Shown here: one piece after another, positions 1 to 57,160 of the stretch
How the letters are laid out: each line of letters starts with the position of its first letter
Numbering within the stretch: the first letter of the stretch is position 1
Source: a virus
Lineage: Duplodnaviria > Caudoviricetes
Virus record (IMG/VR): IMGVR_UViG_3300022843_000014
Location: 1 to 57,160 of that record
Direction: 5' to 3' (one strand)
Length of the DNA: 57,160 nucleotides
Notes under the pieces: model-generated
The model's database searches: none
Seen by the model: the letters and a program-made list of their open reading frames with translations, nothing else
What the model was told of the DNA's origin: nothing
Program-made: the position numbers and the translations under genes

Positions 1-2
1 AA

Positions 3-311
3 AATGTATCAGCTACCCAAATAGATGAAGCAGGTATGGAATATGTAAAAGAAACAATGGGGGGTTATTACTCGTATATTGAAGATTTTATAGAGGATAT
101 GAAAAAAGTATTTTCTACATTAAAAGATGATTGGGGTGTATATGTACCAGAAGTAAAATATCTGTCAGCAGAACCCCTAGTTAATTATAAGGATTTGTCT
201 TTAACTAAATATCCTAACGTTCATTTTGTTGGAGATGCTCTTTCTGCTCGAGGTATAACGGTTTCAGGAGGTCAAGGTATTTATGTGGCTGAACAAATTT
301 TGGATAACTAA
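3..311 (+). CDS. C-terminal part of an FAD/NAD(P)-dependent oxidoreductase (5' truncated by window edge)
   Basis: Frame is open to the window start; C-terminal NVHFVGDALSARGITVSGGQG resembles the second FAD-binding GD motif. Confidence 0.6.
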   Translation, partial: NVSATQIDEAGMEYVKETMGGYYSYIEDFIEDMKKVFSTLKDDWGVYVPEVKYLSAEPLVNYKDLSLTKYPNVHFVGDALSARGITVSGGQGIYVAEQILDN

Positions 312-334
312 AATAAATTTCGTATATTAACATT

Positions 335-592
335 ATGGAAAAGCAATCAACAAAATGGCCTAAAAGTCAAAAATTAAAAAAAGTAGATGGTACCGTTGCC
401 TATATTTGGGATAGTAAGCTACATAATTGGACTGGTCCTGCTCTTTATCCCGAAGGTAATACTAGAAAAGGAGAATATTTTTTATATGGTATACCTATGA
501 CAAAGGATGAATGGAGGGAAGCTATATCTCAACAATCAGGATTACCTTGGTATAAAAAACCAGCACCAAAAGGTGCTAATCATAGAAACTAA
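335..592 (+). CDS. Hypothetical protein with one degenerate HREDGPA-like unit
   Basis: KLHNWTGPAL...EYFLYG resembles the repeats at 48463-49499; preceded by an early promoter motif. Confidence 0.6.
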   Translation: MEKQSTKWPKSQKLKKVDGTVAYIWDSKLHNWTGPALYPEGNTRKGEYFLYGIPMTKDEWREAISQQSGLPWYKKPAPKGANHRN

Positions 593-609
593 AAGTATAA
601 TTATAATAT

Positions 610-1158
610 ATGGAAAAAAGAAAAACAAATCGTATAGGGTTATGTGGTACAATGTGCGTTGGAAAAACGAGTTTAGTAAATGCTTTAAAAGAATTAGACC
701 AATTTAAAGATTATAAATTTGCAACCGAACGAAGTCAATACTTAATGTCTTTAGGTATACCATTAAATACAGATTCAACTCTTAAAGGACAAACCGTATT
801 CTTAGCTGAACGTTGTAGTGAACTAATGTATGAGAATATTATAACAGATAGAACAATTCTAGACGTTATGGCTTTTACTCTTAATGCCAATTCAATTGCT
901 TATCAAGACAAAGAGGCATTTGAGAGATATGCTAGTAATTTTGTTAGGGAATATGATTATATATTTTACATATCACCTGAAGGTATTCCCGTTGAAGAAA
1001 ACGGAGTTAGGGAGACAGATGAACATTATAGAAGTATAATTGATCATACAATTGTGTCATTAGTTAAAAAACATGGTCATAAAGCCGGTAAAGTTGAAAA
1101 AATATCGGGTTCTACCGATGAACGTATTCAACAAATTTTAACTATTATGGAGTTGTAA
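610..1158 (+). CDS. P-loop NTPase, NadR/AAA_28-like (possible nucleotide kinase)
   Basis: Walker A GTMCVGKT and IITDRT motif typical of NMP/dNMP kinase-like folds. Confidence 0.7.
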   Translation: MEKRKTNRIGLCGTMCVGKTSLVNALKELDQFKDYKFATERSQYLMSLGIPLNTDSTLKGQTVFLAERCSELMYENIITDRTILDVMAFTLNANSIAYQDKEAFERYASNFVREYDYIFYISPEGIPVEENGVRETDEHYRSIIDHTIVSLVKKHGHKAGKVEKISGSTDERIQQILTIMEL

Positions 1159-1194
1159 CATATTTATAACAAAACATAACTTAATATTAAAATA

Positions 1195-1758
1195 ATGAAA
1201 AAATCCGAATTAAAAGACTACATTAAAGAGAACATTTTATCTTCATTATCTGAAAGTAATGAAGATGCTATTAAATCTACTAATGATTTAACTACAGCAT
1301 TTCAAGACTTAAAAAAAGCCAAAGATGAAGCAGGTATAGAAGAAGCAAATATAGGACTCGCTGATTTAGAAGAAATGGGATATGAAGAAGGAGAACAATA
1401 CTTTGAAAGTATAAAATCCCGATTTAAAAATAGACCTGACTTTAAGTATTTTAAAATGGGATTCATTCAGGGAATAACCGATGCAGCAGGTAGTTATGGG
1501 TTAAATGAGAGTGAAGATGATGATGATGAAAAATCAGCCATCAAGTCTGCAAATGCATCCCGTGGTAAGAGTAAAAAACTAGATGTGGCTGTAAAAGCTT
1601 TAAAGGATATTACTACCGAAATGAAGTCAATAGCTCGTAAGTATAGTAGTGCCGAAGGTGTTGAGAAAGAAAAAATTAAGGACCAGCTAAAAATACAAAC
1701 AGTAAAGAAAAAAGAACTAGAATCCTTAGTAGCTAAGTTAGAAAAAGATGTGGTATAA
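1195..1758 (+). CDS. Putative head-internal/prohead-associated protein
   Basis: TATTTATA motif at 1161; N-terminal MKKSELKDYIKE and internal LSE, IEE, LNE sites; acidic and coiled-coil character. Confidence 0.5.
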   Translation: MKKSELKDYIKENILSSLSESNEDAIKSTNDLTTAFQDLKKAKDEAGIEEANIGLADLEEMGYEEGEQYFESIKSRFKNRPDFKYFKMGFIQGITDAAGSYGLNESEDDDDEKSAIKSANASRGKSKKLDVAVKALKDITTEMKSIARKYSSAEGVEKEKIKDQLKIQTVKKKELESLVAKLEKDVV

Positions 1759-2152
1759 AGAACCTTATAAGGAAAAGAGAAATCTCTATATTGTTTTAAT
1801 TGCAATATTTTTATCTCTTATTTATGTGTTATATTTTACCCCAAACAAACCTACTAGTAGTGAATATGAATACAAATCCAGAATAAATATCTTAAAGGCA
1901 AAATCTGATTCATTACAAAAAACAAACAAGTACCTAGTAAATAAAATTGACGTTTTAAATTTACAAGTAATAGATTTAGATAAATCAATACTCTTACAAG
2001 ATGAAAAAATAATAACTTTAAAAAAGCAAACTAATGAAAAGATTAACAATGTTGATTCTTTTAGTGATGATGAACTTAATATGTTCTTCACAAATCGTTA
2101 CGGACAGTACCTTGATTCAATTAAAAAAACCAGTAGTAAGATTAGTAATTAA
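1748..2152 (+). CDS. Membrane-anchored coiled-coil protein (i-spanin-like)
   Basis: Single N-terminal TM segment (LYIVLIAIFLSLIYVLYF) followed by heptad coiled coil; overlaps the next gene. Confidence 0.45.
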   Translation: MWYKEPYKEKRNLYIVLIAIFLSLIYVLYFTPNKPTSSEYEYKSRINILKAKSDSLQKTNKYLVNKIDVLNLQVIDLDKSILLQDEKIITLKKQTNEKINNVDSFSDDELNMFFTNRYGQYLDSIKKTSSKISN

Positions 2153-2438
2153 AGACCTAATAAAGGGTGATAGTTTTAAAGAAGAATTATTATTAATTTC
2201 AACTAAAGTTATTTTTTTAGAAAATAAAATTGTTTTAAAAGATAGTATTATTAGTAATTTTGAGCAACAGGTAAATAATTACAACTCCATATTGTTACTT
2301 AACAAATCTCAATTTGAATTAGCAGAGAGTTTAAATGAAGAATTAAAATCCTCATTAAGAAAACAAAAATTTAAAACCAGATTAGTAGGAGGGGTAGGTA
2401 TTATAGCAATTGTGGGTACAATCTACTTATTAAAATAA
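2034..2438 (+). CDS. Secreted/membrane coiled-coil protein (spanin partner candidate)
   Basis: Signal-peptide-like N-terminus with Cys17, coiled coil and C-terminal hydrophobic segment; starts inside the upstream gene. Confidence 0.4.
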   Translation: MKRLTMLILLVMMNLICSSQIVTDSTLIQLKKPVVRLVIKDLIKGDSFKEELLLISTKVIFLENKIVLKDSIISNFEQQVNNYNSILLLNKSQFELAESLNEELKSSLRKQKFKTRLVGGVGIIAIVGTIYLLK

Positions 2439-2439
2439 T

Positions 2440-4020
2440 ATGAGTGATATAAAACACATAATACGTCAGGAATATCTTAAATGCTGCCAAGACCCAGTAT
2501 ATTTTATGCGTAAGTATTGTTATATACAACATCCACAACGTGGTCGCATACAGTTTAATCTGTACCCATTTCAAGAAAAGGTACTAACGTTACTTCAAAA
2601 CAACGATTATAGTGCTATTTTAAAATCTAGACAACTAGGTATATCAACCTTGGTTTCAGGTTACGGTCTTTGGTTAATGAATTTCCATAAGGATAAAAAC
2701 ATACTAGCACTTGCAACAACACAAGCAACAGCAAGAAATTTAGTTAGCAAGGTACAGTTTATGTGGGATAATCTACCATCATGGTTAAAGGTAGATGCTG
2801 TAGAAAATAATAAATTATCTCTTAGATTGACTAATGGGTCAAAAATCCAAGCTAAATCCTCAAACGCCGATGCTGCTCGTTCAGAGGCAGTATCTTTATT
2901 AATAATTGATGAAGCAGCCTTCATTGATAATATTGCAGAAACGTGGGCTTCTGCACAACAAACTCTAGCTACGGGAGGTGGAGCTATTGTACTATCTACC
3001 CCATATGGTACTGGTAATTGGTTTCATCAAACATGGGTTAAAGCAGAATCCGGAGAAAACGATTTCTTACCAATTAAACTTCCATGGTATGTTCACCCAG
3101 AACGAAACCAAACATGGAGAGATGCTCAAGATAACTTATTAGGTGACCCTAGATTAGCAGCACAAGAATGTGATTGTGACTTCAGTACATCAGGTGATAT
3201 TGTATTTTACAGTGAACATTTAGAATATTACGAAAAATCATTTATTAAAGATCCTTTAGAACGTAGGGGTGTAGACCAAAACCTATGGGTTTGGGAAAAT
3301 GCTGACTATTCAAGATCCTATATGGTTCTAGCGGATGTTGCTCGTGGGGATGGAAAAGATTTTTCTACCTGCCACGTAATGGATATTGAAAATAATGTTC
3401 AAGTTGCTGAGTACAAAGGTCAAATAGGTACTAAGGAATTTGGACATTTATTAGTTGGTTTAGCTACTGAATATAATGAAGCCTTACTTGTAATAGAAAA
3501 TGCTAATATAGGATGGGCAACTATACAAGTAGCGATAGATAGAAATTATTCTAATCTTTATTATTCACAAAGGAGTGGAGAAACCAATGCTGATTCGTAT
3601 TTTGATCAATATCAAGATAACTCAAAATTAGTAGCTGGTTTTACTATGTCTTCAAAAACAAGACCTATGGTAATAGGTAAGTTTCAAGAATACATTAATG
3701 ACAAGGGAGTAACAATTCAATCTAAAAGATTGATTGAAGAAATGAAAGTATTTATTTGGAAAAATGGTAGAGCAGAGGCTCAAGGTGGATATAATGATGA
3801 TTTAGTAATGGCATTTGGAATGGGGATGTATGTTAGAGATACAGCATTAAAATTTAAACAAAGAGGAATAGATTTAACAAAACAGTCATTGAATAATATG
3901 ACAGTTAATAGAACTCCATATCACGGGGGTTATGGGTCTGGATACGGACAACAAGTAGTAAATCCTTATTCTATGAAGAATGATAAAGGGGGTATTGAAG
4001 ATATTACTTGGTTATTATAA
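2440..4020 (+). CDS. terL: Terminase large subunit (T4 gp17-like)
   Basis: LYPFQ Q-motif, KSRQLG Walker A region, LLIIDEAAF Walker B, STPYG motif III, nuclease DVARGDGKD and C-terminal DDLVMA. Confidence 0.95.
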   Translation: MSDIKHIIRQEYLKCCQDPVYFMRKYCYIQHPQRGRIQFNLYPFQEKVLTLLQNNDYSAILKSRQLGISTLVSGYGLWLMNFHKDKNILALATTQATARNLVSKVQFMWDNLPSWLKVDAVENNKLSLRLTNGSKIQAKSSNADAARSEAVSLLIIDEAAFIDNIAETWASAQQTLATGGGAIVLSTPYGTGNWFHQTWVKAESGENDFLPIKLPWYVHPERNQTWRDAQDNLLGDPRLAAQECDCDFSTSGDIVFYSEHLEYYEKSFIKDPLERRGVDQNLWVWENADYSRSYMVLADVARGDGKDFSTCHVMDIENNVQVAEYKGQIGTKEFGHLLVGLATEYNEALLVIENANIGWATIQVAIDRNYSNLYYSQRSGETNADSYFDQYQDNSKLVAGFTMSSKTRPMVIGKFQEYINDKGVTIQSKRLIEEMKVFIWKNGRAEAQGGYNDDLVMAFGMGMYVRDTALKFKQRGIDLTKQSLNNMTVNRTPYHGGYGSGYGQQVVNPYSMKNDKGGIEDITWLL

Positions 4021-4058
4021 CCCTATTTATAAACAATAATGAATAATAAATATTAAAG

Positions 4059-5954
4059 ATGGAAGATAAAGGTGTATTTACCAAATTAAAACGATTATTT
4101 TCTACTGATGTAGTAATACGAAATGTAGGAGGAGATCAAATTAAAGTCATAGATTCGGGTCACATTCAGTCTAGCGGAGAGTATGAAACAAACTCTGTAA
4201 TAGACAGATTTAATAAAGTTTATTCTTCGGCACCAACTTCCTTATACGGGGCTCAATTTAATCTAAATTATCAGTACCTTAGGACTCAATTGTATTCAGA
4301 ATATGATGTAATGGATACTGATGCTATTGTGGCTTCTTCTCTTGATATTATAGCGGATGAATCCACACTTAAAAATGATATGGGAGAAGTACTTCAAATT
4401 AGAAGTTCAAATGAAGATACACAGAAAATATTATACAACTTGTTTTATGATGTGTTAAACGTAGAGTTTAATTTATGGATGTGGGTTAGACAGATGTGTA
4501 AATATGGTGACTTTTTTTTAAAGTTAGAAATAGCTGAAAAATTTGGTGTTTATAATGTTATACCCTATACCGCCTATCATATTGAAAGGGTTGAAGGGTC
4601 AAATCCTGATAACCCCTCGGAAGTAAGATTTAAATGGAATCCTGAAGGTTTTTCTGGTGCTTCCTCTAGTGGATATTATGGAACAGCAAGCTCCCGTGGT
4701 TTAGATGATGATGGAAGTAGTATAGTATATGATAATTACGAAATGGCTCATTTTAGAATGGTGGGTGATGTTAATTATTTACCTTATGGTAGATCTTATA
4801 TTGAACCCGCTAGAAAATTGTTCAAACAGTATACTTTAATGGAGGATGCTATGCTTATTCATAGAATAGCCCGAGCACCCGAAAAAAGAGTATTTTATGT
4901 AAATGTTGGAGCTATACCTCCTAATGAAGTAGAAGCATTTATGCAAAAAACTATAACAAACATGAAACGTGCTCCTATGATGGATGAAAAAACCGGAGAA
5001 TACAATTTAAAATATAACATGCAAAACATGTTAGAAGATTTTTATATTCCGGTTCGTGGAAGTGACAGTGCAACAAAAATTGAAACAACTCCAGGCCTAC
5101 AATACGATGGTATCGCAGATGTTGAATATCTAAGAGAAAAATTATTTGCTGCCTTAAAAGTACCTAAATCTTTTATGGGTTACGGGGAAGGAGAAGCAGG
5201 TAAATCTACTTTGGCACAACAGGATATTAGATTTGCTCGTACTATTGATAGAATACAAAGAATACTACTATCAGAATTGCAAAAAATAGCATTAGTTCAT
5301 CTATACACACAGGGACATAGAGATGAAGCTTTAACAAATTTTGAATTGTCAATGACAACTCCTTCTATAATTTATGATCAAGAAAGAATTGAGCTAATGA
5401 AATCTAAATCCGAGTTAGCAGGAACATTGTTAGAGCAAGGTTTAGTGCCTTCTGATTGGATATATGATAATGTTTATCACTTTAGTGAAGATCAAATTGG
5501 GGAATATAGAGATTTAGTTCGTGAAGATTCTAAACGTAAATTTAGAAATGGTCAAATACAGGAAGAAGGTAATGATCCTTTAGAAAGTGGTCAATCCTAC
5601 GGAACCCCACATGATTTAGCTTCATTATATGGTAAAGGTAGAACAATGTCTGATCCCTCTAATGTACCTGATGGGTATTCTGATGATTTAGAAATGGGTC
5701 GACCTAAAGATGGTATTACTAACCGAGGAAAACAAGATAATAATTTTGGTAAAGATCCTTTAGGTGTTAAGGGTATGAAAGGAACAGATAAAAATGATGG
5801 AAACCCTAAACCTAGATTGTCTGAATTTGAGGATCCTAAAATTACTTTTTTAAAGAATAAAGACATCTTTAAAGGGTTAGATAAAAAACAGCTAATATTT
5901 GAACAAGATAAAGCAGATTCTTCACTACTTGATGAATCTCGATTAAGATCCTAA
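4059..5954 (+). CDS. Portal protein (T4 gp20-like)
   Basis: LMEDAMLIHRIARAPEKRVFY and DVEYLREKLFAALKVP match gp20-family motifs; follows terminase. Confidence 0.93.
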   Translation: MEDKGVFTKLKRLFSTDVVIRNVGGDQIKVIDSGHIQSSGEYETNSVIDRFNKVYSSAPTSLYGAQFNLNYQYLRTQLYSEYDVMDTDAIVASSLDIIADESTLKNDMGEVLQIRSSNEDTQKILYNLFYDVLNVEFNLWMWVRQMCKYGDFFLKLEIAEKFGVYNVIPYTAYHIERVEGSNPDNPSEVRFKWNPEGFSGASSSGYYGTASSRGLDDDGSSIVYDNYEMAHFRMVGDVNYLPYGRSYIEPARKLFKQYTLMEDAMLIHRIARAPEKRVFYVNVGAIPPNEVEAFMQKTITNMKRAPMMDEKTGEYNLKYNMQNMLEDFYIPVRGSDSATKIETTPGLQYDGIADVEYLREKLFAALKVPKSFMGYGEGEAGKSTLAQQDIRFARTIDRIQRILLSELQKIALVHLYTQGHRDEALTNFELSMTTPSIIYDQERIELMKSKSELAGTLLEQGLVPSDWIYDNVYHFSEDQIGEYRDLVREDSKRKFRNGQIQEEGNDPLESGQSYGTPHDLASLYGKGRTMSDPSNVPDGYSDDLEMGRPKDGITNRGKQDNNFGKDPLGVKGMKGTDKNDGNPKPRLSEFEDPKITFLKNKDIFKGLDKKQLIFEQDKADSSLLDESRLRS

Positions 5955-6019
5955 TATTTATAAATAAATATACTTTAATAATCAAAAAACAAAAGGAGAT
6001 TTAATTTTAATTACAAAAA

Positions 6020-6889
6020 ATGAAGAACAATAATAGGATTACCCACTCAAAGTATAAAAATACAGGTATATTATTCGAATTGCTTGTTAGACAGATAACA
6101 TCAGACACTTTATCGGGTAAAGATTCTAAAGCTATTAACTTATTAAAAACTTATTTTACAAAAACTGAATTAGGTCGTGAGTACAGGTTATATGAAACTA
6201 TTACTAAATCTAAAACATTAAGTGAGGCAAGAGCTTCTATATATTTGAACACAACTCTTGATAATTCTAAGGCATTTAATAGGAGTGCATTAAAAAGACA
6301 AAAGTATAACTTAATTAATGAAATAAAATCTCATTATGATTTAAATACTTTTTTTGGGTCTCAAATTAAAAATTATAAAGAAACAGCAGCCCTATATACT
6401 TTAATAGAAGGTGTTAATTCTAAAAATGTTGTAAATAATGACCAATTAATTGCTAATAAAATTACAATATTAGAATTTCTAACTAAAAAAGAAATAACCC
6501 CAACTAAAGATGACGAAGTACTAGCAGAATTTATTACTTATGATAAGGATATAAGATCCCTAACCTATAGAATATTGTTAGAAAAGTTTAATGAAAAGTA
6601 TGATGGGTTATGTAATGAACAAAAACAAGTACTTAAGGAATTTATTAATTCTGTAGATTCAACCCCGGGTTTAAGAATTTTTTATAATACTAAAATAAAC
6701 GAACTTAAAAATTCTTTAAAAGAATCAATTAACGACATAAAGGATTCTGCTACTAAAGTTAAAATAACTGAAATCTCTAAATTTTTAGTTGAACTGAATA
6801 AAACAGATAAAGTAGATAACAACAATTTAGTTGATTTGTTACAATATTATGAACTAGTAAATGAACTTAAAAGATCTAATGGCATATAA
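6020..6889 (+). CDS. Conserved head-module hypothetical protein
   Basis: 289-aa ORF between portal and protease, downstream of TATTTATA at 5955. Confidence 0.6.
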   Translation: MKNNNRITHSKYKNTGILFELLVRQITSDTLSGKDSKAINLLKTYFTKTELGREYRLYETITKSKTLSEARASIYLNTTLDNSKAFNRSALKRQKYNLINEIKSHYDLNTFFGSQIKNYKETAALYTLIEGVNSKNVVNNDQLIANKITILEFLTKKEITPTKDDEVLAEFITYDKDIRSLTYRILLEKFNEKYDGLCNEQKQVLKEFINSVDSTPGLRIFYNTKINELKNSLKESINDIKDSATKVKITEISKFLVELNKTDKVDNNNLVDLLQYYELVNELKRSNGI

Positions 6890-7544
6890 ATACAAACTTA
6901 AAGAAATTGAAGTGGGTGATGTTAAATCATCTTCATTAACAAAAGATACAATACGTACACACGTTAGAAATAACTACCCAGAAGAATATAAAAAATCTGT
7001 GGGGGTGAATGAATCACTTAATGAGGCTGCTATTGATGGTGACCGGCAAATGATTACTAGAGCTATAGAAAATATGGTTAGTAGAAAAATGACTGTAGGT
7101 CAGGTAATGCAAGAAATCAAGAACGCAGTAGATCAGAGTGAGAGCATGAGTGATATTTTTAAGTCAAATTTAAAATATGGTTTAAGAGAAGAAGACGTAG
7201 AAGAAATGTCAACCTCCGGAGGTGCTGGTGCCTATCTAACACCTTATGCCTTTAAATTAACTAAAAAACAAAAATCTATAGAAGAATCTGAATCTAAAAT
7301 ATATAATAAATTACAACAAATACAGAAGAAAATAGTTAAAGATATTAAAGCAAATACACCCCCCGATTCTTTAAAAAGTGACATAATTCAATGGGTACGT
7401 GATAGTGCAGGGGAATACATTCAACATTTGAAACAGGCAAGTAAAAGTAACCAAACATATAGACAGGAAGAGGATAGGATAGATAATGTGCTTGATGATT
7501 TCACAAATCAAACATATAATGACTTTTTCAACAAAACTAAATAA
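6879..7544 (+). CDS. Putative head-internal modular protein
   Basis: Likely start MAYKYKLKE; segments delimited by LKE, LNE, LRE, IEE; head module location. Confidence 0.5.
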   Translation: MAYKYKLKEIEVGDVKSSSLTKDTIRTHVRNNYPEEYKKSVGVNESLNEAAIDGDRQMITRAIENMVSRKMTVGQVMQEIKNAVDQSESMSDIFKSNLKYGLREEDVEEMSTSGGAGAYLTPYAFKLTKKQKSIEESESKIYNKLQQIQKKIVKDIKANTPPDSLKSDIIQWVRDSAGEYIQHLKQASKSNQTYRQEEDRIDNVLDDFTNQTYNDFFNKTK

Positions 7545-7573
7545 CAAAAATCTATTTAAAAGTATATTCTAAT

Positions 7574-7804
7574 ATGTATAAGGGTATGATAATTAAAGAA
7601 AATGAAGATAAACTAAAATTTCAAGAGGAAAGAATTAAAGCCTTTAGTAAAATAGAAGAAGACTTATTATCTTTGATTAAACCTTTAAGACAAGCAAAAA
7701 TAGAAACAATAAAATACTACAGGGAAAACCCAGAAAGTTTTTCTGTAGTAACAGGTACAGATTTAATTCAAGACTTTATAAAAGACATTAAAACATTATT
7801 ATGA
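7574..7804 (+). CDS. Small head-module hypothetical protein
   Basis: Coupled to the next gene; IIKE near the N-terminus. Confidence 0.5.
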   Translation: MYKGMIIKENEDKLKFQEERIKAFSKIEEDLLSLIKPLRQAKIETIKYYRENPESFSVVTGTDLIQDFIKDIKTLL

Positions 7805-9246
7805 AAACACTACAGGAACAATATAATTTAATCCAAGAAGGCAAAGGCCGTAAAGATTTATTTTTAAAGGAGGCAAAGTCTACTTATCCTAATTTAATAT
7901 CAAACATAACTTCTTATAATGATGCTGAAAAAATATTAAAAAGCAAAAGCAAAATTAACGAAAATATAGGTGGTATTATTACTTTAAAACCTATATCCCA
8001 GTTAACATCCGAGGATTTTAACCCTAACAAACAATCTTGGGAATATAAATATGAAAATTTTGTTAACGAAGAGAGAGCAAAATCATTAAAACCTGCCATC
8101 AATAAGGATAAAAAGATTAATACTGAAGAACAGGATGAAAAAATCAAAGCGGATATAAAAAAAGTATCAGACCCTGTAGAAAATATTGATAAGAGTAATT
8201 ATGATTACTCACCCAAAGAGGATAATATTAATAATGTTAACGCCCAGGAAATGATGAACGGTGTATATTTTGAACTTAAAGAAGATCCTTCTTTATCTTT
8301 AGAAAAGGCTCAAGAAAAAGTAATTAAAAACCTAGCAAAAGACCCACTAACTTACATAAAGAATGGGCAATTTGGGGTAGGTATAGGTTATACAGAACCA
8401 GAAGTATACGAAAATTCAGGCAAAACCTACGGGGGTAGCGGATATAGTGATAAATTAAAAAAAACAGATACTAAAATGAGACCATTAAAAGAATCAACTT
8501 ACAAGAGACTAATTAAAGAAGGATTAGGAGGAGTAGTAACATCAGGTAATTCAAATTCCTATGCCTCACAGTCCGGGAGAGAAATTAGAAAAATGATGGC
8601 TGAAGATTATAATCAGCAAGAAGTAGGATCCCAATATCATAGTTCTTTATATACCGAATCCAATGAAGAAAAACCACTTCCTATGGATGAAAAGGCAAAA
8701 CCAGACTTCCTAGATTTAGATGGAGATGGTGACAAGGGTGAAACTATGAAAAAAGCAGCATCTGATAAAAAACAAAAACCTAAAAAAGATTCAATAGATG
8801 CTAAATTGGCAGAAATTGGAGCCGAGGCCGAAGCAGTTAAAATGGAAGCTCAATTAGAGTATTTAACTAATCATATTAACGAAAAGCAAGATAGATTGAC
8901 TGGTATTAATGAAGATGAAAATATGTTGGATTTAATGGATAAATCTAAATTGAAAGAAATGGCTAGGGACATTAAGCTTCTAGAAAAGAAGAAATCACAA
9001 ATGGAGAAAATCTACGAAAAAACATGTGGTAAAAGTTACTCCCCAACTAAAATGGTAGATGAAGATGTAGATGGTGGATTTGAAAGTGAGGATGAAAAAG
9101 AAAATTATTATTTAAATTTAGATAGTGTTGATGAAATGGATGCCGTAAGTTGGAATGATAAAAACAACCCAACACGTGGAGCTGCAGGTGAAAGAGATCC
9201 TAAAAAAGTAGGTACTTCAACAGGAGAATATTCTGTAAACAAATAA
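7801..9246 (+). CDS. Putative prohead core/internal protein
   Basis: N-terminus MKTLQEQYNLIQE resembles the T4 internal-protein targeting leader; highly charged; directly upstream of the protease. Confidence 0.55.
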   Translation: MKTLQEQYNLIQEGKGRKDLFLKEAKSTYPNLISNITSYNDAEKILKSKSKINENIGGIITLKPISQLTSEDFNPNKQSWEYKYENFVNEERAKSLKPAINKDKKINTEEQDEKIKADIKKVSDPVENIDKSNYDYSPKEDNINNVNAQEMMNGVYFELKEDPSLSLEKAQEKVIKNLAKDPLTYIKNGQFGVGIGYTEPEVYENSGKTYGGSGYSDKLKKTDTKMRPLKESTYKRLIKEGLGGVVTSGNSNSYASQSGREIRKMMAEDYNQQEVGSQYHSSLYTESNEEKPLPMDEKAKPDFLDLDGDGDKGETMKKAASDKKQKPKKDSIDAKLAEIGAEAEAVKMEAQLEYLTNHINEKQDRLTGINEDENMLDLMDKSKLKEMARDIKLLEKKKSQMEKIYEKTCGKSYSPTKMVDEDVDGGFESEDEKENYYLNLDSVDEMDAVSWNDKNNPTRGAAGERDPKKVGTSTGEYSVNK

Positions 9247-9252
9247 ATTAAC

Positions 9253-9855
9253 ATGAGAAAGCTATTAATAGAAACTCATAAAATCAATTATGCCCCTACC
9301 GTATTGACCGAAAGTGTTAACGCGGAAAACGGTAATATGATCGTTGAGGGAATATTAGCTACTTGTGAAGTTAAAAACGGAAACGGTAGATATTATTCTA
9401 AGGAATTATGGGAGAGAGAAATGGACCGTTACTCTGAATTAATAGAACAAAGACGTTCTATGGGAGAATTAGACCATCCAGAGTCTCAAGTAATAAATCT
9501 ACAAAATGTATCACATATTATTAGTGGATATAGATGGGAAGGTAATGACATTATAGGAAAAATTGAAGTCTTACCAACCCCAGCAGGTAACATATTAAAA
9601 GCACTTGTAGGTAATGGTGTAACAGTAGGTGTATCATCTCGGGGTATGGGTTCATTAGAAGAAAAAGAAGGTGTAATGGAAGTACAAGACGATTTCCAAC
9701 TACTTTGCTGGGATTTCGTGTCTACACCCTCAAACCCAGGTTCATACATGAGTCTAATTAAAGAAGACATAGGATTACCTCAATATAGTTATACAAGAGT
9801 AAACAAAATAATCCATGAAATCCTTTGTTCAAAAGGTTCTTGTAATATTTTTTAA
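9253..9855 (+). CDS. Prohead core protease (T4 gp21-like)
   Basis: NGNGRYY, GELDHP, GVSSRGMGSL, DFVSTPS motifs. Confidence 0.95.
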   Translation: MRKLLIETHKINYAPTVLTESVNAENGNMIVEGILATCEVKNGNGRYYSKELWEREMDRYSELIEQRRSMGELDHPESQVINLQNVSHIISGYRWEGNDIIGKIEVLPTPAGNILKALVGNGVTVGVSSRGMGSLEEKEGVMEVQDDFQLLCWDFVSTPSNPGSYMSLIKEDIGLPQYSYTRVNKIIHEILCSKGSCNIF

Positions 9856-9904
9856 TCCAATGTAATTTTTCAAAGTCATTTACATATGTATAATAAAATA
9901 TAAT

Positions 9905-10570
9905 ATGTTGAAGATATGTCCCACTTGTAAAAATGAAAAAAATACTAAGGATTTTAATAAAAATTCTACACGAAAGGATGGCATACAGAGAGAGTGTAGA
10001 GAATGTTGTCACACCCACCACAACAAACATTACCATTCTAAAAAGTCAATTAGGTTAAAAGAAAATCTAAGGGAAGGACATAAAGTATGTACTGTATGTG
10101 AAAAAGAACTTCCCATTAATGGGTTTAAACCTAGTAAAAATGGAAGATTTGGAGTAGGGAGTAATTGTAGACCTTGTTGTAATATTAAATGGAATCAATA
10201 CCAAAAAGAAACAAGACAAAATATAAAATATAGTAGGAGTAGAAAAAAAACAGATCCTATATATAAACTAAAATACCTTACTAGACTAAGAGTTAATGAA
10301 GTAATAAAAAAAGATAATATCACCAAAAACCACTCAGGGTTAAAGTATTTAGGATGTGACGTATCAACATACAAACATCATTTAGAATCCCAATTTTCCC
10401 AAAAAATGAGTTGGGGTAATCATGGGGTTTATTGGGAAGTAGATCACATAAAACCCCTAGTTTTAATTAAAAATGAAAAAGATTGTTTTAAATATTTCCA
10501 TTATCTAAATACCCAACCCTTAACAGTCCAAGAAAATAGAAAAAAAGGTAGTAAAATAACAATAAAATAA
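9905..10570 (+). CDS. HNH homing endonuclease with N-terminal CxxC zinc fingers
   Basis: Repeated CxxC pairs; WEVDHIKP...HYLNTQPL...N HNH core; inserted between protease and scaffold. Confidence 0.8.
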   Translation: MLKICPTCKNEKNTKDFNKNSTRKDGIQRECRECCHTHHNKHYHSKKSIRLKENLREGHKVCTVCEKELPINGFKPSKNGRFGVGSNCRPCCNIKWNQYQKETRQNIKYSRSRKKTDPIYKLKYLTRLRVNEVIKKDNITKNHSGLKYLGCDVSTYKHHLESQFSQKMSWGNHGVYWEVDHIKPLVLIKNEKDCFKYFHYLNTQPLTVQENRKKGSKITIK

Positions 10571-10589
10571 AATAAAATAAATTAAAATT

Positions 10590-10841
10590 ATGGAAGAATT
10601 TAACACCTTTAGAAAGTACTTAATGGAAGGGGAAATTGGAGAAGAAAATATTCCTTCTTTCCTTAATAAAAAAAAGAAAGAATTAAACCAAGTTTTAGAA
10701 GATAACACTTTAGTAGATTTACTTAAATTTTTTGGGGAATATTATACCAATACACCCCCAATAAAAAGACTATTTACTTCAAGTTATAAACAATTAGAAA
10801 AAATTAAAGAAGAACTACCTCGATATCAAGCTATTAGATAA
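10590..10841 (+). CDS. Small putative capsid-internal protein
   Basis: N-terminal FRKYLME leader shared with 32454..33014 (FRKYLVE). Confidence 0.5.
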   Translation: MEEFNTFRKYLMEGEIGEENIPSFLNKKKKELNQVLEDNTLVDLLKFFGEYYTNTPPIKRLFTSSYKQLEKIKEELPRYQAIR

Positions 10842-10880
10842 ATACTTTTCTTCGGACGCTACCGACGGATTAGAAACATT

Positions 10881-10903
10881 AGACGCTTATTTTAGCGTCT
10901 TTT
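10881..10903 (+). terminator. Intrinsic terminator
   Basis: AGACGCT-ATTTT-AGCGTCT followed by TTT. Confidence 0.6.
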
Positions 10904-11034
10904 GTGTTCTTAATAAGTTACCACATACGTATGACTGTAATACATCATGATTATTCTTATATGATGTTAAGTAAATATTATTTCTATTACGGTTCTTAAT
11001 AACCGTATTTCACAAACTAAATTTTGAGATTATT

Positions 11035-12069
11035 ATGACAAACAACAGAGATTTGTTAAAAGAAGCAATCGCCGATGCTAAAGCAGTTAAAGAAACCGCT
11101 ATTGCGAATGCAAAACTTGCCCTAGAGGAAGCTTTTACCCCCTATTTAAAAAACCAACTATCTGCTAAACTGCAAGAGATGGACCATGAAGACGACATGA
11201 AAAAACCAGAACCAACCAAAAAAGTTAAAGAAGGCGAAGAGGAAGATTTTGACCTTGAAGAACTATTAGCTGAAATGGAAATGGATGGTGAAGAAATGGA
11301 AGAAGAAATGGATATGGATATGGGAGATGATATGAGAGACGATGATATGGATATGGACAACGAGGATGTTGATCTTGAAGACCTATCAGAAGACGACCTT
11401 AAATCCTTTATAGAGGATGTTATTAAGGATATGGTAGCATCAGGAGAAATTGAGCCCGGAGACGATTTTGAATCCGAAGATATGGAAGACATGGAAGACA
11501 TGGATGACATGGAAGATATGGATGTAGAAATCGATGAAATACTCAATGAAGATTCTGAACTAGGCGAGGATGCTAGATCAGATGCCGCTGCAAGAGGTTT
11601 TGAAAACATAGTTAGTAGCCTAAAAAAATTGGTAGATGCTGCTGGCCCTATGGCTAAAAAAGCAAAAGAAGCTTTAGAAGTATTAGGTAGTGCCGCAGGA
11701 TCAGCAATACGTGCTGAAGAAATGGACGGAATGGATGAACTTAGACAAGAACTTCAAGAAGTTAATCTCTTAAACGCTAAATTGCTTTATACTAATAAAA
11801 TTTTTAAAGCTAAAAACCTAACTGAAAGTAAAAAAATCAAGGTATTAAAAGCTTTTGATAATGCCACTGATGTTAAACAAGCAAAAGCCATTTATGAAAC
11901 ATTAAATGAAGGTATTGTAAATATTACTACAAATTCAAGGGTTAATGAATCAGTTAGAAGAGGTTTAGCTTCAAAGGCTAGTGGTTTAGAACCAAAGTCT
12001 AGTAGAAAACCAATTCTAGAATCAAACGAGGTATATGATCGTATGCGTAAGCTAGCGGGATTAATCTAA
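11035..12069 (+). CDS. Prohead scaffolding protein (gp22-like)
   Basis: Very acidic D/E/M-rich core with coiled coils, immediately upstream of the MCP; C-terminal RMRKLAGLI. Confidence 0.8.
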   Translation: MTNNRDLLKEAIADAKAVKETAIANAKLALEEAFTPYLKNQLSAKLQEMDHEDDMKKPEPTKKVKEGEEEDFDLEELLAEMEMDGEEMEEEMDMDMGDDMRDDDMDMDNEDVDLEDLSEDDLKSFIEDVIKDMVASGEIEPGDDFESEDMEDMEDMDDMEDMDVEIDEILNEDSELGEDARSDAAARGFENIVSSLKKLVDAAGPMAKKAKEALEVLGSAAGSAIRAEEMDGMDELRQELQEVNLLNAKLLYTNKIFKAKNLTESKKIKVLKAFDNATDVKQAKAIYETLNEGIVNITTNSRVNESVRRGLASKASGLEPKSSRKPILESNEVYDRMRKLAGLI

Positions 12070-12100
12070 AAAACAATTTAAAATTTAAAAAACAAACAAC

Positions 12101-13771
12101 ATGAGCTTAAATTCATTATTAGAAAGCGCAAACCCATATCATACTATGCAGTCTGATGCGGCCAGATTATCTGGAAAATGGGCAAAAACAGGTCTTCTAG
12201 AAGGTCTAGAAGGCACCAACAAAACTAACATGAGTATCATATTAGAAAGCCAAGCTAAGCAGTTGGTAGTAGAATCATCCCAAACAGGTGGTGGTGCTGC
12301 ATCATCAGGTACATTCCAATCACAAACAGCTGTTAACACAGGTGGTCAGTGGGCTGGTGTTGCTTTGCCTTTAGTAAGAAAAGTATTTGGACAAATCGCA
12401 GCGAAAGAATTCGTTTCGGTTCAACCAATGAATCTACCTTCAGGTCTTGTATTTTTCCTAGATTTCCAATATGGAAGTGACAAAACACCATTTGCAGCAG
12501 GATCTTCTTTATATGGTAATGCTTCTGCAAAAACAGCACCATTTGGAAATGAAACAGAAGGTGGATTATTCGGAGCAGGTCGTTTTGGTTATTCTGTAAA
12601 CAATACACAGTCAGTTGAAACTGGTCTTGTAGCCACAGTAGCTACTTGGGGTGACATGAATTATGACTCTAACTTCTCAGCATCGGCACAAGCCCAGGAA
12701 TATTGGAAGATATTGGTCCCAGTAGCTGATTTAGATTTTGTAGACAAAGATGGTGTAGCAGCATTTCAACTAGTACCAGGAAATAGTGCAGATGCCTACA
12801 AACAAGGAACACCAGGTGTTCAAGTATCCGCTTTTACAAAGCAAGTTGATGGTAATGTTGTTTTTATAGCTTCTAAGGCAGCAACAGAAGCTACTATAGC
12901 AGAAATTGCAGCTGAGAATTTTGCAGTTGTTTATCAAATTCAACCAACAGATCAATTTAGAGGAGATTTTGAAGACAATAACCCAGAACCAAATTCACTA
13001 AACTCACCTTCAATCGCTATTCCAGAAATTAATGTTCAGATGAAATCATCTGCCATTGTAGCGAAAACTCGTAAGCTAAAAGCTGTTTGGACTCCAGAGT
13101 TTGCACAGGATTTAAATGCTTACCATGCTTTAGATGCCGAGGCTGAATTAACTTCTATATTGAGTGAGTATATCTCCCTAGAAATAGATTTAGAAATACT
13201 TTCTATGTTGATGGAAAATGCAGCAGCAGGAACTGAAGTATGGTCTGCCGTAAATAATCAATCAATTACATCTGGGGGAGGCATTAACGATAGTTTAGGA
13301 TTTTTTAATTCTCAAGGACAATGGTTCCAAACATTAGGAACTAAAATCCAAAAGTTAAGTAACATTATCCACCAGAAAACATTAAGAGGTGGTGCAAACT
13401 TCCTAGTATGTTCTCCAGCTGTAGGAACTATCATGGAATCAATCCCAGGATTTGCTGCTGATACTGATGGTGATGCTGCTAAAGCAACTTATGCATTTGG
13501 TGTACAAAAAGTAGGTCAATTAAACGGACGTTACAAAGTGTACAAAAACCCATACATGACTGAAAACGTAATTCTATTAGGATTTAGAGGATCTCAATTC
13601 TTGGAAACAGGCGCGGTTTTTGCACCTTACATTCCATTAATAATGACTCCACTTATCTATGACCCAGAAACTTTCACACCGAGAAAAGGTTTACTTACTC
13701 GTTATGCTAAGAAAATGGTTCGTCCAGAATTCTATGCGACTATTCAGGTAGCTGGTTTAAATACTTTATAG
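12101..13771 (+). CDS. Major capsid protein (T4 gp23-like)
   Basis: VQPMNLPSGLVF, AKTRKLKAVWTPEFAQDLNAYHALDAEAEL, APYIPL and TRYA motifs. Confidence 0.97.
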   Translation: MSLNSLLESANPYHTMQSDAARLSGKWAKTGLLEGLEGTNKTNMSIILESQAKQLVVESSQTGGGAASSGTFQSQTAVNTGGQWAGVALPLVRKVFGQIAAKEFVSVQPMNLPSGLVFFLDFQYGSDKTPFAAGSSLYGNASAKTAPFGNETEGGLFGAGRFGYSVNNTQSVETGLVATVATWGDMNYDSNFSASAQAQEYWKILVPVADLDFVDKDGVAAFQLVPGNSADAYKQGTPGVQVSAFTKQVDGNVVFIASKAATEATIAEIAAENFAVVYQIQPTDQFRGDFEDNNPEPNSLNSPSIAIPEINVQMKSSAIVAKTRKLKAVWTPEFAQDLNAYHALDAEAELTSILSEYISLEIDLEILSMLMENAAAGTEVWSAVNNQSITSGGGINDSLGFFNSQGQWFQTLGTKIQKLSNIIHQKTLRGGANFLVCSPAVGTIMESIPGFAADTDGDAAKATYAFGVQKVGQLNGRYKVYKNPYMTENVILLGFRGSQFLETGAVFAPYIPLIMTPLIYDPETFTPRKGLLTRYAKKMVRPEFYATIQVAGLNTL

Positions 13772-13800
13772 TATTAAAAATTAGTATATTATTGATAATT

Positions 13801-13826
13801 AAACCCGACTTAGGTCGGGTTTTTTT
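13801..13826 (+). terminator. Intrinsic terminator after MCP
   Basis: AAACCCGAC-TTAG-GTCGGGTTT followed by a T run. Confidence 0.85.
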
Positions 13827-13879
13827 ATCCTTTTTTAATATGTATAATAAGGCAATAACCACTAAGTTAAAAATAAAAT

Positions 13880-15055
13880 ATGAACATACCAATTTGGAAC
13901 GGAGTAAGTACATTTGCACCAGGTCAAACCCCATTTGGCTTCTATGATTCACAATCCGATTTTGTTGTTGATGCAAATAAAGTCGCTAATTTTTGTGCTC
14001 AAAGAATGGGATTTCCCCTAGTAGATGTAGAATTACAGTCGGGGTCATTTTTTACAGCATTCGAGGAGGCTATAACCACATATGGTAACGAAATTTATGC
14101 GTATAAAATACGAGATAATCAATTATCTATTGATGGGTTACCAACCGCATCCCTTTTAAATACTGCACTTATAACACCAAGCTTTGAGCCAATAGTTAGG
14201 TTATCTGAACAATATGGAGCCGAAGCAGGTAGTGGAGGAAATGTTCCACATTATTCAGGTTCGTTTGCTTTAACTTCTAGTGTACAAGATTATAATTTTT
14301 CAACATTCATGACCTCTAGTGGACTTACGGGTTCAGAATATATTCATGGTATAGAAGTAAAAAAAGTATTTTATGAAACCAATTACCCAGCAGCATCAAG
14401 ATTCCTAGGGACAAATAATGGTTTTGGTTTTGGGGGTGTTATAGCCTCTGGAGTAATGGGTCTAGGTGGGTTTGGAGCTGAAGGAGGTTATCTAATGGCC
14501 CCCTTAAATTATGACATAGCAGTAATTCAGCAAATAGAAATGAGTGAAACTATTAGAAGGAATCAATACTCATTCGAAATAAGAAATGATAACCTAAGAA
14601 TATTCCCAATTCCTAATTTTTCTTTTAGTGAAAATACCGATTCTCGAATATGGTTTGAATATATCTTAAGAGATGAAAGAATTACGGGTGCGGTTAAGCA
14701 AACACCCAACAACGTTACTAATGTATCAAATTCTCCATATGGTAATCCTAACTATAATCAAATTAATTCCGTTGGTAGACAATGGATATTTGAGTATACT
14801 TTAGCTTTATCCAAAGAAATGTTGGGGTATGTAAGAGGTAAATACGGTACTATACCCATCCCTAATTCAGATGTAACATTAAATCAATCAGATTTAATCG
14901 CAGCAGCAACCTCTGAAAAATCTACTTTAATTGAAAGATTAAGAACTTATTTAGATGAAACATCTAGAATGGCTTTATTAGAGAGAAGAGCTAAAGAAGG
15001 AGAATCAAAAATGTTGGAATTGCAAAAAGTTCCCTACACAATTTTTATAGGATAG
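13880..15055 (+). CDS. Neck protein (gp13-like)
   Basis: GFPLVDVEL and WIFEYTLALSKEMLG motifs; position after MCP. Confidence 0.75.
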   Translation: MNIPIWNGVSTFAPGQTPFGFYDSQSDFVVDANKVANFCAQRMGFPLVDVELQSGSFFTAFEEAITTYGNEIYAYKIRDNQLSIDGLPTASLLNTALITPSFEPIVRLSEQYGAEAGSGGNVPHYSGSFALTSSVQDYNFSTFMTSSGLTGSEYIHGIEVKKVFYETNYPAASRFLGTNNGFGFGGVIASGVMGLGGFGAEGGYLMAPLNYDIAVIQQIEMSETIRRNQYSFEIRNDNLRIFPIPNFSFSENTDSRIWFEYILRDERITGAVKQTPNNVTNVSNSPYGNPNYNQINSVGRQWIFEYTLALSKEMLGYVRGKYGTIPIPNSDVTLNQSDLIAAATSEKSTLIERLRTYLDETSRMALLERRAKEGESKMLELQKVPYTIFIG

Positions 15056-15056
15056 T

Positions 15057-15590
15057 ATGTGCGCAATGTTTACGGGACAAAGAGACGTTTCTCTTATACG
15101 AAAATTTAATAGAGAGTTGATGGGGAACATTATAACCCAACAATGTGCCTTATATCAGTTCAAATTAGAAGAAACTAAGGTAAATCTTTATGGAGAGGCA
15201 TCCGAAGAAAAATACTATAATGGTCCTTTTTTGTTTAATGTTTTAATAGATAGAGAGGATCAACAATATTCAGGAGGAGAAGAAGGTGTACAATTTGAAC
15301 AAGGCATTAGCTTTTATTTTTTTAGAGATGATTTAGTAGATGCAAATGTTGAACCTCAAATAGGAGATATTGTATTATACGAAAATAAGTATTATGGAGT
15401 GCAAGGCACTATTGCTAACTACTATTGGGGTGGTAAAAACCCACAATATCCCAATAATGATTCCGATGGTACACCAAACCCACTAAACCCTGGTTTAGAA
15501 AAATTTGGTAACGTAATATCCATATTAGTAGCAACATATTATATCCCAAGTGATAAAGTAGCAATATCCCCTAACATTGAAAGAATGTAA
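15057..15590 (+). CDS. Neck/head-closure protein (gp14-like)
   Basis: NLYGE and PQIGDIV motifs; synteny. Confidence 0.6.
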   Translation: MCAMFTGQRDVSLIRKFNRELMGNIITQQCALYQFKLEETKVNLYGEASEEKYYNGPFLFNVLIDREDQQYSGGEEGVQFEQGISFYFFRDDLVDANVEPQIGDIVLYENKYYGVQGTIANYYWGGKNPQYPNNDSDGTPNPLNPGLEKFGNVISILVATYYIPSDKVAISPNIERM

Positions 15591-16498
15591 TGTCAAAACC
15601 TAGAAAACCCATACCAAAAACTCAATTAGCCTTAAGTACCAGCAAGCAAACAGCTTTTGAAGGAATAGAAAACAGAGGATCATTAGGTAACCCCAATGAT
15701 TCGATAATGCCTTCAAACCCTAATTACACTGAAACTGGTGTTAATATTAATAGGTCGTCACAAATAAGCTTTAAAAATGATACTACTAAACAATATTCGG
15801 TTGGTATAAAGGATATTGATGAAGCCATGTTTTTTTATTTTGAGAATGTAATTAAGCCTTTTGTTTATCAAAATGGAGAACGTAGAGAAGTACCTATAAT
15901 ATATGGTGCTCCTGAAAGATGGAAATCATTCCAGCGTGATGGGTATTACAGAGATAAAAGTGGGGCGATTATGCTTCCTATTATAGTAATAAAAAGAGAT
16001 TCTCTAACTAAAGATAGATCGATAGCCAATAAACTAGATGCCAATATGCCTAACTTATATGGGCAATGGTCTAAAGAATTTAGTTCCAAAAATATTTATG
16101 GTAACTTTAGTGCTTTAAACAATAGAAAACCAGTAGAAAAATTTCATATAGTAGCCCAACCTGATTATGTTACTCTAGAGTATAGTGTTATCATTCAAAC
16201 TTACTATATGGAGCAACTAAATAAAATAATAGAAGCATGTGAGTATGCATCCGATGCTTACTGGGGGAATCCTGAGAGATTTCAATTTAGAGCCTTCATA
16301 GACAGTTTTGCCACTTCTACAGAATTAACCCAAGGAAAGGATAGGCTAGTAAAATCCACATTTAATATTAAATTAAGGGGATATATATTACCCGATACTA
16401 TACAAAAAGAATTAAATTCTACCCGAGTATACAATTCAAAAGCAAAAGTAACAATAACAACAGAAACCGTAAATAATATCGAAGACATCGATTTTTAA
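15590..16498 (+). CDS. Tail terminator/sheath stabilizer (gp15-like)
   Basis: VPIIYG..ERW and LP motifs; synteny. Confidence 0.6.
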   Translation: MSKPRKPIPKTQLALSTSKQTAFEGIENRGSLGNPNDSIMPSNPNYTETGVNINRSSQISFKNDTTKQYSVGIKDIDEAMFFYFENVIKPFVYQNGERREVPIIYGAPERWKSFQRDGYYRDKSGAIMLPIIVIKRDSLTKDRSIANKLDANMPNLYGQWSKEFSSKNIYGNFSALNNRKPVEKFHIVAQPDYVTLEYSVIIQTYYMEQLNKIIEACEYASDAYWGNPERFQFRAFIDSFATSTELTQGKDRLVKSTFNIKLRGYILPDTIQKELNSTRVYNSKAKVTITTETVNNIEDIDF

Positions 16499-16535
16499 AT
16501 AATTTTTACATATTTATCATCAAAATAGTTTATAT

Positions 16536-16787
16536 ATGAAAAGTCAAACGTTATCACCAGAAGAGTTACAAATACTTCAAGATTATCAATCACAAAACAA
16601 CCAAAATGTTTTAATGTTAGGTAATATAGAATTACAATTAAATATTTTAACTCGCCAAAAAACAGAATTACTAAAAGAATTTCAAACTCTATTAGAAGAA
16701 CAACAAGCAACCGGTAAAAAATTACAAGATAAATACGGTGAAGGTAACATAAATTTAGAAGATGGAAGTTTTGTTCCAATAGAGTAA
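16536..16787 (+). CDS. Small coiled-coil hypothetical protein
   Basis: Q/L-rich heptads; C-terminal KYGEGNINLEDG. Confidence 0.6.
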   Translation: MKSQTLSPEELQILQDYQSQNNQNVLMLGNIELQLNILTRQKTELLKEFQTLLEEQQATGKKLQDKYGEGNINLEDGSFVPIE

Positions 16788-16807
16788 ATTTTTGAAATAT
16801 TTTTTAA

Positions 16808-16815
16808 TATTTATA
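16808..16815 (+). promoter_or_regulatory. Putative late promoter motif TAT(T/G)TATA, representative copy
   Basis: TATTTATA at 1161, 4024, 5955, 16808, 19701, 21332, 23764, 50726, 51305, 52849; TATGTATA at 7573, 9885, 13839, 19669, 20276, 31933; mostly shortly upstream of structural gene starts. Confidence 0.7.
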
Positions 16816-16844
16816 ACAAACAAAAACAAATAAACATACAAACA

Positions 16845-18875
16845 ATGGCAGAAACATTAATATCTCCAGGTGTATTAACAAGAGAAAACGATTCATCCTT
16901 TATAGGTTCTAGACCTGTTACCTTTGGAGCAGCCGTGATAGGTCCTGCAGTTATGGGACCTGTTGGTATCCCGACAGGTGTATCTACTTTCTCTCAATAT
17001 GAAGCCATATTTGGAGGATCCGTAGAAAGTGGATCTCAGCAGTACACCTACTTAAATTCTATATCCGCAAGAAATTATTTTGCTCAAGGAGGACAATCTC
17101 TACTAGTAACACGTGTTGTTACTGGTTCTTTTTTGGAAGCTATTACTTCAGTTAGTAGTCTTTTGACAAATGGTGGTTTAAAAGCAGGAACAAACTCATT
17201 ACTAGGTTCAATAACTAACACACCCAATATTACAGGTAGTGAAGGAGGAACAACATCAGATGTAGTAATTGTAGGTGATAATGGTTCAGAAGCATTAGCT
17301 ACAGTTGTAATTGCTCCACAACTAGCATCAGCAACAACTTCAATAGTTACTAGTGTAACAATTACTACTCCAGGAACAGGATATGAAGTAGGAGATATTG
17401 TAGTAATGGAATCATCATCATTAGGAGCTAATGTAGGTGGTGGTACTAATGTGCAATACACCCTAACAACTAATGATTTAGCTTACACCCCTTCATTTAG
17501 TATTAAAACAATATCGGAGGGTGTAATAATGAATAATGAACAAGGAGCAGATTCTGCAAATGGAACACTAGATAGTGGTTCTGCTAATAATCTTAGATTA
17601 GAGATCTCATCCGTAAACACTTCTTCAGGTCAGTTTTCACTATTAGTAAGAAGAGGAAATGATACAAATACACAGAAAGCTATATTGGAAACATATAGTA
17701 ATCTATCATTAGACCCTAATGCACCTAATTATATTTCAAAAGCAATTGGTGATACTTATTCTACAATAGAGCAAGATGGTACCGACTTTTTCGTAAGAAC
17801 AAATGGTAACTACCCACAAAGAAGCTCTTATATTTTTGTATCAGAGGTAAATTTACCAACTCCTTCTTATTTTGATAATAATGGAGCTGCAAAATCAGAA
17901 TTTACTTCTAGTTTACCATTCGTTCAATCAGGATCATTTAGTGGTGCTGTGGGTGTTAATTTTATGAATGGTAGTGTAGCTAAATTTAATGAAAATATAA
18001 CAGAAGACAACGTACAAGGTATTTCGCCTAATGACTACACACAGTCAATCAATTTATTAAGTAATTCAGATGATTATCAGTTTAATGTAATAACAGCACC
18101 TGGACTAAATTCACAATTACACCCTTCACAGACAACACGTTTAGTAACATTAGCCCAAGGTAGAACGGATTGTATAGCAGTAATTGATGTCGCGGGTTAT
18201 AACGCGTCAATCAACACAGTTACAACAGCTGCTAGTGCATTTGATAGCTCATATGCCGCTACTTACTGGCCGTGGTTACAAACGTTAGATGCACAGACAG
18301 GACAAATAGTATGGGCTCCAGCCTCTACATATATTCCTGCAGTTTACGCATTTACAGATGCGTCATCAGATCCATGGTTCGCACCCGCAGGTTTACTTAG
18401 AGGGGCTTTAGGAAGTGTAATAAGAGCAGAAAGAAGATTAACATCAGGTAATAGAGATACTTTATACGGTGCTAATGTTAATCCAATTGCAACATTCCCA
18501 GGAAGTGGAGTTGTAGTATTTGGCCAAAAAACACTACAGAAAAGAGATAGTGCATTAGACCGAGTAAATGTTCGTAGGTTATTAATATCACTTAAAGGAT
18601 TTATCACACAAGTATCAGATAACCTAGTATTTGAACAAAATACAAATGCCACAAGAAACAACTTCTTAGCAAATGTAAACCCCTACTTAGAATCGGTACA
18701 ACAAAGACAAGGATTATATGCTTTTAAAGTGGTAATGGATTCTACAAATAATTCACCGGATGTAATTGATAGAAATGAGTTAGTAGGTCAAATTTATCTA
18801 CAACCAACAAAAACAGCTGAATTTATTATACTAGATTTTAATGTTTTACCAACAGGGGTCCTTTTTCCTTCATAA
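16845..18875 (+). CDS. Tail sheath protein (gp18-like)
   Basis: SPGVLTRE N-terminus; PWFAPAG, NPI, GQKT, RVNVRRL and QPTKTAEFI motifs. Confidence 0.95.
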   Translation: MAETLISPGVLTRENDSSFIGSRPVTFGAAVIGPAVMGPVGIPTGVSTFSQYEAIFGGSVESGSQQYTYLNSISARNYFAQGGQSLLVTRVVTGSFLEAITSVSSLLTNGGLKAGTNSLLGSITNTPNITGSEGGTTSDVVIVGDNGSEALATVVIAPQLASATTSIVTSVTITTPGTGYEVGDIVVMESSSLGANVGGGTNVQYTLTTNDLAYTPSFSIKTISEGVIMNNEQGADSANGTLDSGSANNLRLEISSVNTSSGQFSLLVRRGNDTNTQKAILETYSNLSLDPNAPNYISKAIGDTYSTIEQDGTDFFVRTNGNYPQRSSYIFVSEVNLPTPSYFDNNGAAKSEFTSSLPFVQSGSFSGAVGVNFMNGSVAKFNENITEDNVQGISPNDYTQSINLLSNSDDYQFNVITAPGLNSQLHPSQTTRLVTLAQGRTDCIAVIDVAGYNASINTVTTAASAFDSSYAATYWPWLQTLDAQTGQIVWAPASTYIPAVYAFTDASSDPWFAPAGLLRGALGSVIRAERRLTSGNRDTLYGANVNPIATFPGSGVVVFGQKTLQKRDSALDRVNVRRLLISLKGFITQVSDNLVFEQNTNATRNNFLANVNPYLESVQQRQGLYAFKVVMDSTNNSPDVIDRNELVGQIYLQPTKTAEFIILDFNVLPTGVLFPS

Positions 18876-18944
18876 TATCTTTTAGTAGAATATTAATATT
18901 AATATCCTTTTACATATATATAACAAATGTAAAAGGATATTTCT

Positions 18945-19643
18945 ATGATTGTATATTTAACAAAAAATCTTATTAACGGTAAAAAGTATATAGGTAAGGA
19001 TTCACATAATAACCCCAACTATTTAGGGAGTGGTACCCTCTTATTGGAAGATATTAAAAAATATGGTAGGGAAAATTTTCAAAAAGAAATTTTAGAAGTA
19101 TGTTACTCTGATGAAGAATTAACATATCAAGAGTCATATTGGATTACACATTTCAATGCCACAAAATCGGATTCTTTTTATAATTTAGTGGATTTTAGTG
19201 GGGGGTGGAATATTCATAAGTTGGGTAAGAAAAAATATGATTTCATATGTAATAAAATTTCAATTTCTACCATAGGTATCCCAAAACCCTGGCTCAAAAT
19301 AGATAATAATAGAAAAGACAAACTACGTAAAGCTAATAAGGGTAAACCAAAACCTAAGGGGTTTGGGGAAAAAATTAGTAAAATGAAAAAAGGCAAAAAA
19401 TTACCCCCTTCCCATTGTAAATCCATATCTCAAGGAAAATTAGGTAAAAAACAACCTCAATCCTTTCTAGATAAAAAATATAAACCCATACAACAATTAG
19501 ACAAAGACAATAATGTAATACGTGAGTTTAAAAGCATAGAAGACGCTTCCACATATAGTTTAAACTTTAAAAGGAGTAACATTAGTTGTTGTTTAACGGG
19601 TGTTTCAAAAACGGCCTATGGTTTTAAATGGGTTTATAAATAG
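18945..19643 (+). CDS. GIY-YIG homing endonuclease with NUMOD-type C-terminal domains
   Basis: IVYLTKNLINGKKYIGK, YLGSG, FQKEILE; C-terminal ISCCLTG...TAYGFKW (NUMOD1-like). Confidence 0.88.
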   Translation: MIVYLTKNLINGKKYIGKDSHNNPNYLGSGTLLLEDIKKYGRENFQKEILEVCYSDEELTYQESYWITHFNATKSDSFYNLVDFSGGWNIHKLGKKKYDFICNKISISTIGIPKPWLKIDNNRKDKLRKANKGKPKPKGFGEKISKMKKGKKLPPSHCKSISQGKLGKKQPQSFLDKKYKPIQQLDKDNNVIREFKSIEDASTYSLNFKRSNISCCLTGVSKTAYGFKWVYK

Positions 19644-19724
19644 GAGGCAATCTACCCTCCTCCTATCATATGTATAATCGATAAAAACAATAACTTAGAA
19701 TATTTATAACAAAAATATATAACA

Positions 19725-20213
19725 ATGGCAGTATTAGACCCGAACGAAATATTTTACACAGCATTCGAACCAAAACAAAAGAATAGGTTTATACTGTATG
19801 TAGATGGAATCCCTTCATACCAAATTAAAGGTATGGGCGCAGTTTCATTAACCCAAGGTACAGTTCAATTGAACCATATCAACGTTGCAAGATACGTAAA
19901 AGGTAAAACACTTTGGAATACAATTTCAATGACGTTATTTGACCCTATTACTCCAAGTGGTGCACAAGCATGTATGGAATGGGTTAGATTACACCACGAA
20001 TCAGTAACAGGTAGAGATGGTTATAGTGATTTCTATAAAAAAGATTTAACTATGAACGTATTAGGACCTGTAGGTGATATCGTTTCAGAATGGATTATCA
20101 AAGGAGCTATGATTACTGAAGCAAACTTCGGAGATTACAGTTGGGATGATGAAAGTGCTGCTGTGGAAATATCACTAACCGTACAACCTGATTATTGCAT
20201 TTTGAACTTCTAG
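19725..20213 (+). CDS. Tail tube protein (gp19-like)
   Basis: EPKQKNRF N-terminus, 162 aa, follows sheath. Confidence 0.85.
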   Translation: MAVLDPNEIFYTAFEPKQKNRFILYVDGIPSYQIKGMGAVSLTQGTVQLNHINVARYVKGKTLWNTISMTLFDPITPSGAQACMEWVRLHHESVTGRDGYSDFYKKDLTMNVLGPVGDIVSEWIIKGAMITEANFGDYSWDDESAAVEISLTVQPDYCILNF

Positions 20214-20316
20214 GAAAACAATTAAATAATTTATCAAAACTGCTTGGCTTCGTGTCAAGCTTTTTGTATTTTATATATGTATAAACAAAATAACGTTTTA
20301 ATTAAATAAAGATTAT

Positions 20317-21042
20317 ATGAGTGATTACAAATTCCCCACAGAAGAAATTGAATTACCATCTAAAGGATTGATTTATCCTAAAGATAACCCTCTATCCAGT
20401 GGTAAGATAGAAATTAAATATATGACAGCTAAGGAAGAAGACATTTTATCAAATCAAGCCTATATTAAAAAAGGTAATGTTTTAGATAAATTATTAGCTT
20501 CTGTCATTATATCCAAAATAGAAATAAAAGATTTAGTAGTTGGAGATAAAAATGCTGTTTTAATTGCTACCCGTATTTTAGGATACGGTAAAAATTATAA
20601 AGTAGTAATTAAAGGTGAAGAACAAATTATTGACTTATCGATTCTTGAAAATAAACCGTTTAATGAAAAAGACATTACCCCAGGCAAAAATGAGTTCAAC
20701 TTTACCCTACCTAGTACAGGAGTAGATATTACTTATAAAATCTTAACGGGGCATGACGAAGTTAAAATAGATAACGAAGTATCTGGTCTTAAAAGATTAT
20801 ATAAAGATGCCTCACCTGAATTATCTACCCGTTTAAAATACATAATAACATCAGTTGGAGGTGAAACCGGTACCAAAGAAATTAGAGAATATGTTGATAA
20901 TTATTTATTAGCAATGGATTCACGTTCTCTTAGAGAGCATATTAAAGCTACTCAACCCGATGTTAATTTAAATTATATTCTGGATAATGGAGAGGAGGTA
21001 AGTATTCCTATTGGAATTAACTTTTTTTGGCCTGACATCTAG
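20317..21042 (+). CDS. Baseplate hub assembly/tail assembly chaperone (gp26-like)
   Basis: ELPSKG, MTAKEEDIL and C-terminal NFFWP motifs; between tube and tape measure. Confidence 0.7.
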   Translation: MSDYKFPTEEIELPSKGLIYPKDNPLSSGKIEIKYMTAKEEDILSNQAYIKKGNVLDKLLASVIISKIEIKDLVVGDKNAVLIATRILGYGKNYKVVIKGEEQIIDLSILENKPFNEKDITPGKNEFNFTLPSTGVDITYKILTGHDEVKIDNEVSGLKRLYKDASPELSTRLKYIITSVGGETGTKEIREYVDNYLLAMDSRSLREHIKATQPDVNLNYILDNGEEVSIPIGINFFWPDI

Positions 21043-21328
21043 TAACACCTCACAAGTAAGAATAAACCTATTCTCACAGATCCACCAAATACTATTTTAT
21101 GGTAAGGGGGGTTATGATTACACCACTATATATAATATGCCTATTTGGTTGCGTAAATTCACTTATAATGAAATAAAATTATTTTATGATGAAGAGAATA
21201 AACCTAACGAACCATCATCTAGGGATAGTAAAGGAACTAAAAATCTAATAACCCCCGATGGTAAGATAAACACACCATCTTTTGCCGAAGCGAGTAAGGC
21301 ATATAAAGGTCAAACAAACTATAAGTAA
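21023..21328 (+). CDS. Frameshift-extension ORF of the tail chaperone (GT-like)
   Basis: Open +1 frame overlapping the chaperone end at a T7 run, with no ATG until about 40 codons in. Confidence 0.55.
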   Translation, partial: FFGLTSSNTSQVRINLFSQIHQILFYGKGGYDYTTIYNMPIWLRKFTYNEIKLFYDEENKPNEPSSRDSKGTKNLITPDGKINTPSFAEASKAYKGQTNYK

Positions 21329-21352
21329 TAATATTTATAATAAAAAATATTC

Positions 21353-23758
21353 ATGGCCACTCAACAGGAAATTGATAAAGCTCAAGAGCTTTTAAGGATT
21401 GAAGCCGAAAGGTTAAGAATTAAATCTAAACTAAATGAACTAGATGCCGATGCGGTTAGTCTTTCATCTGCTTTGGTTGACTCTGTTAAGGAAATGCAAG
21501 GCTCTATTTCAAAAAGAACTACTTTTGATCAAAGCTTACTTAAGATTAATAAACAGATTACAAATGAAATTTTAGGTCAAAAAAGTGGTTTAAGTGATAT
21601 AGGTGGTATACAAAAGCAAATAACCAGAAATGTAAATTTAATAAATCAAGCACAAAAAGTAACAAATGCCTTAATCACATCAATATCAGGTCCAGAATTA
21701 AATACACTTAATCAGGCAAAATCACAAGTACAAATACTAAGTGAACAAAAATTAATACAAGAAACTTTACTAAAAAATGCTGAAAAAGGGATACAAATTT
21801 CTAATGAAGCATATGACAACTCAATTGCAGCCCAAATAGCGGCAGAACTTGCACTAGAAATGGAAACCGCAAAACTAGGACCTTTAGGAAGACAAGCACT
21901 TTTCACAGCTCAAAACACCTCAGAATTAGAACGTCAAAATCAACTACGAAATGATGAAATAACCTTTATAAATACTATAAATGATAGTTTAGGGATTACA
22001 GGATCTTTACTAAAAGGGGCTGAAGGATTTTTAGGCAAGATAGGTTTAGGTGCCTTATCCTCAAGTTTAGGGTTTGATAAAATTAATGCAGATCTTAGAG
22101 AGTTTACAGAGAAGTTAGAAACAACAGAACCATCATTATCTGCTGCTGAAAAAAAGCAAAGAGTAATGAACCAGGGCTTTAAGCTTATGGGAGCATCTGT
22201 AAAAGACCTATTAACAGACCCTATAGCTATCCTATCATTATCCATAAAAGGTATATCAGTAATCGTGGGTAAAATAGCTGATGGGTTTAATAGAAGTCAG
22301 GTAACCACTGGAGATATAGCTAAAAATTTAAGTATTAGTAATGGTGAAGCTATGGGTATTACTCAAGGTATGATGGACGCTTCATTTGGTTCTGATAAAC
22401 TTTTTGTATCTAGTAAGGGTTTAGGTGAAACCTTAGTAGCTATAAATTCATCATTAGGGACATCCGTTGTTCTCTCAAATGAACAACTAGAAACCTTTAC
22501 TAAGTTAAGAGCAACAGCGGGATTGACTAATGATGAATTGATGGGAGTACAAAAGCTATCTTTGGCCAATGGTGAATCCTTTGATGATAATGCCAACAGT
22601 TTACTAAATCAGGTAAATGCTTTAAACGAATCTAGTGGTTTATATATTAACAATAAAGAAGTACTGAAAGAAGTAGGCAAACTTTCAGCGGCAACAACAC
22701 TTTCTCTGGGTAAAAATCCTAAGGCCCTAGCCGAAGCGGTTACAGTTGCAAAATCTTTAGGAATGGAAATGAGTAAGGTTGATGCAATAGCAGGTAGCTT
22801 GTTAGATTTTGAATCCTCTATTGAAAACGAGTTACAAGCTGAATTATTATTAAATAAGGATATTAATTTAGAAAAAGCAAGACAAGCAGCCTTAAACAAT
22901 GACTTTGCTACGGTAGCCCGGGAAATAGCAAACCAAGCAGGAAACTCAGCTGAATTCACTGCTATGAACAGAATTCAACAAGAATCTTTAGCCAAAGCTG
23001 TTGGTATGTCTCGTGATGATTTAGCAGAAACTTTATTTATGCAAGAAGCTATAGCAGGAGCTAGTGGGGATGAAGCAGAAAGAAGAGAAAAAGTTTTAAA
23101 TGCTAGAATAAAAGAAGTAGGTTTAGCACAAGCCCAAAAAGAAGCAGCAGATGGTGGTTTAAAAGCTATGTTAGATCAAGCAACAGCCTCCGAAAAGATG
23201 GAAGCTTCAATGGGTAAAATTAATGAATTATTTACGGCCACTGGTGCTATGTTTGCTCCCATTGTAGATATGTTTGCTAATGTTGCGGGTTTTATTATGT
23301 CATCTAAAGAAGGAATGACTGCTTTTGCTGGAATTCTAACAGGTGTTATAGCTTTTCTTAGTATTATGGCAGTAAAGGCAGCATCCGTAGCTGTTGCTTC
23401 TATTTTTACGGGTTCAATGGCTTTAGGGCCCATAGGTATCCCCTTAGCTATTGCGGGTGTAGCAGCATTAGTAGGAGGAATAGCAGCAGCATCATCAATT
23501 GGTGACATAAACTCACCAGCAGACGGAAAAACACAAATATCTACCAAAGAGGGTGGTTTATTTGAATTATCTAAAAATGATGATATAGTAGCATTCCCAG
23601 GAGCCTCTAAAATGGCTGCTAATACACCTAGTGGGGGTGCTACTACAGTAGTACAAGCACCTGAAAATAAAGAGACAAATTCCCTTTTAGCTCAACTGGT
23701 AATGCAAAACAAAAAACAACCTCAATTATCTGCAGTTGGGTTATACGAAGTACAATAA
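21353..23758 (+). CDS. Tape measure protein
   Basis: 801 aa, alpha-helical A/L/G-rich with C-terminal hydrophobic stretches; follows the chaperone. Confidence 0.8.
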   Translation: MATQQEIDKAQELLRIEAERLRIKSKLNELDADAVSLSSALVDSVKEMQGSISKRTTFDQSLLKINKQITNEILGQKSGLSDIGGIQKQITRNVNLINQAQKVTNALITSISGPELNTLNQAKSQVQILSEQKLIQETLLKNAEKGIQISNEAYDNSIAAQIAAELALEMETAKLGPLGRQALFTAQNTSELERQNQLRNDEITFINTINDSLGITGSLLKGAEGFLGKIGLGALSSSLGFDKINADLREFTEKLETTEPSLSAAEKKQRVMNQGFKLMGASVKDLLTDPIAILSLSIKGISVIVGKIADGFNRSQVTTGDIAKNLSISNGEAMGITQGMMDASFGSDKLFVSSKGLGETLVAINSSLGTSVVLSNEQLETFTKLRATAGLTNDELMGVQKLSLANGESFDDNANSLLNQVNALNESSGLYINNKEVLKEVGKLSAATTLSLGKNPKALAEAVTVAKSLGMEMSKVDAIAGSLLDFESSIENELQAELLLNKDINLEKARQAALNNDFATVAREIANQAGNSAEFTAMNRIQQESLAKAVGMSRDDLAETLFMQEAIAGASGDEAERREKVLNARIKEVGLAQAQKEAADGGLKAMLDQATASEKMEASMGKINELFTATGAMFAPIVDMFANVAGFIMSSKEGMTAFAGILTGVIAFLSIMAVKAASVAVASIFTGSMALGPIGIPLAIAGVAALVGGIAAASSIGDINSPADGKTQISTKEGGLFELSKNDDIVAFPGASKMAANTPSGGATTVVQAPENKETNSLLAQLVMQNKKQPQLSAVGLYEVQ

Positions 23759-23785
23759 TTTAATATTTATAATAAAAACATACTT

Positions 23786-24013
23786 ATGAGCTTATTAAAC
23801 AAATTATTATCGGGTCAAGCAGTATCAACAAGTTTGAATGGTACAACCCCACCTCGACCAAATTTTCAACAGTCTACTTTACATAAAGAGTATTCTACTA
23901 TTGGTAATCCATCATCTACTTCTGTAAGACCACTAAATGGAGTTTTACCACAACCTTCAAATTTAGAAGGTCCGGCAACACCACCAAGATATTTAAATAA
24001 TCTTCCACGCTAA
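23786..24013 (+). CDS. Small Pro-rich virion-module protein
   Basis: Own TATTTATA motif at 23764; in the baseplate region. Confidence 0.5.
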   Translation: MSLLNKLLSGQAVSTSLNGTTPPRPNFQQSTLHKEYSTIGNPSSTSVRPLNGVLPQPSNLEGPATPPRYLNNLPR

Positions 24014-24022
24014 CATTAAAAC

Positions 24023-26170
24023 ATGGGTTTAGTTAATATGACAACCAACCTTAAATCATTAAGGTATGGTAAAGACACACTTGGAGGAGGTAATAGCAAC
24101 CAACCTTATATAAAAAGCAACATCCCAGATAACATTTCTGATGTAGGAAGAACGGGGGGTCCGGATTTTTTATTAAGAGGAGGTACACTATTACCTAAAA
24201 TAACAGCAAACGACGTTTCGAGGATGACTCAAATGTTTTTTGATTTTAAATCTCCTAGAGGTCCTTTATTTATTGCAAAACAAAACATATTATCTTTAAC
24301 CAATGTTAATTCAAGTGCGGGTTATGAACCTTTTCAAACAACAACAAACCCTGGATTTTTTGGTGCCATAGGTTCATTTATAAGAAATAATATCTCCATA
24401 AACCAAGGAATATATACTCCTTTATCTACAATAGGTCAAGCAGCGGGTAACGCATTGGGGGTACATCTAAACAAGCAAGGTCTAAATCCTCTTATTAAAA
24501 CATCACCCAGCTCTCCTAACGGTAATTCTCCTTTAGGTTTACCCACTTATTTAAATACTATTTTTACTGGTGGTACTGAGGGTAATAAAAGTAGACTTGA
24601 ACCTCTGTTAGACAAAATCAACAATACAAAAGGAGATAATGTATTATACACATATAGCGGTGGACCTGGTGCAATTTTAGGAGTTGGACGAACTAACATT
24701 GTAATGTTAGGAGACCAAAGAACAGGTGTAAATAACAACACAAACAACACAGAACTACAATATACATATCGCTCTAATTCTCCCATAAATCTTAATACTT
24801 TAGTTAGTGGTATTACTACTACTAACCTTCAAGTACTCTCCCAAAACATTAAAATAAATAGTGGGGAAATAAAATATAATAGTAGTATATATACTCCTGG
24901 TCTAAACAAAACCAAAAACATATCGGACATCCAATCTACCTATGGTGCGTCCACAATGTACTTTTCTACCTTATTACCTACAAGTCAAGCACGTTATATA
25001 GGAGCAAATAACATATTTAATAATGATGGTGTTACCCCTATATTTCCTAGTGTATATCAACCTGGAACATTATTAAAATCAAACAATAGTAAATTAACAA
25101 GTGGTGTAGGAAATATCCTCCTACCACAGGTATTTACTCAAGAACAAGTTAATGAAGCAATACCCTTTAGTAAAAACCAAGACCCAACCAGAGAGGGTGG
25201 AGGAGGTTTTAGTAAATTATTATTCCCTACTGGCTCAGAACAAATACCTAACTCATTATCATATTTAAATAAAAATATAGAGTCACGAGTAAACTTAGGA
25301 GATCCTGGTAGAAGAGGTAACCTAAAAAGTTACACTATTGGTAAAAGAGTAATAGGGGGGTCAAATTTAAGAGACACAGTAGAAGGCAACTCTGAATACA
25401 AACATGCACTAGATAAAATAAACGCCTACCCCTTATACCAGTCCGGGGGTGTAACGGGTGACAATGTTAAGAACGACTTAGTTAAATTTAGAATAGGTGT
25501 AATATCCAACACAGACCCTTCTAAGAAAACTTATATCCATTTTAGGGCATTTATAGATAGTTTCGGAGACAACTACTCAGCAGATTGGAAATCCCAATCT
25601 TACATGGGTAGGGGAGAAAAATTCTATAAATATGGGGGGTTTGACAGACAAGTAAGTATGGCTTGGACTGTAGCAGCCCAATCAAAGCAAGAGCTTATAC
25701 CAATGTATCAAAAACTAAATTACTTAGCATCTGTATGTGCTCCCGACTATTCAACAAACACGGGGTATATGCAAGGAAATCTTATTACATTAACTGTAGG
25801 AGGATATTTATATGAGCAAGTAGGAATTATGACTGGGATTAATTTTGATATCCCTCAAGAATCACCTTGGGAGGTAGGAATACCTGGTGGTAGTAATAAT
25901 ACCTCTATAGGGGGAGAAGGTAATGAAATATCTACTGACCCTTCTGTTAAAGAGATGCCTATGATTATTAAAGTATCAGGTTTTAATTTTATCCCCATTC
26001 ACAATTTCGTACCTAGAGTACAACAGAATAAATTTACCAAAGGTAAACCAATAGAAGCAGGTGGAACATTTGTTGGAGAATACGGAAAAGAACATTATAT
26101 TAACCTTGCCGCGGCAACAGGAAATAATTATGAAGGTGATAAACAAAATTTAAATTACATCCCTAAATAA
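24023..26170 (+). CDS. Baseplate/tail-tube initiator-like protein
   Basis: C-terminal HFRAFIDSF...YMGRGEKFYKYGGF domain; after tape measure. Confidence 0.55.
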   Translation: MGLVNMTTNLKSLRYGKDTLGGGNSNQPYIKSNIPDNISDVGRTGGPDFLLRGGTLLPKITANDVSRMTQMFFDFKSPRGPLFIAKQNILSLTNVNSSAGYEPFQTTTNPGFFGAIGSFIRNNISINQGIYTPLSTIGQAAGNALGVHLNKQGLNPLIKTSPSSPNGNSPLGLPTYLNTIFTGGTEGNKSRLEPLLDKINNTKGDNVLYTYSGGPGAILGVGRTNIVMLGDQRTGVNNNTNNTELQYTYRSNSPINLNTLVSGITTTNLQVLSQNIKINSGEIKYNSSIYTPGLNKTKNISDIQSTYGASTMYFSTLLPTSQARYIGANNIFNNDGVTPIFPSVYQPGTLLKSNNSKLTSGVGNILLPQVFTQEQVNEAIPFSKNQDPTREGGGGFSKLLFPTGSEQIPNSLSYLNKNIESRVNLGDPGRRGNLKSYTIGKRVIGGSNLRDTVEGNSEYKHALDKINAYPLYQSGGVTGDNVKNDLVKFRIGVISNTDPSKKTYIHFRAFIDSFGDNYSADWKSQSYMGRGEKFYKYGGFDRQVSMAWTVAAQSKQELIPMYQKLNYLASVCAPDYSTNTGYMQGNLITLTVGGYLYEQVGIMTGINFDIPQESPWEVGIPGGSNNTSIGGEGNEISTDPSVKEMPMIIKVSGFNFIPIHNFVPRVQQNKFTKGKPIEAGGTFVGEYGKEHYINLAAATGNNYEGDKQNLNYIPK

Positions 26171-26175
26171 TAAAA

Positions 26176-26496
26176 ATGAATAGATATAATAGAATACCAA
26201 TACTAAATAGAAAAACACCACAAGGTTCAAATGGTAAACCTTATTATAGGGGAGTAAAATATCCTCAAATCCCCCTGAATTTTTCAGATATATATGTATA
26301 CTCTGAAGAAGGAGATAGGTTTGATATTTTAGCCCAACAATATTATAATGATTCTTCACTTTGGTGGATTATCACAACTGCTAATACCTTTTTAAAACAA
26401 GATTCATATTATATACCATTAGGAATTCAGATTAGAATTCCTACTAATATCGGAGCTATACAAGCAGATTATAATTTATTAAATGGAGTAATATAA
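26176..26496 (+). CDS. Baseplate wedge LysM-like protein (gp53/tail X-like)
   Basis: EGDRFDILAQQYYNDSSLWWII..AN...G.QIRIP pattern. Confidence 0.8.
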   Translation: MNRYNRIPILNRKTPQGSNGKPYYRGVKYPQIPLNFSDIYVYSEEGDRFDILAQQYYNDSSLWWIITTANTFLKQDSYYIPLGIQIRIPTNIGAIQADYNLLNGVI

Positions 26497-26502
26497 AAAG
26501 TT

Positions 26503-29500
26503 ATGGGAAACTTAGTAGGAGAATCATTTGATGATTTTGTAAGGGAGCAAATAGACATGCGTCAACGAACTGCTGGTAGAGGCTTTAATGATGATTTTAG
26601 AACCGTTGATCAGTTACAAGTTCAAAACAACCAAAATGCTTGGTTAAAATTATCTTCTTCTGTTAGGTTTATAACAGCTGAAAAGATGATAGCTGAGTTA
26701 AAAAAAGTAGACGAGGGGCTTGATATAACAAAGTTCGGTAATAGAATAGATGGGGAAAGAAGGCTAGGAGATATAGGCCTTACTACTCCTTCTGACTACA
26801 TGGATGAAAAGCTGGCTAAAAAAGCAGTCCTATTTAACTCCTTATCAAATTTAGAATCCACAAGTTATACATTTAGATCTGGTGTATCCACTGATAACAG
26901 TGTATGGAACAATAGTGCTTATGGGTTAGGTGGCACTTCACAAGGTCTAGCCCCACCCCCAGGATTAATAGATGCTAATATAGAGGCTATAAACCGGGGT
27001 TCTATTAGAAAGGCAGTAGTTAACATAAAAGCATACAACACTTTTCAATTCCAATTAATTGAATTACTTTATATAAGATTGGGGTATTCCATGCTATTAG
27101 AATGGGGTAATGATAAATTTATAAATAATAAAGGTGAGTTACAACGGATGGGTAACACACTGGCTGAGGATATATGGTTTAATAATACCACCACTTATAA
27201 TTTTACAAAACTTATAAAAGCAGTTGGTAGATATAGGGAAATATATCAGGGGAATTATGATGGTTTCATTGGTAAAGTTTCTAACTTTAGTTGGAATTTT
27301 GACCCCGATGGAACTTACAATATTACATTAAATTTAATATCGGTTGGAGATGTTATAGAATCTCTAAAAATAAACCTCCCCTCAAAATTTAAAATATTAT
27401 CTGACATAAACAATCGTGTTAAGTCATTTACACAAGCCGTTAACTCCCCTAACATATCTGAAACTTCCATGGTTACTAATGCTGGTACGTCTCCTCTAGC
27501 CTATGATTTGTTTACAGATATTATTACCGGGGAGGGAAAATGGAATCAAGAAGGTAGTAATTATTTAAATTTATTTTCCTCTTTAAAGAGTGATAACGTA
27601 GGTGCACTATTGGACATAAAATCAGAAGCAAAAAAACAAGAAGAAGGAGAAGGTGTAAATATCGATAGATATAGTTATTTTCTAACCTTAGGTGAACTAT
27701 TAGCGAAGATAAACAAATTCACTATCCCATCAGTATCGGGGGAGGGAATGATAAATATAGAGGTTAATGAAGATGAAATGATAATGACATCTTACCCTAA
27801 TCAGATTTCATTGGATCCTAGAGTAGCATTAGTAAAGCCAAAGTTTTTAGAATCTTTAACTCTAAACAACCAAACTGACCTTCATAATAATGATGATGGT
27901 ATAAAAACATACTGGGGGTTTATTAAGCAGATGAAGGAATGGAACAAAGAGGAAGGAGTAGTCATATATGGGCAAATTTTAAATATCTATCTGAATTATG
28001 ATTTTGTTTCTAGTCTTTTAGAAAAACAAACAATTAAAGGAGAAATATATTTATTTAAATTTTTACAAGGTATATGCGAAGGAATAAACAATGCATTAGG
28101 GGGAATACCTAATTTAGAACCTGTTATACTGGGGGATAATATAGTTACAATCCAAGATCAAAATAAAATCAAAGGTATTGAAAATATTGAGAAGTTTAAG
28201 GATAGATTTACGGATGATGTAGCCTTTGAGTTGTTTGGATACAACCTCACATCAAAGGTAATAACATCCAATATTGTTAGAGAATTTGGATTTAAAACAA
28301 ACATAACCCCAGAACTTTCTGCTATGATATCCATAGGAGCAACAGCTAACGGTACTGATACTAAAAACTATGATGCAACTGCTTTTTCTAATTGGAATTC
28401 GGGGTTAAGAGATCAATTCCAACAAAACTATAAAGACCCTCAAACAGAAGATCAAAGTAAAAATGATGCTTTAAGTGAGAAGTTTTTCCCACTTACCGCA
28501 GACCAAGTAAATATCTTATATACTCATTTTGAATCACTACCCCCAGTCAAATATTTTTCGATTTCCCAATTGAAAATGCGCACTAACAACCAAAAGACTT
28601 ATAAATTTGATAAAAAAGCTACAGGTCGAAGAGACATCAAAGTTTGCCCCGTTACGGGTGAAAGATATGGTGATACTTTATGGAGAGATTATGTAGATTC
28701 CGTAATAAAGTATCTTAATGACAAAGCATCCCAAGCCGTAGTAGAAGAACCATTAAAGACTTTTAGTGATAATTATATTCATTATTTAGTTCAAGGATTT
28801 AGGGGAAAAATAAATGGGAATGTGGTACGGAATAATTATTATTTTCATTTAAATGACGAATATATTAAACAGGGTCAACAATGTTTTAAGGGGTATGTTA
28901 ATATAGTAGATAATGCAATATATGCTGCTACGGGTTCACCTTCTACAAAAATTGGATTTATTCCTATTAGTTTAGATTTAACTTGTAATGGTATTAGTGG
29001 TATAAAAATATACCAAAAACTAAATATTAGACAAGACTTTTTACCTCCACAATACCCAAATGCCCTAGAATTTTTAATTACTAAAGTCAACCATAATATT
29101 TCGAATAATGATTGGTCAACTTCACTATCTACAGTATCAACACCAAAAACTAAAGAACAACCTTTACCTGAATTCCTTAATTCTGTAGTAAAAACAGTAA
29201 CTGAAAACTTAGCAGATGAACCTATTACTTTCACAACCACAACCACAACCCCAGGGACTGATCCATTTTCAAAGTCTAGAAATCTACTCGTAAATAGAAT
29301 AAATGGCAAACTCCAGGATAGTGATTTAATATCTATAGACAACCCATCAAAATATAATACTAGCGTAAACCAAAGTGATAATAGAAAAATTCGTATGATA
29401 CCCGGAGCGGCATTAGCCATGAATAATTTATTGAAGGGTGCAGAAGCCGCAGGTATAGTTCTCAAAATAAATTCTTCATATAGAACCTATCGTGACCAAC

Positions 29501-29754
29501 TAAGAGTCTATAGAGACAACTGCTCTAATACCGACCCAACAACAAGATGTATCGTTATAGGAGGCAAAAAGCTAGCAGCAATTCCAGGCACTTCAAACCA
29601 TGGTTGGGGTAGAGCAGTAGATTTTGCAAATGCCTCAGCAACCCTAGTAACATTTGGTACAAAGGAATATGAGTGGTTAATGACCTATGCACCCGGGTAC
29701 GGCTATAAAAGAATAAAAGCGGAAACATGGCATTTTGAGTATCAAAACCAATAA
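26503..29754 (+). CDS. Baseplate hub-like protein with C-terminal peptidase M15 (VanY-like) domain
   Basis: C-terminal SSYRT, PGTSNHGWGRAVD and ETWHFEY zinc-peptidase motifs. Confidence 0.8.
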   Translation: MGNLVGESFDDFVREQIDMRQRTAGRGFNDDFRTVDQLQVQNNQNAWLKLSSSVRFITAEKMIAELKKVDEGLDITKFGNRIDGERRLGDIGLTTPSDYMDEKLAKKAVLFNSLSNLESTSYTFRSGVSTDNSVWNNSAYGLGGTSQGLAPPPGLIDANIEAINRGSIRKAVVNIKAYNTFQFQLIELLYIRLGYSMLLEWGNDKFINNKGELQRMGNTLAEDIWFNNTTTYNFTKLIKAVGRYREIYQGNYDGFIGKVSNFSWNFDPDGTYNITLNLISVGDVIESLKINLPSKFKILSDINNRVKSFTQAVNSPNISETSMVTNAGTSPLAYDLFTDIITGEGKWNQEGSNYLNLFSSLKSDNVGALLDIKSEAKKQEEGEGVNIDRYSYFLTLGELLAKINKFTIPSVSGEGMINIEVNEDEMIMTSYPNQISLDPRVALVKPKFLESLTLNNQTDLHNNDDGIKTYWGFIKQMKEWNKEEGVVIYGQILNIYLNYDFVSSLLEKQTIKGEIYLFKFLQGICEGINNALGGIPNLEPVILGDNIVTIQDQNKIKGIENIEKFKDRFTDDVAFELFGYNLTSKVITSNIVREFGFKTNITPELSAMISIGATANGTDTKNYDATAFSNWNSGLRDQFQQNYKDPQTEDQSKNDALSEKFFPLTADQVNILYTHFESLPPVKYFSISQLKMRTNNQKTYKFDKKATGRRDIKVCPVTGERYGDTLWRDYVDSVIKYLNDKASQAVVEEPLKTFSDNYIHYLVQGFRGKINGNVVRNNYYFHLNDEYIKQGQQCFKGYVNIVDNAIYAATGSPSTKIGFIPISLDLTCNGISGIKIYQKLNIRQDFLPPQYPNALEFLITKVNHNISNNDWSTSLSTVSTPKTKEQPLPEFLNSVVKTVTENLADEPITFTTTTTTPGTDPFSKSRNLLVNRINGKLQDSDLISIDNPSKYNTSVNQSDNRKIRMIPGAALAMNNLLKGAEAAGIVLKINSSYRTYRDQLRVYRDNCSNTDPTTRCIVIGGKKLAAIPGTSNHGWGRAVDFANASATLVTFGTKEYEWLMTYAPGYGYKRIKAETWHFEYQNQ

Positions 29755-29772
29755 ACATAACAAAAACAACAA

Positions 29773-30618
29773 ATGTATTACCCACTATCCCAAATAACAC
29801 CAAATTTAACTTCTAATGGAGAATTTTCTCTACTAAGTAATGGGAATACCTATATAGGAAATTATTATGCAACCTCTGATGGAAATTATTATACTGGTAA
29901 CACCCCCCAATCGGGTCCTAACGAACCATTAGCTCTTAAAGAGATAAATAACCAACAAATAGACCAATTTGGGAATACATCATTGTCTAGTGGAATCGTA
30001 GCTCCACTAAGATATCAAAACTCTATATCTATCCCTATGTCCCAAGCTCTACCACCCTCTACGATTACCCCTTACCCAACAAAAGAGGAATATAATACCG
30101 GAGAATTTGTAAGATATTTTTTAAAGAAAACAAACACCCCCTTGTATCTAGAGGTAAATAAACAAACTTATAATAATTATAATTCAAAACTCCCAAGTAC
30201 TCAACATCAAATATTTATACCCTTTAGAATTAATTGGGAACTTAAGGGTAACCCCATTGAGGTTTATAGGACAAACAAAAACATAGTTTTGTTAACCGAA
30301 ACCCAACAAAATTTATTTGGTTTTGATTTTTATTTTAAAGGTAAATTTGTGAAGTATTTTGTACCAACACCATCAAATTTTTACAACACAACTGGAGGAG
30401 AACTAAAAGTAGAAACCACTAATGACAATTATGCCGGTTTTTACCATGTTAATTCTAATCGAGGTATAATAATGGAAGGTAAATCCCATAAACCAACATT
30501 ACACAATACTCTTATTCCTTTTGAGGAGGGTGAAGTAGCGGGTAAGGTTAAAATGGGTATGGGTAATGAAGTAGGAACATCAATACGTAAAAACACCCCG
30601 AGAAATAGTGGATACTAG
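29773..30618 (+). CDS. Hypothetical virion/baseplate-module protein
   Basis: Last ORF of the structural block; repeated Y.G.YH/Y.G.YY motifs. Confidence 0.5.
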   Translation: MYYPLSQITPNLTSNGEFSLLSNGNTYIGNYYATSDGNYYTGNTPQSGPNEPLALKEINNQQIDQFGNTSLSSGIVAPLRYQNSISIPMSQALPPSTITPYPTKEEYNTGEFVRYFLKKTNTPLYLEVNKQTYNNYNSKLPSTQHQIFIPFRINWELKGNPIEVYRTNKNIVLLTETQQNLFGFDFYFKGKFVKYFVPTPSNFYNTTGGELKVETTNDNYAGFYHVNSNRGIIMEGKSHKPTLHNTLIPFEEGEVAGKVKMGMGNEVGTSIRKNTPRNSGY

Positions 30619-30654
30619 ATAAAGAGGTCATATATTGACGTCTAAATAGGTTAT

Positions 30655-31923
30655 ATGTATTGGCTCATAGAGGGAGAAGAACAGTTAAAAGTTTTATTAA
30701 ACAGTGGTTTTAAAGAAGCATTTGTGGAAGTAATACCCTACAACAATACAACCCATCCTATCTTAAACAAAGTTAGTCTTGTGTATATTAGACCACTTAC
30801 CGCGCATAAAGGATTTATGGTATGCGTTTCACACCATGAAAGTTTAAATGCTTTAGATACGGACTTATACACGTTATTAAACGAATTTAATATATTGTAT
30901 TGCCGAGACAAGAAAGAAATGTTACATTATTATTCTCTTAAAAACCTTTATGATATAACCCCACCCCCTTATACGTATATACCACCAACCACAAGAGCCC
31001 ACGATATATTTTATGACAGACACAAGGATGAAATTTGCATAAACACACTTATCCCTATTGTTAAACATTATGAATTGTGCGAACAAATTTTTGAAGATCT
31101 AAAAACAAATATTAACAGACCTAAAACAAAATATGATGAATTTTTTAACACTAAAGTATCCTTGGTATTTAACTACATCGAACGGAATGGAATACGAGTA
31201 TGTAAACCAACCTTCGAAGAGCATTTCCACAAAATTGATAATCCACGAGTATACACACAATATAACCTTAGAACAACAACAACACGACCCTCAAATAAAT
31301 TCCAAAACGTAAATTATGCTTCACTTTCCCACAAAAACGGATGTAGAAAAAGTTTTATCCCAAGCAATAACCTATTTATTGATATTGATATTAGTGCCTA
31401 CCATCCTAGCCTGTCTTGTAGGCTCATTGATTATAATTTCCCCTCTATGGATATTCACGCTCATTTACAAGAATTATATAAGGTGGATTACGCTAAATCC
31501 AAGGAATTAACCTTCAAACAATTATATGGAGGAGTATTTAAGGAATACAAAGATCTGGAATTTTTTAAACGTATTAGTATATACGTAAAAGAACTCTGGA
31601 GTGAATTTGAAGGTAAAGGGGAGATAATGTGTCCTATTTCTAATTTTGTATATAAAAAGGAAACGTTGGTAGACATGAATCCACAAAAATTATTTAACTA
31701 TTTATTGCAGAATTTAGAGACATCGATGAATGTATTAATATTGTGGGATATGATAGGGGTATTGAGGGGTAAAAAAACAAAGTTAGTACTTTATACTTTT
31801 GATAGTTTTTTGTTTGATTGGGATGAAAGTGAAATTGAGTTAATTGAGGGTATAAAGAATATATTTAGTAAATACAAATTTAATATAAAAATAAAACAAG
31901 GTTATGATTACGATTTTAAATAA
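30655..31923 (+). CDS. Short, divergent family A DNA polymerase-like protein
   Basis: TTTTRPSN (TGRLSS-like), motif A DIDISAYHP, motif B KELTFKQLYG, motif C LYTFDSF. Confidence 0.75.
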   Translation: MYWLIEGEEQLKVLLNSGFKEAFVEVIPYNNTTHPILNKVSLVYIRPLTAHKGFMVCVSHHESLNALDTDLYTLLNEFNILYCRDKKEMLHYYSLKNLYDITPPPYTYIPPTTRAHDIFYDRHKDEICINTLIPIVKHYELCEQIFEDLKTNINRPKTKYDEFFNTKVSLVFNYIERNGIRVCKPTFEEHFHKIDNPRVYTQYNLRTTTTRPSNKFQNVNYASLSHKNGCRKSFIPSNNLFIDIDISAYHPSLSCRLIDYNFPSMDIHAHLQELYKVDYAKSKELTFKQLYGGVFKEYKDLEFFKRISIYVKELWSEFEGKGEIMCPISNFVYKKETLVDMNPQKLFNYLLQNLETSMNVLILWDMIGVLRGKKTKLVLYTFDSFLFDWDESEIELIEGIKNIFSKYKFNIKIKQGYDYDFK

Positions 31924-32368
31924 ACACCCCAATATGTATAATTCAGGGTACGATGTTATCCAGGAATTAATTAATACGGGAGATTTGAACAAATTATTTT
32001 GCACTTTTACAGACTTAGAGGGTCTTGATAGACTTATTGAAGATATACAATCTAAATATACAATTATATATAATAAAATATTTGTTTTAGAGATTGTAGG
32101 TAAAGACGAGTACGTTGTAACCTATAATGTAGATCCGGGTAATGTTAATTCTATCCCAGATAATACCATTCTGGTACATCGGAAGAAGGAGTCTAATACT
32201 CTCTATTCAATAAATTCACTTAATGAGTTAATTAAGAAGTTGAATGGTGGTGTTGTAGATACAAAATTCCAAATAGATTGGCAACAACACCGAAATAGTA
32301 TTTTATTAACCCAGAATGGGGAGTTTGCCCAGTTGAAAACTAAAATCTATAAAATAATTACACTATAA
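31904..32368 (+). CDS. Conserved hypothetical protein
   Basis: NKLFCTFT and HRKKESNTLY; true start may be 31934 or later. Confidence 0.6.
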   Translation: MITILNKHPNMYNSGYDVIQELINTGDLNKLFCTFTDLEGLDRLIEDIQSKYTIIYNKIFVLEIVGKDEYVVTYNVDPGNVNSIPDNTILVHRKKESNTLYSINSLNELIKKLNGGVVDTKFQIDWQQHRNSILLTQNGEFAQLKTKIYKIITL

Positions 32369-32453
32369 TAAACAATAATATATTTGGAGGTAGGCTACCC
32401 GAGGTAGGGTTCGTATCTTCACATTTTAATAAAAACAAAACAATATAAACATA

Positions 32454-33014
32454 ATGAAAGAATTAACAGCATTTAGAAAGTACTTGGTAGAAGGAAAAAC
32501 ATCACAACCCAATGATGATTTAAAAACTCCAATTAAAGAATCCAAAGAGGAGGAGCAAGCATCAGTATATTGGGGTATTATGGTTAAAAACCAACCTGAG
32601 GATGTAATACGAATGTTAACTGATTTGGTAACGGGTAAGAATACATTTGATGAATTTATAGATAATTTTGAAGTGGATATGTTTGATTCATTTAAAGATG
32701 AAAATTTTGAAGATGAAGATGAATTAAATGAAGATTCAGAAGAGGGTGAATATCAAGCTTCATTAGATAGACTTAGAACATTTGATAGAAATGAATTTAT
32801 TGATGATGCAGACCTAACAGAAGGTAAAGATTGGGCAGATTATGATTGGGATTTTTCAGATTCAGATTCAATTGATTTTGGGAAATTTGAGGTTGATATT
32901 GAGGAATTTAGAAAGAATACTAAGGGGTTTGTTGTTGATAATAATGGTAAAGAAAGGAAAATTGACAAAGCAACTATTAAGGATATACTTCAATCCTATA
33001 GAGAAAATAACTAA
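32454..33014 (+). CDS. Acidic modular protein with capsid-targeting-like leader
   Basis: FRKYLVE leader, internal IKE/LNE/LTE sites; last module duplicated at 42965-43171. Confidence 0.6.
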   Translation: MKELTAFRKYLVEGKTSQPNDDLKTPIKESKEEEQASVYWGIMVKNQPEDVIRMLTDLVTGKNTFDEFIDNFEVDMFDSFKDENFEDEDELNEDSEEGEYQASLDRLRTFDRNEFIDDADLTEGKDWADYDWDFSDSDSIDFGKFEVDIEEFRKNTKGFVVDNNGKERKIDKATIKDILQSYRENN

Positions 33015-33015
33015 A
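32809..33015 (+). repeat. ~207-bp dispersed repeat, copy 1
   Basis: Near identical to 42965..43171 (5 mismatches by eye). Confidence 0.95.
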
Positions 33016-33105
33016 ATCTGACAAAACATATTAAAATAAATTAGGAACCCCGGAAGGGGTTTCATATATTTAAGTCAACATAAACAATTAAATTAAAGTT
33101 ACATT

Positions 33106-33951
33106 ATGGATTTAAATGCATTAAAGAAAAAATTGGACACACTCCAATCAAAACCCCAAGTAAGGGAAGCAACTGACTATTCACTAATATTTTGGAAACC
33201 CTCAATAGGTAAACAACAAATTAGGATAACACCATCGGCTTTCGATAATTCAAACCCCTTCACGGAACTAAAATTCCATTACGGTATTACTAACAAAGTA
33301 ATGATTTCTCCTTCTAATTTTGGTGAAAAAGATCCAATAATTATGTTTGCGGAAAAGCTTAGGGAGGAATACACAAAGGAAAATTACTTATTAGCTAAAA
33401 AGTTAGATGCTAAAAACCGTATTTTTGTTCCCGTTGTAGTTAGAGGTGAAGAAGATAAAGGTGTTAGACTATGGCAATTTGGTAAACAAGTATATGAAGA
33501 ATTGTTAGCTTTAGCTGTGGATGATGAAATAGGTGATTACACTGATATTGTAAATGGTAGAGACCTTACTATAGAGACAGTAGGGCCAGAGGCTACGGGA
33601 ACACCTTACAATAAATCGTCTGTTCGTGTTAGATTAAAAACCTCACCATTAAGTGATGATGCTACAAAAGTTGAATTATGGACATCAGAACAACCTAACC
33701 CTAAAGAAGGATTGTTTAAAGAATATTCATTTGATGAAATGAAAGCAGCATTAGAACAATGGTTATCACCCGAAGCAGAACCAGAAGATGACAAATCATT
33801 CCCAGATACTCCTGCCCCTAAAAAGCAAGCTAGTAATTTTAATTTAGATACTAGTAATGTTAAACAAAATAAAGCGGATCAATTTGATGCCTTATTCCCT
33901 GAATTTGAAACTTCATCACCTTCTGCTAAGGTTAATGATCTTCCTTTCTAA
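33106..33951 (+). CDS. Single-stranded DNA-binding protein (gp32-like)
   Basis: FWKP, LWQFGKQVY, GRDL motifs and acidic tail ending DLPF; upstream of recombinase. Confidence 0.8.
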   Translation: MDLNALKKKLDTLQSKPQVREATDYSLIFWKPSIGKQQIRITPSAFDNSNPFTELKFHYGITNKVMISPSNFGEKDPIIMFAEKLREEYTKENYLLAKKLDAKNRIFVPVVVRGEEDKGVRLWQFGKQVYEELLALAVDDEIGDYTDIVNGRDLTIETVGPEATGTPYNKSSVRVRLKTSPLSDDATKVELWTSEQPNPKEGLFKEYSFDEMKAALEQWLSPEAEPEDDKSFPDTPAPKKQASNFNLDTSNVKQNKADQFDALFPEFETSSPSAKVNDLPF

Positions 33952-33953
33952 AT

Positions 33954-35027
33954 ATGGCAAAAAGGATACCAAAATCTCTCTCGGCAGCTGTGTCTGCCGA
34001 GATTAAGAGTAAATTTGATCTTAATAAATTCAAAGCCTCTAAAGGTTTAGATAAAAATGTTAAATTTAAGGAACAAAGATGGATTCCTCTATCACCCGCA
34101 TTTCAAGAAGTAGCGGGGGTACCTGGAATCCCAATGGGGCATATTACTTTGCTCCGAGGTCATTCAGATACTGGTAAAACAACTGCACTTCTAGAGGCGG
34201 CGGTTGAAGCTCAAAAGATGGGTATATTACCTGTTTTTATAATTACTGAGATGAAATGGAATTGGGAGCATGCTTCTCAAATGGGGTTACAAGTTAACCT
34301 TATTAAAGATGAAGATGGTGAAGTTGTAGACTATGATGGTGATTTTGTGTATGTAGATAGAGAAACCTTACATACCATAGAAGATGTTGCTGCTTTTATT
34401 ATGGACCTTCAAAACGAACAGAAAAAAGGCAATTTACCTTATGATTTAGCTTTCTTTTGGGATTCCATAGGTTCAATACCTTGCCTAATGTCAGTTGAGA
34501 AACTAAAAAACAACAACGAATGGAATGCTGGAGCTATGTCAACCCAATTTGGTAACACTGTTAATCAAAGTATTGTAATGTCTCGTAAAGAATCATCACC
34601 TTACACTAACACCCTAGTTGCCATTAACAAAGTTTGGACTGCTAAAGCAGAATCACCTATGGGACAACCTAAGATGATGAACAAAGGAGGAATGGCTATG
34701 TGGTACGATGCAACATTTGTAGTTACTTTTGGTAATGTCTCAAATTCTGGAACATCTAAGATAAAAGCTATTAAGGGTGGAAAGCAGGTAGAATGGGGTA
34801 AACGTACTAACTTACAAATTGATAAAAACCACGTAAATGGTATACAATCAAGAGGTAAAATTGTTATGACTACTCACGGTTTTATTGAGGATTCTGAAAA
34901 GGATAAAAACCAATACAAGAAAGAACACTCTGAAGAATGGGCTAAAATCCTAGGTGGAGGTAAGTTTGAAATTGTAGAAGATGATGATGATGTAACCCCT
35001 GTCTTATTTGATCAAGAAGACATTTAA
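33954..35027 (+). CDS. RecA/UvsX-like recombinase
   Basis: GIPMG..., Walker A GHSDTGKT, Walker B FFWDSIG, KGG motif. Confidence 0.88.
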   Translation: MAKRIPKSLSAAVSAEIKSKFDLNKFKASKGLDKNVKFKEQRWIPLSPAFQEVAGVPGIPMGHITLLRGHSDTGKTTALLEAAVEAQKMGILPVFIITEMKWNWEHASQMGLQVNLIKDEDGEVVDYDGDFVYVDRETLHTIEDVAAFIMDLQNEQKKGNLPYDLAFFWDSIGSIPCLMSVEKLKNNNEWNAGAMSTQFGNTVNQSIVMSRKESSPYTNTLVAINKVWTAKAESPMGQPKMMNKGGMAMWYDATFVVTFGNVSNSGTSKIKAIKGGKQVEWGKRTNLQIDKNHVNGIQSRGKIVMTTHGFIEDSEKDKNQYKKEHSEEWAKILGGGKFEIVEDDDDVTPVLFDQEDI

Positions 35028-35037
35028 AAACAACAAA

Positions 35038-36078
35038 ATGAATAATAAAGAAATATTTAAACTCCTGGGTGACATTCAGGAAGATCAGGAAATCCTAACC
35101 CCTAACAGACATGAAAGGGTACTAATTTTGGATGGCTTAAACCTGTTCTTCCGAAATTTTGCTATGATGAATATGATAAATCCCGATGGTGTTCATATAG
35201 GGGGTTTAGGTGGTTTCTTTCGTTCTTTGGGGGCTATGATTAAGCAAACAAACCCCACTTCTGTTTATGTAGTATTCGATGGGGTAGGTTCAACTGTTAA
35301 TAGAAAGAATCTACTCTCCGAATACAAGGGAACAAGAAACATACAAAGAATTACTAATTGGGAGATTTTTGACAATATTGAAGAAGAGCATGATTCCAAA
35401 ATAGACCAAATTGTGCGCATAATACAGTATTTAAAATTATTACCCATAAAAACAACCATACTTGATAAGGTTGAAGCTGATGATGTAATAGCTGTGTTAG
35501 CTGAAAAATTAGTTGAGAAATATAATTCTACATGCTTTATAGTATCTAGTGATAAAGATTTTCTACAACTAGTAACAAATAAAATCATTGTATACAGCCC
35601 AATAGAAAAAGTATATTATACTCCCGAAGCTGTAGAAAAGAAATTTGGATTACTACCCTCTAATTTTATTTTATATAAAACCTTACTAGGAGATAGTTCG
35701 GATAATGTAAGAGGTATTAAGGGTTTGGGTGCTAAAGGAATATTTAAAAAATTCCCGGAGTTGATAACTCAAAAATTAACCCTAGACGATATTTTTGATA
35801 TATGTGCTACTAAATTTAAAGAACATATTATATATTCTCGCATAATCCAAGAAAAATCACGAATAGAAATTAATTATAAAGTTATGGACTTAAGTATTCC
35901 TTTAATTGATGATAAAGGTAAAAAACATGTTAGTGACTTAATAGATGATGACTTGCCTGATCTAAATTCTGAAATGTTTATTTCACTATACAATGAAGAT
36001 AGATTAGGAGGAATGATTAGAAATGTAGATATGTGGTTAAAAGATATATTTTCAAAGTTTCCAATCTATAAAAAATAG
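35038..36078 (+). CDS. 5'-3' exonuclease/flap endonuclease (T4 RNase H-like)
   Basis: LILDGLN, VVFDG, YKGTR, EADDVI, SSDKDFLQL, GDSSDNVRGIKGLG motifs. Confidence 0.92.
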   Translation: MNNKEIFKLLGDIQEDQEILTPNRHERVLILDGLNLFFRNFAMMNMINPDGVHIGGLGGFFRSLGAMIKQTNPTSVYVVFDGVGSTVNRKNLLSEYKGTRNIQRITNWEIFDNIEEEHDSKIDQIVRIIQYLKLLPIKTTILDKVEADDVIAVLAEKLVEKYNSTCFIVSSDKDFLQLVTNKIIVYSPIEKVYYTPEAVEKKFGLLPSNFILYKTLLGDSSDNVRGIKGLGAKGIFKKFPELITQKLTLDDIFDICATKFKEHIIYSRIIQEKSRIEINYKVMDLSIPLIDDKGKKHVSDLIDDDLPDLNSEMFISLYNEDRLGGMIRNVDMWLKDIFSKFPIYKK

Positions 36079-36150
36079 TGGCTTGGAGTCATAAAGAGCA
36101 AGTCGTATATTCGACACAAATGGGTTATAAACTTTTAAATAGAAATTAAA

Positions 36151-37539
36151 TTGACTTTACATACGCTAAACCAATATGGAACTGACTTTCAAATAAAGGC
36201 AATTTCATCACTCTTAACACATAAAGAATTTTTAATCAACATACATGACATAATTAGTCCTGATTACTTTGAAAATAGTGCCCACAAATGGATAATAAAA
36301 GAAATACTAAAATATTACGAACGTTACCACACTACACCTAATCTTGAGACTCTAAAGATTGAATTAAAAAAAGTAGATAACGAAGTATTACAAATTTCCT
36401 TAAAAGAACAACTTAAACAAGCATATGTAGCTTCTGATGATGATTTAGTATATATTCAGGAAGAGTTTACTAATTTTTGTAAAAATCAACAATTAAAAAG
36501 AGCTTTAATGACATCAGTTGACCTATTGAAGGCAGGTGACTTCGAGGCAATAAGAATGTTGGTAGATAATGCCCTTAAAGCTGGACAGGATAAAAACTTA
36601 GGGCACGAGTATCTTAAGGATCTTGAGGATCGTTATAGAGTAGATACTAGAAAAGTAATAGCTACTCCTTGGCCTTTAATTAATAATCTTTTACAAGGAG
36701 GGTTAGGGAATGGTGATTTTGGTCTTATATTTGGTAACCCAGGTGGGGGAAAATCATGGTCGTTGGTGGCAATAGGAGGACATGCTGTAAGATGTGGTTA
36801 TACTGTCTTACATTATACTCTTGAACTTGGAGAAGATTACGTTGGTAAAAGATACGATGCTTATTTTACGGGAATAGATGTTAGTGATAGCGTAAGATTA
36901 AAACCAAAAGCTCAGGAAATAATACCACAACTCCCAGGTCAACTTATAATTAAAGAATACCCTACAGGGAGAGCAACTGTATCAACTATTGAATCCCACA
37001 TTAAAAAATGTGAGGGTATGGGTATAAAAGCAGATCTAATTATTATAGACTATGTTGACCTTCTTTCATCAAAAAGACAAAATCGTGAACGTAAAGATGA
37101 AATTGATGATATTTATATTAGTACTAAGGGTTTAGCTAAGCAACTTAATATCCCAGTATGGTCAGTATCACAGGTTAATCGTGCGGGTGCAAATGATGAT
37201 ATTATTGAAGGAGATAAGGCAGCAGGTTCTTATGATAAACTAATGATTACTGATTTTTGTATGTCTTTATCTCGCAAAAAAGAAGATAAAGTAAATGGTA
37301 CTGGAAGGTTTCACGTTATGAAAAACCGCTATGGTCCTGATGGTTTAACTTATGGGGTAGATGCAGACACCAGTACAGGACATTTTGAGGTATCTGAAAA
37401 GTATTCGTCAACAGGTGAAAACGAAGATAAGACATGGTCACCTAGTACTAAGTCTAATAGCTTGGATACTACAGATTTTCAAACAAAGAAAAAATTAGCA
37501 GAAAAATATAGTTCTGCTTTTTTTAACATAGATAGTTAA
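36151..37539 (+). CDS. Replicative DnaB-like helicase (gp41-like)
   Basis: Walker A GNPGGGKS, TLEL, IIIDYVDL, SQVNR, KNRYG; TTG start. Confidence 0.92.
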   Translation: MTLHTLNQYGTDFQIKAISSLLTHKEFLINIHDIISPDYFENSAHKWIIKEILKYYERYHTTPNLETLKIELKKVDNEVLQISLKEQLKQAYVASDDDLVYIQEEFTNFCKNQQLKRALMTSVDLLKAGDFEAIRMLVDNALKAGQDKNLGHEYLKDLEDRYRVDTRKVIATPWPLINNLLQGGLGNGDFGLIFGNPGGGKSWSLVAIGGHAVRCGYTVLHYTLELGEDYVGKRYDAYFTGIDVSDSVRLKPKAQEIIPQLPGQLIIKEYPTGRATVSTIESHIKKCEGMGIKADLIIIDYVDLLSSKRQNRERKDEIDDIYISTKGLAKQLNIPVWSVSQVNRAGANDDIIEGDKAAGSYDKLMITDFCMSLSRKKEDKVNGTGRFHVMKNRYGPDGLTYGVDADTSTGHFEVSEKYSSTGENEDKTWSPSTKSNSLDTTDFQTKKKLAEKYSSAFFNIDS

Positions 37540-37573
37540 ATAAATAATTTATAAATTAAAAACCAAAAAAAGA

Positions 37574-38560
37574 ATGAAAGAATTAAACGGATTTATTGAA
37601 CCCCTTTTAGAAGAAAATCCAAACCGATTTGTAATCTTCCCTATTCAACATGATGATATCTGGGATATGTATAAAGATCAACAAGCTAGTATTTGGTCGG
37701 CCGAGGAGATAGACTTAAGTTCAGATATTGATGATTGGGAAAATAAATTGAATGATGATGAACGTTATTTTATAAAGCATATTCTTGCTTTTTTTGCAGC
37801 ATCAGACGGAATTGTAAATGAAAATCTTGCGGAGAATTTCGTGAACGAAGTACAATATTCTGAAGCAAAATTTTTCTATGGTTTCCAAATCATGATGGAA
37901 AACATTCATTCTGAAACCTACTCTTTATTAATAGACACCTACGTTAAGGATAATAAAGAAAAAGACCAGTTGTTTAAAGCAATTGAACACTTTCCGGCTA
38001 TAAAGAAAAAAGCAGACTGGGCCATGAAGTGGATCGATAGCCCTTCTTTTGCAGAGCGCTTAATAGCGTTTGCAGCCGTAGAAGGTATTTTCTTTTCAGG
38101 AAGTTTCTGTTCTATCTTTTGGTTAAAAAATAGAGGATTATTGCCTGGGTTAACTTTTTCCAATGAGTTAATATCCCGAGATGAAGGTTTACATTGTGAT
38201 TTCGCAGTTCACTTACATAATAATCATTTAGTGAATAAAGTTCCTAAAGATCGTATCCGGGAAATAATATTATCAGCTTTAGAAATAGAAAAAGTATTTA
38301 TAATAGAATCTCTACCAGCTAGTTTAATTGGGATGAATTCAGGATTAATGACTCAATACTTAGAATACGTAACTGATAGATTGTTAATGGAATTAGGAGT
38401 AGAAGCGGAATTTAATGTTTCTCAACCTTTTAAATTTATGGAAATGATAGCACTAGAGGGACAAACTAATTTCTTTGAAAAGAGAGTAGCTGAATACCAA
38501 AAAGCAGGTGTTAAAGATGGGGAAGTAAGAGGAAATTTAGACTTTGACGCTGAGTTTTAA
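37574..38560 (+). CDS. nrdB: Ribonucleotide reductase class Ia beta subunit
   Basis: [42 protein letters not shown]. Confidence 0.96.
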
Positions 38561-38576
38561 AAATAATAATCAATAT

Positions 38577-40934
38577 ATGCAACAATCTAAGATTAAAAAA
38601 AGAAATGGTAGTTTAGTAAATATAGACTTTAAAAAAATACAAACTAGAATTACTTTAGCAGGAAAGGGACTAAAAGTAGATCCTTTAGAAATATCAATGA
38701 AAGTAATCCAGGGAGTATACGATGGAGTAACAACAACAATATTAGATCAACTAGCGGCTGACACCGCTGCTAGTTATGTTTTAGATCACCCAGATTACAG
38801 TAAATTAGCGGGGGAAATTGCTATTTCATCATTACATAAAGAAACAACAGGTAGTTTTACTAAAGTGTTTGAGAAAATGGATAGTGAAAACCTATTAGAT
38901 CCCTTATATAAAGAAAAATGCTTAAGTTATGGTCTAGATAAAATTTCTAAGATAATTGATTATCAAAAAGATTTTAAATTAGAATATTTTGGTTTTAAAA
39001 CTTTAGAAAGATCATATCTTGTTAGAATTAAAAAAGTTATTCTAGAACGCCCACAAGACATGTATATGCGAGAAGCAATTACAGTTACAAGGTCATTTAA
39101 AGATGCTGTTGAAACCTATGATATCTTATCTAATTGGGGGTACACTCATGCTACTCCTACAATGTTTAATTCGGGTTTAAAAAATCAACAACTAGCTTCT
39201 TGTTTTTTAATCAATAACAAAGGGGATAGTAAAGATGGTTTACTAGATACTCTAAAAGACGTATCTATTATATCATCTGGTGCAGGTGGTTTAGGAATTT
39301 CTATATCAGGTGTAAGAGCTGCGGGTTCTGATATTCATTCTTCGGGAGGTCACAGTAATGGTTTAATGCCTATGTTAAGAACATATAACGAATCCGCTAG
39401 GTGGTGGGATCAAGGGGGAGGAAAGCGTAAAGGTTCTTTTGCAATGTATCTAGAACCTTGGCACTCTGATATTATGACTTTACTTGATATTAGAAAAAAC
39501 CACGGAGCAGAAGACTTAAGAGCAAGAGACTTATTCCCAGCTTTATGGATTCCAGATTTATTTATGGAAAGAGTAAATAATAATGGTACTTGGTGTTTAA
39601 CTTGCCCTAATGAACAATTAATTAATGGTTTTACTCGACTTGATGAAATACATAGTGAAGAATTTAATATTGAATACCATAAAATTGAGCAAGCCGTAAC
39701 AAATGGTTTAATGCACGGAAAAATTATCAAGGCACAAGACATTTGGACTAAGATAATTGAATCCCAAATTGAAACAGGAACCCCTTATATGCTATATAAA
39801 GATGCTGCCAATAATAAATCAAATCAGAAAAATTTAGGTACTATCAAATCTTCTAATTTATGCACCGAAATAATAGAATACTCAGCCCCCGATGAACAGG
39901 CGGTATGTAATTTAGCTTCTATTAATTTAACAGTACTTATTAAGGATGGTGAAGTAGATTACGATCAACTGTATAAAGTAACTAAATTAGTAACTAAAAA
40001 CTTAAATACGGTTATCGATGTTTCTACATACCCCACTAAAGAAACTGAATATAGTAACTTAAAAAATAGACCAATTGGTTTAGGAGTACAGGGTTTAGCA
40101 GATTTATTTGCTCAATTGAAACTTCCGTTTACTTCTATCCCCGCTAAGGAAATAAATAGTAATATCTTTGAAGTAATGTATAAAGCAGCACTTGACGCAT
40201 CTGTAGAGGAGGCAATTAAATTTGGTAGCTATAATTCATTCCCTGGTTCTCCTGCTAGTGAAGGAATACTACAATTCGATATGTGGGAAGTTAAACCTAA
40301 ATTTTTTAGTGAAGCTAAATGGAATATTACAAGAGAAAGAATTAAAAAACACGGTCTACGTAACTCACTGTTTTTAGCTCCTATGCCTACAGCATCAACG
40401 GCTCAAATTATGGGTAATAATGAAGCCTTTGAACCCTTTAAAAATAACATGTTCGTTAGAAGGGTGCTATCAGGGGAATTTAATGTGGTAAATAAATATC
40501 TAGTTGCTGACTTGGAAAAAGAAGGGTTATGGGGTACTGAGATTAAAAATAAGATAATTAGTGATGATGGTTCTATCCAAAACATACCTGAAATACCTGT
40601 TTTTATAAAGGAATTATATCCTACCATATGGGAAGTTAGTATGAAGGATATTATAGATATGGCAGCGGATAGAGGTGCTTTTATAGATCAATCTCAAAGC
40701 ATGAATCTATGGTTAAAAAACCCTACATTTAATAAGATATCAAGTATGCATTTTTATGGGTGGAGAAAAGGGTTAAAAACAGGTATGTACTATCTAAGGA
40801 CAAAATCCGCAGTAGGGGCAATTAAAACTTTAGGTATATCAGCACCCCCTACACCAATAACAACCGAAGATTTTCGTAAAATGGTAGAATTATCTAAATC
40901 ATCACCTGAAGATTGTGAAATGTGTGGGTCTTAA
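38577..40934 (+). CDS. nrdA: Ribonucleotide reductase class Ia alpha subunit
   Basis: N-terminal ATP cone, ATPTMFN, SCF, SNLCTEI, CNLASI, APMPTAST, C-terminal CEMCGS. Confidence 0.96.
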   Translation: MQQSKIKKRNGSLVNIDFKKIQTRITLAGKGLKVDPLEISMKVIQGVYDGVTTTILDQLAADTAASYVLDHPDYSKLAGEIAISSLHKETTGSFTKVFEKMDSENLLDPLYKEKCLSYGLDKISKIIDYQKDFKLEYFGFKTLERSYLVRIKKVILERPQDMYMREAITVTRSFKDAVETYDILSNWGYTHATPTMFNSGLKNQQLASCFLINNKGDSKDGLLDTLKDVSIISSGAGGLGISISGVRAAGSDIHSSGGHSNGLMPMLRTYNESARWWDQGGGKRKGSFAMYLEPWHSDIMTLLDIRKNHGAEDLRARDLFPALWIPDLFMERVNNNGTWCLTCPNEQLINGFTRLDEIHSEEFNIEYHKIEQAVTNGLMHGKIIKAQDIWTKIIESQIETGTPYMLYKDAANNKSNQKNLGTIKSSNLCTEIIEYSAPDEQAVCNLASINLTVLIKDGEVDYDQLYKVTKLVTKNLNTVIDVSTYPTKETEYSNLKNRPIGLGVQGLADLFAQLKLPFTSIPAKEINSNIFEVMYKAALDASVEEAIKFGSYNSFPGSPASEGILQFDMWEVKPKFFSEAKWNITRERIKKHGLRNSLFLAPMPTASTAQIMGNNEAFEPFKNNMFVRRVLSGEFNVVNKYLVADLEKEGLWGTEIKNKIISDDGSIQNIPEIPVFIKELYPTIWEVSMKDIIDMAADRGAFIDQSQSMNLWLKNPTFNKISSMHFYGWRKGLKTGMYYLRTKSAVGAIKTLGISAPPTPITTEDFRKMVELSKSSPEDCEMCGS

Positions 40935-40956
40935 TTTGTAACATAAAACATAAAGT

Positions 40957-41133
40957 ATGAAGTTTAAAGTAGGTGATAAAGTTAAATTTAAGTTCTTAAG
41001 CATACCTACAATTGGTATTATTGATCATATTCGCCCCTTAGCTTATGGGGCGGATCATAGTTTATGGTATTTTATTAATGATGGGGCTCATAGATATCCT
41101 ATTAGATTAAAGGACATACAAGAAAAAATATAA
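40957..41133 (+). CDS. Small SH3/KOW-like protein (below ORF-track cutoff)
   Basis: MKFKVGDKVKF...RYPIRLKDIQEKI, 58 aa. Confidence 0.6.
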   Translation: MKFKVGDKVKFKFLSIPTIGIIDHIRPLAYGADHSLWYFINDGAHRYPIRLKDIQEKI

Positions 41134-41186
41134 CACCCAAGAATATTTTACACATATATATAATAAACAATTAAAATAAAATAAAT

Positions 41187-41411
41187 ATGATAACAACAGA
41201 ACAAGGGAAAAAACCTAAATTTTTGAAGAGAATTTTTGACTCTATTAAGTCTTGGATAGTAGGTAACGGGATAGAAGGATTTTTAGGATTAATCCTAGGA
41301 TTGGTTCTTCTATCATTTAATATCAAAGTATATGCTGGAGTAGCATTTGGAGTATTTGCAACCCGTAACTGGGATTTATTTAAAAAAGCAGTTAGAGGAC
41401 TATTCAAATAG
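41187..41411 (+). CDS. Small membrane protein
   Basis: Two hydrophobic segments; late-type motif upstream and terminator downstream. Confidence 0.55.
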   Translation: MITTEQGKKPKFLKRIFDSIKSWIVGNGIEGFLGLILGLVLLSFNIKVYAGVAFGVFATRNWDLFKKAVRGLFK

Positions 41412-41438
41412 TAAAAAATAAAACAATCTTTATAACAG

Positions 41439-41465
41439 AAAGGATGCATTAGCATCCTTTTTTTA
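41439..41465 (+). terminator. Intrinsic terminator
   Basis: AAAGGATGC-ATTA-GCATCCTTT followed by a T run. Confidence 0.8.
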
Positions 41466-41511
41466 ATATGTATGATTAAACAAGTTATAGTTATTATTAA
41501 TAGTTACCAAT

Positions 41512-41940
41512 ATGGTTAAATCAAAGTATATGAAAATAGTATTAGCTAGCTCTATGGTGATAGGGTTTATTGTCTCTTATTTCTTAAACATTACAATGGT
41601 TAATGCCGAACAATATATAGCAGTAGTAGCAGTAGTGATTATAGATGGTATATTTGGTATAATCTCGGGAATTAAACGTGAAGGGTTCAAAACATATAAA
41701 GCGATAAAAATACTGACATCACTTTTTGCATGGGTATTAATTCTAACTTCTATATTAATGGTAGAAAAAGGATTTCCGGGTACTAGTTGGTTAAGTGAAA
41801 CTATTATAGCTCCTTTTATCATATTCCAAATAATATCCGCTCTTAAGAATGCATCAATGGCTGGATTTATTCATAACGATTTACTAAATATTATTTTAGA
41901 TAAATTAGATAATCATAAAGGACAAAGAATTTTAAAATAA
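41512..41940 (+). CDS. Holin-like membrane protein
   Basis: Three to four TM segments, IIDGIFGI and SALKNA..AGF pattern; upstream of endolysin. Confidence 0.65.
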   Translation: MVKSKYMKIVLASSMVIGFIVSYFLNITMVNAEQYIAVVAVVIIDGIFGIISGIKREGFKTYKAIKILTSLFAWVLILTSILMVEKGFPGTSWLSETIIAPFIIFQIISALKNASMAGFIHNDLLNIILDKLDNHKGQRILK

Positions 41941-41955
41941 ATAAGTTATTTAAAT

Positions 41956-42219
41956 ATGTTATACCTGTTAAACCAATTAAAATGTAGATGGATGGCTTTT
42001 AAAGATATATTTAAAGATAGTAATGACCTGAATGAGAAAACTATTGTAGGCTTTGCTTGTTTTACAGTAATGGTTATATTTGCAACAGCAGATATAATCT
42101 CAGGATTTTTTGGTAGAGATCTAGTTATAAACGAATTTATTTATAACTCCTTTGTTATTATAACTCTAGGGTCCTTTGGTATTGCCGAAATAGGCAAAAT
42201 ATTTAGCAAAAAAGAATAA
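41956..42219 (+). CDS. Small two-TM membrane protein (lysis module)
   Basis: Two hydrophobic segments; adjacent to endolysin. Confidence 0.55.
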   Translation: MLYLLNQLKCRWMAFKDIFKDSNDLNEKTIVGFACFTVMVIFATADIISGFFGRDLVINEFIYNSFVIITLGSFGIAEIGKIFSKKE

Positions 42220-42238
42220 AGTACCAAAATAAAAGAAT

Positions 42239-42853
42239 ATGAGTTTAAAAAATTTACAGAGTAAGATTGGAACAACCAATGACGGAGTATTTGGTCCTGG
42301 CACAATGAAAAAAGCTATGGAGTTTTATAAATTCACTCCGGTAAGAGCAGCCCATTTCTTTGCCCAAACATCACATGAAACAGGCAATTTCAGATTATTT
42401 ACAGAAAATTTAAACTATAGTGCTAAAGGATTACAGAGCACATTTAAAAAGTATTTTCCTACTTTAGAGAAGGCACTACTTTACCAAAGAAAACCTCAAC
42501 AAATAGCAAACTTAGTATATGCATCTAGAATGTCCAACGGGAATGAGGCATCAGGAGATGGATGGAAATTTAGAGGAAGAGGAGCCTTGCAAACCACAGG
42601 TAAAGCAAATTATCAAGCTTTATCTAATTATTTAAAAAACCCCGAGATAATGGTTAATCCCGACTTAGTTGAGTCTGAATTTGCATTTGAATCAGCAATA
42701 TTCTTTTTTGATAAGAATAAACTTTGGTCTATTTGTGATGAAGGGATATCAGATAATACTATCTTAAAAATATCCAAACGCATTAATGGGGGAACAAATG
42801 GGTTAGAGGATAGAATTAAAAAAACCAAACAATATTTCAATTTTATAAAATAA
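42239..42853 (+). CDS. Endolysin, glycoside hydrolase family 19
   Basis: AHFFAQTSHET, ENLNYS, FRGRGALQTTGKANY, INGGTNGLEDR. Confidence 0.92.
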   Translation: MSLKNLQSKIGTTNDGVFGPGTMKKAMEFYKFTPVRAAHFFAQTSHETGNFRLFTENLNYSAKGLQSTFKKYFPTLEKALLYQRKPQQIANLVYASRMSNGNEASGDGWKFRGRGALQTTGKANYQALSNYLKNPEIMVNPDLVESEFAFESAIFFFDKNKLWSICDEGISDNTILKISKRINGGTNGLEDRIKKTKQYFNFIK

Positions 42854-42882
42854 CTAAATTAACTAAATAAAACAATAATAAA

Positions 42883-43170
42883 ATGGTAGAATTAATTAGA
42901 ATGAATAAATTAGCAGGTTTAATTACTGAAGAACAAGCTAGAAAAATGATGGATGTGTTAGGTACAGATCTAACAGAAGGTAAAGATTGGGCAGATTATG
43001 ATTGGGATTTTTCAGATTCAGATTCAATTGATTTTGGGAAATTTGAGGTTGATATTGCAGAATTTAAAAGGAATACTAAGGGGTTTGTTGTTGATAATAA
43101 TGGTAAAGAAAGGAAAATTGACAAAGCAACTATTAAGGATATACTTCAATCCTATAGAGAAAATAACTAA
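42883..43170 (+). CDS. Small protein: scaffold-like leader fused to duplicated acidic module
   Basis: N-terminal RMNKLAGLITE matches scaffold C-terminus RMRKLAGLI; C-terminal 63 aa shared with 32454..33014. Confidence 0.65.
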   Translation: MVELIRMNKLAGLITEEQARKMMDVLGTDLTEGKDWADYDWDFSDSDSIDFGKFEVDIAEFKRNTKGFVVDNNGKERKIDKATIKDILQSYRENN

Positions 43171-43171
43171 A
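42965..43171 (+). repeat. ~207-bp dispersed repeat, copy 2
   Basis: Near identical to 32809..33015. Confidence 0.95.
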
Positions 43172-43191
43172 TTATAATAAAAACAAAAGAT

Positions 43192-43225
43192 AGGTTGGAT
43201 AGCATCCAACCTTTTTGTATATTAA
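43192..43225 (+). terminator. Terminator hairpin overlapping an early promoter
   Basis: AGGTTGGAT-AGC-ATCCAACCT-TTTT; TTGG-N19-TATATTAA lies across it. Confidence 0.65.
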
Positions 43226-43260
43226 AACATAAACTGTAATTAAAAATTTAATGTATAAAT

Positions 43261-44286
43261 ATGAAAAATAAAATATTACCTTGGATAATATCCTTCGTAG
43301 CCTTAGGATTAAGTTCTACAGCGGCGTATTATAGTGTTGTAGGGTTGTCTAAACTATTTGCAGGAGTAGCAACAGCCGTAATTATTATGGCTAGTTTTCT
43401 AGAAGCCTCAAAACTAGTAATAGCCTCACTCCTTTTTCAATATTGGAAGACCATAAACAAACTATTAAGAATTTATCTAACATCCACTCTAGTAATTCTA
43501 ATCATAATAACATCCGTTGGTATTTATGGTATGCTAAGTGGAGGCTATCAACAGACTTATTCTAAGTTATCAATTGTAGAGAATCAAAAATTATTTACTC
43601 AACAAAAAATAAATTTTTATCAAACAGATATAAAAAGGTATGATACAGAAATTGAAAGAATATCTAGTAATATTAGTACTTTATCTAATGCAAAAGTTTC
43701 AACATTCCAAATACGAGACTCCAAGGTATCTGGGGGCGTTAGATCCACAATATCCACAGCTGAGATTAAAATGGCCCAAAATCGTATTATTGTTGAGGAA
43801 GAAAACCGAAAGAATATTCAAGAAAAAAGGATAGTAGCAACAGATAGCCTCCAGAAATTCCAGTTAGAAATATTAAAGCTAGATAATAATAACGACGTTG
43901 CTGGGGAACTAGGACCCCTACAGTATTTATCGGTTTTGACGGGTTACCCCATGGATAAAATTATAAATATATTACTACTTATTATAATATTTGTGTTTGA
44001 TCCTTTAGCTATATCTTTAGTAATAGCTGCAAACTTTGCTTTTAAACAAACATACCCTATAAAGGAATTAAAAATCAACTTACAGGAAGAAACTCTCCCA
44101 TCTAAAGAATTAGAAGAGTTAAAAGAACCACTACCCATTAAATCCCCATCTAATATTAATGCTAGGTATTCAAACCTTAATAATTATAATCTTACATCCC
44201 GAGATGGTAAGACCATAGATCTTCAAAATTTTATAAACCACCACACCACCCCTCCTGCTAGTAATGATGAAACTAAAACCTACTAG
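43261..44286 (+). CDS. Multi-TM coiled-coil membrane protein
   Basis: Three N-terminal TM segments, long coiled coil, C-terminal TM with IIFVFDPLA. Confidence 0.65.
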   Translation: MKNKILPWIISFVALGLSSTAAYYSVVGLSKLFAGVATAVIIMASFLEASKLVIASLLFQYWKTINKLLRIYLTSTLVILIIITSVGIYGMLSGGYQQTYSKLSIVENQKLFTQQKINFYQTDIKRYDTEIERISSNISTLSNAKVSTFQIRDSKVSGGVRSTISTAEIKMAQNRIIVEEENRKNIQEKRIVATDSLQKFQLEILKLDNNNDVAGELGPLQYLSVLTGYPMDKIINILLLIIIFVFDPLAISLVIAANFAFKQTYPIKELKINLQEETLPSKELEELKEPLPIKSPSNINARYSNLNNYNLTSRDGKTIDLQNFINHHTTPPASNDETKTY

Positions 44287-44311
44287 CTTATAAAAATCTA
44301 CCATAAAAAAC

Positions 44312-44342
44312 TAGGCTCCCCCTATATTTGTTCGTATATTTA
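44312..44342 (+). promoter_or_regulatory. Early (host sigma-type) promoter, representative of T(A/T)GG-N19-TAnnTT family
   Basis: Same 19-nt spacing at 300, 20244, 30608 (GTGG), 32391, 33042, 36083, 43195, 44312, 44810, 48402, 52824, 53103, 53295, 54565 and 55066. Confidence 0.8.
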
Positions 44343-44365
44343 CACCTAATAAAAAAATAAAGGTT

Positions 44366-44797
44366 ATGCCCATAGTAGAATTTTCAAATTTAAACAAACA
44401 TGGAAATATTCGCACCCGCAGATTTTGGCAAGAAAAATCCAGTTTGGGAATAAACCCCAATAAATTTGGTTCTTATATTGAATTTAGGCTGTTTAAATAC
44501 AAATATGTAAATAGATTGCCCCCTTCTTTTACTACTATTAAAAATAAAAGATATGTTATGCCAGGGTGGCAGGAAGTAATACACGGAACCACATTAGAGG
44601 ATATTGATTGGATTAAACCTAAAGTTAAACGTGCCGAAATATTTGAATATACTTTCAAATCTTCCAGTAGCGATAAGGTTTATACTACTAAAGAACACGT
44701 AGCAACAGACGGTTCCCGTAAATACAGCTGTTCATGTCCTGGGGCGTGGAGAGCTAAGGATAGAAGATGTACTCATATCATATCTTTAGAAAAATAA
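44366..44797 (+). CDS. SWIM zinc-finger protein
   Basis: C-terminal CSC...CTH. Confidence 0.75.
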   Translation: MPIVEFSNLNKHGNIRTRRFWQEKSSLGINPNKFGSYIEFRLFKYKYVNRLPPSFTTIKNKRYVMPGWQEVIHGTTLEDIDWIKPKVKRAEIFEYTFKSSSSDKVYTTKEHVATDGSRKYSCSCPGAWRAKDRRCTHIISLEK

Positions 44798-44889
44798 TGC
44801 ATAAAAAATTAGGCTCCCCCCTATATCTTTCGTATCTTCCCACGCTCGAGAGAGTTGAATGCTAATATTAATTTAAAATAACAAAGGTT

Positions 44890-45084
44890 ATGTATTTCCA
44901 AATCACAAACACAAGTAAAAAAAGAAACAACTTACTAAGAGTAGCATCTAAGGGTGCAGTTATTAGAACAATAAAGGAAAAAGGATGGAAATTATCCGAT
45001 TGTACTATCAAAGAATTAGCTGATAGTTTAGTTAAGAACTCATACAAAGAGGCAGATGGTAGGGATGCAACCAACCAACACTAA
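44890..45084 (+). CDS. Hypothetical early protein
   Basis: Early promoter at 44810 and AAAGGTTATG start context. Confidence 0.5.
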   Translation: MYFQITNTSKKRNNLLRVASKGAVIRTIKEKGWKLSDCTIKELADSLVKNSYKEADGRDATNQH

Positions 45085-45096
45085 AAGCTTTATATA

Positions 45097-45594
45097 ATGT
45101 TTAAAATTCCCCAAGAAAGAAGGAACATTGAGAATATGCTCAAATCCTATCAACCTCTAAATTACAATAGATTTAGATGGTGGAGGTGGTATGAAGAAAA
45201 ATCCAAACCCCTCCCGTACAAATCAAACTTTAGAGATAAAATACTAAACGGAGACTTTGATCACTCCTGCTATATGTTGCAGGCCTATCTATGTGAATAC
45301 ATGTTAAATGATTTAGAAATGGAATGTCAAGGAGATATAGCTAAATTCAACGAAAAGGGAGCAGTATTAAAGGCACGTAGGAAAAAATTATGGGAGGATT
45401 ATGAAAAAGATGAATTTAATAGATTAGAGGCTTTATTTAATCAATTTACTAAATATTTTAATATAGAAAAATCCCAAGTAATAGAAGAATGTCTAGAATG
45501 TAGTGGAAAAATAATAGATCTTTATTATATTATAGAAGATAAATACCCAAAATATAATACTATCACCTCTAAAAGAGGTAGACCTAAGAAATAA
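45097..45594 (+). CDS. Hypothetical protein
   Basis: 165-aa ORF ending in AT-hook-like KRGRPKK. Confidence 0.65.
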   Translation: MFKIPQERRNIENMLKSYQPLNYNRFRWWRWYEEKSKPLPYKSNFRDKILNGDFDHSCYMLQAYLCEYMLNDLEMECQGDIAKFNEKGAVLKARRKKLWEDYEKDEFNRLEALFNQFTKYFNIEKSQVIEECLECSGKIIDLYYIIEDKYPKYNTITSKRGRPKK

Positions 45595-45599
45595 AAGTT

Positions 45600-45794
45600 A
45601 TGACACCAATAGAAACAATAGCATTAGTATTAGTATCCTTAGTTTATACAGCTTCCCAACAATTATTAAATTGGTGGGGTAGAGTAGAACTAAAAGAACC
45701 ATCTGCCAGTTTATGGGGTTTGGTGATATTTCTTTTTATGATAACAAATATCTTATTTTATACTTTTATAATATACATGATAGAGTTAATATAA
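45600..45794 (+). CDS. Small membrane protein
   Basis: Two hydrophobic segments; AAAAGTTATG start context. Confidence 0.5.
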   Translation: MTPIETIALVLVSLVYTASQQLLNWWGRVELKEPSASLWGLVIFLFMITNILFYTFIIYMIELI

Positions 45795-45799
45795 AGAAT

Positions 45800-46521
45800 A
45801 TGAAAAACATAAAAACAATTACTCCGGGGAAAGCTAAACTTCGTGTTTGGCATTTCTCGGATACGTAACTCATACTTACCATAATTTACTAGTAGTACCT
45901 GAAGGTATTGATATGGTTATATTTAGTGGCGACTGTTCTAACCCCAGAAACCCTTATAATAACGAACCCGAAGTTAGAAACTTTATAGATTGGTTTAGTA
46001 ACCTACCTATTAAACATAAAGTGTTTGTAGCAGGAAACCATGATAGTTCAATTGAAAAAGGTTTAGTAACTAAGGCGGACTTTGATGGTGAATGTATTTA
46101 CTATTTAGAAAATACTCATATCACTATTGAGGGTATAAAGATATTTGGTTCACCTTATACACCTCAATTTGGAAATTGGTCATTTATGAAAGAAAGACAT
46201 AAATTAGATAGAATGTGGGATAAAGCAATAGACGACGACTCAGATATTATAGTAGTTCATGGCCCTCCCAAAGGAATATTAGACTTATCTTATGATAGAG
46301 CAAATAAACTTGAAAATTGTGGTGATAAAAGTCTATGGAATAAAGTTCAAGTAGTAAAACCAAAATTAATGTTATCTGGCCATATTCATGATAACAAAGA
46401 TATCATAAACTCTGGTACTAGAACAGTAAGAGGATTAGATACAATTTTTTCAAACGGTTCTGTAGTAACTGATGGTAAGTTTGGTAGATTAAGTAGTAAT
46501 GGTAATATTTTAGACATATAA
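45800..46521 (+). pseudogene. Calcineurin-like metallophosphoesterase, frameshifted in motif 1
   Basis: ATG 45800 reads ...RVWHFSDT then TAA; removing 5 nt (45863-45867) restores SDTH and joins the downstream GD, GNHD, HGPP and GHIH motifs. Confidence 0.75.
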
Positions 46522-46533
46522 ACATTTACAGTT

Positions 46534-47103
46534 ATGGCCACAATAGAATTAAATAACGATCAATTAAGACTAATCCAACAAGCCCTTGATTTATATTCAA
46601 GAGTGGGTATAGGACAATTTAGTGTAATAAAAGACCACCCAACATTTCAAAAACATTTATATAATGAATGTATACCTAATAAAAAACCTGAAGTTGGTGA
46701 CCGTACCTCTCAAGGGGAAATACTTGAAATCAAAGGTAATAAAGCTTTAATAGAAGTTATTTATGTAAAAAATGGACAGTGGAATAAAAAACAGGAATGG
46801 AAGAAATTAAAAGATGTTAAGTTATCTACTGATTATTCAAGATTTCACTTGGTTCAAGATGAAGTTGATAATATATTAACTAAAGCCCGAAATACATTAA
46901 TACAAGACTACTCAGTGGGAAGAAATGGGGGTTGGGGAATACACAACCCCAATGTAGATAATTCATGTAGAGAAGCTTATGATTTAATCCAAATCATAAG
47001 ACACGAGTTTTGGAAAGCAAACCCTAATAGAAGCGATATTACCGTTGATTCAAGTGTACACCTAGTAACAGATGAAACTAAAACTATAAAAGTAACATTA
47101 TGA
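46534..47103 (+). CDS. Hypothetical protein
   Basis: 189-aa ORF in the early gene string. Confidence 0.6.
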   Translation: MATIELNNDQLRLIQQALDLYSRVGIGQFSVIKDHPTFQKHLYNECIPNKKPEVGDRTSQGEILEIKGNKALIEVIYVKNGQWNKKQEWKKLKDVKLSTDYSRFHLVQDEVDNILTKARNTLIQDYSVGRNGGWGIHNPNVDNSCREAYDLIQIIRHEFWKANPNRSDITVDSSVHLVTDETKTIKVTL

Positions 47104-47321
47104 AAACCATAATACACGTTAACCAACATGTTATAAGAGCCAATAGAAAAAATAATGTTAATGATCCTGTCTTAACGGTTAAAACCCATAAAAGTAACGT
47201 TTATGCTCACGAAGTCGAAATATTTGGACCGAGTAAAATAGTATATAACGAAACCAAACCTCTAAGTTGTGGGGCTCATGTTTGGATAGAAACCTATAAC
47301 GAGGTAAAAATTATAAAATAA
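47100..47321 (+). CDS. Hypothetical protein
   Basis: IHVNQH...PLSCGAHVWIET; ATGA overlap with upstream gene. Confidence 0.65.
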   Translation: MKTIIHVNQHVIRANRKNNVNDPVLTVKTHKSNVYAHEVEIFGPSKIVYNETKPLSCGAHVWIETYNEVKIIK

Positions 47322-47329
47322 ATATCATT

Positions 47330-47551
47330 ATGAAATCTATACCTACAACTACAATTTCACTAAAGGAATTAAATATTACACCAAAACTAATAAAATTAAA
47401 AACAAACGACCCAGATAATTTTGACTATTGGAAAGAAAGGTGTATATTAGCTGAAAAGTATATAGAAGAATCTCCTTGTGACCCTGATATTTATATCTCA
47501 CAATTAGAAGCTTACCACAATTGGAAGGACTTTATTAAAAACGTATTATGA
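47330..47551 (+). CDS. Hypothetical protein
   Basis: 73-aa ORF closely spaced in the operon. Confidence 0.55.
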   Translation: MKSIPTTTISLKELNITPKLIKLKTNDPDNFDYWKERCILAEKYIEESPCDPDIYISQLEAYHNWKDFIKNVL

Positions 47552-47598
47552 AGGCAACATTAGAATTTGATTTAAAATAAATAAAAATAGTTACATAA

Positions 47599-48399
47599 AT
47601 GAAAATATCACACGAAGTACCTAGATGTCTTTTAACAGTATCCCCTAAATTTAATAAATACAACTATTGCTTACCTCATTTATTAGATATAGATAAGGAA
47701 TATGAGGCCTTCTTTAGATCAGAGAAGGAACAAGGGAGATATTGTATAATGGACAATAGTTTACATGAACTTTCTCACGCTTATGATAACGATCGTCTAA
47801 TATATTGGGTTAACGAATTAGAACCCGATGAATTTATAGTACCTGATGTTTGGATGGATTGTACTAAAACAATATTAGAGGCAAGCCATTGGATGCAACT
47901 AAAACTGCCTAAAAAAACTAAGCTAATAGCAGTAATTCAAGGACATAATGAACACGAAGCGTACTTATGTGCTGATTTATTATATGGTTTAGGTTATAAC
48001 AAATTATGTGTATCCTACGGTGCTACTTGGTATAATGATTTTTTCCCACATAGTAACGTGGACATGGGGAAGGCATTAGGTAGAGTACGGTTTGTACAGA
48101 GTTTGCTCCAACTTAAACATTTAAAAGATTTGAAATTGCATTTATTAGGGTGCACAATTCCATCAGAATTTGGTTGGTATGATAACCACCCTCAAATAGA
48201 ATCTATTGATACCTCTAACCCTATAATGGCTGCTTTAGAAGGTATTAAATATAAAAGTTATGGTTTAAACAGTAAACCTAAGGCTAATATGAACGACCAT
48301 TTTGATATGGAATATGATGAGTTGGATTATAGTATTGTTCTTTATAATGTAGAGAAGTTTAAACAAATAAACAACCTTTCTAGTAACAACCATGATTGA
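47599..48399 (+). CDS. TGT-fold transglycosylase, DpdA-like (putative 7-deazaguanine insertion)
   Basis: IMDNS, PDV, AVIQG, LHLLG and SIDTS motifs of the TGT/DpdA barrel; near queC. Confidence 0.7.
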   Translation: MKISHEVPRCLLTVSPKFNKYNYCLPHLLDIDKEYEAFFRSEKEQGRYCIMDNSLHELSHAYDNDRLIYWVNELEPDEFIVPDVWMDCTKTILEASHWMQLKLPKKTKLIAVIQGHNEHEAYLCADLLYGLGYNKLCVSYGATWYNDFFPHSNVDMGKALGRVRFVQSLLQLKHLKDLKLHLLGCTIPSEFGWYDNHPQIESIDTSNPIMAALEGIKYKSYGLNSKPKANMNDHFDMEYDELDYSIVLYNVEKFKQINNLSSNNHD

Positions 48400-48462
48400 A
48401 TTAGGCTACCCAAGATATTTTTTGTACCTTTATGGGAAAGATAATAATAAACAATAAAAGTT

Positions 48463-48897
48463 ATGAAAGAATATAAAGTAGAAGTTACAGAAGGAAGTAC
48501 AAGATGGTACAATTTAGAAGGGAAACGTCATAGAGAAGATGGCCCCGCTATTGAGTATTCAAATGGAGACAAATGGTACTACATTAATGGTCAACTTCAT
48601 AGAGAGGATGGTCCAGCAATTGTATGTATGAATGGAGACAAATGGTACTTCATTAATGGTAAACGTCATAGAGAAGATGGACCTGCTGTTGAGTGGAAAA
48701 ATGGATCTAAATCTTACTACATTAAGGGTGAGTGTCATAGAGAAGATGGACCTGCTATAGAATGGGTAAATGGAGATAAGTGTTACTTCATTAATGGTGA
48801 AGAATTAACCGAAGAAGAATTTAATAGTAGAACTAAAACCTGTGAAGGTAAGGTAGTAGAGATAGAAGGTGTAAAGTATAAATTAACTAAAATATAA
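48463..48897 (+). CDS. HREDGPA-repeat protein A
   Basis: Four 23-aa repeats; paralog at 54619..55053. Confidence 0.85.
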   Translation: MKEYKVEVTEGSTRWYNLEGKRHREDGPAIEYSNGDKWYYINGQLHREDGPAIVCMNGDKWYFINGKRHREDGPAVEWKNGSKSYYIKGECHREDGPAIEWVNGDKCYFINGEELTEEEFNSRTKTCEGKVVEIEGVKYKLTKI

Positions 48898-48902
48898 AAG
48901 TT

Positions 48903-49499
48903 ATGGTAGAGTATAAAGTTAAAGTTACAGAATATAGCACAGAATGGTACAACTTAAAAGGTCAACTCCATAGAGAAAATGGACCTGCTGTTAAGTGGAC
49001 AAGTGGATATAAAGCTTACTACATTAATGGTATAAAACATAGAGAAGATGGACCTGCTATTGAATATAGTGATGGAGCTAAATATTACTACATTAATGGT
49101 AAACGTCATAGAGAGGATGGTCCCGCTATTGAACATGCAGATGGAGGTAAATGGTACTACATTAACGGTAAACCACATAGGGAAGATGGCCCTGCTATTG
49201 AACATGCAGATGGAGGTAAATGGTACTTCATTAACGATAAATTATTAACCAAAAAAGAATTCAACAATAGAACAACACAAACAACTACAAAAATAGAAAC
49301 AATTATGATGTCACTTTATGATTATTTAGGAAAAGCAGCAGGTCCTGCTTTAGGAAAAAAAGTTTATGCTTATTCAAAAATTAGAAAAGAAAAAAAAGAA
49401 ATGAGAGATGTAGAAAACTCCAAATTTACGGGTGAAGTTTTCATATACAGAAAAGAATTCTTAGATGAATATTTTAAGGTCGAAAAAATATTTCAATAG
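48903..49499 (+). CDS. HREDGPA-repeat protein B fused to an unrelated C-terminal domain
   Basis: Four repeats, then a T-rich linker and a MMSLYDYLGKAAG... domain. Confidence 0.8.
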   Translation: MVEYKVKVTEYSTEWYNLKGQLHRENGPAVKWTSGYKAYYINGIKHREDGPAIEYSDGAKYYYINGKRHREDGPAIEHADGGKWYYINGKPHREDGPAIEHADGGKWYFINDKLLTKKEFNNRTTQTTTKIETIMMSLYDYLGKAAGPALGKKVYAYSKIRKEKKEMRDVENSKFTGEVFIYRKEFLDEYFKVEKIFQ

Positions 49500-49645
49500 T
49501 GAGCAAATCAAAACTACATAAAGAAATAGCAAAGTATAAAGTAGGAGATCCTATGTCTATAGAATTAGAAAAATATTTTAATAGATATAATTACAAGATT
49601 GGTAATAATAGAAAAGAATATAAAGAAAAAAAATATAATTAAAAT

Positions 49646-49798
49646 ATGATGGAAACAATTATACATACATTGGGGCTGTGTGGTGAAAACCACCTCAAAT
49701 TAATTGACCTGGTAGGTATTTATCCCCATATTATTGAAAACAAAAATACGTTAGCCTATACGTTTAAGAATACCTGGCAAAATTTAAATTTAAGATAA
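49646..49798 (+). CDS. Small hypothetical protein (below ORF-track cutoff)
   Basis: MMETIIHTLGLCGENH..., 50 aa, abuts queC. Confidence 0.45.
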   Translation: MMETIIHTLGLCGENHLKLIDLVGIYPHIIENKNTLAYTFKNTWQNLNLR

Positions 49799-49799
49799 T

Positions 49800-50672
49800 A
49801 TGGTAAAGCAAAAAGAACACGTAGTAGTATCATTAAGTGGGGGTTTAGATTCAAGTACATTACTTTTAAGATGTCTAAAGGAATTTAAAACTGTAACGGC
49901 GATAAGCTTTGATTATGGTCAAAAACACAGAGTAGAATTAGAAAGAGCTCAATCATTAGTAAAATATCTCCAAGACCAAGGGTTTGAATTAACTCACCAA
50001 ATAATAACATTAGGAGGGTTGTCTAATCTACTTGTAAGTGGTTTAGTAGATAATGGATCTATGGAAATGAAAAAGGGTCACTATGCTCACGAAAACGCAC
50101 TGACAACCGTAGTTCCAAATCGTAATGCTATATTTGCATCAATTACATATGCCATAGCTTTATCCATGGTTAAACGAACAGGGGAGTCGTGTAAAATAGC
50201 TTTAGGGACACATATGGGGGATTTTAACAACAAAACACAAACCGGAATATACCCTGATTGCTCAGAAGAGTTTCGTGTAGCTTTAGAACATGCCTTTAAA
50301 ATAGGAAATTGGGATTCCGATAAAGTAGATTACTATGCTCCATATAATATAACTGACAAAACCGGAGTATTGAAAGACGGCATTGAATGTTGTAAAAAAT
50401 TAGGGTTAGATTATAAAGAAATATATAGTAGAACAATGACCAGTTATGCTCCAATTTATGTAGGTTTTATTGATGGGGGGGATGATAATATAGAAAAAGG
50501 AGTATGGTATAGTGACTACTTAAGTGGATCAAGTATTGAACGTGTGGAAAGTTTTATCAAGTTAGGAATAGAAGACCCAGTTCAATATGCCGAAGAGGAT
50601 GGTACTTTAGTTTCATGGGAATTTGTTAAAAAATATGTTGAGAAAATTTGTAAAGAATACACACCCTCATAA
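49800..50672 (+). CDS. queC: 7-cyano-7-deazaguanine synthase
   Basis: SLSGGLDS PP-loop, FDYGQKH, VPNRNAIF, YPDC. Confidence 0.9.
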   Translation: MVKQKEHVVVSLSGGLDSSTLLLRCLKEFKTVTAISFDYGQKHRVELERAQSLVKYLQDQGFELTHQIITLGGLSNLLVSGLVDNGSMEMKKGHYAHENALTTVVPNRNAIFASITYAIALSMVKRTGESCKIALGTHMGDFNNKTQTGIYPDCSEEFRVALEHAFKIGNWDSDKVDYYAPYNITDKTGVLKDGIECCKKLGLDYKEIYSRTMTSYAPIYVGFIDGGDDNIEKGVWYSDYLSGSSIERVESFIKLGIEDPVQYAEEDGTLVSWEFVKKYVEKICKEYTPS

Positions 50673-50785
50673 AATTCACAATATGTATCGTACAGCTACT
50701 ATGTTAAGATAAAAATTAGTACTCATATTTATATATGATAGCTTCATTCAACCCTCATATAAAAATAAAGAGCATTAATATCAAA

Positions 50786-51313
50786 ATGATAGAACTAATA
50801 GACTTATCAAAAAACAAAATTCTTGTTCCAAGACGCTCTCCTGAGGAACGTTCTAAGAACTTTTTAATTGTCACCCAAAAGAAAATCAAACAATATATAA
50901 AGAGCGGTAGTAAAGGTGATCTTCATTTAATAGGTACACCTATAACCTCCCTACCTCAAGGTTTAACAGTAGAGGGATACCTTAATCTTTATGGGAGTAA
51001 AATAACTTCTCTACCCCAGGGCTTAACAGTAGGGGGTTATCTTGATTTAAACAAAACACCCATCACTACCCTCCCTAAAGGTTTAAAAGTAAAAGGTAAT
51101 CTTTTTTTAAGAAATACTCTAATAACCTCCCTTCTGCAAGGTTTAACAGTGGGAGGTGATCTTCATTTAGAAGATACTAAAATAACCTCCCTCCCTCAAG
51201 GTTTAACGGTAGAAGGGTATCTTTATTTACCAAGTATACCTTTCTTTAAAAAATATAGTGAAGAACAAATTAAACAAAGGGTACACGGAGTAAAACATAT
51301 AATATATTTATAA
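50786..51313 (+). CDS. LRR protein 1 (5 full 20-aa repeats)
   Basis: Start MIELIDL by homology to paralogs; repeat xLxLxxTxITSLPQGLTVxG. Confidence 0.85.
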   Translation: MIELIDLSKNKILVPRRSPEERSKNFLIVTQKKIKQYIKSGSKGDLHLIGTPITSLPQGLTVEGYLNLYGSKITSLPQGLTVGGYLDLNKTPITTLPKGLKVKGNLFLRNTLITSLLQGLTVGGDLHLEDTKITSLPQGLTVEGYLYLPSIPFFKKYSEEQIKQRVHGVKHIIYL

Positions 51314-51320
51314 ACATATA

Positions 51321-52088
51321 ATGATAAAATTAATAGATTTACTAGAAAACAAAATTCTTGTTACAAGACGTTCCCCTGAAGAACGCTCTAAGAACTTTTT
51401 AATTGCTACTCAAAAGAAAATCCAACAGTATATAAAAGATGGGAGTAAAGGTGATCTTGATTTAGAAAATACTCCAATAATCTCCCTACCTCAAGGTTTA
51501 ACAGTAGGAGGTTATCTTAATTTAGGTAGAACACCAATAACCTCCCTACCTCAAGGTTTAACAGTAGGAGGTGATCTTAATTTAGAAAATACCCCAATAA
51601 CCTCCCTACCTCAAGGTTTAGAAGTAGGAGGTTATCTTAATTTAAGAAATACACCAATAACCTCCCTACCCCAAGGCTTAACAGTAGGAGGTTATCTTGA
51701 TTTAGAAAATACCAAAATAACCTCCCTACCTCAAGATTTAACAATAAGAGGTGATCTTGATTTAAGAGGTACTCCCATTACTTCTTTACCTCAAGGCTTA
51801 AAAGTAGGTGGTTATCTTTATTTAGGAAATACCAAAATAACCTCATTACCACAAGGTTTAACAGTAGGGGGTTATCTTAATTTAAGAGATACCAAAATAA
51901 CCTTTCTACCACAAGGTTTAACAGTAGGGGGTAATCTTAATTTATATGGGAGTAAAATAACCTCTCTCCCTCAAGATTTAACAGTAGGAGGTTCTCTTTA
52001 TTTAACTAATACCCCACTTTCCAAAAAATATAGTGAAGAACAAATCAAACAAATGGTACCTGGTGTGAAGGGTGAAATTTATATATAA
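51321..52088 (+). CDS. LRR protein 2 (9 full 20-aa repeats)
   Basis: 60-bp tandem repeat; MIKLIDLLE leader. Confidence 0.9.
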   Translation: MIKLIDLLENKILVTRRSPEERSKNFLIATQKKIQQYIKDGSKGDLDLENTPIISLPQGLTVGGYLNLGRTPITSLPQGLTVGGDLNLENTPITSLPQGLEVGGYLNLRNTPITSLPQGLTVGGYLDLENTKITSLPQDLTIRGDLDLRGTPITSLPQGLKVGGYLYLGNTKITSLPQGLTVGGYLNLRDTKITFLPQGLTVGGNLNLYGSKITSLPQDLTVGGSLYLTNTPLSKKYSEEQIKQMVPGVKGEIYI

Positions 52089-52795
52089 TGATAAAACTAA
52101 TAGATCTCTTAGAAAATAAAATCCTAGTCCCTAGACGCTCTCCTGAGGAACGCTCTAAGAATTTTTTAATTGCTACTCAAAAGAAAATCCAACAATACAT
52201 GAAGGATGGAAGTAAAGGTGATCTTGATTTAAGAGATACCCCAATAACCACCCTCCCCCAAGATTTAACAGTAGGTGGTTATCTTTATTTAGGAAATACC
52301 AAAATAACCTCATTACCACAAGGTTTAACAGTAGGAGGTAATCTTAATTTATTTGGGACTAAAATAACCACTCTACCTCAAGGTTTAACAGTAGGAGGTA
52401 ATCTTAATTTAAGATATACCCCACTAACCTCTCTACCTCAAGGTTTAAAAGTAGGAGGTTATCTTAATTTATTTGGGACTAGAATAACCTCCCTACCCCA
52501 AGGTTTAACAGTAGGAGGTGATCTTAATTTAGAAAATACCCCAATAACCTCCCTACCTCAAGGTTTAGAAGTAGGAAAGGATCTTTATTTAAGAGATACC
52601 AAAATAACCTCTCTACCTCAGGGTTTAAAAGTAGGAGGTGATCTTAATCTAGCTAATATCCCAATAACTTCTCTACCCAAAGGTTTAACAGTAGGAGGTT
52701 CTCTTGATTTAGAAGATACCCCCATCTCTAAAAAATATACTAAAGAACAAATTAAACAAATGGTGCCTGGAGTAAAAGGTGAAGTTTATATGTGA
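52088..52795 (+). CDS. LRR protein 3 (8 full 20-aa repeats)
   Basis: 60-bp tandem repeat; MIKLIDLLE leader. Confidence 0.9.
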   Translation: MIKLIDLLENKILVPRRSPEERSKNFLIATQKKIQQYMKDGSKGDLDLRDTPITTLPQDLTVGGYLYLGNTKITSLPQGLTVGGNLNLFGTKITTLPQGLTVGGNLNLRYTPLTSLPQGLKVGGYLNLFGTRITSLPQGLTVGGDLNLENTPITSLPQGLEVGKDLYLRDTKITSLPQGLKVGGDLNLANIPITSLPKGLTVGGSLDLEDTPISKKYTKEQIKQMVPGVKGEVYM

Positions 52796-52874
52796 AAACA
52801 CAATGATAAAACTAATAGAAAACTTGGCGATATTACTTCTCCTTCATATATTTATAACTGTATAAAAATAACTA

Positions 52875-53024
52875 ATGACAACTATTCAAAGCATATTTAC
52901 AAATTTACTCTCCTCGATGCAGGTCCATAATATATGGACGCTGTGTGGTGATGTGATTTGTGGTTTGGTGTTTAATAGTGAATATAAGCAACCGAGAAAC
53001 ATTTCCGGGTTTATTATGAGTTGA
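52875..53024 (+). CDS. Putative attenuator leader peptide (49 aa)
   Basis: MTTIQSIFTNLLSSMQVHNIWTLCGDVICGLVFNSEYKQPRNISGFIMS; its 3' end overlaps the antiterminator arm. Confidence 0.6.
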   Translation: MTTIQSIFTNLLSSMQVHNIWTLCGDVICGLVFNSEYKQPRNISGFIMS

Positions 53025-53080
53025 TAATTTAAAAACATATCATTTATATAAACCCGGATCTAAAAAATTCGGGTTTTTTT
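53004..53080 (+). terminator. Terminator with competing antiterminator
   Basis: 53050-53058 pairs with 53068-53076 followed by Ts; 53004-53014 is the exact reverse complement of 53048-53058. Confidence 0.8.
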
Positions 53081-53151
53081 GTTAAAGTAAGTGTAAAAAA
53101 ACTAGGAGATGTGAAATATAGTTCGTATATTTACGTATTAAAATTAGAGAT

Positions 53152-53289
53152 ATGGAAAAATTTAAAGACACTAAAGTATTTAAAATGTTAGCTGAAAGAT
53201 GGAAAGGTAGAGACATGGAAACATATTTTATCGAAAAAAACAAAGCCTATCATGAAAAACTAAAAATTGAAGTTAAAAACTTCACATAA
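53152..53289 (+). CDS. Small early protein flanked by identical promoter repeats
   Basis: 45 aa, MEKFKDTKVF...; TAGGAGATGTGAAATATAGTTCGTATATTTACGT on both sides. Confidence 0.6.
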   Translation: MEKFKDTKVFKMLAERWKGRDMETYFIEKNKAYHEKLKIEVKNFT

Positions 53290-53341
53290 AAAATTAGGAG
53301 ATGTGAAATATAGTTCGTATATTTACGTTATAAGAAATTAA

Positions 53342-53363
53342 AGTTCATTGACATATTGGATAA
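53342..53363 (+). promoter_or_regulatory. boxA-like element before tRNA block 1
   Basis: AGTTCATTGACATATTGGATAA, identical at 55116-55137; lies between promoter and first tRNA. Confidence 0.6.
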
Positions 53364-53369
53364 TATTAA

Positions 53370-53457
53370 GGAAGGTGAAGCAGTGACATGGAGTCGCGAC
53401 TAGTCTTGAAAACTAGGTTTCGTTAATTCGGATGGGGTTCGAGTCCTCCTCCTTCCT
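53370..53457 (+). tRNA. tRNA-Ser(TGA)
   Basis: Anticodon arm CTAGT-CTTGAAA-ACTAG, long variable arm, TTCGAG T-loop. Confidence 0.8.
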
Positions 53458-53544
53458 CAAAAGATTCTACCCTGATCTGAAAGTTGGCCTAACGGCCCAG
53501 CTGATATGCTTGGTAGAGGACATAGGAGTCCTGCTTCTATATTT

Positions 53545-53616
53545 TAGCCTGTGGTATAACGGTTATTACATTTGACTTTGACTCAAATAATGGGAGTTCG
53601 ATTCTCTCCAGGCTAA
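53545..53616 (+). tRNA. tRNA-Gln(TTG)
   Basis: TAGCCTG/CAGGCTA acceptor stem; TTTGA-CTTTGAC-TCAAA. Confidence 0.9.
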
Positions 53617-53760
53617 CAATAATCAGAATAAAAGTAAATAAATTGAGATTAGTATTTATAGCAAACGGAAACTTTGCAATAGCAGCCTAGCAATAGGCTT
53701 TAAATCCTTAAACAAGGTTTATAGATTTAACGTACCGCCTGAAACGTAATTCAGGCAAAT

Positions 53761-53833
53761 GGCTCTATGATGTAACTGAATAGCATAGAAATCTTCTAAA
53801 TTTCTTGTATGGGTTTGAATCCCATTAGAGTCT
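53761..53833 (+). tRNA. tRNA-Arg(TCT)
   Basis: GGCTCTA/TAGAGTC; GAAAT-CTTCTAA-ATTTC. Confidence 0.85.
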
Positions 53834-53840
53834 CAAATAA

Positions 53841-53915
53841 GCAGGTGAGGTTAAGGTAACCGGTTGCTCTCCAAAAGCAATGATACACGAATAGGTTCGA
53901 TTCCTATCACCTGTG
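53841..53915 (+). tRNA. tRNA-Trp(CCA)
   Basis: GCAGGTG/CACCTGT; TTGCT-CTCCAAA-AGCAA; short D arm and enlarged variable region. Confidence 0.8.
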
Positions 53916-53940
53916 CAAAAATTAATATAATTATTAAATC

Positions 53941-54450
53941 ATGAAAAATCGTTATGACAAAACCTTAGTAATTGACTCTAGTTATATTGCTAGGAGTATT
54001 ATCACCACAGAAAGAGCATTTGTAGTATCATATAAGGGAAATGCAGACATAATAGAGGAATACCCAGAAACATTTGGTGTTGTAAACCCAAATCTAACAA
54101 TTTTTAAACCTTCTATTATTAGAGTACACACTTATGTAAAAATGAATTTTCAAAAAGTACCTCTAACACGTGAAAATATATTTAAAAGAGATGGGTATTT
54201 GTGTGTATATTGTGGTCACGATAAACGCAAGGATCTAACGATAGATCACGTTATACCTCAATCTAAAGGTGGGCCTAATACATGGGATAATTTAGTATCC
54301 GCTTGTATAAAATGTAATAATGAAAAAGCAAGTCTAACATTAAAGGAATATGGAAAATCTATTCCAAAACCAAAAAGACCCCATTATCTAATGTTATTAA
54401 AAAAAACATTATTTATACCGGATGAATGGAAACTTTATTTATTAATGTAG
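53941..54450 (+). CDS. HNH endonuclease (McrA-like)
   Basis: RDGYLCVYCG...TIDHVIPQSKGG..TWDNLVSACIKCN. Confidence 0.9.
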   Translation: MKNRYDKTLVIDSSYIARSIITTERAFVVSYKGNADIIEEYPETFGVVNPNLTIFKPSIIRVHTYVKMNFQKVPLTRENIFKRDGYLCVYCGHDKRKDLTIDHVIPQSKGGPNTWDNLVSACIKCNNEKASLTLKEYGKSIPKPKRPHYLMLLKKTLFIPDEWKLYLLM

Positions 54451-54456
54451 AAAATT

Positions 54457-54530
54457 GAGCAAGATGTTTATGGTTGGACAGTTAGTTTGCAAAACTAATC
54501 TTTTAGTGGGTTCGATTCCCACCTTGCTCT
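54457..54530 (+). tRNA. tRNA-Cys(GCA)
   Basis: GAGCAAG/CTTGCTC, U73; TTAGT-TTGCAAA-ACTAA. Confidence 0.85.
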
Positions 54531-54618
54531 CAAAAATATAAGTAAAAAACAAATACAAAAAAACTAGGTTACCCGGAATATAGTTCGTATATTTACACCT
54601 AATAAAAAAATAAAAGTT

Positions 54619-55053
54619 ATGAAAGAATATAAAGTAGAAGTTACAAAAAATAGTACAGAATGGTACAACATGGAAGGTAGACGTCATAGAGAAGATGGAC
54701 CTGCTATAGAGCTTGCAAACGGAGATAAATATTATTACATTAATGGTAAACGTCATAGAGAGGATGGTCCTGCTACTGAGTGGGCAAGTGGATATAAAGC
54801 TTACTACATTAATGGTAAACGTCATAGAGTGGATGGGCCTGCTGTAGAGTGGGAAAATGAATATAAGTGTTACTACATTAATGATCAACGTCATAGAGAA
54901 GATGGACCTGCTATAGAATGGGTAAATGGAGATAAGTGTTACTTCATTAATGGTGAAGAATTAACCGAAGAAGAATTTAATAGTAGAACTAAAACCTGTG
55001 AAGGTAAGGTAGTAGAGATTGACGGAGTAAAGTATAAACTATCTAAACTATAA
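54619..55053 (+). CDS. HREDGPA-repeat protein C, flanked by promoter repeats
   Basis: 144 aa like protein A with near-identical C-terminal part; promoter copies at 54565 and 55066. Confidence 0.85.
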   Translation: MKEYKVEVTKNSTEWYNMEGRRHREDGPAIELANGDKYYYINGKRHREDGPATEWASGYKAYYINGKRHRVDGPAVEWENEYKCYYINDQRHREDGPAIEWVNGDKCYFINGEELTEEEFNSRTKTCEGKVVEIDGVKYKLSKL

Positions 55054-55115
55054 TCATATAAAGACTAGGCTACCCGGAATATAGTTCGTATATTTACGGA
55101 ATAGAAAATAATAAT

Positions 55116-55137
55116 AGTTCATTGACATATTGGATAA
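55116..55137 (+). promoter_or_regulatory. boxA-like element before tRNA block 2
   Basis: Identical to 53342-53363. Confidence 0.6.
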
Positions 55138-55146
55138 GATTAAATT

Positions 55147-55219
55147 GCTCATGTGGTGGAATGGTATACACGGCTGTTTTAGAAGCAGTATTTTGCAGGT
55201 TCGAATCCTGCCATGAGTA
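55147..55219 (+). tRNA. tRNA-Leu(TAG), short variable loop
   Basis: GCTCATG/CATGAGT, A73; GCTGT-TTTAGAA-GCAGT. Confidence 0.8.
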
Positions 55220-55228
55220 CAAAAAACT

Positions 55229-55466
55229 GTTCGAGTACTAATTATGACTTATCACTCTAATTAGGAAGTAGTGGACAAATATATACTAAAGGTCATTAAT
55301 CAATAAACTAACCAGAATGGTTCTGATACTGAACTTGAGATTAAAGCGGTTGGATTCCGAAGTGTTAACAGGTTTAAAAGGGTAAGCTAGTTACTGTTAA
55401 TGCAAAAAATACAAGTTAGACGTTCGAAGGAGAACTTAAAAGGTATTCAAATCACCATTCTAACTT
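55229..55466 (+). ncRNA. Putative structured ncRNA(s) in tRNA spacer
   Basis: Nested stems 55229-37/55327-34, 55244-50/55290-96, 55362-71/55394-403, 55413-20/55459-66. Confidence 0.5.
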
Positions 55467-55470
55467 AATT

Positions 55471-55542
55471 GCCTCTAAAGCATAAATGGTAATGTGCCCG
55501 GTTTGTGCCCGGAGGAACAGGGTTCGATTCCTTGTAGAGGCT
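55471..55542 (+). tRNA. tRNA-Thr(TGT), atypical loop
   Basis: GCCTCTA/TAGAGGC, U73; CCGG-TTTGTGC-CCGG. Confidence 0.7.
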
Positions 55543-55625
55543 CTAAAAGTAATTCAACCTCGCTTAGCGATAAACTAACTCTAAAAACGTTTTACCAATG
55601 AGGGAGGTCAATGTTTACTTTTAAT

Positions 55626-55698
55626 GCGAGTGTAGCTCAATTGGCAGAGTGCTATCTTTCCACGTTAGAAGTTGGGGGTTCGAACCCCCCCACTCGCT
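55626..55698 (+). tRNA. tRNA-Gly(TCC)
   Basis: GCGAGTG/CACTCGC, U73; loop TTTCCAC. Confidence 0.88.
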
Positions 55699-55758
55699 CT
55701 TTTTTACATTTTCGGGCATTTTTATAAATTTTTGTATATGTATGATAAACAATAACAT

Positions 55759-56445
55759 ATGAAAAATATAAAATGGGAAAATGATTTATCTGGAATACTA
55801 TTAGGAAATATAATAATTAATAGTAATTCGAGTTTAAGAAGGTGGATATTAAAGAAAGAAATATTCCCCTATAAATGTAATAAATGTAAGATTGAAAAGT
55901 GGAATAGTGAGATAGTAATTTTAGAATTAGAACACATTGATGGGGATAGAAAAAACAACAAAAAAGAAAATTTAGAATTATTATGTCCCAATTGCCATTC
56001 TCAAACCAGTACATATAAAGGAAAAAATATTAAAAAAACAACACAAATTATAGACGATTCTGACAAGATCATAGACTTATTTAAAAAAGGATATAATATT
56101 AATCAAATATTAAGTACATTAAGTTGGTCAGGAGGTAAGAATTATAAAATAGTATATAAAATATTAAAAGACAAGGGAATTAACCTTCCCACAAAACATG
56201 ATATGTTTTTATTAAAAAAAGATAAGAACCAACAAAAAATAGAAAAAAAATTAAGTGTTTTACAAAATCGAATTAATATTGTTAAAACCTGTAATATTAA
56301 TTTCAACCAACATGGGTGGGGGATAAAATTATCCAAACTTATAAATTTAACTCCTTCAGCCACCCTAAAATTTATGAAAAGAGAATTACCTGAGTTTAGT
56401 AAAAAATGTTGGCAACATTCAGATAATTTAAATATACAATATTAA
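55759..56445 (+). CDS. HNH homing endonuclease in tRNA array
   Basis: CNKC...LELEHIDGDRKNN..ENLELLCPNCHSQT. Confidence 0.88.
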   Translation: MKNIKWENDLSGILLGNIIINSNSSLRRWILKKEIFPYKCNKCKIEKWNSEIVILELEHIDGDRKNNKKENLELLCPNCHSQTSTYKGKNIKKTTQIIDDSDKIIDLFKKGYNINQILSTLSWSGGKNYKIVYKILKDKGINLPTKHDMFLLKKDKNQQKIEKKLSVLQNRINIVKTCNINFNQHGWGIKLSKLINLTPSATLKFMKRELPEFSKKCWQHSDNLNIQY

Positions 56446-56453
56446 AGCAAGCG

Positions 56454-56572
56454 GTTACTTGACTCCTAATATGTACAGTAACAGTCGCCTAGATTTTAGG
56501 AAGTCTGAGGGCGGTACGTCATTAATGCTCAATTTAATGGTAGGTACGTATCAATATTATGTTAAAACCTAC
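56454..56572 (+). ncRNA. Putative kissing-loop structured RNA
   Basis: Hairpin loops TCCTAA (56464-69) and TTAGGA (56496-501) are complementary; two more hairpins follow. Confidence 0.5.
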
Positions 56573-56577
56573 ATTCT

Positions 56578-56649
56578 GCTCCTGTCGACAACTGGCTAAG
56601 TCACTACCCTTTCACGGTAGAGTAGAGGGATCGATACCCTCCAGGAGTA
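56578..56649 (+). tRNA. tRNA-Glu(TTC)
   Basis: GCTCCTG/CAGGAGT; CTACC-CTTTCAC-GGTAG. Confidence 0.85.
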
Positions 56650-56654
56650 CAATT

Positions 56655-56727
56655 GGGGATATGGTGAAATTGGCTATCATAGTAGATTTGCATTCTGCTG
56701 TTCCGAGTTCGAACCTCGGTATCTCCA
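56655..56727 (+). tRNA. tRNA-Ala(TGC)
   Basis: G3-U70 pair, A73; loop TTTGCAT. Confidence 0.88.
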
Positions 56728-56801
56728 CAATTATGGGATATCTACCTTAGGTAGGTGTTCTGTCAAGGTTTTTAAGGTTGAACCCGTAATCAACCTTAAC
56801 C

Positions 56802-56876
56802 GGTCTATTAGTGAACTGGCTATCATGCTACCCTGTCACGGTAGAGTAGAGGGATCGAAACCCTCATAGACCGCCA
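56802..56876 (+). tRNA. tRNA-Asp(GTC)
   Basis: GGTCTAT/ATAGACC, G73, encoded CCA; loop CTGTCAC. Confidence 0.88.
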
Positions 56877-56879
56877 AAT

Positions 56880-56950
56880 TGCGTTAAGGTGTAAAGGTTG
56901 CATGGGACTCTCATAAGGTCTACGGGGTGGTTCGAATCCACATTACGCAA
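56880..56950 (+). tRNA. tRNA-Met(CAT), degenerate/initiator-like
   Basis: Loop CTCATAA and TTCGAAT T-loop; several stem mismatches. Confidence 0.6.
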
Positions 56951-57011
56951 CTAAATAGTTTTATAGGTCGTTCTGTCCTTGAGTTCTATTTCAAAACTCT
57001 AAAAAAGGCAA

Positions 57012-57087
57012 GGTCCCTTAGCTCAGTCTGGTAAGTAGCAACTCGCTCATAACGAGAAGGTCACAGGTTCAAATCCTGTAGGGACCA
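57012..57087 (+). tRNA. tRNA(CAT), probably Ile2 (lysidine-type) rather than Met
   Basis: GGTCCCT/AGGGACC acceptor stem and overall resemblance to bacterial tRNA-Ile2; loop CTCATAA. Confidence 0.8.
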
Positions 57088-57160
57088 CAAAAATATTTAT
57101 CCAATATACTTCTAATTATTTATTATATTTCCTTGACCCCTGCTTGGGTACCATACTTAT

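Follow-up and report, generated by a model that had tools for sequence, protein, structure and literature searches.

Two small genes of an uncultured phage, here called ORF A and ORF B, carry the same protein domain behind two different N-terminal leaders, and the leader of ORF B copies the tail of the phage's scaffold-like protein. Because of these two features, both are most likely accessory "leader + cargo" genes in a mix-and-match capsid loading system. The reading that we favor, at somewhat better than even confidence, is that the leaders target proteins to the capsid and the cargo is released by protease, in a variant of the phage T4 capsid targeting sequence (CTS) system. The window, that is, the whole stretch of DNA analyzed, is the 57,160-nt IMG/VR record IMGVR_UViG_3300022843_000014, which comes from a T4-like aquatic myophage with a T4-type head; all features located below lie on its + strand. 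What appears to be new here is the recognition of the modules M1 and M2 as separate families behind interchangeable leaders, together with relatives that show a cassette swap, a deletion, and a leader–GKDW fusion. A literature search found nothing on such leaders.

Two Genes with a Common Module

ORF A and ORF B share a 218-nt repeat (copy A, 32809..33026; copy B, 42965..43182; 96% identity) that encodes DLTE plus the 63-aa module M2. An earlier note on this DNA had described the repeat as 32809–33015 versus 42965–43171, and exactly the five mismatches that it gave are found in those 207 nt (copy A positions 32813, 32902, 32903, 32911, and 32914), with three resulting amino-acid changes (E>A, R>K, and K>R). 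The repeat ends a few bases past the stop codon, and the flanking DNA is unrelated between the copies. The note had also placed the duplication breakpoint at a predicted protease site. The breakpoint is indeed near DLTE, but LTE is not its edge: identity begins one codon before D-L-T-E, so that the LTE site, 4 codons before the G of GKDW, lies within the copied DNA. The repeat reflects recent copying of M2 and its DLTE junction from one such gene to another, by duplication or gene conversion.

ORF A (186 aa; 32454..33014) starts MKELTAFRKYLVEG and consists of a class-1 leader (residues 1–13, MKELTAFRKYLVE; 32454..32492), the module M1 (residues 30–93; 32541..32732), an acidic linker (residues 94–123; 32733..32822), and M2 (residues 124–186, GKDW...RENN; 32823..33011), the last placed by representative matches and structure models. 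The leader is predicted to be helical over residues 2–13 and ends in L-V-E, followed by G-K. M1 is bounded by IKE (27–29) and LNE (91–93), and the linker, with one helix (97–109), ends in D-L-T-E, so that the IKE and LNE of the earlier note, plus LTE (121–123), are all present.

ORF A is an accessory insertion with a 154-aa gene on one side and the SSB gene on the other. Of 56 related loci, 51 have nothing in this slot; L006 has a deletion of the gene, an in-frame stop interrupts it in L004, and in the near-identical relative L007 the M1 part has been exchanged for an unrelated segment, with leader and M2 retained. A promoter-like motif, GTTCGTATCTTCAC (32409..32422; repeat family D4), stands 31 nt 5' of ORF A, and a terminator-like hairpin follows the gene (33044..33063). 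The motif belongs to a hairpin plus GTTCGTATATTTAC family that is found before replication genes and small right-end genes; this early-type motif is common to the polymerase, SSB, and small right-end genes, and differs from ATATTTATAAYAA, which precedes the sheath, tube, and other structural genes. With ORF A as the tblastn query, none of 50,697 phage records matched at E ≤ 0.01.

ORF B (95 aa; 42883..43170) begins 29 nt past a GH19-type endolysin gene and comprises a class-5, scaffold-tail-like leader (residues 1–16, MVELIRMNKLAGLITE; 42883..42930, from aligned class-5 leaders), a helix, and M2 (residues 33–95; 42979..43167). L10, G12, and E16 are the same in all 12 class-5 leaders that were aligned. 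In L002, ORF B is 95% identical, and the neighboring endolysin only 65%.

Links to Head Genes

The gp21-type prohead protease that the earlier note had assumed is encoded in the window, as a Peptidase_S77 protein of the T4 gp21 family (9253..9855; PF03420, E = 1.8e-24; phrog_207, E = 4.1e-56). The major capsid protein is of the Gp23 family (12101..13771; PF07068, E = 8.7e-74). The aquatic phages considered here are related to Flavobacterium phage immuto, with a capsid protein 54.7% identical. The capsid protein is likely matured between L55-V56-V57-E58 and S59; an alignment of 23 capsid proteins shows no variation at L55, V56, or E58, and the motif (L/I)(V/I)xE aligns across four phages. Immediately 5' of the capsid gene is an acidic protein of 344 aa (11035..12069), taken as scaffold-like from position and composition. 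PHROG and Pfam searches gave no family for this protein, for ORF A, for ORF B, or for an 83-aa ORF of the head module described below.

The scaffold-like protein ends ...YDRMRKLAGLI, and its C-terminal tail RMRKLAGLI (12040..12066) is the model of the ORF B leader. The earlier note's comparison of this tail with RMNKLAGLITE of ORF B holds up well in relatives: scaffolds 5' of related capsid genes have ..LAG[LI].. at the C terminus in 67 of 67 cases. A class-5 HMM, built from 11 leaders and run on 64 window ORFs plus three foreign scaffolds, ranks ORF B at the top and then all four scaffold C termini (E = 7e-4 to 0.016), with the next match only at E = 0.85. HMMs of leader kinds 2 and 1/3/4 found no match in the scaffold. 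Across six frames of the window, [KR][ML].[KRE]LAG occurs only in the ORF B leader and the scaffold tail. Since 7 of 9 codons differ between the two, 6 of them synonymously, the likeness is one of peptide and not of DNA. ORF B is excluded as a scaffold paralogue: clade scaffolds have a conserved N-terminal helix (..DLLKEAIADAK..) and the C-terminal ..KLAG[LI].. tail, and of these ORF B has the tail motif alone, at its N terminus.

In IMG/VR, the octapeptide MQKLAGII is found in frame at least 122 times in at least 119 loci. Among the matches listed, 94 of the at least 122 lie 0–3 residues before a stop, 23 lie 7–13 residues after the first ATG, and five are internal; among these same listed matches, x-E follows in 28 of 28 non-terminal cases and never at a scaffold C terminus, except as ..KEN.

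The direct sequence link to a head protein is confined to the ORF B leader. The class-1 leader is tied to the head through the 83-aa ORF of the head module and through interchangeability. That ORF (10590..10841), which lies between the protease (with an HNH gene) and the scaffold, carries the class-1 leader MEEFNTFRKYLMEG; the FRKYLVE leader that the earlier note had assigned to it and to ORF A was found on both. In six frames of the window, F[RK][KR][YF][LIM] in ORFs of at least 80 aa occurs only in these two leaders, and the two genes have a 73-nt similarity (family D6) that includes upstream bases. The same slot between protease and scaffold holds a leader-bearing ORF of 75 aa in phage immuto and one of 72 aa in L100, each with other cargo; it holds no ORF in 54 of 58 related loci having both flanking genes.

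Leaders, Cargos, and Junctions

Leader families are freely combined with cargos. There are at least five leader kinds, each ending in aliphatic-x-E, which is the gp21-type cleavage motif. Domain junctions, where flexible linkers connect independently folding modules, carry this motif as well. The swapping of leaders and modules proposed earlier is borne out: M2 stands behind four kinds (1, 2, 3, and 5) and M1 behind five (1–5), and among relatives L007 has exchanged M1 and L243 has FRKYLAE fused straight onto GKDW, which places the M2 boundary exactly between E and GKDW. M1 and M2 are separate families, 27 of 38 representative metagenomic matches being M1-only and 11 of 38 M2-only. In IMG/VR, FRKYLxEG is in frame 37 times, in 24 cases no more than 7 residues from the first ATG, and 22 of these 24 start M[KE]E[LIF]xxFRKYLxEG, with about 13 different cargos; motif counts such as these are drawn from related sequences and are not independent events. 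The class-2 leader is found on 32 proteins in ten cargo clusters, and its conservation ends at [VLIM]-x-E in six of ten distinct cargos. Tandem arrays of up to five genes that share a leader and carry unrelated cargos exist in L014, L016, and L021, one array lying in a 99-kb contig with an S77 protease and a scaffold that ends RWQKLAGIK.

ORF A and ORF B contain five and three [LI]xE sites, respectively (background, 0.013 per residue across 64 window ORFs), and for this reason a lone breakpoint near such a site is not significant. Only across relatives does the regularity exceed chance. There, module boundaries do fall at (L/I)xE sites as the earlier note had expected: 29 of 35 M1 proteins have [LI]xE 5–13 residues before the YW motif, and where another domain follows M1, all eight proteins have [LI]xE 7–21 residues past the M1 core; a downstream site is found in none of 27 proteins with C-terminal M1. 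In P0003, the DLTEGK junction precedes a different domain. In the ORF A model, four of five [LI]xE sites fall where a helix ends or in linkers of low confidence that separate folded parts. One site (IEE/IAE) is within the M2 fold, which counts against the cleavage reading.

M1 is modeled as a three-helix bundle (pLDDT 75–89) with an acidic tail, and the 63-aa M2 as beta-beta-alpha-beta-beta-alpha; the ORF A model has pLDDT <50 from residue 122 on (122–127 and 129–133). With models of pLDDT 66–68, Foldseek gave nothing at E ≤ 0.001 for M2 against the PDB or for ORF A against BFVD, and an ESM Atlas search gave TM <0.5; M2 has no Pfam match. The predicted pI is 4.21 for ORF A and 4.63 for ORF B, and the net charge is −15.5 for M1 and about −4 to −5 for M2. 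The earlier suggestion of DNA-mimic anti-defense proteins is not supported: the charge on M2 is small, and these fold and family searches gave no match; acidity alone does not define the DNA-mimic class (Ocr/ArdA-like). Of that note's interpretation, the swapping, the boundaries, the scaffold-tail copy, and the protease are supported, and the DNA-mimic role is not.

Proposed Mechanism and Alternatives

The steps that we infer are docking, cleavage, packaging, ejection, and any effector function. The leader, a short helix, would dock the protein into the core of the assembling prohead, the scaffold-tail kind by borrowing the scaffold tail's own contact. Cleavage by the S77 prohead protease would follow, after the Glu of aliphatic-x-E sites, with predicted cuts at LVE13, IKE29, LNE93, and LTE123 in ORF A and at ITE16 and LTE32 in ORF B, which would remove the tag and separate chained modules inside the head. 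That the freed modules stay in the head and are ejected with the DNA is, taken overall, a tentative suggestion; they might instead exit along with scaffold fragments. Against the capsid reading stand the position of ORF A, which has replication genes around it and follows an early-type promoter-like motif, and the acidity of the modules, in contrast to the basic internal proteins of T4.

Alternatively, the leaders might be shared N-terminal docking helices for a non-capsid job, with a cytoplasmic phage or host partner, an explanation that we consider unlikely. The partner might be a chaperone or part of the replisome or transcription machinery; the cargos would then act early within the cell, and the x-E would belong to the structure of the helix end. 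Such a role would suit the place of ORF A between the polymerase-like/154-aa genes and SSB, behind an early-type promoter-like motif, and the use of this replication-module slot by further genes with class-1 leaders (L253/L263/L271, L245, L257, L317, and L335), as well as the finding of a Pfam family in none of 29 cargos. Many M1 proteins, moreover, finish with an acidic stretch whose last residue is F or Y, and these ends resemble the acidic C-terminal tails typical of SSB-type proteins. It would leave unexplained why one leader kind matches the scaffold's last residues in 67 of 67 relatives, why x-E follows every non-terminal motif listed (28/28) and the scaffold C terminus only as ..KEN, why leader-bearing ORFs occur between protease and scaffold, and why leader motifs recur as inter-domain linkers (in P0020, P0031, P0032, and P0033, and in the five internal cases).

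It is quite improbable that the leader is kept for a nucleotide-level reason, as a translation-initiation region or recombination site, and that the peptide has no function. Cassette exchange does occur at or near leader and linker (L007 versus the window; L243), hairpin plus promoter-like cassettes flank ORF A and many small genes, and the D6 similarity takes in upstream bases. Against this, paralogous leaders keep their peptide despite many synonymous changes: over 15 codons, those of L014 have 25 synonymous versus 33 non-synonymous codon differences and those of L021 have 20 versus 35, with a nearly constant LRQLIREE core across both. A nucleotide-level reason is likewise hard to reconcile with the 7 of 9 codons that separate the ORF B leader from the scaffold tail and with the occurrence of one peptide both at C termini and inside proteins. 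Least probable is an ordinary recent domain duplication between paralogous accessory genes, with the nearness of LTE and the leader resemblances coincidental; a breakpoint a few codons from [LI]xE is fairly often expected at about three sites per 100 residues, and four clustered mismatches suit a simple conversion tract, but this explanation is largely refuted already by leader families, combinations, and an x-E rule that recur in hundreds of independent contigs and by the E/GKDW boundary reproduced in a third fusion context (L243).

Comparison with Known Systems

The nearest parallel to the capsid loading that we favor is T4, whose internal proteins carry a CTS of about ten residues, removed by gp21 after L/I-X-E, and vary among T-even phages, as set out in parts of PMC9026906 and PMC3012670; the CTS of IPI–IPIII and Alt goes back to Mullaney and Black 1996 (cited via PMC9026906; PMC3012670). 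As in T4, a gp21-family (S77) protease and a Gp23 capsid protein are encoded, short N-terminal peptides ending in aliphatic-x-E are common to otherwise unrelated small accessory proteins, and the genes for these lie dispersed beyond the head module, are dispensable, and differ among relatives. T4 internal proteins are also made early, according to a section of PMC6071114. The Pfam, PHROG, and tblastn searches gave no sequence homology to IPI, IPII, IPIII, or Alt, so that the present system is an analogue and not a member by descent. Unlike the single CTS kind of T4, at least five leader kinds are found here, they are interchangeable, and one copies the scaffold tail. IPI–III are described in part of PMC9026906 as basic, DNA-binding proteins, whereas the cargos here are acidic; several of the latter can also follow a single leader in series, joined by leader-like or x-E linkers. 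An address peptide that is kept while cargo is exchanged is likewise seen in T-even internal-protein genes (parts of PMC9026906 and PMC3012670), and here in the ORF A slot (window, L007, L253, L245, L257, L317, and L335) and the arrays of L014, L016, and L021. The arrays here are larger, with several leader kinds, and domain-level fusion and fission accompany whole-gene replacement.

In phiKZ, 201phi2-1, and SPN3US, propeptide-bearing ejection or inner-body proteins are cut after Glu by a diverged gp21 homologue (PMC9026906, in part). There too, many head-internal proteins are processed after x-E and propeptides have several cleavage sites; the proteins are large and belong to giant phages, and the portion of PMC9026906 on them does not report a shared short leader from a scaffold tail. 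For phage P1, the sections of PMC9024508 on DarB indicate that an N-terminal signal of at most 30 residues suffices to load a protein into a myophage capsid, with an anti-restriction role for the cargo; they describe no scaffold-tail mimicry, because P1 is without a separate scaffold protein. DarB is one large cargo, whereas a combinatorial family is found here.

In encapsulin cargo-loading peptides and the coat-binding C terminus of the P22-type scaffold, a short terminal peptide that binds inside an HK97-fold shell is transferable from one cargo to another; these peptides are C-terminal and are not known to be removed by protease. The tag described here differs in being N-terminal or internal and in being followed by a cleavage motif.

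Duplication of a Module between Two Genes

The repeat of 207 nt that the earlier note had pointed out was borne out, with exactly five mismatches, four of them within 13 bases; together they produce three conservative amino-acid changes. The full repeat spans 218 nt at 96% identity (32809–33026 versus 42965–43182). Identity begins one codon before D-L-T-E and ends a few bases past the stop codon, so the copied unit is DLTE plus a 63-residue module, M2 (GKDW...RENN), which forms the C-terminus of both ORF A (32454–33014, 186 aa) and ORF B (42883–43170, 95 aa). The sequences flanking the two copies are unrelated. The proposal that the breakpoint lies at a protease site stands in part: LTE, an instance of the gp21-type cleavage motif [LI]xE, is present at the junction, but a single breakpoint near such a motif is not significant alone, since [LI]xE turns up about three times per 100 residues in these proteins. 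The repeat is most likely a recent copy of one cargo module and its predicted cut site between two differently addressed genes.

Module Architecture

An exhaustive phmmer search with ORF A against 1.84 billion representatives returned 38 proteins at E ≤ 0.001. M1 alone (residues ~20–105; YW.IMV.NQPEDV...DSF[RK]DE followed by an acidic tail) is matched by 27 of the 38, and M2 alone (residues ~102–185) by the other 11; none of the 38 matches the two together. ORF A joins two independent modules in one chain. Relatives emerged only through the exhaustive representative search, as a search with ORF B restricted to near lengths returned ORF B itself and nothing else.

The AlphaFold model of ORF A (mean pLDDT 67.8) has a leader helix (2–13), a disordered stretch (14–28), the three-helix bundle of M1 (32–82, pLDDT 75–89), a disordered acidic tail, a helix (97–109), a low-confidence linker containing LTE, and then M2, a predicted beta-beta-alpha-beta-beta-alpha fold that recurs in the ORF B model (pLDDT 66.2). 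Of the five [LI]xE sites in the ORF A model, one (IEE) is within an M2 helix; the other four are found where the leader helix ends or in linkers. Neither Pfam nor PHROGs has a family for ORF A, ORF B or an 83-aa ORF at 10590–10841. No match at E ≤ 0.001 came from fold searches with the M2 model against PDB or with the ORF A model against BFVD, and an ESM Atlas search with M2 gave nothing usable (only TM < 0.5).

Many M1 proteins and other cargos end in an Asp/Glu run capped by one Phe or Tyr (..DEDEF, ..DDDDF, ..DDDDY), as in the homologues P0021, P0023, P0025, P0029, P0033 and P0038 and in the gene at 1690–2088 of related locus L016. These ends resemble the acidic tails through which SSB-type proteins bind their partners; the SSB of this phage itself ends in ..NDLPF.

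Module Boundaries

The prediction that modules in relatives would be bounded by (L/I)xE was upheld on both sides of M1. Among 35 M1 proteins with at least 12 residues before the core, [LI]xE ends 5–13 residues before the YW motif in 29, and two of the six exceptions have VNE at that place. Downstream, [LI]xE lies 7–21 residues past the core in all eight proteins with a further domain, versus 0/27 where M1 is C-terminal and the tail is short (2–19 residues). The capsid protein carries L55-V56-x-E58 in 23/23 aligned sequences, and (L/I)(V/I)xE aligns at this site in four phages; its position suits propeptide removal, so the protease probably accepts V besides L or I.

Interchangeable Leader Peptides

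At least five kinds of short N-terminal leader peptide occur among the 38 relatives and in the loci retrieved around them: kind 1, M[KE]EL..FRKYL.EG; kind 2, MK..[EQ][LF]R.LIREE[IV]..[VL].E; kind 3, M[DE]NF[DN]L[KR]K[YF]L.EG[KR]L..E; kind 4, MKKADNF.A.KWLVENKITTQS.L.E; and kind 5, ..[RK]MQKLAG[LI]I.E. ORF A begins with MKELTAFRKYLVEG, and the FRKYLVE-type leader is, as had been noticed, shared with the 83-aa ORF at 10590–10841, which starts MEEFNTFRKYLMEG. Swapping of leaders and modules is extensive: M1 is found behind all five kinds and M2 behind kinds 1, 2, 3 and 5. Leader motifs also appear as inter-domain segments, with NFDNLAEGRLLKE preceding M2 in P0020, ENK[IV]TTQS.LNE preceding M1 in P0032 and P0033, and RMQKLAGLITE preceding M1 in P0031. 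When ten distinct cargo clusters behind kind 2 are compared, conservation by column stops at motif position 15; in six of the ten, this position is the E of [VLIM]-x-E.

In related contigs, small genes with a common leader and unrelated bodies form tandem arrays. These comprise five genes in L014, five in L016 with kinds 2 and 5 alternating, and four in L021; the 99-kb contig of L014 has, besides, genes for an S77 protease, a Gp23-type capsid protein and a scaffold that ends ..RWQKLAGIK. Pfam assigned a family to 0/29 leader-bearing relatives. A small leader-bearing ORF lies between the protease and scaffold genes in the window, in Flavobacterium phage vB_FspM_immuto and in L100, that of immuto being 75 aa long; this interval has no ORF in 54 of the 58 related loci having both genes.

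The 187-aa acidic ORF by the terminase genes (1195–1758; N-terminus MKKSELKDYIKE; late-type motif upstream) looked by eye like a kind-2 leader gene, which the leader HMM does not support (E = 24). A head-module protein between portal and protease (7801–9246, 481 aa, in the window; L001, 5683–6765; L030, 7202–8080) keeps the N-terminus M.T[LI]Q..Y.[LA]I.EGK in the three phages. Its N-terminal helix ends at I-x-E|GK, so it is likely a prohead core protein with a clip-off N-terminus of its own.

A Scaffold Tail at the Front of ORF B

The likeness of the ORF B leader to the scaffold C-terminus, first remarked on from the sequence alone, is backed by an HMM and by relatives. ORF B begins with MVELIRMNKLAGLITE, containing RMNKLAGLI; the 344-aa acidic ORF immediately upstream of the capsid gene ends ..YDRMRKLAGLI. 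Scaffold C-termini read ..RMRKLAGLI in the window, ..RWQKLAGIIK in immuto, ..RWQKLAGIK in another related phage sequence (G001) and ..RMKKLAGIVK in Microcystis phage Mel-JY01. Of 80 loci fetched via the capsid protein (64%–85% identity), 67 had a scaffold-sized ORF upstream, the other 13 being without upstream DNA or a capsid ORF; all 67 have ..LAG[LI].. within the final 16 residues. An HMM built from 11 kind-5 leaders and run against 64 window ORFs and three foreign scaffolds ranked ORF B first, then the four scaffold C-termini (E = 7e-4 to 0.016), then a match at E = 0.85. The HMMs of kinds 2 and 1/3/4 matched no scaffold in the window, which gives no support there to the idea that other leader kinds copy other scaffold helices.

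Seven of the nine codons differ between the two RM.KLAGLI segments, six synonymously, placing the likeness at the peptide rather than the DNA level. The octapeptide MQKLAGII occurs in frame in IMG/VR at least 122 times, in at least 119 loci. Among the 122 matches listed, 94 end 0–3 residues from the stop codon (84 of these in ORFs of at least 150 aa), 23 lie 7–13 residues past the first ATG, and five are internal; x-E follows in 28/28 of the non-terminal cases listed, yielding I-x-E. The corresponding E16 of ORF B is invariant in 12/12 aligned kind-5 leaders. A predicted complex of the capsid protein (23-row alignment) with ORF B residues 1–40 (12-row) scored 0.00 in two runs that had no controls, and is uninformative either way.

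Replacement and Exchange in Natural Variants

Several related loci catch the two genes in altered form. In L007, whose flanking genes are essentially identical to those of the window, the leader (MKELNAFRKYLNEE) and the stretch from DSEEGEYQASL to the end are retained, and residues 15–93 are replaced by an unrelated segment; in L006 only the last 19 codons of ORF A are left. L243 has two adjoining genes, one of 76 aa that fuses the leader straight to M2 (..FRKYLAE|GKDWSDY..), which makes this the third fusion context to place the M2 boundary at E|GKDW, and one of 159 aa in which the same leader precedes the L007 segment. Across relatives, the places where segments are replaced, deleted, fused or split coincide exactly with predicted cut sites. 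In L004 (contig 3300037606_000347, 297–863), the ORF A homologue has an in-frame stop just before FIEDADLTE; it may be a pseudogene or naturally split, or the stop may reflect an assembly error.

ORF A occupies an insertion site. Of 56 related loci in which both neighbouring genes are present, 51 have an empty gap of ~72 nt there, ruling out that a leader gene is always present in the slot; three have a kind-1 leader gene with new cargo, and two have another ORF. Further kind-1 genes with other cargos occupy the slot in L253/L263/L271, L245 and L257. ORF B is 95% identical in L002, where the adjoining endolysin is only 65% identical, a disparity that points to recent exchange or strong constraint.

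Genome Context and Promoter-Like Motifs

The window is an entire viral contig of 57,160 bases at ~32% G+C, with every recognisable gene on the + strand; identities were taken from PHROGs and Pfam. The + strand carries a large terminase (2440–4020), a portal (4059–5954), a prohead protease of the T4 gp21 family (Peptidase_S77, 9253–9855; PF03420, E = 1.8e-24), a major capsid protein of the Gp23 family (12101–13771; PF07068, E = 8.7e-74), and sheath, tube and baseplate genes. ORF A sits in a replication block on the same strand, after a polymerase-like ORF and a 154-aa ORF and before genes for SSB, a UvsX-like recombinase, an exonuclease, a DnaB-like helicase and ribonucleotide reductase; ORF B, also on this strand, follows a holin and a GH19-type endolysin. 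Small genes, homing endonucleases and ten tRNA genes are also present. The closest cultured phage is immuto (54.7% capsid protein identity), and 50,697 cultured-phage records hold no match to 32300–33200 (blastn) or to ORF A (tblastn).

The tRNA genes (Gln, Arg, Trp, Leu, Thr, Gly, Glu, Ala, Asp and Met) lie at the right end (53545–57088) with small ORFs between them. One of the four HNH/homing endonuclease genes (9905–10570, 18945–19643, 53941–54450 and 55759–56445) interrupts the protease/83-aa ORF pair and another the sheath/tube pair; the counterpart of the first is in two pieces in L270. Repeat families D1 and D3 (50735–52815) correspond to three neighbouring paralogous ORFs (192, 255 and 235 aa) of 60-nt (20-aa) tandem repeats, and family D2 (48449–49257 and 54605–54973) to three paralogues (144, 198 and 144 aa) starting M[KV]EYKV.VT..ST.WYN. 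There is a QueC-like 7-deazaguanine synthesis gene at 49800–50672 (phrog_1550, E = 7e-31), and immuto phages feature in a paper about 7-deazaguanine DNA modifications (PMC10516641).

A candidate late promoter, ATATTTATAAYAA, occurs exactly at 1160, 16807, 19700, 21331 and 23763, 20–35 nt before the 187-aa ORF, sheath, tube, an 801-aa ORF and a 75-aa ORF; with up to one mismatch there are ten matches versus 3.1 expected. A second variant, ATATGTATAAT, lies 3′ of terminator-like hairpins before an HNH gene, a 391-aa ORF and the holin gene. ORF A is preceded instead by an early-type promoter-like motif, GTTCGTATCTTCAC, at 32409, of a family that also precedes polymerase, SSB and small right-end genes. 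A hairpin (CTAGG..CCC..) and GTTCGTATATTTAC make up a ~76-nt cassette (repeat family D4, 31824–55119) upstream of replication genes and many small right-end genes; GTTCGTATATTTAC is exact at 44330, 53121, 53313, 54583 and 55084, with near copies at 30626, 32409 and 33060. The cassette looks like a terminator-plus-early-promoter unit and could also mediate cassette shuffling. It is akin to the promoter-early stem-loops of T4-type phages.

Probable Capsid Cargo and Comparison with T4

ORF A and ORF B are most likely capsid-addressed cargo, a reading that follows from the shared protease family, the shared leader logic and the identity of one leader kind with the scaffold's own terminal peptide. 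The leader would address either protein to the capsid, and the S77 protease would release leader, M1, linker and M2, with cuts predicted at LVE13, IKE29, LNE93 and LTE123 in ORF A and at ITE16 and LTE32 in ORF B. Against this reading stand the early-type motif before ORF A, where ATATTTATAAYAA is absent, the lack of a detectable scaffold counterpart for leader kinds 1–4, and the fact that our motif counts, being drawn from related sequences, do not represent independent events. The idea that the acidic modules are DNA mimics has nothing behind it beyond their acidity.

A broader reading, which we offer tentatively and consider rather doubtful as a whole, is that a multi-key loading system operates in T4-like phages of aquatic Bacteroidota and in their relatives. 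At least five interchangeable clip-off address peptides, one mimicking the scaffold C-terminal tail, would load fast-changing small acidic modules, single or as cleavable polyproteins, into the prohead, to be freed by the protease and injected together with the DNA, acting within the first minutes as effectors of host takeover or anti-defence. If so, the window catches the system mid-exchange, with one module freshly copied between two differently addressed genes. The window also offers a clean natural experiment in which one module stands behind two address kinds within a single genome. If the leaders are address tags, leader plus x-E is enough to recognise, in sequence alone, many unannotated proteins that abundant aquatic phages deliver in their virions, and the tags would be a ready-made means of loading foreign proteins into non-model phage capsids. 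The scaffold-tail copy further suggests an origin and a binding target for a capsid targeting sequence.

Neither the principle of capsid targeting nor the variability of internal proteins among T-even phages is new. What may be new is the use of a scaffold-tail copy as an address, the interchange of several leader kinds on the same cargo families, the chaining of modules through x-E linkers, and the spread of the leader system in uncultured aquatic T4-like phages; a full-text literature search of limited coverage found no description of any of the four. According to PMC9026906 (sections 2.3, 2.5, 2.6 and 3.1) and PMC3012670 (section 6), T4 internal proteins have a capsid targeting sequence of about ten residues, which gives them affinity for the prohead core and is cut off by gp21 after L/I-X-E; the proteins are dispensable and variable among T-even phages, and one, IPI, is an injected anti-restriction protein. 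They are produced in quantity early as well (PMC6071114, section 4). Charge sets the two systems apart and counts against the cargo reading, as M1 and M2 are acidic whereas T4 IPI–III are basic (PMC9026906, section 2.3). The likeness lies in the prohead protease, which belongs to the same family as gp21, and in the leaders, where a short helix likewise leads to aliphatic-x-E and then to a variable cargo.

What the first reader, a model, noticed from the sequence alone, without database searches (positions are those of the whole stretch)
52824..53080. Candidate translation-sensing attenuator (codon-diverse leader peptide) upstream of the phage tRNA array
Seen: a promoter (early motif at 52824 overlapping the late motif at 52849) is followed by a 49-codon ORF (52875-53024) missed by the ORF track. 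It uses 32 different codons and 19 of 20 amino acids, and is rich in G/C-ending codons that look rare in this AT-rich genome (CTC, TCG, CAG, GTC, ACG, CTG, GTG, TTG, CCG, GGG; four different Leu and four different Ser codons). Its last codons (TCCGGGTTTAT, 53004-14) are the perfect 11-nt complement of the 5' arm (53048-58) of an intrinsic terminator. Known: this is the geometry of trp/his-type ribosome-mediated attenuators. Inference: a ribosome reaching the stop codon masks the antiterminator and transcription stops. Stalling from depletion or cleavage of almost any host tRNA would allow read-through into the tRNA array, i.e. an inducible tRNA-rescue switch against tRNA-targeting defences. 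Caveat: two early promoters (53103, 53295) lie downstream of the terminator, so the switch may control only late or supplementary transcription.
Basis: partly seen in the sequence, partly recalled or inferred. Interest (0 to 1): 0.9.

Follow-up and report, generated by a model that had tools for sequence, protein, structure and literature searches.

The report
Translated attenuator before phage tRNA genes
A tiny gene that spells out nearly every amino acid once, wired to a switchable transcription stop signal, sits in front of the tRNA genes of this T4-like phage and its relatives, and probably lets the phage make more tRNA when translation runs slowly.

Summary
There is a promoter-like box (52824-52856) and a 49-codon ORF (52875-53024). 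An 11-nt perfect complement (53004-14 / 53048-58) extends to a -20.3 kcal/mol hairpin that competes with a -11.1 kcal/mol terminator (53050-53080).

It is not a one-off. The same ORF-switch-terminator module heads the tRNA array in 36 of 36 related contigs with enough flank, once per genome. The frame stays open through in-frame indels. The ORF's last codons carry a sequence complementary to the terminator's 5' arm in at least seven different sequence solutions. One of these is a triple co-change of ORF end, 5' arm and 3' arm.

Most telling, 58 of 69 distinct family peptides (44-56 aa) hold all 20 amino acids, against 1.2% of like-sized windows in this phage's genes. This is kept by relocation of single His, Arg, Trp, Cys, Pro and Tyr residues.

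Best reading (0.6): a ribosome-dependent attenuator gauges decoding of every amino acid and lets transcription run into the tRNA genes when translation lags.

Unproven: translation, termination, and the weight of read-through given the promoters downstream. The anti-defence purpose is untested. This scan noted the same family before on other DNA (e1-5761757). I found no published account.

The parts
52824..52856 (+). Promoter-like site P1 of the leader. TTG at 52824-26, then TATATTTA at 52849-56, resembling the Bacteroidota sigma-A -7 box TAnnTTTG. The inferred start is about 52861, giving a 5' UTR of roughly 14 nt that is A-rich with no Shine-Dalgarno.
   Evidence: TTGGCG-17-TATATT, 9 of 12. 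The same TTG..TATATTTA arrangement lies 20-25 nt before the ATG in the relatives. The -7 box consensus and its position at -12 to -5 come from passages of PMC9723704. Promoter activity is inferred.
52875..53024 (+). Leader ORF of 49 codons (MTTIQSIFTNLLSSMQVHNIWTLCGDVICGLVFNSEYKQPRNISGFIMS*). It uses 19 amino acids and 32 codons, with many rare G/C-ending codons.
   Evidence: The family frame is open in 33 of 33 unique versions, while the +1 and +2 frames carry 1-7 stops. The indels seen in the alignments are multiples of three.
53004..53014 (+). Segment 1, the antiterminator 5' strand (TCCGGGTTTAT), inside codons 44-47. A ribosome with the stop codon in its A site would cover about 53007-53036.
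53004..53058 (+). Antiterminator hairpin (11 + 6 + 4 bp, 11-nt loop), -20.3 kcal/mol. It contains the stop codon (53022-24) in its 5' arm and the terminator's 5' arm in its 3' arm.
53048..53058 (+). Segment 2 (ATAAACCCGGA). It is shared between the antiterminator (3' strand) and the terminator (5' arm).
53050..53080 (+). Intrinsic terminator. Stem AAACCCGGAU / AUUCGGGUUU (53050-53076), loop of 7, and a T7 run at 53074-53080; -11.1 kcal/mol.
   Evidence: In the family, stem pairs co-vary: 221:245 is CG in 18 and UA in 13; 218:248 is AU in 17 and GC in 10.
53098..53135 (+). First downstream promoter copy (P2), which bypasses the terminator.
   Evidence: exact 17-mer at 53116-53132.
53152..53289 (+). 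45-codon ORF lying between two copies of the promoter repeat. It is present in the window group and in the L052/L068 group, and absent in L004 and the main group.
53290..53327 (+). Second downstream promoter copy (P3).
   Evidence: exact 17-mer at 53308-53324.
53344..53363 (+). 20-nt box TTCATTGACATATTGGATAA in the tRNA leader. A second copy lies at 55118-55137.
   Evidence: There are exact copies in 65 viral-contig stretches, usually directly 5' of a tRNA.
53370..53456 (+). Degenerate tRNA-Ser-like first gene of the array. Relatives have tRNA-Ser(tga) here.
   Evidence: tRNA-Sec model, 35.2 bits against a gathering score of 47. ARAGORN does not call it. Relatives.
53545..57088 (+). tRNA array: Gln, Arg, Trp, Leu, Thr, Gly, Glu, Ala, Asp, Met. 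It is interrupted by HNH and MORN-like genes and runs off the contig end.

Best explanation
This is a ribosome-dependent (leader-peptide type) transcription attenuator at the head of the phage tRNA array.

Proposed mechanism:
1. Transcription starts at a host-type promoter (about 52861). A 49-codon leader is translated close behind the polymerase.
2. As soon as the terminator's 5' arm (53048-58) is made, it can pair with the leader's codons 44-47 (53004-14). This long hairpin locks the arm away, so polymerase reads through towards the tRNA genes.
3. If the leading ribosome has already reached the end of the leader, it covers 53007-53036 and unwinds that strand. The 5' arm stays free, pairs with 53068-76, and transcription stops at the T run.
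4. The family leader carries one of nearly every amino acid. A delay in decoding any of them would therefore shift the balance to read-through. The element would act as a general gauge of decoding capacity that tops up tRNA transcription.

Shown here: the sequence elements, their conservation, synteny, co-variation, in-frame evolution and all-amino-acid composition.

Inferred: promoter use, translation, termination, coupling, and the direction and size of the effect.
For: 1. Geometry in the window.
- The antiterminator is -20.3 kcal/mol against -11.1 for the terminator.
- Without a ribosome, or with one stalled at codon 22 or 35, the predicted structure is the antiterminator.
- With positions 53007-53036 or 52986-53015 masked, the predicted structure is the terminator.

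2. Synteny.
- All 36 of 36 family loci with at least 700 nt downstream have a tRNA array beginning 116-524 nt after the stop, usually Ser(tga)-Gln-Pro.
- There is one copy per genome in 4 of 4 large contigs.

3. Coding.
- The frame is open in 33 of 33 unique versions, while the other two sense frames carry 1-7 stops.
- Indels in the alignments are multiples of three.
- In L166 an upstream 2-nt difference shifts the frame. The nucleotides AUUUGGG are kept and the ORF ends 5 nt later.

4. Alternative pairing in the family.
- In folds of the nascent RNA cut before the 3' arm, the core of the 5' arm pairs with the last 25 nt of the ORF. The probability is at least 0.95 in 25 of 33 unique sequences.
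- The last 27-nt window of the ORF is the arm's best partner in 31 of 41.
- The mean duplex energy with a sequence's own arm is -10.81. With permuted arms it is -9.57 +/- 0.21, and 0 of 2000 permutations are as low.
- In the fixed register, pair 169:221 is GC in 12, AU in 8, GU in 4 and other in 7.
- Distinct solutions:
  - CCGAG / CUCGG
  - CCGGG / CCCGG
  - GAUCUGGG / CCCGGAUC
  - GAUUUGGG / CCCAAAUC, together with 3' arm GAUUUGGG (L013, L038, L166)
  - GAUCGGAGU / ACUCGGAUC (L046)
  - GGUACC / GGUACC (L016, L019, L051, L053, L074 and others)
  - UCCGGGUUUAU / AUAAACCCGGA (the window)

5. Composition.
- 47 of 52 unique ORFs use all 20 amino acids and 5 use 19.
- Among 69 distinct peptides, 58 have 20, 10 have 19 and 1 has 18. 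Shuffling within alignment columns gives a mean of 26.6 with all 20 (maximum 36), and 0 of 1000 shuffles reach 58.
- His, Cys, Trp, Pro, Arg and Tyr average 1.01-1.17 copies, and their single copy sits at different columns in different members.
- Only 1.2% of 46-residue windows of this phage's long ORFs hold all 20.

6. The arrays of two near-complete relatives encode 18 and 20 tRNAs.

7. Host group. The nearest cultured capsid is from a Flavobacterium phage, at 54.7% identity. Passages of PMC9723704 report strong clues for leader-peptide attenuation in Flavobacterium psychrophilum.
Against: - Promoter copies lie between the terminator and the tRNAs: two in the window and one in most relatives. 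The array does not depend on read-through.
- In most relatives the terminator (-10 to -16 kcal/mol) is the full-length minimum-energy structure (26 of 33). The antiterminator core there is only 5-8 bp.
- The predicted pre-terminator pairing is weak in some members: 0.5-0.8 in 6 of 33, and 0.21 and 0.09 in L010 and L043. L028 and L034 have weak duplexes.
- The tree of the ORF body shows mosaicism, so part of the co-variation may have travelled by recombination of the whole 3' module. The counts are not independent events.
- The peptide has conserved blocks, and median dN/dS is 0.61-0.64. That would also fit a small protein with a function of its own.
- The leader has 44-56 codons, longer than classical leaders, and has no run of one regulatory codon.
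- Nothing here shows translation, termination or transcription-translation coupling in the (unknown) host.
Confidence: 0.6

Rival explanations
1. This is an ordinary small early gene with its own promoter and terminator. The about 46-aa product acts in trans, for example on a host or tRNA-related target. The pairing of the ORF end with the terminator arm affects only this transcript's own 3'-end formation or stability, and does not control the tRNA genes.
For: - The family has conserved peptide blocks, and 22 of 24 HMM hits are stand-alone proteins of 44-54 aa.
- dN/dS is below 1 in about 90% of pairs.
- Promoters follow the terminator, so the tRNAs have their own drive.
Against: - There is no Pfam or PHROG family.
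- The AlphaFold model is a single low-confidence helix (pLDDT 60.8, pTM 0.26).
- It does not explain why the ORF end co-varies with the terminator's 5' arm, in several registers and even in a shifted frame.
- It does not explain why each rare amino acid is kept at about one copy by relocation.
- It does not explain the strict position at the head of the tRNA array.
Confidence: 0.2
2. This is a nascent-peptide (arrest-peptide) switch. The conserved peptide acts inside the ribosome tunnel, as TnaC, SecM or Erm leaders do. It responds to a specific ligand or factor rather than to general decoding, and sets how long the ribosome sits near the stop codon and so which hairpin forms.
For: - Conserved W, SLCGD and YNNEPKQ blocks lie upstream of the stop.
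- The stop codon lies inside the antiterminator arm.
Against: - The last 5-10 residues, nearest the peptidyl-transferase centre at termination, are the most variable part. They follow RNA pairing, not peptide sequence.
- The all-20-amino-acid rule is not expected of an arrest peptide.
- Under this logic a long dwell at the stop would favour termination, not induction.
Confidence: 0.08
3. This is a non-coding small RNA with its own promoter and terminator. The open frame would be incidental.
For: - The window transcript 52860-53082 folds with z = -5.2, and L004's with z = -4.4.
- Rare G/C-ending codons are conserved at the nucleotide level.
- Gene callers often skipped the ORF: there was no hit in the word-index protein search.
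Against: - The frame is open in all 33 unique versions, with in-frame indels, while other frames are closed.
- Synonymous variation occurs at several conserved Gly, Val and Ala codons.
- The ORF bodies of five main-group members are no more structured than shuffles, with z from +0.6 to -1.2.
- No Rfam family reaches its gathering score.
- The antisense frame is broken in many relatives.
Confidence: 0.05

Closest known systems
Leader-peptide attenuators of amino-acid operons (trpL, hisL, leuL, thrL, pheL, and the multivalent ilvGMEDA leader). Textbook knowledge, recalled.
   Same: - A promoter-proximal short translated ORF.
- An intrinsic terminator downstream, and an antiterminator that shares the terminator's 5' arm.
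- A ribosome that finishes the leader favours termination, while a lagging ribosome favours read-through.
- The stop-to-T-run distance is about 55-68 nt.
   Different: - It precedes tRNA genes, not biosynthetic genes, and lies in a phage.
- It has three segments rather than four.
- The leader is long (44-56 codons).
- It has no run of one regulatory codon. Instead it carries about one of each of the 20 amino acids.
- Promoters lie between the terminator and the regulated genes.
- It is not a sequence member of the Rfam leader families: Thr_leader scores 26.9 bits against a gathering score of 55, and Trp_leader 14.6 against 41.
Leader-ORF attenuators that respond to translation inhibitors, such as mef(E)/mel of Streptococcus pneumoniae (PMC4335068; search listing and start of abstract only). 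Term-seq surveys of such elements are recalled, not read here.
   Same: The leader ORF senses ribosome progress in general rather than one amino acid. Stalling opens a terminator by an alternative pairing.
   Different: Those elements control resistance genes and respond to drug-bound ribosomes. No amino-acid-complete leader is described for them, as far as I recall.
The silent tRNA operon (trn) of Anabaena PCC 7120, induced by translational stress (PMC8421152; PMC10272220).
   Same: An accessory tRNA array whose transcription rises when translation is impaired. This is the same physiological logic as proposed here.
   Different: The control is by a protein repressor, TrcR (abstract of PMC10272220). 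The main text of PMC8421152 contains no occurrence of 'leader peptide', 'attenuat' or 'terminator'. The system is cellular, not phage.
pyrBI / pyrE attenuators of enterobacteria (recalled).
   Same: They read out how closely the ribosome follows RNA polymerase.
   Different: The logic is opposite: a close ribosome prevents the terminator. They have no separate antiterminator strand inside the ORF.

Membership tests
Ribosome-mediated (leader-peptide) transcription attenuator | A short ORF directly behind a promoter, kept as a reading frame | tested here: met
   The ATG lies about 14 nt after the inferred start. The frame is open in 33 of 33 unique versions with in-frame indels, while the other frames are closed. 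Translation itself is not shown.
Ribosome-mediated (leader-peptide) transcription attenuator | An intrinsic terminator between the leader ORF and the downstream genes | tested here: met
   The window has a stem at 53050-53076 plus T7. A terminator is found in 41 of 42 unique viral-contig versions, with L018 the exception. The stem co-varies.
Ribosome-mediated (leader-peptide) transcription attenuator | A mutually exclusive antiterminator that uses the terminator's 5' arm, supported by co-variation | tested here: met
   There are seven sequence solutions, including a triple co-change. Caveat: recombination weakens the independence of these events.
Ribosome-mediated (leader-peptide) transcription attenuator | A ribosome at the end of the leader occludes the antiterminator strand but not the terminator | tested here: met
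   This was tested by geometry and constrained folding only. Segment 1 lies 1-17 nt before the stop. The 5' arm starts 29-39 nt after the stop.
Ribosome-mediated (leader-peptide) transcription attenuator | A cluster of regulatory codons for the amino acid being sensed | tested here: not met
   There is no run of one codon. Instead all 20 amino acids are present in 58 of 69 peptides, with the rare ones at about one copy each.
Ribosome-mediated (leader-peptide) transcription attenuator | Downstream genes depend on read-through, with no promoter in between | tested here: not met
   Promoter repeats lie at 53098-53135 and 53290-53327. A similar box follows the terminator in most relatives.
Ribosome-mediated (leader-peptide) transcription attenuator | Read-through rises when charged tRNA is short | not testable with these tools
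   This needs reporter assays, Term-seq or in vitro assays.
Rfam leader families (Thr_leader RF00506, Trp_leader RF00513, L20_leader RF00558) | Score at or above the family's gathering threshold | tested here: not met
   Scores against gathering thresholds are 26.9 against 55, 14.6 against 41, and 14.6 against 58.7. The matches cover mainly the terminator.
Arrest peptides (TnaC, SecM, Erm leaders) | A conserved peptide motif next to the stall site | tested here: not met
   The last 5-10 residues before the stop are the most variable part: GGTEV, TKTGI, DTDLG, GKTGV, NISGFIMS and TFGMI, among others.
Known protein families (Pfam-A, PHROGs) | A significant profile match | tested here: not met
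   17 members were scanned. The best E-values were 0.08 (Pfam) and 0.024 (PHROGs), each in a single member.

The most novel reading that the evidence does not exclude
The element is a universal decoding gauge. The phage keeps a roughly 46-codon test track with one of every amino acid, several of them as rare NCG codons that its own U34 tRNAs would have to read by wobble. A shortage or cleavage of any tRNA would delay the ribosome and switch the terminator off. Such shortage could come from starvation, from a mismatch between host tRNAs and the AT-rich phage's codons, or from an anticodon-nuclease defence. Extra transcription would then pour into the near-complete phage tRNA array. This would be an inducible tRNA-rescue circuit, conserved in a widespread clade of aquatic T4-like Bacteroidota phages.
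Probability: 0.2. Interest if true: 0.9.

Novelty: new variant of a known kind. Interest (0 to 1): 0.75.

Why it matters
Why phages carry tRNA arrays, and how they are expressed, has been debated for decades. Recent work links phage tRNAs to escape from tRNA-cleaving defences. I saw this only in search listings and abstract starts: PMC10264068, PMC11464382 and PMC11555353.

A conserved leader that samples all amino acids, coupled to a terminator switch, would give these arrays a feedback control tied to the state of translation. It would extend the trp-type attenuation principle from one amino acid to the whole genetic code.

It is directly testable with a small reporter. It would also provide a compact, natural sensor of global decoding speed.

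I found no published description in five literature searches. Those searches cover only the held open-access library.

Tried and rejected
Searches that found nothing:
- blastn of 52700-53560, and of a main-group element, against 50,697 GenBank phages gave no match.
- tblastn of a family peptide gave only an E = 6 hit. The family is therefore not seen in cultured phages, at that sensitivity.
- The word-index protein search found nothing.
- The ESM Atlas feature search gave no usable hit.
- Pfam and PHROGs gave nothing significant.

The more distant HMM representatives (P0013, P0017, P0018, P0022 and others) could not be placed on DNA, and their terminators remain unexamined.

Readings considered and set aside:
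- Chance origin of the 11-nt complement: rejected because of family conservation.
- A terminator for a minus-strand gene: rejected because no T run follows either hairpin on the minus strand (read).
- Antisense ORF 52886-53038: rejected because the stop-free run reaches 45 codons or more in only 17 of 42 relatives, and falls to 25-33 codons in several.
- A conserved helix inside the ORF (alignment columns 70-80 with 136-148, UCGGAUUCGUU / AACGAACCGA): 85-98% of cells pair but the helix hardly varies. It is not in most minimum-energy folds. It is left open, and may or may not explain the conserved TCG, TCG and CCG codons.
- The consensus terminator scan as such is not enriched: 4 sites against 5.3 +/- 2.3 in shuffles.

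RNA evidence:
- Only Logan contigs were on offer. Three RNA runs cover just the tRNA-Ser-like piece.
- One 738-nt contig of a relative, in run X24 (depth 169), runs from before the ORF across the terminator region into tRNA-Ser and tRNA-Gln.
- This is compatible with read-through. It could equally be DNA in the library or joined transcripts, so it is not used as evidence.

Other points:
- The AlphaFold model has low confidence and was not searched further.
- Supplements are closed. Table S7 and SI Appendix D9 of PMC9723704, which list the candidate leader-peptide attenuators in Flavobacterium psychrophilum, could bear on how usual such elements are in the host group. I did not see them.
Full report
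**The observation**

The window is a 57,160-base IMG/VR viral contig, about 35% complete by CheckV. It comes from a T4-like myovirus: gp23 capsid, gp20 portal, T4-type terminase and sheath are present. Its nearest cultured capsid is Flavobacterium phage vB_FspM_immuto, at 54.7% identity.

At the stated coordinates there is a 49-codon ORF, 52875-53024. It is preceded by a promoter-like site, TTGGCG-17-TATATT at 52824-52852. That site includes TATATTTA at 52849-56, which resembles the Bacteroidota sigma-A -7 box TAnnTTTG. The box sits at -12 to -5 in Flavobacterium psychrophilum (passages of PMC9723704).

TCCGGGTTTAT (53004-14) is the exact complement of ATAAACCCGGA (53048-58). The pairing continues inward to a 21-bp hairpin of -20.3 kcal/mol. 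The terminator is a stem at 53050-53076 followed by T7; on its own it is worth -11.1 kcal/mol.

The codon claims are right and unusual for this phage, judged against 5000 gene windows:
- 32 codons and 19 amino acids;
- CAI of 0.477 against 0.714, with 0 of 5000 windows as low;
- rare codons at 26.5% against 8.3%.

**Relatives**

- The peptide finds six viral contigs, at 98% and 75% identity, each upstream of a tRNA array.
- The 20-nt box at 53344-63 gave 65 viral-contig stretches.
- In 38 distinct contexts the same terminator appears upstream. It reads (A)ACCCGGAUC, an A-rich loop, then GAUUCGGGU and a U run, or a co-varying GACUCGGAUC..GAUUCGAGUC. A homologous ORF precedes it.
- A pattern built on the peptide block YNNEPKQ is blind to what lies downstream. 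It added more members from viral contigs and from metagenome contigs. It also gave chance matches inside unrelated larger ORFs, which I dropped.
- A profile search of 1.84 billion representatives found 24 hits, of which 22 are stand-alone proteins of 44-54 aa.
- All 36 of 36 loci with at least 700 nt of downstream sequence have tRNAs starting 116-524 nt after the stop, mostly Ser(tga)-Gln-Pro.
- Each of four large contigs has exactly one copy.

**Is the ORF coding?**

- The frame is open in all 33 unique versions of the first set. The other two sense frames carry 1-7 stops.
- The indels in the alignments are multiples of three.
- Several conserved Gly, Val and Ala codons vary synonymously.
- Median pairwise dN/dS is 0.61-0.64.
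- There is no Pfam or PHROG match.
- The AlphaFold model is one low-confidence helix, with pLDDT 60.8.
- The ORF bodies of five main-group members fold no better than shuffles, z from +0.6 to -1.2. The window's own ORF gives z = -2.4.

An RNA-only gene is therefore unlikely.

**The switch**

I folded each nascent RNA cut just before the terminator's 3' arm. The core of the 5' arm pairs with the ORF's last 25 nt as follows:
- probability at least 0.95 in 25 of 33 unique sequences;
- probability 0.5-0.8 in 6;
- 0.21 in L010 and 0.09 in L043.

In the full-length minimum-energy fold, the terminator is complete in 26 of 33. The antiterminator wins in 3 (the window group and L030). The remaining 4 are mixed.

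The ORF's final 27-nt window is the arm's best partner in 31 of 41. Own-arm duplexes average -10.81 kcal/mol against -9.57 +/- 0.21 for permuted arms, and 0 of 2000 permutations are as low. In one fixed register, pair 169:221 is GC in 12, AU in 8, GU in 4 and unpaired in 7. The unpaired rows are mostly members that pair in another register.

The clearest case concerns members whose terminator changed from CCCGGAUC/GAUUCGGG to CCCAAAUC/GAUUUGGG. In these the ORF end also changed, from GAUCUGGG to GAUUUGGG (L013, L038). In L166 the same nucleotides are read in another frame, giving the peptide ..TFGMI. The C-terminal residues therefore follow the RNA, not the peptide.

A tree of the ORF body shows mosaicism, for example L056. 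Part of the co-variation may have moved by recombination of the whole 3' module, so the counts are not independent events.

One relative, L018, has lost the 3' arm and the downstream promoter. Its ORF runs straight on towards the array.

**Ribosome geometry**

The complementary stretch ends 1-7 nt before the stop, and its GC core lies up to 17 nt before it in the window. The 5' arm begins 29-39 nt after the stop. Constrained folds of the window's transcript give these results:
- no ribosome, or one stalled at codon 22 or 35: the antiterminator forms;
- positions 53007-53036 (stop in the A site) or 52986-53015 masked: the terminator forms.

The footprint size is an assumption from general knowledge.

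**Composition**

A note of this scan on another genome (e1-5761757) prompted me to test amino-acid coverage.
- 47 of 52 unique ORFs use all 20 amino acids and 5 use 19.
- Among 69 distinct peptides, with N-terminal extensions trimmed and HMM representatives added, 58 have 20, 10 have 19 and 1 has 18. Met is often supplied only by the start codon.
- Shuffling residues within alignment columns gives on average 26.6 peptides with all 20 (maximum 36), and 0 of 1000 shuffles reach 58.
- His, Cys, Trp, Pro, Arg and Tyr average 1.01-1.17 copies. Their single copy lies at different columns in different members; His, for example, lies at six columns.
- In this phage's own long ORFs, 1.2% of 46-residue windows and 1.9% of 49-residue windows hold all 20, with a start Met granted.

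The column shuffle ignores relatedness, so it overstates significance. Relocation at several columns nevertheless argues for selection on 'one of each'.

Two near-complete relatives encode 18 and 20 tRNAs in the array, all with U34 or G34 anticodons apart from CAT and ACG. The leader's conserved TCG, CCG, GCG and ACG codons would therefore be read by wobble or by host tRNAs. That last point is an inference.

**Verdict**

The best-supported reading is a ribosome-dependent attenuator that samples decoding of all amino acids and stands at the head of the tRNA array (confidence 0.6).

It works like the trp/his class, but fails two of that class's defining features: there is no regulatory codon run, and promoters lie between the terminator and the targets. 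It is not a member of any Rfam leader family. I therefore class it as a new variant of a known kind.

In print, the nearest logic I found is the Anabaena trn operon, which is induced by translational stress through the repressor TrcR. For this I read the abstract of PMC10272220. PMC8421152 has no occurrence of the attenuation terms in its main text.

Five searches gave no account of a leader-peptide attenuator before tRNA genes. The scan's own notebook holds several similar AI findings on other phages. These are not independent evidence.

Noticed in passing
window 53344-53363 and 55118-55137: The 20-nt box TTCATTGACATATTGGATAA lies between a promoter copy and the first tRNA of both tRNA blocks. 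Exact copies occur in 65 viral-contig stretches, nearly always directly 5' of a tRNA, mostly Ser(tga). It could be a conserved tRNA-precursor leader, a processing signal or an antitermination signal. Its function is unknown.
   Followed up: partly
window 53370-53456: The first gene of the array is a degenerate tRNA-Ser-like sequence. ARAGORN does not call it, and the Rfam tRNA-Sec model gives 35.2 bits against a gathering score of 47. Relatives have a regular tRNA-Ser(tga) at this place. RNA-library contigs of three runs match this piece at 95-99%.
   Followed up: partly
L018 8196-8319, and similar stretches in L013, L021, L024, L031, L044, L048, L051, L056 and L071: A roughly 125-nt element with two T-arm-like motifs lies between the leader module and the 20-nt box in several relatives. 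It gives a weak tmRNA match: 18.3 bits against a gathering score of 47, E = 2e-5.
   Followed up: partly
L018 about 8119-8200: This is a natural variant in which the terminator's 3' arm and the following promoter are missing. The leader ORF runs on into the tRNA-like element and the array.
   Followed up: no
family alignment A3, columns 70-80 and 136-148 (codons WSDSL and NNEPK): The rare codons TCG, TCG, CCG and AAC are kept at the nucleotide level in most members. They can form a 10-bp helix that hardly varies. It is not clear whether this reflects an RNA helix, such as a pause hairpin, or selection for slow codons.
   Followed up: partly
window 52992-52996 with 53068-53072: In the ribosome-free fold, CCGAG (codons Pro-Arg) pairs with UUCGG of the terminator's 3' arm, outside the antiterminator hairpin. 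It may be the ancestral segment 1 of the main group, kept as a second lock.
   Followed up: no
window 53152-53289: A 45-codon ORF (MEKFKDTKVF...) is boxed between two identical promoter copies. It is present in the window group and in the L052/L068 group, but absent from L004 and the main group.
   Followed up: no
run X24, laid on window 52863-53623: A 738-nt contig of an RNA library (depth 169) comes from a relative with 22 other letters and 7 gaps over its 190-nt ORF piece. It spans the leader ORF, the terminator region, tRNA-Ser and tRNA-Gln. It may reflect read-through transcripts, or DNA in the library.
   Followed up: partly
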